Position numbers and translations under genes: made by a program. 24,000 nt of DNA from Candidatus Thorarchaeota archaeon. GTDB taxonomy: Archaea; Asgardarchaeota; Heimdallarchaeia; Hodarchaeales; Hodarchaeaceae. Shown here piece by piece: positions 1 to 24,000 of the stretch (positions within the stretch are counted from its first letter, which is position 1; the number at the start of each line of letters is the position of its first letter). The stretch covers positions 29,885-53,884 of the forward strand of contig JBHLRO010000011.1 of the NCBI GenBank assembly GCA_048882505.1. Direction: 5' to 3'. The notes under the pieces are model-generated. The model did no database searches. It had not been told where the DNA came from and worked only from the letters and a program-made list of their open reading frames with translations.

Positions 1-432
1 GTCATGGACAACGTAGTGCTTGGGTTGATTGATGTTGGGGGCCAGCGGCGGTTTCTGGATATGCGTTATCACGAACAATTCGTACGAAGGGCAGACGGAT
101 TGGTCTTTGTTGTCGATAGCTCCAAAAGAGATTTTGCGCGTGATGAAAGATGGCTGAGCGATGCTTTGGAACTGATTTCAATTCGAACTCCAATACTAGT
201 TATCGCCAACAAACAGGATCTTCCCTCCGCATTGTCTCCAGATTTTCTAGATGAAAATCTGTTCAAACCTACACTCAAAGCAGACTATAACTATTCTATT
301 TTTGGTACCGTGGCTTCTGACCCAGGCGGAATTCGTAGTGGTGAAAACATCGAACTCGCCTTTCATCATCTAATTGTACAGATGCAAGAGAATCGCGAGC
401 TACTCACTGAGCAGGGGGGGATCCGTGCTTAA
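1..432 (+). CDS. Arf/Arl/Sar-family small GTPase, 5'-truncated by the window edge
   Basis: The frame is open to nt 1. The translation carries the Arf-type G3 motif DVGGQ, then GLVFVVDS and the G4 motif ANKQDLP, colinear with eukaryotic Arf1. Only about 10 aa precede DVGGQ, so the P-loop lies upstream of the window. Confidence 0.8.
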   Translation, partial: VMDNVVLGLIDVGGQRRFLDMRYHEQFVRRADGLVFVVDSSKRDFARDERWLSDALELISIRTPILVIANKQDLPSALSPDFLDENLFKPTLKADYNYSIFGTVASDPGGIRSGENIELAFHHLIVQMQENRELLTEQGGIRA

Positions 433-560
433 CACGCTCCCCTCCTTTCCTCTTACTTCATATTATGTTGTTAATCGTTTATCGTGGGATATCTGATGTA
501 TAGGAAAATTGGGGTAACCACTACAATTCCTTATACTTGTTTTCCATCAAATTTGGGTAG

Positions 561-1358
561 TTGATTAACTTGTTTGAGAAGACTCGTGTTACAACAGGTA
601 TTCCTCACCTCGATGCCCTTTGTGAAGGTGGATTTATCAAAGGGTCAACAAATCTGGTTCTTGGTCCCGCAGGGGCGGGTAAAACGATTTTTGGACTTCA
701 GTTCCTTGCCGAGGGAGCACGACACCAGGAAAACGGTCTCTTGGTCGCCATGCAGGAAGGACCTTTTGCTGTCCGAAGAGACGCATCAAATTTCACCTTT
801 TATGACGAGTCTCACTTTGTAGAACCTGAGAAGATTGTAATACTGGATTTTACGCCTAGCGGTTGGGAACTTTGGGATCCCGATAGTTTGACGTTTGCGG
901 AAGAGTCTGAAATGATTTTTGAAACCGAAGGGGTTCCGTATGATGAAACTTCGCTTCCTACGTTCTTACACAAGGTCTTCTATAGTATTAGTCAAGTAGT
1001 AGAAGAAAAGAAAATAGAACGCATAGTCATTGATCCTTTAGCAGCGTTCCGTTTCTACGATTTTGGGAACGACTTGGGTTTCTTACGAAAGCTTACAACA
1101 GGATTTCTGACGAACATTGCAGCTCTCAATGTGACCACAGTCGCCATTTCGGAATTTTCTAACGGGGGTGAAAAAACCCTGTTTGGAGAAGAATACATCA
1201 CTGATTCAATAATACATCTCGATATGCTTTCTGTTCGGGGAGAAATGCTGAGAATTCTCAGAATCACCAAAATGCGAGGTACAAATCATACCCGAAAGAC
1301 TCTTAGCTTTGAGATAACAAACCACGGGCTTACGTTTTTGGAAAACGAGGATTCCTGA
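561..1358 (+). CDS. KaiC/RecA-superfamily single-domain ATPase
   Basis: 265-aa ORF with a TTG start. It has the TGIPHLDALCEGGF lead-in, Walker A GPAGAGKT, Walker B-like RIVIDPL and the C-terminal LRILRITKMRGTNH motif typical of KaiC-like/RadB-like proteins. Confidence 0.7.
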   Translation: MINLFEKTRVTTGIPHLDALCEGGFIKGSTNLVLGPAGAGKTIFGLQFLAEGARHQENGLLVAMQEGPFAVRRDASNFTFYDESHFVEPEKIVILDFTPSGWELWDPDSLTFAEESEMIFETEGVPYDETSLPTFLHKVFYSISQVVEEKKIERIVIDPLAAFRFYDFGNDLGFLRKLTTGFLTNIAALNVTTVAISEFSNGGEKTLFGEEYITDSIIHLDMLSVRGEMLRILRITKMRGTNHTRKTLSFEITNHGLTFLENEDS

Positions 1359-1619
1359 TTCTTTAGAACATGATTTCGGAGGGTGAAGTTATCGTTTGCG
1401 TCAAACGAGACGGTTTATTTTTGACCCGGATTTCAAAAGCTTGAACGACGTCAAAGAGAGTTTTTTTTTGGAAAAGATATTTTGAGTGGTACTTCAAATA
1501 TAGTCTAACAAAACCGAGTAACGGTTTGAGGACTGTGATTTCTTGACTCTTCTTATGTGTCGCTGCCAAAATTGACATCTCGGAGTTTTTTAGTAGCAGT
1601 TGACCTTGGGTGAAAGTTA

Positions 1620-3125
1620 GTGAAAAAACGCTATCTAACAATTCTTCTCATAATCTTCCTACAACAATCTATCATTCTTCCTGTTACCAATTACGATTTT
1701 GATTTTCAAACCCCCACTCCTGGCATCCCCAGTAGTTTAGATAATCCCTATGACTTCACATTCAACGTTTTACTCTCAGTCGATGATTCAAAATGGGCCC
1801 ATCATGTTGAACCCACCATGGCGATTGGGGATAATAACACAATATTTGTAGGATGGAAAAATGCGATTGAGCACGATGGAGGAGGAAGAGGAGTCTCATT
1901 TACATATTCAAAGGACAGCTTGAATTGGAGTTACCCCGACGATATGGCTCCAGCCTGGTCGACAGGGAGTGGTCAATCAGACCCTTGGATGGTTTATTTC
2001 AATCACACACTGTATTACTCCTATTTAGAGTTTTCCACAGGAACCCAGGATCCAGGACGAATTTCTTTTGCTCAAACTTCTGATTTAGGATTACATTGGA
2101 AACAAGTCAGGGCATCTTATGGCACAGGTGACTATGCAGATAAAGAAACCTTTGCAATTGGACATGATGGAGTAATTTATCTTGTCTATTCCGATGTTCA
2201 TTCAAGTGGTAGCACATCGAATGCCTGGGTCAGATTAACTCGCTCGTTTGACGGAGGTAATACCTTTGTCGATAATGTCACAATTTCTGACACCAAAGGG
2301 ATTGATATTAGTGCCAATGTGCTTCCAGGTAGGTCTGGCAACGTTTATTGTGTTTGGACACACTATAGCTGGGAAGAAGGAGAAGTTTCTCCTAATCCCG
2401 AGTTAAGTACATTAGTATACGATAACTCAACAGATTCTGGAAATACGTTTGGAAGAGATCGAGATTTTATCCCCGAATATAACGCCACTTGGTCAATGAG
2501 AAATCCTGAGAATAATAGGTCTGCAAAACATACAATCGCAATAATAAAACAAGAACCGATTACAGAAAGGCTGTATGTTACATGGGCTGATGTTTCCACT
2601 AATGTCAAGGTTCCTGAAAGCAACTGGGATGTGTTTTTTCGATATTCGGATGATCTTGGGATCACTTGGAGCGATATTGTTAGAGTGAACAGCCAGCTGG
2701 GCGCCAACCAATGGAATCCTGACATGGAATTTGATTCTAAAGGAAACGTGCACTTTGTTTATTATGATGAATCGTCTCCACAGGGAAGACACGTGAGACA
2801 TAGAATCTTTTATCCAGATCTTAATGAATTTTCTTCCGAAGCACAAGTGACAACAGAAGCGTCTTCTCCTGACTTTACAAGGCCTGGAGAGTACATGTCC
2901 ATTCGGATTGACTCAGACGATATCCCCCACATTGTTTGGACTGATGCAAGGAGCAATGCCTTGGACATATATTATACCAGTCCCAATTTAAGCGGCCCCG
3001 AATCAAAAAGCCCCTCATTTGCATCGTTACCTCTCTATCTTGCCTTTTTATTGATAGTTACAGTTGTTCTTAGGATAAGAAGATCAAAACGGAAAAATGT
3101 AAAACGGCGGCTCTTGCACAAATGA
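1620..3125 (+). CDS. Secreted, membrane-anchored BNR/Asp-box (sialidase-like beta-propeller) repeat protein
   Basis: 501-aa ORF with an N-terminal hydrophobic signal (LTILLIIFLQQSIILPV). It has repeated Asp-boxes (TSDLGLHW, SFDGGNTF, STDSGNTF, SDDLGITW). The C-terminus has a TM helix (LPLYLAFLLIVTVVL) followed by the basic tail RIRRSKRKNVKRR. Confidence 0.7.
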   Translation: MKKRYLTILLIIFLQQSIILPVTNYDFDFQTPTPGIPSSLDNPYDFTFNVLLSVDDSKWAHHVEPTMAIGDNNTIFVGWKNAIEHDGGGRGVSFTYSKDSLNWSYPDDMAPAWSTGSGQSDPWMVYFNHTLYYSYLEFSTGTQDPGRISFAQTSDLGLHWKQVRASYGTGDYADKETFAIGHDGVIYLVYSDVHSSGSTSNAWVRLTRSFDGGNTFVDNVTISDTKGIDISANVLPGRSGNVYCVWTHYSWEEGEVSPNPELSTLVYDNSTDSGNTFGRDRDFIPEYNATWSMRNPENNRSAKHTIAIIKQEPITERLYVTWADVSTNVKVPESNWDVFFRYSDDLGITWSDIVRVNSQLGANQWNPDMEFDSKGNVHFVYYDESSPQGRHVRHRIFYPDLNEFSSEAQVTTEASSPDFTRPGEYMSIRIDSDDIPHIVWTDARSNALDIYYTSPNLSGPESKSPSFASLPLYLAFLLIVTVVLRIRRSKRKNVKRRLLHK

Positions 3126-3522
3126 ATTAGACTATGTAAGCCCGAGCCATACGCTAGAGTTCGTAGTCATAATCAATTCCATGAAAAAGGATTTAGATAC
3201 TAGTCTCGGGTAAAAAATTCTGCTTCCCTCCGACCTAAGGCGTGTTTCCTGATAAAAGAATTAATTTTTGAATAGCTTACCAAGAGATTGTTTTTATGGA
3301 AAAAAATAAATTACAGTCTTTTTGACTTGGAAAAATCCCATGTGTGGTTTTAAAATTACGTTTTTTGGTCGTCCTTCTTTTTCGAACTTGTTTCTCGTTA
3401 TTACGGGGGAGCACTTCACCTGGGAATCTCATTCCACGATTACAGCGTTCCAAGAAACCAACATTTTAAAAACCTCCAGAACCATATTGCATCATAGGTT
3501 AAACCAGAAAACATCAAGTAGG

Positions 3523-3531
3523 TTAAATATA
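3523..3531 (+). promoter_or_regulatory. TATA-box-like element upstream of the ubiquitin-like gene
   Basis: TTAAATATA is centred about 30 nt upstream of the ATG at 3557. This spacing is compatible with a leaderless or short-leader archaeal transcript. It rests on motif and position only. Confidence 0.3.
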
Positions 3532-3556
3532 CCCATTCTTACAGGTTTGGTTTGAG

Positions 3557-3790
3557 ATGGAACTTCAAATAGTATCGGCTATTGGAGGAGGAGCTATTCT
3601 GATTGAGTGTGAAAAGAGTGACTCGATTGCAGCCATTAAAAATCGAGTAGCTACGCAAAAGAAAATTCCGCCCAGGTCAGTTATCTTGGTTTTTCAAGGT
3701 AAGCAGCTAGATGAAGGTGAGACTTTGAAATCAGTCGGGATTGAGGATCATGATAAGCTTTATATGATTACACGGACTACAGGGGGATAA
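3557..3790 (+). CDS. Ubiquitin-like protein (beta-grasp) ending in an exposed C-terminal Gly-Gly
   Basis: The 77-aa protein is colinear with ubiquitin (..KKIPPRSVILVFQGKQLDEGETLKSVGIEDHDKLYMITRTTGG versus ..[43 protein letters not shown]). The stop codon directly follows GG. Confidence 0.85.
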   Translation: MELQIVSAIGGGAILIECEKSDSIAAIKNRVATQKKIPPRSVILVFQGKQLDEGETLKSVGIEDHDKLYMITRTTGG

Positions 3791-3928
3791 GGGACAAGAT
3801 TTCCTCCTCTATGTCAAATTTCTTTTGAAGTTTTGATTGGCATCATCACATATAACAACCTACGAACCTTCTAGCGGTTACTTGGCTTTGAGCCTTAGAA
3901 TGGACCTAATTCTCGTAGGGTTATATCC

Positions 3929-4924
3929 ATGACCAAAGACCGCTATCTTCGCCAAATTCTTATACAAAATTGGGATCAAGAAAAAATTCAGGACAGTACT
4001 GCTGCATTAGTTGGTCTGGGAGCCCTTGGGAGCGTTGTTGCCGCATCGCTCGCCCTCGCTGGCGTCGGTCACCTCATCCTAATTGATTATGATACAGTCG
4101 AACTCAGTAACCTTAACCGTCAGTTATTATTCGGGCCCGCTGACGTTGGCCGATCTAAAGTTACTGTAGCAGCCCAAACAATCCGAAAAATGAACAAGGA
4201 AATCCAAATCGAGGCCTTCAACAAGCCTATTGAAAAAATTCCCAAGCTTAAGTTACGTTCATCAACGGTTCTGGTTGAAGGATTAGATACTTTTTCTTCT
4301 AGGCGGTGGGTTAATGCATTTGCGGTATCCTCCAAAATTCCTCTCGTCTCCGGGGGGATCTACGGATTTCTTGGCAATGTACAAGTCATCATTCCCTTTC
4401 AGACTGCATGCTTGGATTGCCAGTCATTGATCCCCGAGGAAGAGCTACAAAAAGCCTGTACACCATTTGGATCAGAACGGAAGGTAACCCGCAAAGAGGA
4501 AGATGTAGAAGACGTTCCCTCTGTATCTAGCGTGGCCTTTGTCATTGGAGGTTTAATGGCACAAGAGGCATTAAAAATAATCCTTGGTATTCCTCCAATG
4601 GCAGCTTACTTTTTCTGGGATGGTCGTGTAGGAGCGTTTACTAGTGTACCACTTGAACGAAGACCTGATTGTTTTATTTGCTCTACCAGGTTCCAATTAG
4701 ATATAATTCCTGTTAGGAGTCCTGCTAATCAATCGCTTCGTGATTTTGTCCACCAACTCCGGTACTCCTTTAATCTAGGGGAGAAAAGTATTATCATGGT
4801 TCAATCTTCAACGATTCCAATATCTGATTTACCTATCGTAGAGGTGTTCGAATCTGGGGATATTTTCCGTGTGATCGATCCCGTATTGGCATCCCCGCTG
4901 AAATTCAGAATACAGCTGGATTAG
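3929..4924 (+). CDS. E1-like ubiquitin-activating enzyme (ThiF/MoeB/UBA fold)
   Basis: The nucleotide-binding loop is GLGALGS and the ELSNLNRQ motif is present. Two CxxC pairs (CLDC, CFIC) match the MoeB/E1 zinc site. A candidate catalytic Cys lies in KACTPFG (codon 4457-4459), in the crossover-loop position after the first CxxC. An extra C-terminal domain of about 70 aa follows. Confidence 0.85.
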   Translation: MTKDRYLRQILIQNWDQEKIQDSTAALVGLGALGSVVAASLALAGVGHLILIDYDTVELSNLNRQLLFGPADVGRSKVTVAAQTIRKMNKEIQIEAFNKPIEKIPKLKLRSSTVLVEGLDTFSSRRWVNAFAVSSKIPLVSGGIYGFLGNVQVIIPFQTACLDCQSLIPEEELQKACTPFGSERKVTRKEEDVEDVPSVSSVAFVIGGLMAQEALKIILGIPPMAAYFFWDGRVGAFTSVPLERRPDCFICSTRFQLDIIPVRSPANQSLRDFVHQLRYSFNLGEKSIIMVQSSTIPISDLPIVEVFESGDIFRVIDPVLASPLKFRIQLD

Positions 4925-4938
4925 GCCATTTGAATAAA

Positions 4939-5697
4939 TCAGAGAAAGAAGTACAAAATCACGTAAACTAAAGCAACAAGCCCGCTGATGGCATAGCTAT
5001 ACAGATTACTTAGCAGATGTGCTGCCCTGATGCCGTTCCCACAGTTGTACGCTGTCCATCCGAAGAAGGGGATGTAGAGATATTCAAAAATAACGTAGCT
5101 CTCGCTAGTTAACGGGGTTATAGAAGTTATGGGAGAGCCCAAGGGAGCTCCTTGACCTAGAATTATGATTAACACGCTTATCAATAAGGATGCCGGGATG
5201 AGGGGCCCAAAAGAATACCCTACAATCCCCATCGTGTCTCTTAGACTTGCTTTTCCTCCTAATGTTTTCGCACTCAACCATACGACGATTCCACTCACAA
5301 TCCAGGCGAAAAGGGCGAAGAAGATGAATGCGAAACCCACGATCCACGGGGCAATGATGAAAAACCATAATGCCAGATCATGCCAGCTGGGGGTACTTGC
5401 TTTAATGACAAAAGCTCCCATGCGTAATGCGTACGCAACAGAAACAAGATACAGAACCATAATAGCACCAAGACGATCTGGATTTACTCCAATCTCCGCA
5501 AACAGGGTTTCACTCAGTCTAGGATCAGAAAAACTTCGCCAGATCCTGCTAAAGCGTTCTCGAAACGTGACCCGAACGCGATGAGTTTCTCGGACAATTT
5601 TCGTGAGATCAAATCCGCAGTACGGACAAAGTACATATCCTGCGGGACTTCGTTCTCCGCAATTTGGGCAAACGATCGACTCGGCCTCGGACATCAA
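4939..5697 (-). CDS. Zn-ribbon + multi-pass membrane protein, possibly Yip1-domain family
   Basis: The N-terminus has CPNCG..x..CPYCG (a zinc ribbon). It is followed by about 5 hydrophobic helices and the segment FSDPRLSETLFAEIGVNPDRLGAIMVLYL, which resembles the start of Yip1-domain proteins. The Yip1 assignment is by eye only. Confidence 0.6.
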   Translation of the reverse strand: MMSEAESIVCPNCGERSPAGYVLCPYCGFDLTKIVRETHRVRVTFRERFSRIWRSFSDPRLSETLFAEIGVNPDRLGAIMVLYLVSVAYALRMGAFVIKASTPSWHDLALWFFIIAPWIVGFAFIFFALFAWIVSGIVVWLSAKTLGGKASLRDTMGIVGYSFGPLIPASLLISVLIIILGQGAPLGSPITSITPLTSESYVIFEYLYIPFFGWTAYNCGNGIRAAHLLSNLYSYAISGLVALVYVILYFFL

Positions 5698-5886
5698 GTT
5701 ACCTCAGAATGGCCGCTAATAGAAAGCGGTTCGCTACTCGCTGAATGCCGTTTAATATCGTTTTTTGTATTTTTTAAACAAACCCTTTTAAGGTTTTTAA
5801 GACAAGGGTTTTTCCAGAGAGGATGTAATTATTCCTTTTCTGTAGTTATATCGTTATCCAGGTACGATTCGGAGCCCATTCAGCCA

Positions 5887-7116
5887 ATGGCTAGCGAAAA
5901 ACCGTCTCCTCAAGATGAATCCCAAGAAGAATCGATTCAGCGGCCAAAACGGGACGTTGATTATGCTGATTTAGCAACCAAGTTGGCAAACAATGCTGCT
6001 GCAAAGGATATTGAGGAATTTCATCTTAAGGTAAAAGGCGATCTTGAAGAGGCCCTATCAGGCAAAACTGATTATATGAGTATACTTGAGCAAGCGTATT
6101 CTTTAGAATCCAAATATCCGGAAGGTTTCCTCCGCTTTGGTTTAGATAAGAGACCTCCACAGACAGAGGATGTTTTTCTACTCGCTTGCTTTCGGAAGAG
6201 CGGTTATCCCCTGTTTACGTATCGTTTGGTCGATTCCATAGACATTCAAACTTCACTCTCATTTGTGTTAAATACCATAAAAAACTATACTCAGTATAAA
6301 CTAGGCGAACTGCTCGAAGTTCTCGCTTTGGAAAGCCAAACTATCCAGTTTTTCGTGGTAGAAGATGCCTACATCATCGCAATTGTAACTTCTAGGGGCG
6401 TTCAACGAGATCAAGTTGGAGCTCTTGCCCTTGATTTGAGTCACCTCATCAGGATGCACCCAAATCAAACTCCAGAGTCTAATCCTTCCTTTCGGGAGGC
6501 AATCGATCAAGTAATTGAAGCTACAAGAGCATCATTTGTTCGTGAGCACTATGCAGTCAAGATCGTTTTGGCAGGGGATGGAGCTGTTGGCAAAACATCA
6601 ATCCGAAGACAATACCTTGGCGAGGGATTCCAAGAAGATTATCAAATGACCATTGGGGCAGATTTGGCAACCAAAAATTCTTCAACAATATATCCAGGCG
6701 GGAAACAAATCAAATTTGTCATTTGGGATTTGGCTGGCCAACCCCGATTCGATGTCGTACGAAAAGCTTACTATAATAGTGCAGTTGGAGCCCTTGTTGT
6801 TTTTGACGTAACTCGTTTAGAATCCTTCCAAAATATCGTTGCTTGGATGAACGAGCTATGGAAGAATAATGGGAGGGGTCCTGTTCCGATAATCATTTTA
6901 GGTAATAAAGCTGATTTGCGCTCTAGTGAGATCTTGAGTGTAGAGGACAAGAAGGCTCAGGTATTTGTGGAACGCTTGTCTCAGATATCAAGACGATATA
7001 GAGGATTTCGTATTCATTATCTTCCTACAAGCGCAAAAACGGGGAAGAACATCGAAACTGCCTTTGAATTGCTTGGAGAGGCCATTATGGACTTTTTTGC
7101 GTCAGCAAAATTCTAA
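5887..7116 (+). CDS. Rab/Ras-like small GTPase with an N-terminal extension of about 220 aa (roadblock/longin-like)
   Basis: The C-terminal half has all G motifs in Rab order: GDGAVGKT (G1, from about 6577), TIG (G2), IWDLAGQ (G3), GNKADL (G4) and TSAK (G5). I place the start at ATG 5887 (MASEKP...) because the track ORF from 5581 overlaps the divergent gene and the intergenic promoter region. The N-terminal domain shows an alternating beta/alpha pattern (FLLACFRKSGYPLFTYRL ... IQFFVVEDAYIIAIVTSRG). Confidence 0.8.
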   Translation: MASEKPSPQDESQEESIQRPKRDVDYADLATKLANNAAAKDIEEFHLKVKGDLEEALSGKTDYMSILEQAYSLESKYPEGFLRFGLDKRPPQTEDVFLLACFRKSGYPLFTYRLVDSIDIQTSLSFVLNTIKNYTQYKLGELLEVLALESQTIQFFVVEDAYIIAIVTSRGVQRDQVGALALDLSHLIRMHPNQTPESNPSFREAIDQVIEATRASFVREHYAVKIVLAGDGAVGKTSIRRQYLGEGFQEDYQMTIGADLATKNSSTIYPGGKQIKFVIWDLAGQPRFDVVRKAYYNSAVGALVVFDVTRLESFQNIVAWMNELWKNNGRGPVPIIILGNKADLRSSEILSVEDKKAQVFVERLSQISRRYRGFRIHYLPTSAKTGKNIETAFELLGEAIMDFFASAKF

Positions 7117-7240
7117 ATAAAGTCGTGATAATCGTGAAAACACCATTCCTCACTGGTTGGGCCATGGTCTCCTGATTCATTAGCTTAGAAAAGCCGAGTC
7201 TTTCCGATTCTGATGGATTTTTAAATCGGGAATTAGAGGC

Positions 7241-7248
7241 ATATAATT
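7241..7248 (+). promoter_or_regulatory. TATA-box-like element upstream of the Vps23-like gene
   Basis: ATATAATT lies about 33 nt upstream of ATG 7278. It rests on motif and position only. Confidence 0.25.
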
Positions 7249-7277
7249 AGATTCAGTAGCCGTTCGGTGTATTTAAT

Positions 7278-8021
7278 ATGGATCGTGATTTTATTCTAGC
7301 AAGGGAAGCCCAGCTTGTATATTCTAATTCTGCTGCAGCCGGTTTTGATCCTGTAGGCGATACTTTGGACAGGTGGCAAGGCACCTTGACATACACAACA
7401 AGTCAAGGGCGGGCACGCTTCGTGTTTGAAATTTTTCTGCCAGAATATTACCCGAATGTTCCTCCCGTGGTTACTGCACCAGGGTTTATGGATCATCCTA
7501 ATGTGGATGAAGATGGTTTTGTTCAGCTACGCATCATGGATAACTGGCGAGCTGAATTCCACCTATACCAGGTAATAATCGCACTCAAAAATCTCATGTC
7601 TCGTGTTCCTCCCAGACCTAAGGGTGAAGCGGCCAAAGATGCCAAAACTGTAAGAGAAACGATGGCTAGATTAGCCCCTATAACCCCCGCCACCCCCGCG
7701 CAACAAGAATCCGTAGAAACTCGAGTTCTCCGAACAGAACTAAATAGTTTGTCTGATCAACTACGAGAAAAAGAAGAAGAGCTTTCTCGGTTGAGGGCCC
7801 AACATACTGTTCAAGCTAGTTCTCCGGAGCCATCTAGATCTACATCTCTCTCTGAAAGAGAAAGATTAGAATCTGAACGTCTTGCAATCTCGGATTTGCT
7901 GTCCTCTTTAGAAGACCGCTATTCTCGCGGAGACATTTCCATTTTCGAGTATTCACGATTATTTCGTCAATACATGAAGGAGCTTTATGTCGTTAGAAAA
8001 CAACTAGGATATCTGAGCTGA
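7278..8021 (+). CDS. vps23: ESCRT-I Vps23/TSG101-like protein: UEV (catalytically inactive E2 fold) + Pro-rich linker + coiled coil + steadiness-box-like C-terminus
   Basis: The E2-fold landmarks are RWQGTL, YPNVPPVV and HPNVDEDGFVQL. Gln (codon 7524-7526) sits exactly where E2 enzymes carry the catalytic Cys (HPN+8). The protein contains no Cys at all. The linker is PPRPKGE...PITPATPAQQ, the coiled coil is TRVLRTELNSLSDQLREKEEELSRLRA, and the C-terminus is RGDISIFEYSRLFRQYMKELYVVRKQL. Confidence 0.75.
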   Translation: MDRDFILAREAQLVYSNSAAAGFDPVGDTLDRWQGTLTYTTSQGRARFVFEIFLPEYYPNVPPVVTAPGFMDHPNVDEDGFVQLRIMDNWRAEFHLYQVIIALKNLMSRVPPRPKGEAAKDAKTVRETMARLAPITPATPAQQESVETRVLRTELNSLSDQLREKEEELSRLRAQHTVQASSPEPSRSTSLSERERLESERLAISDLLSSLEDRYSRGDISIFEYSRLFRQYMKELYVVRKQLGYLS

Positions 8022-8027
8022 TCACAA

Positions 8028-8651
8028 GTGATAACGTTTCCATCTAATCTATCTCAAAGGTGGGATTTGGAGGGGCGACTATTTGCCTGTATAAGTACCC
8101 TCGATCTCTTATCCCGAACTTACGAACGAGGGGAACTTGAGCCTAATATTTTTCACAAACAGTATAAGAGTTTGTTAACGACAATTGTGGAAGTTAGGGC
8201 TTCTCTTGAACCATATCACTTTGATTTGGACGCTTTTATTAAAGAAGAACAAGTTGACCAATTATACCCATTCGGATTAGAAAAACTCCGTAGGACCGAA
8301 GGTACAGATGACACGGTTCAAAACCGCATAGATTACAAGCGTATCACCCAACTCCCGTCACAAGTGGCTGAATTTGTAGCTCACGCTATTGAGCTTCTAG
8401 ATTTGCTAAAATTGGAGGCTATTGCGACCGTAGATCGTATCCTTCCATACTTAGATGAACTATATGCCATTTTATCCAGTTCCGCCATCTACGGCGAAGA
8501 TCATTGGGTAACCAAAGATATCACAGAATGGATTGCATGGATGGACAAACAGAAAGCGGGAATTCTTCTAAAAAAGGATGAACTCGAAAAATTAGAGCTT
8601 CAAGCCGCGCGCTGGCTCTCGGACTTTCGTCGCGAACTTAAGAATCTTTGA
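8028..8651 (+). CDS. vps28: ESCRT-I Vps28-like protein
   Basis: GTG start 6 nt after the preceding stop. The N-terminal core is LDLLSRTYERGELEPNIFHKQYKSLL...FDLDAFIKE...YPFGLEKLRR. The C-terminal four-helix region is VAEFVAHAIELLDLLKL...ILPYLDELY...ITEWIAWMDKQ...DELEKLELQAARWLSDF. Both are colinear with the two eukaryotic Vps28 domains. Confidence 0.8.
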   Translation: MITFPSNLSQRWDLEGRLFACISTLDLLSRTYERGELEPNIFHKQYKSLLTTIVEVRASLEPYHFDLDAFIKEEQVDQLYPFGLEKLRRTEGTDDTVQNRIDYKRITQLPSQVAEFVAHAIELLDLLKLEAIATVDRILPYLDELYAILSSSAIYGEDHWVTKDITEWIAWMDKQKAGILLKKDELEKLELQAARWLSDFRRELKNL

Positions 8652-8674
8652 TCCTTAAAAGAGTGATTCCTAGA

Positions 8675-10021
8675 TTAGAAATGATCGAACAGGTTTGTTT
8701 TTCCGGATCGAATCAAAAGATCAGTTATCCTTTCATTGATTTTAGCTAAATCCAATTCGAATTGTTTTACTAGATCAAAATAATCTCGATTTGTCACTTT
8801 TCGACCTCCGGTCTTGAGTTCTTCTAAGGCTTTTATGGTTGCCATTTTTTGGATACGAAGATCACGAAGATGTTCATCTACCACTTCTGAAACGTAATTA
8901 GGTGTTCTTTCAGGAAATAATGGGGAAGCAGAATCAAGCACTGTATGATCTTCCTTTGTATTCATTGAGAAGTTTAAGGCTGAGAGAATTTCCTCCTGAT
9001 ACACCTCGGAAGACCAATCCCGGAGTGGTTTATGCGTGTAATTATTGTTAGGTTCTCCGTAATAGCCTATCTGGAGACTTTTTACAATTTGATCTAGTGT
9101 GCCGCTATCCGAATACAGCCCATACTCGCGTTTCATTGCTTGAATCATTAATTTACGACGTTTAAGAAGGCCTTCCTCGACAATTTTTACATCGACAAGA
9201 TCCCCAGTCCCAAATTCGTCATAAAGGACAATTTCATTACCTAATACGTTTTTTCTTTTATTTTGCAGAAACATAATACGGTTGGTAGTGATTAACATAT
9301 TTACTCTTGTCTTACGAACACTTTCACCGTTCAATTCAACTTTTGGGAACAGACCGATCCCTAGTTCTCCTGGGCCAAAACCAAAAACATCCGAAAATTG
9401 GCGTAGTTCCCTTTCCATCTTATGAATGGCTGTATATTCGGAGGATAAATCATCTAATAGGTCCTCAATAGATCCAAGCCTCATTTGAACGGTTTGATCA
9501 AACGTTTGGACCTGTTTTTGAAAAAGGGTTAATTGGAGGGCAAGGTCGGAAGAACTGCTTGCCAATCCCTTTACTTCACTGATATTTTGATAGTATCGAT
9601 GTAGTTTGGTTGAAAACTCCTTGAATTCCTCTAGGATAAATTCCTCAATCTCCTTGGTGTCAGAGAACATGCGGTCTATCTGTTCTATGGGAATTAGGAA
9701 TTTTGTCATCAATGGACGTAGCTGGGACTCTAAATGACCCAATCTCTTTAAAAGAACAACAGGACGGTAGGCTACCTGCTTTAAAGCCTTCTTCAAGACA
9801 AATAGATGCTCTAAAAGTTCAGTTTTCAAATCTAAATTAGATTCTTCTCTGTTAACAATACCTGAACCACATTTACACGTTATAAGAAAACCTTGGTCTC
9901 CTCGTTTGACTCCACACAAGGCACAAAAAATTGCTTGACAGTCTTGGCACTTATACCCCTTCCCCTTCTGGATCTGAACCCCACAAAAGGAACAAAAAAG
10001 CTCATTAGCAGAGGATGACAT
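8675..10021 (-). CDS. Uncharacterised ESCRT-cluster protein: N-terminal C4C4 cross-brace Zn finger + coiled coil + PH/GLUE-like domain + steadiness-box-like C-terminus
   Basis: 448-aa ORF. The Zn finger follows C-x2-C-x11-C-x2-C-x4-C-x2-C-x12-C-x-C (aa 10-51, nt 9869-9994) and contains the FYVE-like string KCQDCQAIFCALCG. A long helical region spans aa 60-210. The segment VNMLITTNRIMFLQ...GDLVDVKIVEEGLLKRRKLMIQ (nt about 9068-9388) resembles GLUE/GRAM-type PH domains. The C-terminus GRKVTNRDYFDLVKQFELDLAKI parallels the Vps23-like C-terminus. Confidence 0.7.
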   Translation of the reverse strand: MSSSANELFCSFCGVQIQKGKGYKCQDCQAIFCALCGVKRGDQGFLITCKCGSGIVNREESNLDLKTELLEHLFVLKKALKQVAYRPVVLLKRLGHLESQLRPLMTKFLIPIEQIDRMFSDTKEIEEFILEEFKEFSTKLHRYYQNISEVKGLASSSSDLALQLTLFQKQVQTFDQTVQMRLGSIEDLLDDLSSEYTAIHKMERELRQFSDVFGFGPGELGIGLFPKVELNGESVRKTRVNMLITTNRIMFLQNKRKNVLGNEIVLYDEFGTGDLVDVKIVEEGLLKRRKLMIQAMKREYGLYSDSGTLDQIVKSLQIGYYGEPNNNYTHKPLRDWSSEVYQEEILSALNFSMNTKEDHTVLDSASPLFPERTPNYVSEVVDEHLRDLRIQKMATIKALEELKTGGRKVTNRDYFDLVKQFELDLAKINERITDLLIRSGKTNLFDHF

Positions 10022-10222
10022 TCTCGAGAACCAGGCCGGTGTATAGCGATCCAGACTTCCTCCACTAAGCCACCCTTAAAAAGGAAGAAACTTCGGACAT
10101 GTCATGATCCCCCGTTGGTTATTGTTTCTAAAACATTTTAAGTCGATCAACTTGAGTCTTTATTGCCTGTGATCAGAGAAATAAAACATGATTTAACTGA
10201 ATTTCATAACGGGTGCATTTTG

Positions 10223-10939
10223 ATGGGCTTAAGACGAATTGAAGAAAAGCTCCTTCGTGAAAAAGAGATGAAAAAGAAAGGAGCCGAAATGGCGTTAACA
10301 TCTCTCGAGAAAATGAGCCAACAGATTCATTCTCTACATAGGGATCTCCAAGATCTTGAAAAGAAATACGAAACTGATTTTAAAAAGAATCCTGCTTTGA
10401 GTAAACAACTCATGAATCTACGGGAGGAGTTAGGCCTTCCCCGCGCCATTGGAATTTATGACGTGGGTGAAAAGCCCTCATTCATTCAACGCTTAAAAGG
10501 AAAGGATGAATATCTGAATTTCCTTGCGTTACGGATCTTGAAAATCGGAAAGAATGAACGACACAGGACCGGCGGGCTTCTAAGTACCACCGAGATTATC
10601 CTAAAACTAAATGATGAGAGTCAAGGCATAACTGTGGCTATTTCTGATATTTCGCAGGCCTTAGATCTTCTTGTCTCGAATGGATTGGTTCATGATATTC
10701 GGGAGCTAGGTGGAATGCAGGTAGTTGAATTCATTGATCCAAACCTAAGCCAAGACCATCATACAATCCTGAACCTAGCGGCTCGATATAACGGGGAAAT
10801 AAATCTTACAGATTTGATCAAAGAAACAGAATGGAGTATTGAGCGCATAAATCAGACTCTGTCACCGTTAATACAGAAAAAAATTGTACTACGCTCCGAA
10901 ACATTAGATGGGGTAGTTCTGTCATTCCCTGGCATGTAA
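10223..10939 (+). CDS. vps22: ESCRT-II EAP30-domain protein (Vps22/Vps36-like, tandem winged helix)
   Basis: From ATG 10223 the sequence reads MGLRRIEEKLLREKEMKKKGAEMALTSLEKMSQQIHSLHRDLQDLEKKYETDFKKNPALSKQLMNLREELGLP. This is colinear with the Vps22/SNF8 N-terminus (RRGVG..KK..E.KYKERG...L..MSKQL..F...LEEFA.KH..EI.KNPEFR.QF..MC..IGVDP). The track ORF starts at a TTG at 10163, which is an alternative start. Confidence 0.8.
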   Translation: MGLRRIEEKLLREKEMKKKGAEMALTSLEKMSQQIHSLHRDLQDLEKKYETDFKKNPALSKQLMNLREELGLPRAIGIYDVGEKPSFIQRLKGKDEYLNFLALRILKIGKNERHRTGGLLSTTEIILKLNDESQGITVAISDISQALDLLVSNGLVHDIRELGGMQVVEFIDPNLSQDHHTILNLAARYNGEINLTDLIKETEWSIERINQTLSPLIQKKIVLRSETLDGVVLSFPGM

Positions 10940-11140
10940 AAAACATCTTCGAGGGAGTTTGATCGTAACAAATCATCCCAAGAAAGTGAAACCGTTTCCC
11001 GTTTCCTTAGATGCTCTTGATGAGGTACTCATAGGAAAGTCTTAAATTCTAAAGACAATTATGCATAAACAATCTCTTATTCGTAGAGGATGTATGGATT
11101 AAGAGCAGTTTCAAAACGCTCTGTCCAGCAATAATCATAA

Positions 11141-11157
11141 GTATATTGTTATATAAA
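11141..11157 (+). promoter_or_regulatory. A/T-rich TATA-like region upstream of the ESCRT-III operon
   Basis: GTATATTGTTATATAAA contains two overlapping TATA-like motifs 15-30 nt upstream of the TTG start at 11172. This fits a leaderless or very short leader transcript. It is motif-only evidence. Confidence 0.3.
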
Positions 11158-11171
11158 GGGTTGAAACTTAT

Positions 11172-11843
11172 TTGAAACGCCTAAGAGGGTTTTTAACGAA
11201 GAACAAACCGAGTTCATCGACTGAAACCAAGGCAAAGCTCAAACGTACTATCAATCAGATGGAAGTAAAGATACGCAACTATCAACGGCAAGCAGATGAG
11301 CAGTATGAGCTGGCTCGTACCCTGTTAAAAGCGGGAAACAAGCCTGGGGCTCATGAGGCCTTGAAACGGAGAGAACTATATCTCACCCAGGTCACTCGGA
11401 CTCATTCTAAAATCGCTAATCTTCAACGCACAATAGATACTCTGGATATTTCTGCGGATAACGTAACATTAACGGAGACCTTAGCATCCGCACAAACTGC
11501 AATCGATTCAAACATAGCATCGGCCTCTCCCGAGCGAACTGAAGAAGTTATGATGGGCCTAGAGAGTTCTATGGAAATGGTAGCTGATATGGAAGATGCC
11601 CTTACGGACACAACCATTACAGAAATCGGCATGGATGTAGAGGCTGATGATCGGATCTCTCAACAAATGGCGGAACTCGAAGCCGAGCTTGCCTCTGGGG
11701 TTCCCGCATCCGATACTCCTGTAACCTCCTCCCCAGACATGGCTTCCGCTCAAACCGAAGAAGGCACCACTACCAGTCGCGAAGTGGACAAAAAGAAGCT
11801 TGATGAGATGCGAAAGCAAATTGAAGAAGGATTGAGGTCCTAA
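11172..11843 (+). CDS. ESCRT-III Snf7-family protein, Vps20/32/60 (CHMP4)-like
   Basis: TTG start and a basic N-terminus (MKRLRGFLTKNK). The core ALKRRELYLTQVTRTHSKIANLQRTIDTLDISADNVTLTETLASAQTAI is colinear with the Snf7/CHMP4 alpha2-alpha3 region (ALKRKKRYEKQL..IDGTLSTIEFQREALENA..NTEVL). The C-terminal half is acidic. Confidence 0.8.
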   Translation: MKRLRGFLTKNKPSSSTETKAKLKRTINQMEVKIRNYQRQADEQYELARTLLKAGNKPGAHEALKRRELYLTQVTRTHSKIANLQRTIDTLDISADNVTLTETLASAQTAIDSNIASASPERTEEVMMGLESSMEMVADMEDALTDTTITEIGMDVEADDRISQQMAELEAELASGVPASDTPVTSSPDMASAQTEEGTTTSREVDKKKLDEMRKQIEEGLRS

Positions 11844-11847
11844 ACCG

Positions 11848-12462
11848 ATGGTATTCGACAAGTTCGGTAACTGGCTTAAGGGTGGAGGCAATGAAGCACA
11901 GGCAACACGTAAATGGATTGTCCGCCTCCGTATGGTCGAAAAGCGAATGCTTCGTCAGCGTAGCAAGCTGATCAAAGAGGAGAAGCGGATGATGAAGGAA
12001 GTGGAACGCGCCATTGAAGACGGCGACGTTTCTACCGCTCGACTCCTGGCCAAGGACGTTGCCAAAAATCGGGCAATGGCGCGTGGTTGTCAGCAAATGG
12101 CAAGCCGGGTCAAAGGGATTAAATTCAAGCTGGAACAAGCGGCAGCGACTCAGGCGATCGGCCAAGATTTAAAGGGATTAGTGAGAACTTTACACTCAAT
12201 GAACGCGCAGTTAAGAATTCCACAGTTGGAGGGGGTTTTAAATCAGATGGAAATTGAAACAGAACGTATAGATCTTGCTACCGAGGCAATGGACGAAGGT
12301 TTTGACCTTATGACCTCTGACGTTGAAGAAGATGAAATGGTAGACAAAATAATTGGAGAAATTAGCGCATCCAAAGCTGCTGCGGCAGATTTTGGGCTTC
12401 CCTCTCCGGATATTCGGTCACAAGAGCTTCAAAAAGAGCTGGAGAAAATCAAGAAAAGCTAA
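11848..12462 (+). CDS. ESCRT-III Snf7-family protein, Vps2/24/46 (CHMP2)-like, with a C-terminal MIM1-like motif
   Basis: It starts 4 nt after the previous stop. LRMVEKRMLRQRSKLIKEEKRMMKEVERAIEDGDVSTARLLAKDVAKNRAMARG...LHSMNAQLRIPQLEGVLNQMEIE is colinear with CHMP2/Vps2. The C-terminal QELQKELEKIKK fits the MIM1 pattern L-x3-L-x2-(L/I)-(K/R)(K/R). Confidence 0.85.
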   Translation: MVFDKFGNWLKGGGNEAQATRKWIVRLRMVEKRMLRQRSKLIKEEKRMMKEVERAIEDGDVSTARLLAKDVAKNRAMARGCQQMASRVKGIKFKLEQAAATQAIGQDLKGLVRTLHSMNAQLRIPQLEGVLNQMEIETERIDLATEAMDEGFDLMTSDVEEDEMVDKIIGEISASKAAAADFGLPSPDIRSQELQKELEKIKKS

Positions 12463-12527
12463 TTCCCCACTTCCCCCCCTCTCCTTCCCTGGCTCCCCTT
12501 CCAGTTTCAATCATTGGTGTCCAGATT

Positions 12528-13673
12528 ATGAGTCTATTTGAACAGGCCAAAAAAAACGCGGCTCGTGCCTATCAGTTGGATCAAAGTGGTCAGTCTCATC
12601 AGGCAGTTCGGCACTACGTGAACGCCGCGGAACAACTTCAAAAGCTTATTAATTTCACAGACGACCCAAATATGAAAGAACTGTATTATCGCAAAGCCAT
12701 GGAGTACATTTTTCGTGTTAAGGAAATCCGCGGAATTATAGAACCCTCCGAGAGTAAACCCTCCTCTTCAGCCCGAAGCGCTCCACGAGAGCAAGATGAC
12801 GAAATTTCTGATGCTATCTCAGGTGTCATCGTTCGTGAAAAACCGAATGTTAAATGGGATGATGTTGCTGGGATGGAGGGGGCGAAAAGAGCTCTCCGTG
12901 AGGCTATTATCCTTCCCATGTCTCGGCCTGACCTGTTTAAAGGTGCAAGACGTCCTTGGCGCGGAATTCTGATGTTTGGACCGCCAGGCTGTGGCAAAAC
13001 TTATCTTTGTAAGGCGGTAGCCTCGGAAGTGGACTCTACTTTTTTTTCGGTTTCAGCCGCTAATCTGGTGTCGAAATGGCTTGGCGAATCCGAGAAGCTC
13101 GTACAAGAACTTTATGAGCGGGCTACTGAGGAAGCCCCTTCCATTATTTTCTTCGACGAAATCGATGCCCTGGGCGGGGCGAGGGGCGGCGGAACGGAAA
13201 ACGAAGCCATGAGACGCATTAAAACCCAATTACTACAGGCTGTGGAAGGATTCGATACTGGAGACGAACTCCTGGTGACAATCGGGGCCACGAATACTCC
13301 ATGGGATATCGATGCTGCCATGCGTCGCCGCTTTGAACGACGAGTATACATTACCTTACCGACGACTGCAGCTCGTGAAAAGATGTTTGAAATTCATACA
13401 CGCGGGGTAGAGCTCGATCCCGATGTTAGCTTCAAGGAGATGTCAAAATATACTGCGGGGTATACCGCCGCAGATATTGCATTGCTGTGCCGAGAAGCTT
13501 TGATGATCCCCATTAGGGAATTGGATGCCGACGGGGCTCTAAAAAATCGCGAAATTAAGCCGCGAAGTCCGAATACAGACGATTTCTTATCTAGTATGGA
13601 ACACATCAGACCCTCCGTCTCTCCCAAGGAGCTCTCTCGATTTGAAGAATGGAGAGACCAATTTGGTGGCTAG
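12528..13673 (+). CDS. vps4: Vps4-type AAA+ ATPase (N-terminal MIT domain + single AAA cassette)
   Basis: The MIT-like helices are AKKNAARAYQLDQSGQSHQAVRHYVNAAEQLQKLI...YYRKAMEYIFRVKEI. Also present are VKWDDVAGMEGAKRAL, Walker A GPPGCGKT, Walker B IIFFDEID, the second region of homology TNTPWDIDAAMRRRFERR, and the C-terminus FEEWRDQFGG. Confidence 0.92.
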   Translation: MSLFEQAKKNAARAYQLDQSGQSHQAVRHYVNAAEQLQKLINFTDDPNMKELYYRKAMEYIFRVKEIRGIIEPSESKPSSSARSAPREQDDEISDAISGVIVREKPNVKWDDVAGMEGAKRALREAIILPMSRPDLFKGARRPWRGILMFGPPGCGKTYLCKAVASEVDSTFFSVSAANLVSKWLGESEKLVQELYERATEEAPSIIFFDEIDALGGARGGGTENEAMRRIKTQLLQAVEGFDTGDELLVTIGATNTPWDIDAAMRRRFERRVYITLPTTAAREKMFEIHTRGVELDPDVSFKEMSKYTAGYTAADIALLCREALMIPIRELDADGALKNREIKPRSPNTDDFLSSMEHIRPSVSPKELSRFEEWRDQFGG

Positions 13674-13731
13674 TTGTAAATATATATGACACTCTTACCA
13701 GGAGAGGCAAGTAATACAGACGTGACCTTGT

Positions 13732-14493
13732 ATGGCTGAGATGCAGCGCAAACGTCCTAAGAAAAAACAGGATCAGGATTCAGTTGATGCGCTTGAAAAT
13801 GTTCTCGATCAGGTCACTCAACCCCAAACCACCACACCCACTCCTACAGCTCCGAAAATTACATCCCCTACTCCCAAACCGCCAGTTTTGCAACCCACTA
13901 AAACTGTGGCTTCACAAGCCCAGACTTCGGTTACACGCCCCAGCTCATTAAAGTTAAGTCCGGGAACAGTAGATCCACGAATTAAACCTATTCTTCCACC
14001 GTGGGTACAAAAACCTTGGCGGTGGATGGTTCCTGAGGATCCTCAACTCAAAAACCAATGGTTATTAACCTGGGGGGACTTCCTTTTTGATTTTGCTAGG
14101 GTCCTAAACATACACATTATTGATCTGCAAGAGATCAGTCTTATTTACCCTTTTCATAATCCTGTCTTGCGTAAAAAGCTCACTACCCAACAGCTGATCT
14201 TAATCTCTGAATTTTTAATCGAGAAAGGAAAAGCCAAATGGTGGGATGACCAAAAGAATCGGTTACGTGTGTATTGGAAAACCCTCCAAAGCTATGCTGA
14301 AGATTTATTCGATTTTGCCTTTCAAAACGGGTATGACATGGTCACCGCGTTCGATATCGTCAAAATGAAACAATCTTGGTCAAATCTCCCGCCGCGCGAC
14401 ATACGGGAGCTCATGAAAATCATGGTACTCACGAAAAAGGCCTTTTGGGCTGATGGTTCCGATCAAAAAACTATCCAATTCCTGTATGAGTAA
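13732..14493 (+). CDS. vps25: ESCRT-II Vps25-like protein with an N-terminal Pro/Thr-rich extension
   Basis: PFHNPVLRKKLTTQQLILISEFLIEKGKAKWWDDQKNRLRVYWKTLQSYAEDLFDFAFQNG is colinear with Vps25 (LF.N..I.RKLS......VL.EL...G.AEW.D..K....I.W....EWA..IY.W....G). The first roughly 85 aa are low-complexity P/T/Q-rich and include PTAP (13843-13854). Confidence 0.8.
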   Translation: MAEMQRKRPKKKQDQDSVDALENVLDQVTQPQTTTPTPTAPKITSPTPKPPVLQPTKTVASQAQTSVTRPSSLKLSPGTVDPRIKPILPPWVQKPWRWMVPEDPQLKNQWLLTWGDFLFDFARVLNIHIIDLQEISLIYPFHNPVLRKKLTTQQLILISEFLIEKGKAKWWDDQKNRLRVYWKTLQSYAEDLFDFAFQNGYDMVTAFDIVKMKQSWSNLPPRDIRELMKIMVLTKKAFWADGSDQKTIQFLYE

Positions 14494-14669
14494 GGAAGGA
14501 GGATTTGGGACTCCGATTTGATTTTCCTCAATTCTGGCAATCTCCCGCAAAACTTCTTAACCCCCGCAAAAACTAGCCCTTAACGAGTTCTAAGGATTAT
14601 TTGGAACTAGAACGCCAGGTAGTTAGAATCAACGCTGAAATAATATATTATCTGAGGTATCCGTGTCCA

Positions 14670-15320
14670 ATGTCAAGTCTGGAATCTGAAGGAGATCTTC
14701 TCGCCCCCTTAGAAGATTATTTGAAAGCAGGTGTCCATATCGGGACGAGTAGTGGTATGGAGTCCATGCGCTGGGCCATATATCGGACACGAAATGATGG
14801 TTTGTATGTACTGGATGTCCATCAAACCGATCAACGGATTCGTGTAGCTGCCAAATTCCTGGCACGACAAGTAGCGTCACGAATCGTTGCTTGTAGCGTC
14901 CGAGCGTATGGAGTTTACCCTGTCGAAACTTTTTGTCGTGTCATTGGGGCTACAGCGGTTACCGGACGATTCATTCCTGGCATCTTCACCAATCCCAACA
15001 TCAAGGGCCGATACGAATATCTGGAACCGACAACCGTCCTGATTACTGACCCCCATTTCGACCGCCAGGCACTTAAAGAAGCTGCGCGCGTAGGTGTGCC
15101 CGTGGTATCATTGGTTGATACTGATAATGTCACCCGAAACATTGATCTTGCCATTCCATGTAATAATAAAGGCCGCAATTCCTTGGCGATGATCTTCTGG
15201 CTTTTAACTAAAGAAGTTCTCAGAGAAAAGGGGGAATTGACTCCTGAAAAAGATGCGGAACTCCGAGTAGAAACGTTTAGGGCGCCCCGAGGACGGCGTC
15301 CAACCCCCGCTGGCGAGTAA
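14670..15320 (+). CDS. rps2: 30S ribosomal protein uS2 (S2)
   Basis: DLLAPLEDYLKAGVHIGTSSGMESMRWAIYRTRNDGLYVLDVHQTDQRIRVAAKFL is the archaeal/eukaryotic SA-type S2 N-terminus. The central motif is VLITDPHFDRQALKEAARVGVPVVSLVDTDN. I place the start at ATG 14670; the track ORF begins at a TTG at 14601. Confidence 0.9.
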   Translation: MSSLESEGDLLAPLEDYLKAGVHIGTSSGMESMRWAIYRTRNDGLYVLDVHQTDQRIRVAAKFLARQVASRIVACSVRAYGVYPVETFCRVIGATAVTGRFIPGIFTNPNIKGRYEYLEPTTVLITDPHFDRQALKEAARVGVPVVSLVDTDNVTRNIDLAIPCNNKGRNSLAMIFWLLTKEVLREKGELTPEKDAELRVETFRAPRGRRPTPAGE

Positions 15321-15346
15321 CATCCCCCAAGGTGATCCAAACCGTG

Positions 15347-15547
15347 ATGATCCCAATTCGTTGTTATACCTGTGGAAAAATCATTGCTCAGTATTATGAG
15401 GATTTTCTAGAAGGATTGAAAGAAGGGAAAGAGACGAAAGAGCTACTTGACAGCTTTGGGCTGACCAGATACTGTTGTCGGCGCATGTTAATAACCCATG
15501 TAGAACTCATTGATGATATCCTGACTTTTTCGAGTCCCACCCGTTAG
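15347..15547 (+). CDS. rpoN: DNA-directed RNA polymerase subunit N (Rpo10/Rpb10)
   Basis: MIPIRCYTCGKIIAQYYEDF...LTRYCCRRMLITHVELID is the canonical Rpb10/RpoN Zn-bundle signature. I chose ATG 15347; the track lists a GTG at 15332. Confidence 0.9.
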   Translation: MIPIRCYTCGKIIAQYYEDFLEGLKEGKETKELLDSFGLTRYCCRRMLITHVELIDDILTFSSPTR

Positions 15548-15550
15548 GAA

Positions 15551-15650
15551 AGCCCCGTAGTGTAGCGGTCCATCATGGAGGGTTCTGGACAGGAACTCGA
15601 TAGGTTCTGGGAAAATCCCTCTGACCCCAGTTCGAATCTGGGCGGGGCTA
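15551..15650 (+). tRNA. tRNA-Gln (anticodon CUG) with a 27-nt intron at the canonical 37/38 position
   Basis: Hand fold. The acceptor stem is AGCCCCG (15551-15557) paired with CGGGGCT (15643-15649), with discriminator A15650 and U8. The D-arm is GTGT/TCAT with GG in the loop. The anticodon stem is GAGGG (15578-15582) paired with CCCTC (15617-15621), and the anticodon CTG is at 15585-15587. The T-arm is CCCAG-TTCGAAT-CTGGG (15626-15642). About 27 extra nt (about 15589-15615) interrupt the anticodon loop. No CCA is encoded. Confidence 0.8.
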
Positions 15651-15737
15651 TTCTCCTTTCCAGCTTCTGTTCTTCCATTGACGTAAGTTATCGTCTCTCG
15701 ATCCTCTTGAAAGTCGAGACAGTACTGGAGATCTTAT

Positions 15738-16649
15738 ATGAGTCCCGTCTTAGGTGTTCTTAGCAAAAATCGTGAATATCATCCCACACAGGAACTTCTT
15801 ACCGCCATAGACAAGATGGCAGATATATCAGGGATTTTTCTATCAACGCAGCATGTCATCCCCTTCATTGATGGATCAAGATCGGACATTTATCTAGGCG
15901 GGCAGTCACTAAGGTCGCTTGCAGGTATCATTCCTCGTATAGGTTTTACTCAAACTGCATTTGGGCTCATTTGTCTTCGCCAGTTCGAAATCATGGGTAT
16001 TCCCTCCACTCTCTCCTCTCAAGCTTTGCATCTAGTTCGAAATAAATTCCGGTGTTATCAAGTATTAACCCACCTCCCTAACTTACTTCTACCGACTACG
16101 GCCATAATCGATTCCTCTGGTATGCTCGACAAGGCCTTGCAACCCTTTCAGTTCCCCATAGTAATCAAAATTCCTTCTGCTACACAAGGCGTCGGAACTA
16201 TTCTGGCTTCAAACCAACAATCCGCTCGTGAGATTATCGAAGCGCTTTTCCTTAACTTTCAGTTCCCTATCATCCTTCAAGAATACCTTACTCCTCCGTT
16301 GTTCAGGCGGAATGGTGCTATTGAAGATATGCGAGTGCTGGTGGTAGGTGATGAAGTTCTCGGGGCCATGCGCCGCGTCGCTCCCCAAGGGCAATGGCGT
16401 ACCAACTACGCCCAAGGTGCCCAATGTGAACCCACACGCTTAACTTCCGAGGAAGAGGAGTTGGTATCCCAAATCGTAACCCTAACGGGCATTGAAATCG
16501 CAGGAATTGACCTTTATCCTACTGATGCTGGATTGGCACTCCTCGAGGTGAATGCCTGCCCTGGATGGAAGGCATTTGAACAAACCTATCCCCAAATTAA
16601 GGTAGCCAAAAAGATCATTGACTATCTCCTATTAAAGATCCGTCGTTGA
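15738..16649 (+). CDS. RimK-family ATP-grasp ligase (alpha-L-glutamate ligase-like)
   Basis: PIVIKIPSATQGVGTILA, PIILQEYL, EDMRVLVVGDEVLGAMRRVAPQGQWRTNYAQGA and IAGIDLY...LLEVNACPGW are the ordered ATP-grasp/RimK motifs. Confidence 0.75.
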   Translation: MSPVLGVLSKNREYHPTQELLTAIDKMADISGIFLSTQHVIPFIDGSRSDIYLGGQSLRSLAGIIPRIGFTQTAFGLICLRQFEIMGIPSTLSSQALHLVRNKFRCYQVLTHLPNLLLPTTAIIDSSGMLDKALQPFQFPIVIKIPSATQGVGTILASNQQSAREIIEALFLNFQFPIILQEYLTPPLFRRNGAIEDMRVLVVGDEVLGAMRRVAPQGQWRTNYAQGAQCEPTRLTSEEEELVSQIVTLTGIEIAGIDLYPTDAGLALLEVNACPGWKAFEQTYPQIKVAKKIIDYLLLKIRR

Positions 16650-16703
16650 AACCTTTTTGTCAGGCATCCTTATAACCTCAGAACGTAGAATTTCCACCTG
16701 GAT

Positions 16704-17684
16704 GTGGGTTCGCTGGCCTCAGATGATAAAAAAAATGATTTTTCCGCCTTAAAAGTCTCAGAGGATATCCAAGACCGTCTCCAAGAACATTTCCCTACCC
16801 TCTTGGCGCTAGCGACGACCTCTCCCGCCGAAATTGTGCGATCTTGTGAGATTAATCGGTCATCTGCAGAGCGGATTGTCAAAAAAGCACGAAAATTGGC
16901 AGGAATCGGTAATCCTGTCACCGCTGCCGAATTACTCGAAAAGCGGATGGCTAGTCCGCGAATAACGACATCCTCCCAGCAATTGGATGAGGTTTTGGGT
17001 GGCGGGATCTCCGTTGGTGCCCTTACCGAATTCAGTGGGGCATTTGCCACTGGAAAAACCCAATTGGCATTCCAGCTTTGCATTAACGTCCAACGTCCCG
17101 TCGAAGAAGGCGGTTTGGATGCCAGGGCTCTCTTCGTTGACACCGAAAATACGTTCGCTCCAGCCCGTATTGCGGAAATGTGTTATCCCTTCACCTCGGA
17201 ACCCCGAGATTTCCTTCAGAATATCTACGTCAGCCGTGCATTCAATGCTGATCATCAGATTCAAATAGCTCGAAAGGCTGACAAATTGATCGAAGCTAAC
17301 AAAATCCGACTCATCATCGTAGACAGCATGGCTTCCCACTTCCGTGCGGAATTTCCTGGTACGGATAATCTTCCCAGACGCCAACAGCTTCTCATGGCCC
17401 ACGCCGAAACCCTTCAACGACTTGCAGAGTCCTATGGTCTAGCAGTAATGACCACAAACCAAATTCTGGGTAACCCTGATAACCTCTTCTCAGGAACTGG
17501 TAATGTTGAACCTGCTCTTGGCTTTGCCTGGGGGCACAGGCCGACCCACCGTATTCTTCTTCGTAAATCACGCGGAACTGCCCGTATCGCCCGTGTTTTC
17601 GATTCCCCTGAATTAGCTGAACGTGAAGCCGTGTTTCATATTACAGCCCAGGGTATTCGGGATGGGCCCCCTCTCGATTACTGA
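16704..17684 (+). CDS. radA: RadA recombinase (archaeal Rad51/Dmc1 homolog)
   Basis: GTG start and an N-terminal helical (HhH-like) domain. The remaining motifs are ITTSSQQLDEVLGGGI, Walker A GAFATGKTQ, Walker B LIIVDSMASHFRAEF, VMTTNQ and ALGFAWGHRPTHRILLRKSRGTARIARVFDSPELAEREAVFHITAQGI. Confidence 0.85.
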   Translation: MGSLASDDKKNDFSALKVSEDIQDRLQEHFPTLLALATTSPAEIVRSCEINRSSAERIVKKARKLAGIGNPVTAAELLEKRMASPRITTSSQQLDEVLGGGISVGALTEFSGAFATGKTQLAFQLCINVQRPVEEGGLDARALFVDTENTFAPARIAEMCYPFTSEPRDFLQNIYVSRAFNADHQIQIARKADKLIEANKIRLIIVDSMASHFRAEFPGTDNLPRRQQLLMAHAETLQRLAESYGLAVMTTNQILGNPDNLFSGTGNVEPALGFAWGHRPTHRILLRKSRGTARIARVFDSPELAEREAVFHITAQGIRDGPPLDY

Positions 17685-17932
17685 TATTCCAAAAATCTTC
17701 TTCTAATCCCTTTCTTGGTAGATTGCTGAACCCCCCCTCAGTTTCGGTATGAATTATGAGGCCGACACGGATATCTAGGAGGTATCATGGAGAAATTCCG
17801 TCGAATACAGCATGTTTCAACCACATTAGTCACTGAGAGGCCCATCTCCGCATAATGTGTAGGATGACCACAGTTTTTCATAACCTAGTCATTATCTTAT
17901 TCACCTAAAACCTAATCCTTGAGACGTTTCTG

Positions 17933-18718
17933 GTGACTCAACTTAATCATTCCCGCCCAAACACGTTTACCTCCATCCATCCAGTTGCAGACATTACCCT
18001 AACCCCGCCCGTGATCGTTATCCAGGGTCTCCCGGGAATGGGGCTCATCGGTAAAATTGCAGCTCAATTCCTCATCAGCTATTATGATGCCCAGGAGATT
18101 GCACGGATTTACAGCTCCTTTTTCCCACCAGTTGTCCAAATCGACAGCGAGACTAGTCTTGGGCGCCTCACTCGAATGGAAATCTTCGCAGTTACCGACT
18201 CGAAACCCAACATGCTCATCATTACAGGCGATGCTCAACCCCATGATATCGGAATCGTCCAGGTTCTTAATGATGTCCTTGACTATGTTGCCACGCTCCA
18301 TGCCGAAACTGTCATCTGTCTTGGCGGTCTTCGGGTCCACGATGAAGGTCCCGATGTAGCCGCATTTGGATACAGTTCCAAAACCCTTGATTGGCTAACC
18401 CAGTATGACATTGAACCCCTCCGTGGGGGTGAAGTCACTGGTGCCGTGGGGGTTCTCTCCGCTCTCGCAGCTGAACGAAACATGACCAGCTTCGGTCTCC
18501 TAGGTAAACTCACCTTGGCCGGTACCGATCCGCTGGCTTCCAAAGTGTTACTTTCTCGTATCAACGATATTTATGATCTGGGCATTGATCTGGATGGTTT
18601 AGATATTACTATTAAAGAAGCCCAAGCCAAGAATGAACGCATCTCCAGTCTTGCTCGCGAAGTCCTCGAAAAGAACGATGACGAAGAATCCGGAAAGGAT
18701 CCTGGTTATTATATCTGA
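17933..18718 (+). CDS. PAC2-family proteasome assembly chaperone (PbaA/PbaB-like) with a C-terminal HbYX-like tail
   Basis: VIVIQGLPGMGLIGKIAAQFLI is the characteristic PAC2 N-terminal strand-loop. The length is about 260 aa. There is a C-terminal helical region, and the last residues, ..DPGYYI, fit the hydrophobic-Tyr-X motif. Confidence 0.65.
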   Translation: MTQLNHSRPNTFTSIHPVADITLTPPVIVIQGLPGMGLIGKIAAQFLISYYDAQEIARIYSSFFPPVVQIDSETSLGRLTRMEIFAVTDSKPNMLIITGDAQPHDIGIVQVLNDVLDYVATLHAETVICLGGLRVHDEGPDVAAFGYSSKTLDWLTQYDIEPLRGGEVTGAVGVLSALAAERNMTSFGLLGKLTLAGTDPLASKVLLSRINDIYDLGIDLDGLDITIKEAQAKNERISSLAREVLEKNDDEESGKDPGYYI

Positions 18719-18956
18719 TTTTCATTGTAGTTCACAGCACGTGGTTAATCCCATAATTTCTTCAGGTATTGCCATCCAATGGCTCCTCCCTCCAGAACAA
18801 GTAAAATAGCTTCAAATCCTTGTCTCTTCCATGGTAGTCCACATCAACCCCTCATCACCTCCCCCTCCGGACTTCAAGTCAAAGCCTTTACATCATAAGT
18901 ACCCCCTCACTACATCTTTTCCTGTCCGAATGGAAAAAGCGCCTTCGCCGGAAAGG

Positions 18957-18986
18957 TTTAAAAACCCTGCGGCACCATTTATATTT
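18957..18986 (+). promoter_or_regulatory. Tandem TATA-like boxes about 200 nt upstream of tfb
   Basis: TTTAAAAA (18957-18964) and TTTATATTT (18978-18986) are the strongest TATA-like motifs in the 474-nt intergenic region. They would place a TSS near 19010, giving either a leader of about 180 nt or a separate small RNA. Confidence 0.35.
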
Positions 18987-19192
18987 AGGAATTAGATGAG
19001 TAGGTGATTGCCACAGGTGGTTCGATCCTTTTTCCTGTGGCTTCGGATTTGCTTACAGTGCGCTCCATCGTTGTAGGTTCTCATTCCAGATGAGACTCCG
19101 TACGTGCACTTAGGCTACCCCGTTTAGCCCCCCCTCCGACCCGCCTCAGCCGTCTACCACTCACTTCACTTATTAGAGGAGAATCCTCAGGA

Positions 19193-20161
19193 ATGGCAAC
19201 CATGAAAGGGGATAAAGCAAGACCCCAAAAAAAGACCCAAGTCGAGGACGAAGAAGAAATCCTCGAATGTAAAAATTGCGGCTCTAATGATATCGTCGCC
19301 GACGAAAACCGCGGTGAACTCATCTGCGAAAAATGCGGCTATGTCCTCGAGACCCGCCTCATCGATGAAGGCCCCGAATGGCGCGCCTTCAACTCCGAAG
19401 AACGCGATAAACGCTCCCGCGTCGGCTCCCCCTCCACCTTCTCAGTTCACGATAAAGGGCTCTCTACCATTATTGGGTATGAGAACCGCGACACCTTCGG
19501 CAATAAACTCACCGCCTCCCGTCGCGCCCAGATTTACCGTCTCCGGAAATGGCAGATCCGTACCCGTGTCCATTCTTCCATGGACCGCAACCTCGCCTTC
19601 GCGATGTCCGAAATGGACCGCCTGGCATCTCAACTCGGTATCCCCCGGAACGTCAAGGAAACCGCCGCCATCATCTACCGCAAAGCCATCGAAAAACGCC
19701 TCGTTCGCGGCCGCTCCATCGAAGCCATGGTCGCTGCGACCATCTACGCCTCAGCCCGCGTCCGTCGCGTCCCCCGTACCCTCGATGAAATCGCGAAAGA
19801 AAGCCGTATCACCAAAAAAGAACTCGGCCGCTGCTACCGCCTCCTCCTCCGCGAACTCTATCTTAATATCCCTCTCGCGTCCCCCATCGACTATCTCGTC
19901 CGCTTCGGCACCGAACTCCGCCTCTCTGGCGTCTGTCAACGGAACGCCGCCGATACCCTCAAACGCGCTAAAGCCGCTGGCCTTACCGCAGGCAAAGACC
20001 CCACTGGCCTGGCCGCTGCTGCTATCTACATTTCTGGTATTATCCACGGTGAACGGCGTACTCAACGCGAGATTTCAGAAGTGGCGCATGTGACAGAGGT
20101 AACTGTCAGAAACCGATATAAAGAGCTGGTACGAAAGCTTAACATTGAGATTACGATTTAA
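19193..20161 (+). CDS. tfb: Transcription initiation factor B (TFB/TFIIB)
   Basis: The N-terminal Zn ribbon is CKNCGS..x..CEKCGYV. It is followed by the B-reader/linker GPEWRAF and two cyclin-fold repeats (..RNLAFAMSEMDRLASQLGIP..; ..DYLVRFGTELRLS..AAAAIYIS..RTQREISEVAHVTEVTVRNRYKEL). Confidence 0.92.
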   Translation: MATMKGDKARPQKKTQVEDEEEILECKNCGSNDIVADENRGELICEKCGYVLETRLIDEGPEWRAFNSEERDKRSRVGSPSTFSVHDKGLSTIIGYENRDTFGNKLTASRRAQIYRLRKWQIRTRVHSSMDRNLAFAMSEMDRLASQLGIPRNVKETAAIIYRKAIEKRLVRGRSIEAMVAATIYASARVRRVPRTLDEIAKESRITKKELGRCYRLLLRELYLNIPLASPIDYLVRFGTELRLSGVCQRNAADTLKRAKAAGLTAGKDPTGLAAAAIYISGIIHGERRTQREISEVAHVTEVTVRNRYKELVRKLNIEITI

Positions 20162-20174
20162 AACAAGTTTCATC

Positions 20175-20300
20175 TGACTAGGATCGAATTCTAGTCATTT
20201 TAAGAGCCTATTGCCCGATCAGAAGATCGGGCTTTTTTTTTTCAGATTCATTTACGAAAAAAATCCTGAGATCTTTCCGAGCGTACAGTTGCTTTTTGGA
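20175..20300 (+). repeat. Copy A of a module of about 125 nt: hairpin 1, conserved spacer, hairpin 2 + oligo-T, conserved tail
   Basis: TGACTAG-9nt-CTAGTCA (20175-20197), then ..AAGAGCCTATT.., then GCCCGATC-AGAA-GATCGGGC (20213-20232), T10, then ATTCATTTACGAAAAAAATCCTGAGATCTTTCCGAG...TTTTTGGA. It aligns by eye with 21538-21660. Confidence 0.7.
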
Positions 20301-20522
20301 GCGCCCAATCTCACGTGCTCCATCGGTTGCTTTATCAATATTGCGTTCCATTTTTTGTGGATTTTGATCGATTAAGAGCGATCTAAAGGAATTAATTGGA
20401 GATCTCTCCTGCATCTCGGCGCAAGAATTGTAAAATTTATTGGAAACTCCACAATACTTAAACATACATGACCGCATGTTAATGGGAATAGCTTCTAATC
20501 CGTATCTATTCAAATTCCACAT
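20208..20522 (-). CDS. Hypothetical 104-aa ORF (doubtful)
   Basis: It is the only long ORF in the 379-nt gap. However, its 3' end reads through the hairpin/oligo-A complement of the terminator module (..SEKKKPDLLIGQ*). The second module copy does not preserve this reading frame, and I recognise no motifs. Confidence 0.25.
   Translation of the reverse strand: MWNLNRYGLEAIPINMRSCMFKYCGVSNKFYNSCAEMQERSPINSFRSLLIDQNPQKMERNIDKATDGAREIGRSKKQLYARKDLRIFFVNESEKKKPDLLIGQ
20213..20242 (+). terminator. Stem-loop + T10 tract downstream of tfb
   Basis: A perfect 8-bp stem GCCCGATC/GATCGGGC with a 4-nt loop is followed by ten T residues, 52 nt after the tfb stop. Oligo-T tracts are the archaeal termination signal. 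Confidence 0.6.
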
Positions 20523-20540
20523 TATGGTTCAACCATTGAG

Positions 20541-21503
20541 ATGGGAGAACAGAAATTGAATCAAATAAGTAACCAAACAGGAGCAATGAAATCCATTGTA
20601 CTTGGATTTATCCTTATTTTCAATCTTATCGGGATTTATATGGGAGTGGAGCTTGCAGGCGTGCCATTTAGCCAGCAGACTAGTTTTACAATCGACAAAC
20701 AAACTCAATACGGATATATTAGAAAATATCCCGCGTTGTATGAATTACTTGTAATGGCAAATGCTTCTAATACCGAAATTATTAATTGTACAGCTTGGGT
20801 TGGTGTAAGTGACGTTCCCCTGACACAAGCATTTCAACTCGGCCCCGGAGATAATTTCTCAACTAGTAAGAGCCTCAATTATTTCTGGTATAGTATTTCT
20901 TTCTTCTTTAAGAATACCTCGGAACCCCAACGTGTGGATATTAGGATGGAGGGACACTCAGGAACCTTTGAAGAACTTCTTGCTAGTCCTGGTACATTTT
21001 ATGGAGCGGGAGGTATTTTTTATCTCGTTCAGTATATCATTCCAGCTTTAATATCGATAGTCATTCTGGGTCCTATTCACTTTATTAATGCCATGTATAA
21101 GTTCACAGAGAGTAAGCAGGAAGTAGCGAGGTATCTTAGTCAAAATTTCCTTCCTCCATTTATATCATTGATTTTATTCTGGATTACGGGATTTGGGATA
21201 TTGTTATTGGCAGTTGGGTATTATTTCGGGGTATTAGTAATAACTAGAATTATAGAAACAGTCCAACCGTTGAAGTCAACCGTAATGGCAACGGGTGGTG
21301 TGACATTCTTAGTTACTGCCTTCATTTTGGATCGGCTTTATCAACCCTTGACTCCCCAAATCTTTAATGAGCAGGTAATCTGGGGTTTTTTTCCTATCTA
21401 TCCGCTCATAATCACAATAACGGTTTCAGGTATGTTGTTGCTCTTTGTAGGCCTCCCAAGAGGGCAAAACCGAAGCCATAAAACGAGGTTGCATGAAGAC
21501 TAA
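20541..21503 (+). CDS. Multi-pass integral membrane protein, unknown function
   Basis: 320-aa ORF. It has an N-terminal TM helix (IVLGFILIFNLIGIYMGV), an extracytoplasmic segment of about 110 aa, then about 5 hydrophobic helices. I recognise no catalytic motifs. Confidence 0.6.
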   Translation: MGEQKLNQISNQTGAMKSIVLGFILIFNLIGIYMGVELAGVPFSQQTSFTIDKQTQYGYIRKYPALYELLVMANASNTEIINCTAWVGVSDVPLTQAFQLGPGDNFSTSKSLNYFWYSISFFFKNTSEPQRVDIRMEGHSGTFEELLASPGTFYGAGGIFYLVQYIIPALISIVILGPIHFINAMYKFTESKQEVARYLSQNFLPPFISLILFWITGFGILLLAVGYYFGVLVITRIIETVQPLKSTVMATGGVTFLVTAFILDRLYQPLTPQIFNEQVIWGFFPIYPLIITITVSGMLLLFVGLPRGQNRSHKTRLHED

Positions 21504-21537
21504 ACATCGCGATTACGATTTAGAATGCATCTCATCA

Positions 21538-21660
21538 GGTTAGATATAATTTCTAACCATCAAAAGGGCCTATTGCCTGACCGAAAAGTCAGGCTTTTTT
21601 TTCTCTATTCTTTTACGAAGAAGATTCTAAGATCTTTCCGAGACACCAGTAGTTTTTGGA
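21538..21660 (+). repeat. Copy B of the double-hairpin/oligo-T module
   Basis: GGTTAGA-7nt-TCTAACC (21538-21558), then ..AAGGGCCTATT.., then GCCTGAC-CGAAAA-GTCAGGC (21575-21594), T8, then ATTCTTTTACGAAGAAGATTCTAAGATCTTTCCGAG...TTTTTGGA. Confidence 0.7.
21575..21602 (+). terminator. Stem-loop + T8 tract downstream of the membrane-protein gene
   Basis: A 7-bp stem GCCTGAC/GTCAGGC with a 6-nt loop is followed by eight T residues, 72 nt after the stop at 21503. Confidence 0.55.
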
Positions 21661-21735
21661 ATCAATGATTTCATACGGAAGCACAGTGAAGAAAAGCTAA
21701 TATACCAGATTGGTTAGCTAAATGTCGCGATCGAT

Positions 21736-21972
21736 TTGGTAAAATGGTCTAGGGACAAGAAGGGCTACAAGCGGTATTCTGATTCAGGAAAAGCTGTTCA
21801 TCGTCACGTCGCGGAATGAAAGCTTGGAAGGAAGTTACAAAAGGGAGAAGTTGTTCATCATATTAACAGGAATAAATCAAACAACCGAAGAAAGAACCTA
21901 TGGGTCTTTAAGAGCCAGAAACAACATCATCGAACACATAAACGAGACAAGAAGCGATATGGTCGATGGTAG
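21736..21972 (+). pseudogene. HNH endonuclease remnant interrupted by an in-frame TGA
   Basis: Frame 1 reads ..LVKWSRDKKGYKRYSDSGKAVHRHVAE * KLGRKLQKGEVVHHINRNKSNNRRKNLWVFKSQKQHHRTHKRD..*. This is the classical HNH core (HH-x-N-x7-N-L...H-x3-H). The in-frame stop is at 21817-21819. There is no ATG start; the nearest candidate is the TTG at 21736. Confidence 0.6.
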
Positions 21973-22001
21973 AAGGGAGCTAGGGTTCAAAATAAAAGTT
22001 C

Positions 22002-23228
22002 TCAATAGACTTTAGCTGACCTTAATGAACCCTGACACACCGAACATTTGGTCAGGCCCGCCTGTTGGCTTTCTTGATAGCAGTTCTGACAGACTGCACG
22101 TTGACAAGACGCACACACCTGATGTGGATCCTTTTTCGGGTAGAACCTTAGGCATAGGCTGCAAAAAAACCGATCTTTTGCCTTTAGAATTTCCACTTGT
22201 TCCGCAGGCACATACTCAATGGTCTGGGAACCTACGGAATACAACGGCGCCAGTTCGACGTTTTGCTCCCGAATGGTTTGCAGAATACAGAGGATTTCCT
22301 GGGCATGGGAGAGAGTGGGATCGGGAATAGAATCCCCGAATACTTTTGTGATGGTGGGGGTGATGAAAGTATCGATTAAATTCTTTATGGTGTCACCTGC
22401 CAGCTGAAAAAGACCCACAAGCGGATTTTCCGATGGAGGGTCGTAAGTTCGAACATAATTATCCGTGATTTTTGTCACATTCTCAATAGTTAGCTCGGGC
22501 GGATCAGGGATTGGCAATTTCCAGTTATCATGGACTAGGATGTCTTCCAAAGAGATTTTTTCAGCTACCGGGAGGTCTGAAAGGTATTGACGGATTTCCG
22601 CATCTAGTTCCTTTTTCCGGATGTCATCGAGATCCGTGGTTTTGGGGAGATGCAGGCGTCTTTCCTTATAATAGGTCATGCCGACCCTTGTGGATAGGAT
22701 TCCTAAACGACATTCCCTGGCGAGTTCGAGTAGGGAAACCGTTTCACTCGATGTCGGTTGATTCTTCAGTCTGTGATGCGTTTGGATAATTCGCACCACA
22801 TTGATTTCGATCTCAGATCTGTCAAAAAGATCATAATAATCGGAAATTTTCTTTTCGGATAACTGGATCACGGTATTACAGAAATTAACGAGCTCTCGCC
22901 CATTAGAGAGCGAATAATTGAGTCTGATGACGATATCCGTTAAGTTCAATTGGTCATTCTTGATAAACGGGAGAATTAAGATGGATTGAGCATCTAATTG
23001 CTGGATTTGGTCTTGAGTATATTTTTTCAATTGTTTGGGTCTAGGCGGGTGATTGAAGTAATGGATTACCTCGTCTAAGGATGCAGAAGGTATTTTCAGG
23101 TCTAAAAACATTTCCTCATTGGTAGGCAACCGCTGGTGCTCATACACAAAGTGAAAAATACGGGTAGAGAATTCATCTAGCTCGTTACTAGGAAGAGAAT
23201 ACTGTTTCTCCCGTTTGAACAATCTCAT
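22002..23228 (-). CDS. Uncharacterised protein: repeated helical (winged-helix-like) units + C-terminal C4C4 cross-brace Zn finger
   Basis: 408-aa ORF. The C-terminal pattern is C-x2-C-x12-C-x2-C-x4-C-x2-C-x11-C-x2-C (nt about 22035-22163), the same architecture as the N-terminal finger of the 448-aa protein at 8675-10021. The upstream part shows 4-5 similar-length helix-rich units. Confidence 0.65.
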   Translation of the reverse strand: MRLFKREKQYSLPSNELDEFSTRIFHFVYEHQRLPTNEEMFLDLKIPSASLDEVIHYFNHPPRPKQLKKYTQDQIQQLDAQSILILPFIKNDQLNLTDIVIRLNYSLSNGRELVNFCNTVIQLSEKKISDYYDLFDRSEIEINVVRIIQTHHRLKNQPTSSETVSLLELARECRLGILSTRVGMTYYKERRLHLPKTTDLDDIRKKELDAEIRQYLSDLPVAEKISLEDILVHDNWKLPIPDPPELTIENVTKITDNYVRTYDPPSENPLVGLFQLAGDTIKNLIDTFITPTITKVFGDSIPDPTLSHAQEILCILQTIREQNVELAPLYSVGSQTIEYVPAEQVEILKAKDRFFCSLCLRFYPKKDPHQVCASCQRAVCQNCYQESQQAGLTKCSVCQGSLRSAKVY

Positions 23229-23372
23229 CGTGAACCCTCTCGTGGTTCATGAGTTACGAAAAATCGGTTTATTACTTTAACCACACTAGTAATACAAATC
23301 CAGGGGGCGAAACCACTTTGATAGGAGCAGGTGAATTAGCAGTTTTATAAATGTAAAAATTGATATTGAGTT

Positions 23373-23828
23373 ATGGCATTGAGGGTGCGCATCGGGATTA
23401 TCTTCCTTACTCTTGCCCTTCTTATTGGAGGATCACCCTATCCACTGGCAGGCGCCTTATCGGGGTCATATTCTACTACTCTCTTGCAAGGTACCGATCA
23501 TGAATTTGAAATGACATTCACCTGGGAGATTGATCATACCTTCTGGATGGGCGGGGATACGTATGATGTGCGTTTAGGACGGTACATGAAAAATATCGGG
23601 GGAAACAGCTTTCAGGGAACCTATGCCTTTTATTTAGGGGTGGAGAATATTACCGCCTTCTCCATGTTTATGGGAGGGTCAGTAATCGCAACAGAGCCCT
23701 CAATTATTACCAAACCTCTAACGCTTGGAAAAAAAGAATCAAATTTCTATCTAGAAACCTTCTTGCGTATTAAACTTGAGGTAAATGATGATGTGTATGG
23801 GATTTACCATGAGACGGAGGCTCATTGA
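23373..23828 (+). CDS. Small secreted/membrane-anchored hypothetical protein
   Basis: 151-aa ORF with an N-terminal hydrophobic signal (IGIIFLTLALLIGGSPYPLAGA) and a beta-rich-looking remainder. I recognise no motifs. Confidence 0.5.
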   Translation: MALRVRIGIIFLTLALLIGGSPYPLAGALSGSYSTTLLQGTDHEFEMTFTWEIDHTFWMGGDTYDVRLGRYMKNIGGNSFQGTYAFYLGVENITAFSMFMGGSVIATEPSIITKPLTLGKKESNFYLETFLRIKLEVNDDVYGIYHETEAH

Positions 23829-23853
23829 GTATGGCTGATCGGAGGAAAGGTGA

Positions 23854-24000
23854 TTGAAACAAAAACTAGGGATCACTGGATTGGTTCTCTTAGGCATTAT
23901 GGTCGTGATATTCGCGAATCAGGCAGTACTAGCCTCAGTTCATCGCGAAGAGGAACATAAAATTGTCATCACAGCGATGACGGGCACCCAGTATGATAAG
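23854..24000 (+). CDS. 5' end of a hypothetical membrane-anchored protein (runs off the window)
   Basis: A TTG at 23854 is preceded by GGAGG (23841-23845). The frame is open to nt 24000 and encodes LKQKLGITGLVLLGIMVVIFANQAVLASV.. (signal-anchor-like). It is too short to appear in the ORF track. Confidence 0.3.
   Translation, partial: MKQKLGITGLVLLGIMVVIFANQAVLASVHREEEHKIVITAMTGTQYDK

Follow-up and report, generated by a model that had tools for sequence, protein, structure and literature searches.

Does this archaeal chromosome really carry a ubiquitin gene together with a full series of ESCRT genes, and what would such a locus do for the cell? In the 24,000-nt stretch of DNA analysed here (the window), a sequence-only reading had listed genes for ubiquitin, an E1-like enzyme, ESCRT-I, ESCRT-II, two ESCRT-III paralogues and Vps4. 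Each gene that it named is present at its coordinates in the list of open reading frames, profile searches returned every named family, and all of the family assignments were upheld. Pfam matches were judged against the curated cut-offs of Pfam, which all named families exceed except for the Vps23 core, the longin domain and the parts of the protein called Znr_CC_PH_SB. The attribution to Asgard archaea was also right, and the lineage is Hodarchaeales in the Heimdall group. At 3557–14493, the window carries a genuine ubiquitin and ESCRT-I/II/III/Vps4 gene cluster on a Hodarchaeales chromosome. Its best explanation, to which we give a probability of roughly 0.8, is a conserved Hodarchaeales ubiquitin-ESCRT locus with a proposed pathway from ubiquitin through ESCRT-I, ESCRT-II and ESCRT-III to Vps4. 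For two of the three window proteins looked up, identical NCBI entries exist.

First, the block could be eukaryotic contamination or a chimeric join of eukaryote-like and archaeal fragments, with the junction at 14.5–14.7 kb, between Vps25 and uS2. Gene order was compared among 20 species representatives, two of which are closed chromosomes, and counts are limited to the contigs that reach each gene. Wherever contigs reach, the order is kept as Arf-KaiC-Ub-E1-Yip1-Rab-UEVVps23-Vps28-Znr-Vps22-IIIB-IIIA-Vps4-Vps25 on the left and as Vps25-uS2-RpoN-tRNA-RimK-RadA-PAC2 on the right. The Vps25-uS2-RpoN junction itself recurs in 16 other genomes, two of which are the closed chromosomes CP070695 and CP070760. 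It also lies inside one continuous blastn alignment, 88% identical over 11.9 kb (3543–15438), with the MAG L002, which is the closest species representative of the window. GC content is flat across 14.0–15.0 kb (0.44–0.47), and an independent assembly of run SRR30758835, from Logan, has the genes in the same order. The genes have no introns and little space between them, and the relatives found are all Asgard. Nothing was found in favour of a foreign or chimeric origin; in composition, only the TFB gene stands out (GC3 0.62), and it is well away from the supposed junction. Since the order, including the Vps25-uS2 junction, is kept and two of the genomes are closed chromosomes, chimerism is excluded and so, as had been claimed, is eukaryotic contamination, and the probability of such an origin is practically nil.

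Directly 3′ of the cluster are uS2, RpoN, an intron-bearing tRNA-Gln, RimK, RadA, PAC2 and TFB, so that the archaeal flank described earlier was recovered. uS2 and RpoN occupy 14601–15547 on the plus strand (Pfam Ribosomal_S2 and RNA_pol_N), with the start of uS2 most likely at about 14670, and RadA belongs to the Rad51 family (231.8 bits). The tRNA-Gln(CUG) gene (15551–15650, plus strand) has a 27-nt intron inserted after position 37. The splice sites are in a bulge-helix-bulge motif, read from the sequence as a helix, a 3-nt bulge, a 4-bp helix, a 3-nt bulge and a helix. This tRNA was missed by Rfam and by ARAGORN in its default mode, and was recovered only by ARAGORN in intron mode. An intron-bearing tRNA is found at the same position in 13 related loci.

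Ubiquitin (77 aa; 3557–3790, plus strand) scores 53.1 bits against the Pfam ubiquitin model, of which the cut-off is 25.4. Its alignment with eukaryotic ubiquitin spans both proteins entirely; the GG end is shared, and K49 and V45 correspond to K48 and I44, respectively. In contrast to the published Hodarchaeales cluster, it is encoded in the mature form, ending in ...RTTGG with no tail; in 11 orthologues, 2–4 residues follow the GG. The next gene (3929–4924, plus strand), which lies beside the ubiquitin gene in each of the 14 related loci long enough to include it, encodes a compact E1-like ubiquitin-activating enzyme (Pfam ThiF 206.4 bits; cut-off, 28.1). Its 331 aa comprise one ThiF adenylation domain and a C-terminal domain of about 80 aa, and CxxC pairs are present. 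Its best solved relatives are the active adenylation domain of Uba1 (5e-32) and then E. coli ThiF and MoeB (1e-29). The score against these sulfur-carrier enzymes nearly equals that against Uba1, and this counts against the main reading. Together with the single-domain ThiF/MoeB type of the E1 and the absence of E2 and E3 from the window and the readable flanks, it would fit a SAMP/Urm1-like sulfur-carrier or sampylation pair, whose adjacency to ESCRT genes is conserved but functionally unrelated. However, the small protein matches eukaryotic ubiquitin over its full length, the K48 and I44 equivalents included, and is over the cut-off on the ubiquitin model, not on ThiS or MoaD. A dedicated ubiquitin reader, the UEV, is 3.5 kb away in every genome, and Asgard orthologues of ubiquitin and UEV are published to bind each other. 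A sulfur-carrier pair is thus very improbable, and the two genes are better read as ubiquitin and its activating enzyme.

The reader belongs to UEV-Vps23 of ESCRT-I (7278–8021, plus strand; Pfam UQ_con 51.3 bits, cut-off 27; UEV 22.2 bits). In this protein, an E2 fold that is catalytically dead is joined by a Pro-rich linker to a coiled-coil stalk, after which comes a steadiness-box hairpin, and Vps23_core matches the C-terminus at E=0.022. In the alignment to UBE2D2, the position of the catalytic Cys is occupied by Gln, HPNVDEDGFVQL. This Gln is invariant in 20 orthologues, most of which have no Cys at all. With the E2 fold kept and catalysis lost, the domain bears the signature of a ubiquitin reader. 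Vps28 (8028–8651, plus strand; Pfam VPS28 51.9 bits, cut-off 24.5) follows after exactly the 6 nt that had been claimed (8022–8027). It is full length, covering positions 3–176 of the 188 in the profile, and a sequence search of the PDB gave no match. The third gene (8675–10021, minus strand) encodes the 448-aa Znr_CC_PH_SB protein, for which the Pfam search gave no match. In its AF2 model (pLDDT 76), a Cys-rich zinc module and a three-helix coiled coil precede a PH domain, which a linker joins to a helical hairpin at the C-terminus. The modelled PH domain matches DH-PH proteins as well as the GLUE/PH domain of Vps36 (2cay; E 1e-4, TMt 0.50). A search of 1.84 billion proteins gave only 15 clusters at 50% identity, and the architecture is that of cog.011556, which has been proposed as a part of ESCRT-I (Makarova 2024, PMC10936438). 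The protein is likely an Asgard-specific ESCRT-I subunit. The block had been described as mostly on one strand, and indeed this gene and Yip1 (4939–5697) are its only minus-strand genes.

ESCRT-II is represented by a Vps22/EAP30-like subunit (10163–10939, plus strand; Pfam EAP30 64.1 bits, cut-off 26.8) and by Vps25 (13732–14493, plus strand; Pfam ESCRT-II 56.2 bits, cut-off 27). The start of Vps22 is likely 10223, on the basis of the 238-aa call of the gene callers, and its best solved relative is human SNF8/Vps22 (1.5e-16). Vps25 has an N-terminal extension of about 100 aa, in which a conserved basic helix is followed by a disordered linker, and then tandem winged helices that match those of Odin Vps25 (7pb9; 5e-15) and human Vps25. 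Between them lie, as had been proposed, one ESCRT-III gene of each major clade. ESCRT-IIIB (223 aa; 11172–11843, plus strand; Pfam Snf7 39.4 bits, cut-off 27.3) is Vps20/32/60-like, with Heimdall AB_125 ESCRT-IIIB (9.6e-28), a Vps20/32/60-like protein and Snf7 as best PDB matches. Its orthologues keep the basic N-terminus and the C-terminal KKKLDEMRxQIEEGLRS almost unchanged. ESCRT-IIIA (204 aa; 11848–12462, plus strand; Pfam Snf7 54.8 bits, same cut-off) is Vps2/24/46-like and best matches CHMP2A, CHMP1B, CHMP3 and Vps24; its C-terminal MIM1-like PDIRSQELQKELEKIKK is invariant in orthologues. The gap between the two is 4 nt (11844–11847), exactly as stated before. Vps4 (12528–13673, plus strand) has MIT (33.3 bits), AAA (138), AAA_lid_3 (40.4) and Vps4_C (34.3) domains, all above the Pfam cut-offs.

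IIIB, IIIA, Vps4 and Vps25 form a tightly spaced co-directional block of their own (gaps of 4, 65 and 58 nt), set apart from Vps22 by 232 nt. This spacing raises the possibility that ESCRT-III and Vps4, perhaps with Vps25, are primarily a machine for cell division or abscission like the TACK Cdv system, and that the ubiquitin, ESCRT-I and GTPase neighbours are separate or only regulatory, not cargo-sorting. Vps25 is tied more tightly to ESCRT-III and Vps4 (Hatano 2022, PMC9192718; Makarova 2024, PMC10936438), and TACK archaea co-opted ESCRT for division. The window shares with CdvA/CdvB/CdvC the ESCRT-III and Vps4 core and the MIT-MIM coupling. However, it lacks CdvA and has ubiquitin, ESCRT-I and ESCRT-II, which are absent from Cdv systems and are in fixed order here wherever the contigs of the 20 species representatives reach. 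The UEV with its E2 fold and lost catalysis also speaks for ubiquitin reading, and in eukaryotes the sorting and division roles are not mutually exclusive. A primarily divisional role is therefore unlikely, and a ubiquitin-ESCRT pathway is preferred.

The locus also contains genes for a Yip1-domain protein and a GTPase. Yip1 (4939–5697, minus strand; Pfam Yip1 45.4 bits, cut-off 28.6) is a polytopic membrane protein whose N-terminus carries a zinc ribbon, the latter with weak Pfam matches. In 16 loci its gene keeps this position and is transcribed away from the GTPase gene. The GTPase gene (5887–7116, plus strand; Pfam Ras 135.8 bits) starts at 5887 and not at the ORF start of 5581, as given by a 100%-identical NCBI protein of 409 aa (P0028). 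A disordered N-terminus precedes a longin/roadblock-like domain (about 96–216) and a Rab-like GTPase domain (about 220–409), for which the top Foldseek matches are Rab1, Rab8, Rab10 and Rab11 (TM 0.8). We call the N-terminal domain longin/roadblock-like from the ββαβββαα topology that precedes the G domain in the AF2 model and from sub-threshold Pfam matches to longin and Roadblock. The protein ends in ...DFFASAKF, without a C-terminal Cys prenylation motif, so that it cannot attach to membranes like a canonical Rab. Wherever contigs extend far enough, the GTPase and Yip1 are part of the locus, and they are likely a membrane-targeting or timing switch. Further to the left are a KaiC-family ATPase (561–1358, plus strand; Pfam KaiC ATPase 147.3 bits), a conserved neighbour syntenic in 14 loci, and a small GTPase gene of the Arf/Rag-like type, of which the window start leaves only the 3′ part (4–432, plus strand; Pfam Arf 46.2 bits). 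The latter gene is at the same position in 14 related loci, and in locus L023, where it is complete, it encodes 191 aa.

Among known systems, the cluster of Heimdallarchaeote B3_Heim has the same gene content and order: from Arf through PAC2 the two loci are collinear, and their proteins are 45–85% identical. The species is different, and in the window a 2.2-kb insertion, bearing a gene for a secreted β-propeller, separates KaiC from ubiquitin. Between Rab and Yip1 the window has no PAP2 phosphatase gene, where most relatives have one. The clusters of Heimdallarchaeia (AB_125/LC3) and Odinarchaeia have the same ESCRT sub-complexes beside ubiquitin, and the closest solved structures to ESCRT-IIIB and Vps25 of the window come from AB_125 and Odin, respectively. 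However, UEV-Vps23 and Vps28 are fused in Heimdallarchaeia and separate here, these clusters include E2, E3 or DUB genes, and Yip1 and longin-Rab characterize the Hodarchaeia cluster. In eukaryotes, ESCRT-I consists of Vps23, Vps28, Vps37 and Mvb12, and ESCRT-II of Vps22, Vps36 and two Vps25, followed by ESCRT-III and Vps4. The window shares with this multivesicular body (MVB) pathway homologous UEV-Vps23, Vps28, Vps22, Vps25, both ESCRT-III clades and an MIT-AAA Vps4, as well as the GG end and K48 equivalent of ubiquitin. In contrast, it has no ESCRT-0, Vps37, Mvb12 or Vps36 at the locus, a Vps36-GLUE-like PH domain in a separate protein, only two ESCRT-III paralogues, a 331-aa E1 instead of a Uba1 of about 1000 aa, and its genes clustered on a prokaryotic chromosome.

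By analogy with eukaryotic ESCRT biology and with published biochemistry on Asgard orthologues from other lineages, the following order of events may be proposed. The compact E1 would adenylate ubiquitin, already encoded with its GG end, and E2 and E3 encoded elsewhere in the genome would transfer it to membrane-associated targets. The mark would be bound by the Cys-less UEV domain within an ESCRT-I-like complex of UEV-Vps23, Vps28 and Znr_CC_PH_SB, held together by helical hairpins and coiled coils, in which the PH and zinc modules may contact membrane and ubiquitin, as Vps36-GLUE does in eukaryotes. The C-terminal domain of Vps28 would recruit the Vps22-Vps25 ESCRT-II, Vps25 would nucleate ESCRT-IIIB, and ESCRT-IIIB would recruit ESCRT-IIIA. 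Finally, the MIT domain of Vps4 would bind the conserved C-terminal MIM-like helices of both ESCRT-III proteins and power filament turnover and membrane scission. In orthologues, Ub-UEV binding and the ESCRT-I/ESCRT-II, Vps25/ESCRT-IIIB and ESCRT-III/Vps4 contacts have been found experimentally (PMC9192718), as have high-affinity UEV-Ub binding and an E1/E2/RING-E3 cascade (bioRxiv 10.1101/2023.07.25.550441). The locus had been put forward as a candidate for a complete ubiquitin-coupled system. Since no active E2, E3 or deubiquitinase was found in the window, in about 10 kb beyond its right end or in the roughly 1.5 kb readable beyond its left end, "complete" holds for the ESCRT side only, and for this organism a link between ubiquitin and ESCRT is deduced from adjacency and from other lineages.

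This type of locus has been published for the Hodarchaeales lineage, as the B3_Heim synteny (Hatano 2022, Nat Commun, Fig. 1C; PMC9192718), as a Hodarchaeia cluster listing ubiquitin, UEV-Vps23, Yip1 and a Rab-like GTPase (Lu 2023, Fig. 1b; bioRxiv 10.1101/2023.07.25.550441), and by Makarova 2024 (PMC10936438). Thus, the window bears out biology that was already known and does not amount to a discovery. The cellular process that the locus serves in these archaea could be sorting, vesicle release, division or membrane repair.

The gene map of the window was built from a list of ORFs and Pfam profile scans of the window proteins, and every family named in the sequence-only reading was recovered above its curated Pfam cut-off. 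The limits that this reading set for a ubiquitin and ESCRT supercluster, 3557-14493, fall exactly on the start codon of ubiquitin and the stop codon of Vps25, and the two spacings it quoted, 6 nt between UEV-Vps23 and Vps28 and 4 nt between the two ESCRT-III genes, are exact as well. Gap sizes suggest that the cluster is divided into the following transcription units: ubiquitin; E1; Yip1 (reverse); the Rab-like GTPase; UEV-Vps23 with Vps28; the gene of a 448-aa protein (reverse); Vps22; and ESCRT-IIIB, ESCRT-IIIA, Vps4 and Vps25 together. A search for TATA-like patterns was uninformative. On the upstream side, Pfam identifies a truncated Arf/Rag-like GTPase (4-432, + strand) and a KaiC-family ATPase (561-1358, +), and uS2, RpoN, RimK, RadA, PAC2 and TFB follow Vps25 in this order. 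Two ORFs without a family match were treated as spurious, one directly 5' of ubiquitin (3322-3555, 77 aa) and one antisense to Yip1 (5165-5584).

That the locus is not eukaryotic contamination, as the same reading had held, is borne out by composition, alignment and synteny. GC is flat at the 14.5-14.7 kb junction between the cluster and the genes downstream, and window positions 3543-15438 align across this junction with the closest species representative (L002) as one 88%-identical block. Scanning a single genome for each GTDB species gave 20 loci encoding the 448-aa protein, all of them in genomes labelled Hodarchaeota or "Heimdallarchaeota", including Ca. Hodarchaeum mangrovi, B3_Heim and two closed chromosomes. 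When all window proteins were mapped onto these loci, order and orientation were identical as far as the contigs reach (Arf-KaiC-Ub-E1-Yip1(-)-Rab-UEVVps23-Vps28-Znr(-)-Vps22-IIIB-IIIA-Vps4-Vps25-uS2-RpoN-tRNA-RimK-RadA-PAC2, where Znr is the 448-aa protein), and the junction is syntenic in 16 genomes, the two closed chromosomes among them. Run SRR30758835, assembled independently in Logan, yields the same genes. Of three window proteins looked up, two are recorded in NCBI MAGs at 100% identity; exact look-up of Vps4 gave no record, although its neighbouring proteins are recorded. Thus, both a chimeric assembly and eukaryotic contamination are excluded. The submitter taxonomy is inconsistent: the MAG of the window is labelled Thorarchaeota, yet all its relatives are of the Hodarchaeales type, and NCBI records with the syntenic locus are variously labelled Thorarchaeota, Hermodarchaeota, Promethearchaeota, Heimdallarchaeota and Hodarchaeota.

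Two parts of the window stand apart from this shared layout or composition. Between KaiC and ubiquitin lies a 2.2-kb stretch (1347-3542) holding the gene of a 501-aa protein that has a signal peptide and weak similarity to BNR/β-propellers (1620-3125, +), which found no meaningful match in a PDB sequence search. The closest genome has ~215 bp in its place, and none of the 14 related loci whose contigs span KaiC to ubiquitin contains the stretch. As the independent Logan assembly also carries it, the insertion is real and strain-specific. The TFB gene (19193-20161) is a compositional outlier with a GC of 0.55, a GC3 of 0.62 (0.33-0.48 in all other window genes) and a strongly negative GC skew, which may reflect either expression-linked codon bias or recent transfer.

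The intron-bearing tRNA of the sequence-only reading is real. It is a tRNA-Gln(CUG) at 15551-15650, interrupted after position 37 by a 27-nt intron, and it is recovered by ARAGORN in intron mode alone; Rfam and default ARAGORN scans recovered no tRNA. Folded by hand, the splice sites form a helix, a 3-nt bulge, a 4-bp helix, a second 3-nt bulge and a helix, in which U32-U35 pair with GGAA of the intron and intron bases 2-6 pair with bases 17-21. With GG^A and AA^U as the bulges, the structure is an archaeal bulge-helix-bulge. An ORF overlapping this tRNA (15575-15763) is spurious. For the orthologous tRNAs in the RpoN-RimK interval of L004-L020, ARAGORN intron mode gives conflicting anticodons (Pyl-CUA, Lys-CUU, Phe and Gln) because the placement of the intron is ambiguous. 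In some species, TTCTAT follows the anticodon stem, and the intron position or the tRNA identity may therefore truly differ there.

The ubiquitin gene (3557-3790, +; PF00240, 53.1 bits against a cut-off of 25.4) encodes a protein that can be aligned with eukaryotic ubiquitin end to end. V45 and K49 are the equivalents of I44 and K48, and the position of K63 is occupied by D64 and is not conserved. The ORF ends in ...RTTGG, with the stop codon directly after the diglycine. Termination exactly at GG is seen in the window, L011, L014 and L015, and 11 other orthologues, including that of the closest genome, carry 2-4 further residues (e.g., GGVDD and GGFPN). Thus, the need for a processing protease varies between close relatives. 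Next to ubiquitin is a ThiF-type protein of 331 aa (3929-4924, +; Pfam ThiF, 206.4 bits over profile positions 1-236 of 238) in which the Gly-rich nucleotide loop reads GLGALGS. Among solved structures, it is closest to the active adenylation domain of Uba1 (5e-32), with E. coli ThiF and MoeB (1e-29) scoring almost as well; the alignment covers only residues ~400-600 of Uba1, and ThiF and MoeB end to end. It has one adenylation domain and a tail of ~80 aa instead of the canonical multidomain architecture of eukaryotic E1, which comprises inactive and active adenylation domains, Cys domains and a UFD. This compact protein is a predicted E1-like enzyme of the ThiF type and not a member of the Uba1 type.

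ESCRT-I is represented by separate genes. The first encodes a protein of the E2 fold (7278-8021, +; UQ_con, 51.3 bits), which retains the HPN motif and has Gln aligned with the catalytic Cys85 of UBE2D2. Across 20 orthologues this Gln does not vary, and the majority of them lack Cys altogether. The protein is therefore a UEV, and the idea that it could be the missing active E2 is rejected, since Gln replaces the catalytic Cys in every orthologue. Its C-terminus, where Vps23 has a coiled-coil stalk and a steadiness-box hairpin, matches Vps23_core (PF09454) weakly but in the correct place (15.2 bits, E=0.022; cut-off, 26.8), and the assignment to the Vps23 family follows Lu (2023; bioRxiv 10.1101/2023.07.25.550441). 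Ubiquitin binding by the UEV has been demonstrated only with orthologues of other Asgard lineages (PMC9192718; bioRxiv 10.1101/2023.07.25.550441). The following gene is Vps28 (8028-8651, +; PF03997, 51.9 bits against a cut-off of 24.5). The Pfam match (profile positions 3-176 of 188) spans the N-terminal core-binding region and the C-terminal four-helix bundle in a single protein, for which a PDB sequence search gave no match.

The 448-aa protein (8675-10021, -) has no Pfam match and was aligned with 21 homologues and modelled by AF2 (pLDDT 76). In the model, a Cys-rich zinc module is followed by three long helices, a PH domain of seven strands and a capping helix, a disordered linker and a C-terminal helical hairpin, which we infer from the model to be a steadiness box. 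Foldseek confirmed the PH fold, with the GLUE/PH domain of Vps36 (2cay) among the matches. The protein belongs to the Znr_CC_PH_SB family (asCOG cog.011556), which was proposed as an Asgard-specific component of ESCRT-I (Makarova et al., 2024; PMC10936438). Its gene lies between Vps28 and Vps22 in 20 of 20 related loci, and the family is narrow, with just 15 clusters at 50% identity in 1.84 billion proteins. The zinc module (residues 9-53, window 8675-8870) reads CSFC-x11-CQDC-x4-CALC-x13-CKC, a cross-brace-like spacing, and gave faint matches to C1, IBR, FYVE, B-box and PHD (E 0.003 to >1); it may consist of zinc ribbons, as published, or be a RING/FYVE-like finger.

For ESCRT-II, the EAP30/Vps22 protein (10163-10939, +; PF04157, 64.1 bits) has the tandem winged-helix region with an N-terminal helical extension, and human SNF8 is its best and sole solved family match (1.5e-16). 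It is the only EAP30 protein of the locus and has no PH domain; the PH domain belongs instead to the 448-aa protein, in which winged helices are absent, so the Vps36 architecture of a GLUE/PH domain joined to an EAP30-type core is not found. Orthologues of ESCRT-0, Vps37, Mvb12 and Vps36 are absent from the locus. Vps25 (13732-14493, +; PF05871, 56.2 bits) has a tandem winged-helix fold and is closest to Odin Vps25 (7pb9, 5e-15) and then human Vps25 (2e-5) among solved structures. Its residues 1-100 (13732-14040) begin with a conserved basic helix, MAEMQRKRxKxKKK..D.L..VLDEVT, continue with a non-conserved linker rich in Pro, Thr and Ser, and lead to the conserved motif LxPGxVDPRVKPxLPxWVxKPWRWMVP directly ahead of the winged helices. 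A PTAP at residue 38 was considered as a P(T/S)AP late-domain ligand of the UEV and rejected, since it is missing in 18 of 18 orthologues from related genomes (PPAP in the closest one).

The two Snf7-family proteins (both PF03357) had been read as one of each major clade, and at the level of best hits this holds. The 223-aa protein (11172-11843, +) is matched best by Heimdall AB_125 ESCRT-IIIB, a Vps20/32/60-like protein, and Snf7, and the 204-aa protein (11848-12462, +) by CHMP2A, CHMP1B, CHMP3 and Vps24, which makes them ESCRT-IIIB and ESCRT-IIIA, respectively. Both have strongly conserved C-terminal helices resembling MIT-interacting motifs. Vps4 (12528-13673, +) consists of MIT, a single AAA cassette with its lid, and Vps4_C; the MIT, AAA and Vps4_C models all score above cut-off.

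The description of the system as complete is therefore right for ESCRT-I, -II, -III and Vps4 and not for the ubiquitylation cascade. Pfam scans found no catalytic E2, RING/U-box E3 or deubiquitinase in the window, and none lies in ~10 kb to its right or in the ~1.5 kb readable to its left. A 408-aa protein (22002-23228, -) has eight Cys in a C-terminal module, CSLC-x11-CASC-x3-CQNC-x12-CSVC, with a spacing compatible with a C4C4 RING or cross-brace finger. Its Pfam matches are all sub-threshold (Prok-RING_4, E=0.006; zf-RING_5, 0.019; FYVE_2, 0.003), and a metagenome scan found zero relatives. Its gene lies downstream of Vps25, at a distance of 7.5 kb, and the protein is a possible E3 candidate.

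Within the cluster, a Ras/Rab-like GTPase (5887-7116, +; Pfam Ras, 135.8 bits) is transcribed divergently from a membrane protein with a zinc ribbon and a multi-span Yip1 domain (4939-5697, -; PF04893, 45.4 bits against a cut-off of 28.6). The true start of the GTPase, 5887, is given by an identical NCBI protein (P0028). The top 50 Foldseek matches of the G domain are all Rab or Sec4 (29-34% identity, TM ~0.8). The C-terminus, ...AIMDFFASAKF, has no Cys prenylation motif (CC, CXC or CAAX), and the protein is therefore Rab-like and not a canonical Rab. In the AF2 model, a disordered N-terminus precedes a ββαβββαα domain (residues 96-216, pLDDT 80-95) and then the G domain. The topology of residues 96-216 fits longin/roadblock, and sub-threshold Pfam matches of this kind appear in two homologues only (Intu_longin_1, E=0.039; Robl_LC7, E=0.013); in Foldseek, Rab matches took up the whole list. 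Relatives had to be collected with the full-length query, as the N-terminal half retrieved one. Fusions of longin or roadblock with GTPases are known in Asgards generally (Tran et al., 2024). In most related genomes, including L004, L005, L008-L011, L013 and L016-L018, a gene for a PAP2-type membrane phosphatase (334-355 aa; motif PSGHS...SRxYLGVHWPxD) occurs, in one direction or the other, between the GTPase and Yip1. The window (5698-5886), L002 and L015 lack it, and L020, the B3_Heim locus, retains only a C-terminal remnant. The lipid phosphatase is thus a variable member of the locus.

Beyond what the locus displays directly, namely its parts list, the dead UEV active site, the ESCRT-III clade assignments and the conserved order, the steps of a pathway are drawn from what is known of ESCRT in eukaryotes and from published experiments with Asgard orthologues. 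These have demonstrated interactions of ubiquitin with UEV, ESCRT-I with Vps22, Vps25 with ESCRT-IIIB and ESCRT-III with Vps4 (PMC9192718), and high-affinity UEV-ubiquitin binding together with an E1/E2/RING-E3 cascade (bioRxiv 10.1101/2023.07.25.550441). By analogy, the E1 would activate ubiquitin, enzymes encoded elsewhere would attach it to targets, and the UEV domain would read the mark. ESCRT-I would be formed by UEV-Vps23, Vps28 and Znr_CC_PH_SB, whose PH and zinc modules would provide contacts with membrane and ubiquitin. Vps28 would then recruit Vps22 and Vps25, Vps25 would nucleate ESCRT-IIIB and then ESCRT-IIIA, and Vps4 would remodel the polymer. A role as targeting switches is plausible for Yip1 and the Rab-like GTPase with its putative longin domain. 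In the cell, such a pathway may serve sorting, vesicle formation, division or repair.

The window shows a known cluster in one more species. The B3_Heim cluster was already plotted by Hatano et al. (2022; PMC9192718), the co-direction of Vps25-ESCRT-III-Vps4 versus Vps22-Vps23-Vps28 was described by Makarova et al. (2024; PMC10936438), and the adjacency, with Yip1 and a Rab-like GTPase in the Hodarchaeia cluster, was noted by Lu (2023; bioRxiv 10.1101/2023.07.25.550441). Because publications on this lineage already cover the gene set, the order and the proposed pathway, the window does not alter current knowledge. The putative longin fusion, the strict synteny among relatives and the variable PAP2 gene are undescribed in the cited cluster literature, and what is new is confined to small lineage-specific differences and to the idea that a putative longin-Rab/Yip1 module gates ESCRT recruitment. 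In this proposal, which we consider unlikely, the GTPase would be self-regulated through its putative fused longin domain, and the Yip1 protein, divergently transcribed, would anchor or receive it. If true, Rab/Yip control of ubiquitin-dependent endosomal sorting would have a prokaryotic precedent in this module. Hodarchaeales are often placed as the lineage closest to eukaryotes. Asgard ubiquitin-ESCRT clusters are central evidence for a membrane-remodelling and cargo-sorting toolkit older than eukaryotes, and the window provides a clean, compact and uninterrupted example, with separate UEV-Vps23 and Vps28 genes, a processing-free ubiquitin and an embedded pair of a putative longin-Rab and Yip1, and thus a convenient source of constructs for reconstitution.

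Follow-up and report, generated by a model that had tools for sequence, protein, structure and literature searches.

Asgard archaea have been reported to lack both Vps37 and Vps36 (Hatano et al., 2022; PMC9192718). Makarova et al. (2024; mBio, PMC10936438) described Znr_CC_PH_SB (asCOG cog.011556), a likely component of Asgard ESCRT-I with a membrane-associated PH domain, which is Asgard-specific and absent from eukaryotes. Here, we analyzed a 24,000-nt window, i.e., the whole stretch of DNA under study, in which a 448-residue protein of the same domain order is encoded among ESCRT genes. The earlier note on this DNA had not recognized the protein as any named family; its architecture, and the hypothesis attached to it, were in fact published in 2024 under the name Znr_CC_PH_SB (cog.011556; PMC10936438), so that it does not represent a new kind of protein.

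A conserved gene in the Hodarchaeales ESCRT cluster

The ORF that we examined is a genuine gene, strongly conserved in Hodarchaeales (Asgard); its position and those of its neighbors and domains are given in Table 1. A 100%-identical protein is present in NCBI as hypothetical ACFFFG_10415, the name used below. Comparison of the whole protein with Pfam and NCBIfam yielded noise only and no model match, and an Rfam scan of the window identified no RNA families. The gene converges with that of Vps28 across a gap of 23 nt and is transcribed divergently from that of EAP30. The intergenic region on the EAP30 side would reach approximately position 10222 if EAP30 began at its own M21, a start that would match the ortholog gene calls of 238 aa. 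In the Vps23-like protein, the E2 active-site Cys is substituted (HPNVDEDGFVQLRIM). The earlier note had presented the gene as the only one on the minus strand in the ESCRT block: it is indeed wedged between Vps28 and EAP30, but in the larger ubiquitin-ESCRT cluster, where ubiquitin is encoded at 3557-3790, the Yip1-like gene is also on the minus strand.

Table 1. Positions in the window of the ACFFFG_10415 gene, its predicted parts and the neighboring features discussed in the text.
Feature	Position	Strand	Basis
Yip1-like gene, larger ubiquitin-ESCRT cluster	4939..5697	-	
Vps23-like UEV-coiled-coil-steadiness-box protein, proposed partner	7278..8021	+	Pfam UQ_con 1e-13, UEV 1e-4, weak Vps23_core match
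VPS28 gene, proposed partner	8028..8651	+	Pfam VPS28, E 1e-13
Whole ACFFFG_10415 gene, 448 aa (zinc finger, helical stalk, PH domain, conserved motif, linker, hairpin)	8675..10021	-	ATG-to-stop ORF
Predicted C-terminal helical hairpin, steadiness-box-like, residues 376-439	8705..8896	-	AF2 helices 376-404 and 411-439; hhalign
Disordered variable linker, residues 350-375	8897..8974	-	AF2, conservation, dN/dS
Most conserved family motif, residues 324-349, PxRDWSSE[IV]YQExILSALNF, partly short helix	8975..9052	-	Alignment, AF2
Predicted PH-like domain with conserved ITTxR strand, residues 215-322	9056..9379	-	AF2 (seven strands + C-terminal helix); Foldseek
Three long predicted helices (stalk/three-helix region), residues 65-209	9395..9829	-	AF2, pLDDT 86-94
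Predicted N-terminal two-zinc finger, residues 7-58, CxxC-x11-CxxC-x4-CxxC-x12-CxC	9848..10003	-	Cys positions, conservation, AF2 sub-model
Divergent intergenic region, ACFFFG_10415/EAP30	10022..10162	.	Sequence
EAP30 (Vps22/36-like) gene, ESCRT-II subunit	10163..10939	+	Pfam EAP30, E 2e-17

Full-length orthologs were found in 23 other loci from approximately 20 species-level genomes. Vps28 adjoins the ortholog in all 23 of these and EAP30 in 22, the contig of the remaining locus (L017) stopping 240 bases short of the place expected for EAP30. The conservation of position that the earlier note had suggested looking for in related genomes was thus found on both sides of the gene. The opposite orientation to EAP30 and Vps28 is likewise seen in 23/23 loci, with L017 contributing only its Vps28 side. 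Against the 93%-identical ortholog of locus L005, ACFFFG_10415 displayed an overall dN/dS of 0.085 and, by region, only its linker was unconstrained.

Three distant relatives of 20-23% identity also adjoin Vps28, one of them being co-directional in the order Vps23-Vps28-X. In these relatives adjacency to Vps28 was kept after the rest of the cluster had been rearranged, whereas adjacency to EAP30 was not always retained. In an LC_3-like clade the relative lies at a distance of five or six genes from the ESCRT-II/III block and does not adjoin Vps28. One subclade lacks the zinc finger yet is still placed in the ESCRT cluster. Nearly every locus also keeps, in this cluster, a Rab-like GTPase and a protein of the Yip1 family, and their presence has been noted for Hodarchaeia too (bioRxiv 10.1101/2023.07.25.550441). 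Two neighbors that were checked as related or split parts of the protein, i.e., a 665-aa protein in L026 and a 105-aa ORF in L027, proved to be unrelated.

A link of ACFFFG_10415 to ESCRT is supported by this invariant synteny. It could be argued instead that ACFFFG_10415 binds membranes or nucleic acids, has nothing to do with ESCRT function and owes its place in the cluster to a chance of history that a narrow clade has preserved. The HMMER-detectable family is tiny, with 16 representatives among 1.84 billion, and profile searches confined it to Hodarchaeales-like genomes, so that common descent could account for part of the conservation in gene order; in the LC_3-like clade, moreover, the gene lies outside the cluster. 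We nevertheless regard this explanation as highly improbable, given that adjacency to Vps28 persists at 16-23% identity despite rearrangement of the cluster, that the C-terminal hairpin is specifically like the Vps23 steadiness box (see below), and that a PH domain and a zinc finger found together recall the adaptors of eukaryotic ESCRT-0 and ESCRT-II.

Predicted domain architecture

The AF2 model of ACFFFG_10415 had a mean pLDDT of 75.9. It comprised beta-hairpin knuckles (residues 7-58), long helices (65-106, 112-149 and 154-209), a run of strands (221-303) followed by a helix (306-321), a short helix (339-349), a disordered segment (354-375) and a helical hairpin (376-404 and 411-439). All four domain assignments, i.e., finger, stalk, PH domain and steadiness-box-like tail, find support in the predicted structure, the fold search and the profile comparison. 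The helical region (dN/dS 0.044 vs L005) had been read in the earlier note as about 150 residues of heptad-like helix; a long helical region is predicted there, but as three separate long helices rather than one coiled coil.

Residues 215-322 are confidently predicted to be a PH domain. A Foldseek search of the PDB with the model returned 99 matches at E ≤ 1e-3, of which the 50 listed were nearly all PH-containing chains. The best single-domain PH match among those 50 was the GLUE domain of Vps36 (2cay_B; E 8.6e-5, TM 0.54, 16% identity). The PH assignment is based on the predicted structure, sequence matches of the region being weak (bPH_3, 0.0048; PH_NF1, 0.07). The PH/GLUE-like segment recognized in the earlier note was therefore recovered by both AF2 topology and Foldseek, and the PH-like beta-sandwich, whose absence would have spoken against that note's reading, is present in the predicted structure. 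The strand motif L-I-T-T-x-R-I appears to resemble the GRAM/GLUE type, and the domain carries conserved basic residues at R236, K237, R248, K255, R256, K287 and R288. The top Foldseek matches were DH-PH chains, with TM values of 0.20-0.33 and rmsd values of 16-24 Å; this likeness is local, to the helices and the PH domain, and a reading as a RhoGEF, with a Dbl-homology bundle ahead of the PH domain, was rejected. Pfam gave no RhoGEF match in ACFFFG_10415.

The PH domain is followed by the most conserved motif of the family, in which R334, D335, W336, S338, E339 and Q342 are invariant in alignment A1 and W336 is nearly invariant even in distant relatives. In the comparison with L005, dN for the motif was 0. 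The model had low pLDDT at residues 324-332 and a helix at 339-349. The linker beyond it displayed pLDDT below 50 at 354-378, a column identity of 0.43 and a dN/dS of about 1.1 (vs L005), i.e., neutral evolution.

The N-terminal finger contains eight Cys residues (C10, C13, C25, C28, C33, C36, C49 and C51), seven of which are invariant across 25 sequences, relatives of ~20% identity included, with C51 nearly so. An 8-Cys cross-brace finger had been proposed for this region in the earlier note: the eight conserved Cys and a predicted two-zinc finger of ~50 aa (AF2 sub-model, pLDDT 78) bear out the first part, while cross-brace ligation of the zinc is the favored arrangement. In Foldseek the closest structures were fingers of the FYVE-type, PHD, RING and ZZ classes; the top matches were Rim2 (E 0.084, probability 0.95), EEA1, melanophilin, rabphilin-3A and RUFY, all of them non-significant, and none reached E ≤ 1e-3. 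Sequence matches to FYVE, C1, B-box and RING, the FYVE domains of SAKURA and EEA1 among them, were also weak (E ~0.1). As in FYVE and Rab-effector fingers, four Cys pairs occur at FYVE-like spacing and a short helix runs from the third pair. In contrast to FYVE, the fourth pair reads CxC, not CxxC, and the PI3P-binding motifs WxxD, R(R/K)HHCR and RVC are absent from both the finger sequence and the family consensus (YCSFCG...QKCxDCGAAFCxxCA...KCPCGS). The finger is thus FYVE-like without the basic RRHHCR motif, as the earlier note had stated, and is not a true FYVE domain.

Given that the top structural matches of the finger include those of the Rab effectors Rim2, melanophilin and rabphilin-3A, and that a Rab-like GTPase and a Yip1-family gene are conserved in the cluster, ACFFFG_10415 might work with the small GTPases encoded there, Rab-like or Arf-like, as an effector or as a regulator. 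Its helix-flanked FYVE-type finger would bind a GTP-bound GTPase, as in rabphilin, Rim and melanophilin, with the PH domain binding membrane and the hairpin recruiting ESCRT. However, the finger matches are non-significant, no Rab-binding motif was identified, the finger-less subclade retains its place in the ESCRT cluster, and the RhoGEF likeness of the whole model is local (TM 0.2-0.33, rmsd ~20 Å). A role of this sort therefore appears improbable.

The C-terminal hairpin and its possible relation to ESCRT-I and ESCRT-II

Using hhalign with a diverse alignment, we compared the hairpin with the C-terminus of the neighboring Vps23-like protein and obtained P values of 0.0007-0.0012 over 44-47 columns (probability 20-27%). 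The alignment was in register over both helices and the loop, with the motif pointed out in the earlier note as its core. Seven helical control regions all gave P values of at least 0.064, and the observed score was reached by 0/200 column-shuffled and 1/200 heptad-block-shuffled decoys. A positive control, the Vps23 C-terminus against the Vps28 N-terminus, gave a P value of 0.0044, which is weaker than that of the hairpin with Vps23. The P value of ~0.001 was obtained only with the more diverse alignment; a first comparison with narrow, Hodarchaeales-only alignments had yielded 0.11. The parallel that the earlier note had drawn between the two C-termini thus held up, and at the profile level the hairpin resembles the steadiness box of Vps23 modestly but specifically.

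The hairpin displayed no similarity to the Vps28 N-terminus by hhalign (P 0.52), and Pfam and PDB sequence searches with it found no Vps23_core, Mod_r, CdvA or VPS28 match. In HMMER searches of PDB sequences, neither the whole-protein profile nor those of the PH region and hairpin gave a significant match. A control profile from the Vps23-like C-terminus likewise missed Vps23/TSG101, and these HMMER negatives are therefore uninformative.

We favor, with a probability of roughly 0.55, the reading that ACFFFG_10415 is the Hodarchaeales form of an Asgard-specific zinc finger/coiled coil/PH/steadiness box ESCRT protein and a third hairpin-bearing subunit of ESCRT-I that carries membrane- or cargo-binding modules. 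From features established directly here, i.e., the architecture, conservation, purifying selection, gene position and modest profile likeness of the hairpin to Vps23, we infer every binding event in the mechanism that follows. The C-terminal hairpin would pack with the hairpins of the UEV-Vps23-like protein and Vps28 as a third headpiece element, the role of Vps37 in eukaryotes. The flexible linker would join this anchor to the PH domain with its conserved basic surface, and the N-terminal two-zinc finger would be carried on a rigid three-helix stalk. The PH and finger modules may then bind the membrane, ubiquitinated cargo or both, or else a further partner, and would thereby give archaeal ESCRT-I those contacts to membrane and cargo for which eukaryotes rely on ESCRT-0 and the GLUE domain of Vps36. 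Counting against a third subunit are the reconstitution of Odinarchaeal ESCRT-I as a Vps23 dimer with Vps28 and no third protein (PMC9192718), the LC_3-like placement away from Vps28, the finger-less subclade and the lack of likeness between the hairpin and Vps28.

Besides a third ESCRT-I subunit, the earlier note had offered an ESCRT-0/Vps36-like adaptor as a second possible function. ACFFFG_10415 could alternatively act in, or bridge to, ESCRT-II as a trans-acting analog of the Vps36 GLUE module. In that case the hairpin would dock on the helical, steadiness-box-like region at the N-terminus of the EAP30/Vps22-like protein, while contacts to membrane, ubiquitin and Vps28, made in yeast by Vps36 via GLUE and NZF, would come from the PH domain and finger. 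Consistent with this, a divergent promoter region is common to the gene and EAP30 in all loci extending that far, Vps36 is missing from Asgard archaea (PMC9192718), Asgard Vps22 proteins have a steadiness-box-like N-terminus (PMC10936438), the LC_3-like clade has the gene near its EAP30-ESCRT-III block and not near Vps28, and the best single-domain PH match of the 50 listed was Vps36 GLUE. We consider it possible but unlikely, since the hairpin matched the EAP30 N-terminus with a P value of only 0.064, as against 0.001 for Vps23, the AF2 model has neither an NZF insertion in the PH domain nor winged-helix domains, and divergent relatives adjoin Vps28 but not always EAP30.

The biochemical study of Asgard ESCRT-I left open how the archaeal complex contacts membranes and how ESCRT-I is linked to ESCRT-II (PMC9192718). 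With its plausible headpiece hairpin, PH domain and zinc finger, the protein is a concrete candidate for this missing membrane/ESCRT-II link and, being short and well conserved with clear domain boundaries, a good target for reconstitution. A more far-reaching and decidedly speculative suggestion, which we think has little chance of being correct, is that ESCRT-I is a true heterotrimer in the archaeal order currently placed closest to eukaryotes. Its third subunit would unite in one protein a headpiece hairpin of the Vps37 type, a PH domain resembling GLUE and a finger of the FYVE class, with the roles in membrane and cargo recognition that eukaryotes later distributed among ESCRT-0, Vps37 and Vps36, and either Vps37 or the GLUE module of Vps36 could have evolved from it.

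Comparison with known ESCRT proteins

Like the Vps37/Vps23 core of ESCRT-I, ACFFFG_10415 ends in a predicted hairpin of approximately 2 x 29 residues, and it is encoded near Vps23 and Vps28. Unlike Vps37, it has a PH domain and a disordered linker before the hairpin and no stalk running into it, and neither Vps37 nor Vps23 has a zinc finger or a PH domain. No match to Mod_r (PF07200) was found in the whole protein, nor in any of 12 C-terminal fragments at a cutoff as loose as E ≤ 10; together with the linker and PH domain that precede the hairpin, this led us to reject membership of the Vps37 (Mod_r) family.

With Vps36, ACFFFG_10415 shares the occurrence of a PH fold and zinc-binding modules in an ESCRT protein. 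Its finger, however, is N-terminal and of the FYVE/RING class, whereas Vps36 has NZF insertions in its PH domain (PDB 2CAY), and it ends in a hairpin and has no winged-helix domains. Membership of the Vps36 family was rejected as well: the PH fold is present, but Pfam gave no EAP30 match and AF2 no winged-helix elements.

The closest described system is Znr_CC_PH_SB. Profile searches from the ACFFFG_10415 family, including that of 1.84 billion representatives, recovered only Hodarchaeales-like proteins and did not reach the Lokiarchaeal cog.011556 protein, and in the accessible portion of Table S2 of PMC10936438 the relative from Heimdall LC_3 does not carry the cog.011556 flag. The published example from Lokiarchaeum GC14_75, entered in that table as As_004-p_01543 at contig positions 11247..13199, has 650 aa and three zinc ribbons and does not adjoin Vps28 (PMC10936438), whereas ACFFFG_10415 has 448 aa and one eight-Cys finger with two predicted zinc sites, and the two are likened by described architecture, not by sequence. 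In that architecture, as published for the one and predicted for the other, they agree: the order is a zinc-binding N-terminus, a coiled-coil or helical region, a PH domain and a C-terminal steadiness-box hairpin, and in Asgard genomes both occur together with ESCRT genes. Of these defining features, the helical region, the PH domain, the ESCRT gene context and, at modest strength, the steadiness-box hairpin were all found in ACFFFG_10415.

Reality and setting of the gene

The 448-aa protein is the product of a real gene, as evidenced by full-length orthologs and a purifying dN/dS. Such orthologs were found in 20 species-representative genomes (43-50% identity, one 93%), as well as in further metagenomic contigs. 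Against the 93%-identical ortholog, dN/dS was 0.085 overall and 0.00-0.13 by domain, all domains being constrained, with the exception of a predicted disordered linker (~1.1). An identical protein is present in NCBI as a hypothetical protein from a MAG labelled Thorarchaeota.

The window contains a complete Asgard ubiquitin-ESCRT cluster.

Features of the cluster and of the adjoining DNA (window positions)
Feature	Position	Strand	Remarks
Ubiquitin	3557-3790	+	77 aa; Pfam ubiquitin E 3e-14
ThiF-type E1	3929-4924		
Yip1 membrane protein with zinc ribbon	4939-5697	-	
Rab-like GTPase	5581-7116	+	
UEV-type Vps23-like protein	7278-8021	+	
Vps28	8028-8651		
448-aa protein	8675-10021	-	
Its motif, residues 324-349	8975-9052	-	RDWSSE[IV]YQE
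EAP30/Vps22-like	10163-10939	+	
Two Snf7/ESCRT-III genes, Vps4, Vps25, ribosomal protein S2			in this order after EAP30/Vps22-like
TFIIB (TFB)	19193-20161		
ORF downstream of TFB	20541-21503	+	no Pfam match
ORF downstream of TFB	22002-23228	-	no Pfam match

The ubiquitin gene heads the ESCRT cluster, immediately ahead of that for the E1. Its product stops exactly at ...TGG and would therefore require no C-terminal processing. The Vps23-like protein matched UQ_con more strongly than UEV, and Vps23_core only weakly, at E 0.11; given that its E2 active-site Cys is replaced (HPNVDEDGFVQLRIM), it is a catalytically dead UEV. The EAP30 ORF opens at a TTG, but an ATG 20 codons further in, at 10223, agrees with the 238-aa orthologs. 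The intergenic region from which EAP30 and the 448-aa protein gene diverge is therefore probably about 200 bp long; it holds A/T-rich TTTAAAA-like boxes oriented both ways. At 19001-20000, over the TFB gene, GC jumped to 0.56 and GC skew fell to -0.23. An Rfam scan of the window gave no match.

The Rab-like GTPase ORF (511 aa) and the Yip1 gene overlap at the 5' end of the latter; since gene calls for the GTPase orthologs give 399-405 aa, its real start probably lies some 100 codons further downstream. The ~200 N-terminal residues ahead of its Ras domain had no Pfam match. Yip1 and the GTPase are kept beside ESCRT-I in nearly all loci, and were noted in the Hodarchaeia cluster in a preprint (bioRxiv 10.1101/2023.07.25.550441) whose account of that cluster does not mention the gene studied here. 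With this GTPase as a neighbor, the 448-aa protein might act as a small-GTPase effector, a reading we consider improbable.

Conservation of gene order

The earlier note proposed that position be checked in related genomes, and the gene was indeed found between EAP30 and Vps28 in 23/23 orthologous loci. It runs opposite to an otherwise co-directional array, converging with Vps28 and diverging from EAP30. In one Hodarchaeota MAG (L003), ~8 kb of small ORFs without Pfam match, together with a TPR protein, interrupt this order on both sides of the gene (2313-7056, 9456-11588), and may represent a mobile insertion.

Searched by profile, 1.84 billion representative proteins yielded only 16 relatives, the distant ones (16-23% identity) retaining the domain order. 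Three distant relatives (P0031, P0034 and P0039) again adjoin Vps28, with P0034 in a co-directional Vps23-Vps28-X arrangement and P0039 (contig L027, 8001-9230) between EAP30 and Vps28. P0039 belongs with P0037 and P0046 to a divergent subclade lacking the finger, in which P0037 retains only the last CxC; a 105-aa ORF upstream of P0039 was rejected as the missing finger, being unrelated. In the clade resembling Heimdall LC_3 (P0035, P0036, P0041), the gene has PGM, Trm5 and GlmS as neighbors, at a distance of five or six genes from an FttA-EAP30-ESCRT-III block. Thus even deeply diverged members remain linked to ESCRT genes, and we regard a protein with no ESCRT role as very unlikely.

The detectable family was restricted to Hodarchaeales-like genomes, all relatives coming from Hodarchaeota, Hodarchaeales or Heimdall MAGs, which makes the source of the window a Hodarchaeales-like Asgard archaeon. 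In one MAG series, near-identical or orthologous contigs are labelled Thorarchaeota, Promethearchaeota, Hermodarchaeota or Hodarchaeota in NCBI (proteins P0001, P0039, P0043 and P0020; loci L007 and L008). The taxonomic labels given by the submitters of these MAGs are thus inconsistent and unfit for inferring the family's phyletic spread.

Domain structure and the C-terminal hairpin

The protein was modelled with AF2 from a 26-sequence alignment (mean pLDDT 75.9, pTM 0.57). In the N-terminal finger (residues 7-58), short beta-hairpins and a helix of a single turn surround four Cys pairs (C10/C13, C25/C28, C33/C36, C49/C51); these Cys are invariant or nearly so across 25 sequences, including relatives at ~20% identity. 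Modelled separately (residues 1-67, pLDDT 78), the finger had no significant Foldseek match in the PDB. Its best, non-significant matches were all of the two-zinc cross-brace class, i.e., the Rim2 FYVE-type finger (E 0.084, probability 0.95), EEA1 FYVE, melanophilin, rabphilin-3A, RUFY FYVE, Pygo PHD, RING1B and ZZ domains, and weak sequence matches agreed. FYVE phosphoinositide motifs were absent from the finger sequence and family consensus. Taken together, these data point to a FYVE/RING-class finger with a putative zinc-ligation pattern, and a lipid-binding FYVE domain was rejected. Residues 65-209 were predicted as three long helices (pLDDT 86-94).

Residues 215-322 adopt PH topology in the model, with seven strands followed by a helix. 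Of the 99 PDB matches that Foldseek returned at E<=1e-3, 50 were listed, almost all of them PH-containing chains, among which yeast Vps36 GLUE (2cay_B; E 8.6e-5, TM 0.54) was the best single-domain PH chain. DH-PH RhoGEFs were the top matches, and this identity was rejected because the similarity was local only (TM 0.2-0.33, rmsd ~20 A). At the sequence level PH matches were weak (bPH_3 0.0048, PH_NF1 0.07). Conserved basic residues are grouped in the domain (R236, K237, R248, K255, R256, K287, R288), compatible with anionic-lipid binding. Both the FYVE-core-like finger without phosphoinositide motif and the PH/GLUE-like segment had been proposed in the earlier note, and both are upheld. Likeness to GLUE and a place next to EAP30 would suit a trans-acting GLUE analogue working with EAP30, which we hold to be a doubtful, lesser candidate.

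The family's most conserved stretch, RDWSSE[IV]YQE, lies within residues 324-349, after the PH domain and ahead of the linker; dN was 0 against the 93%-identical ortholog, W336 is retained even at 20% identity, and AF2 modelled the motif poorly. Residues 350-375 are predicted to be disordered and 376-439 to form a helical hairpin.

HMMER-level searches with the hairpin found no Vps23_core, Mod_r, CdvA or VPS28 match. These negatives carry little weight, as a genuine Vps23-like C-terminus likewise found neither Vps23 nor TSG101 in the PDB. By profile-profile comparison, over 44-47 columns a 12-sequence hairpin alignment including divergent members matched the C-terminus of the Hodarchaeales Vps23-like protein (P 0.0007-0.0012), in register across the loop and both helices. 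Seven further helical segments encoded in this cluster gave P of at least 0.064, and the Vps23 C-terminus compared with the Vps28 N-terminus, as a positive control, gave P 0.0044. The observed score of 22.9 (reversed decoy, 12.7) was reached by 0/200 column shuffles and 1/200 heptad-block shuffles. The parallel between the two C-termini, drawn in the earlier note, is consequently a real, modest signal.

We favor, at a probability of roughly 0.55, a role in which the hairpin would join those of Vps23 and Vps28 as a third headpiece element, the flexible linker leaving the PH domain, stalk and finger able to reach membrane or cargo.

Comparison with known systems

Vps37 and Vps36 were not found in Asgard archaea, and the Odinarchaeal ESCRT-I was reconstituted as a Vps23 dimer with Vps28 (Hatano et al., 2022; PMC9192718). 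In the Asgard-specific family Znr_CC_PH_SB (cog.011556), zinc ribbons and a coiled coil are combined with a steadiness box and with a PH domain for which membrane binding is expected; the family was judged likely to belong to ESCRT-I and probably to be an ancestral Asgard trait (Makarova et al., 2024; PMC10936438); the preprint names it 'Steadiness/Vps23 box'. In the available part of Table S2 (PMC10936438), the LC_3 relative is not flagged cog.011556. By description rather than sequence, our protein fits 4/6 features of this family and differs in zinc-module count; with its 448 aa and single finger, it may represent either a member or a parallel architecture. The Lokiarchaeum example in the available part of that source has 650 aa. 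Tests for membership of Mod_r, Vps36, FYVE and DH-PH were negative. The protein is real, well defined and experimentally attractive, with an architecture already anticipated in print. On our best reading, for which we infer every binding step, it would work as a hybrid, likened to Vps37 in its hairpin and to Vps36-GLUE or ESCRT-0 in its PH domain and zinc finger.
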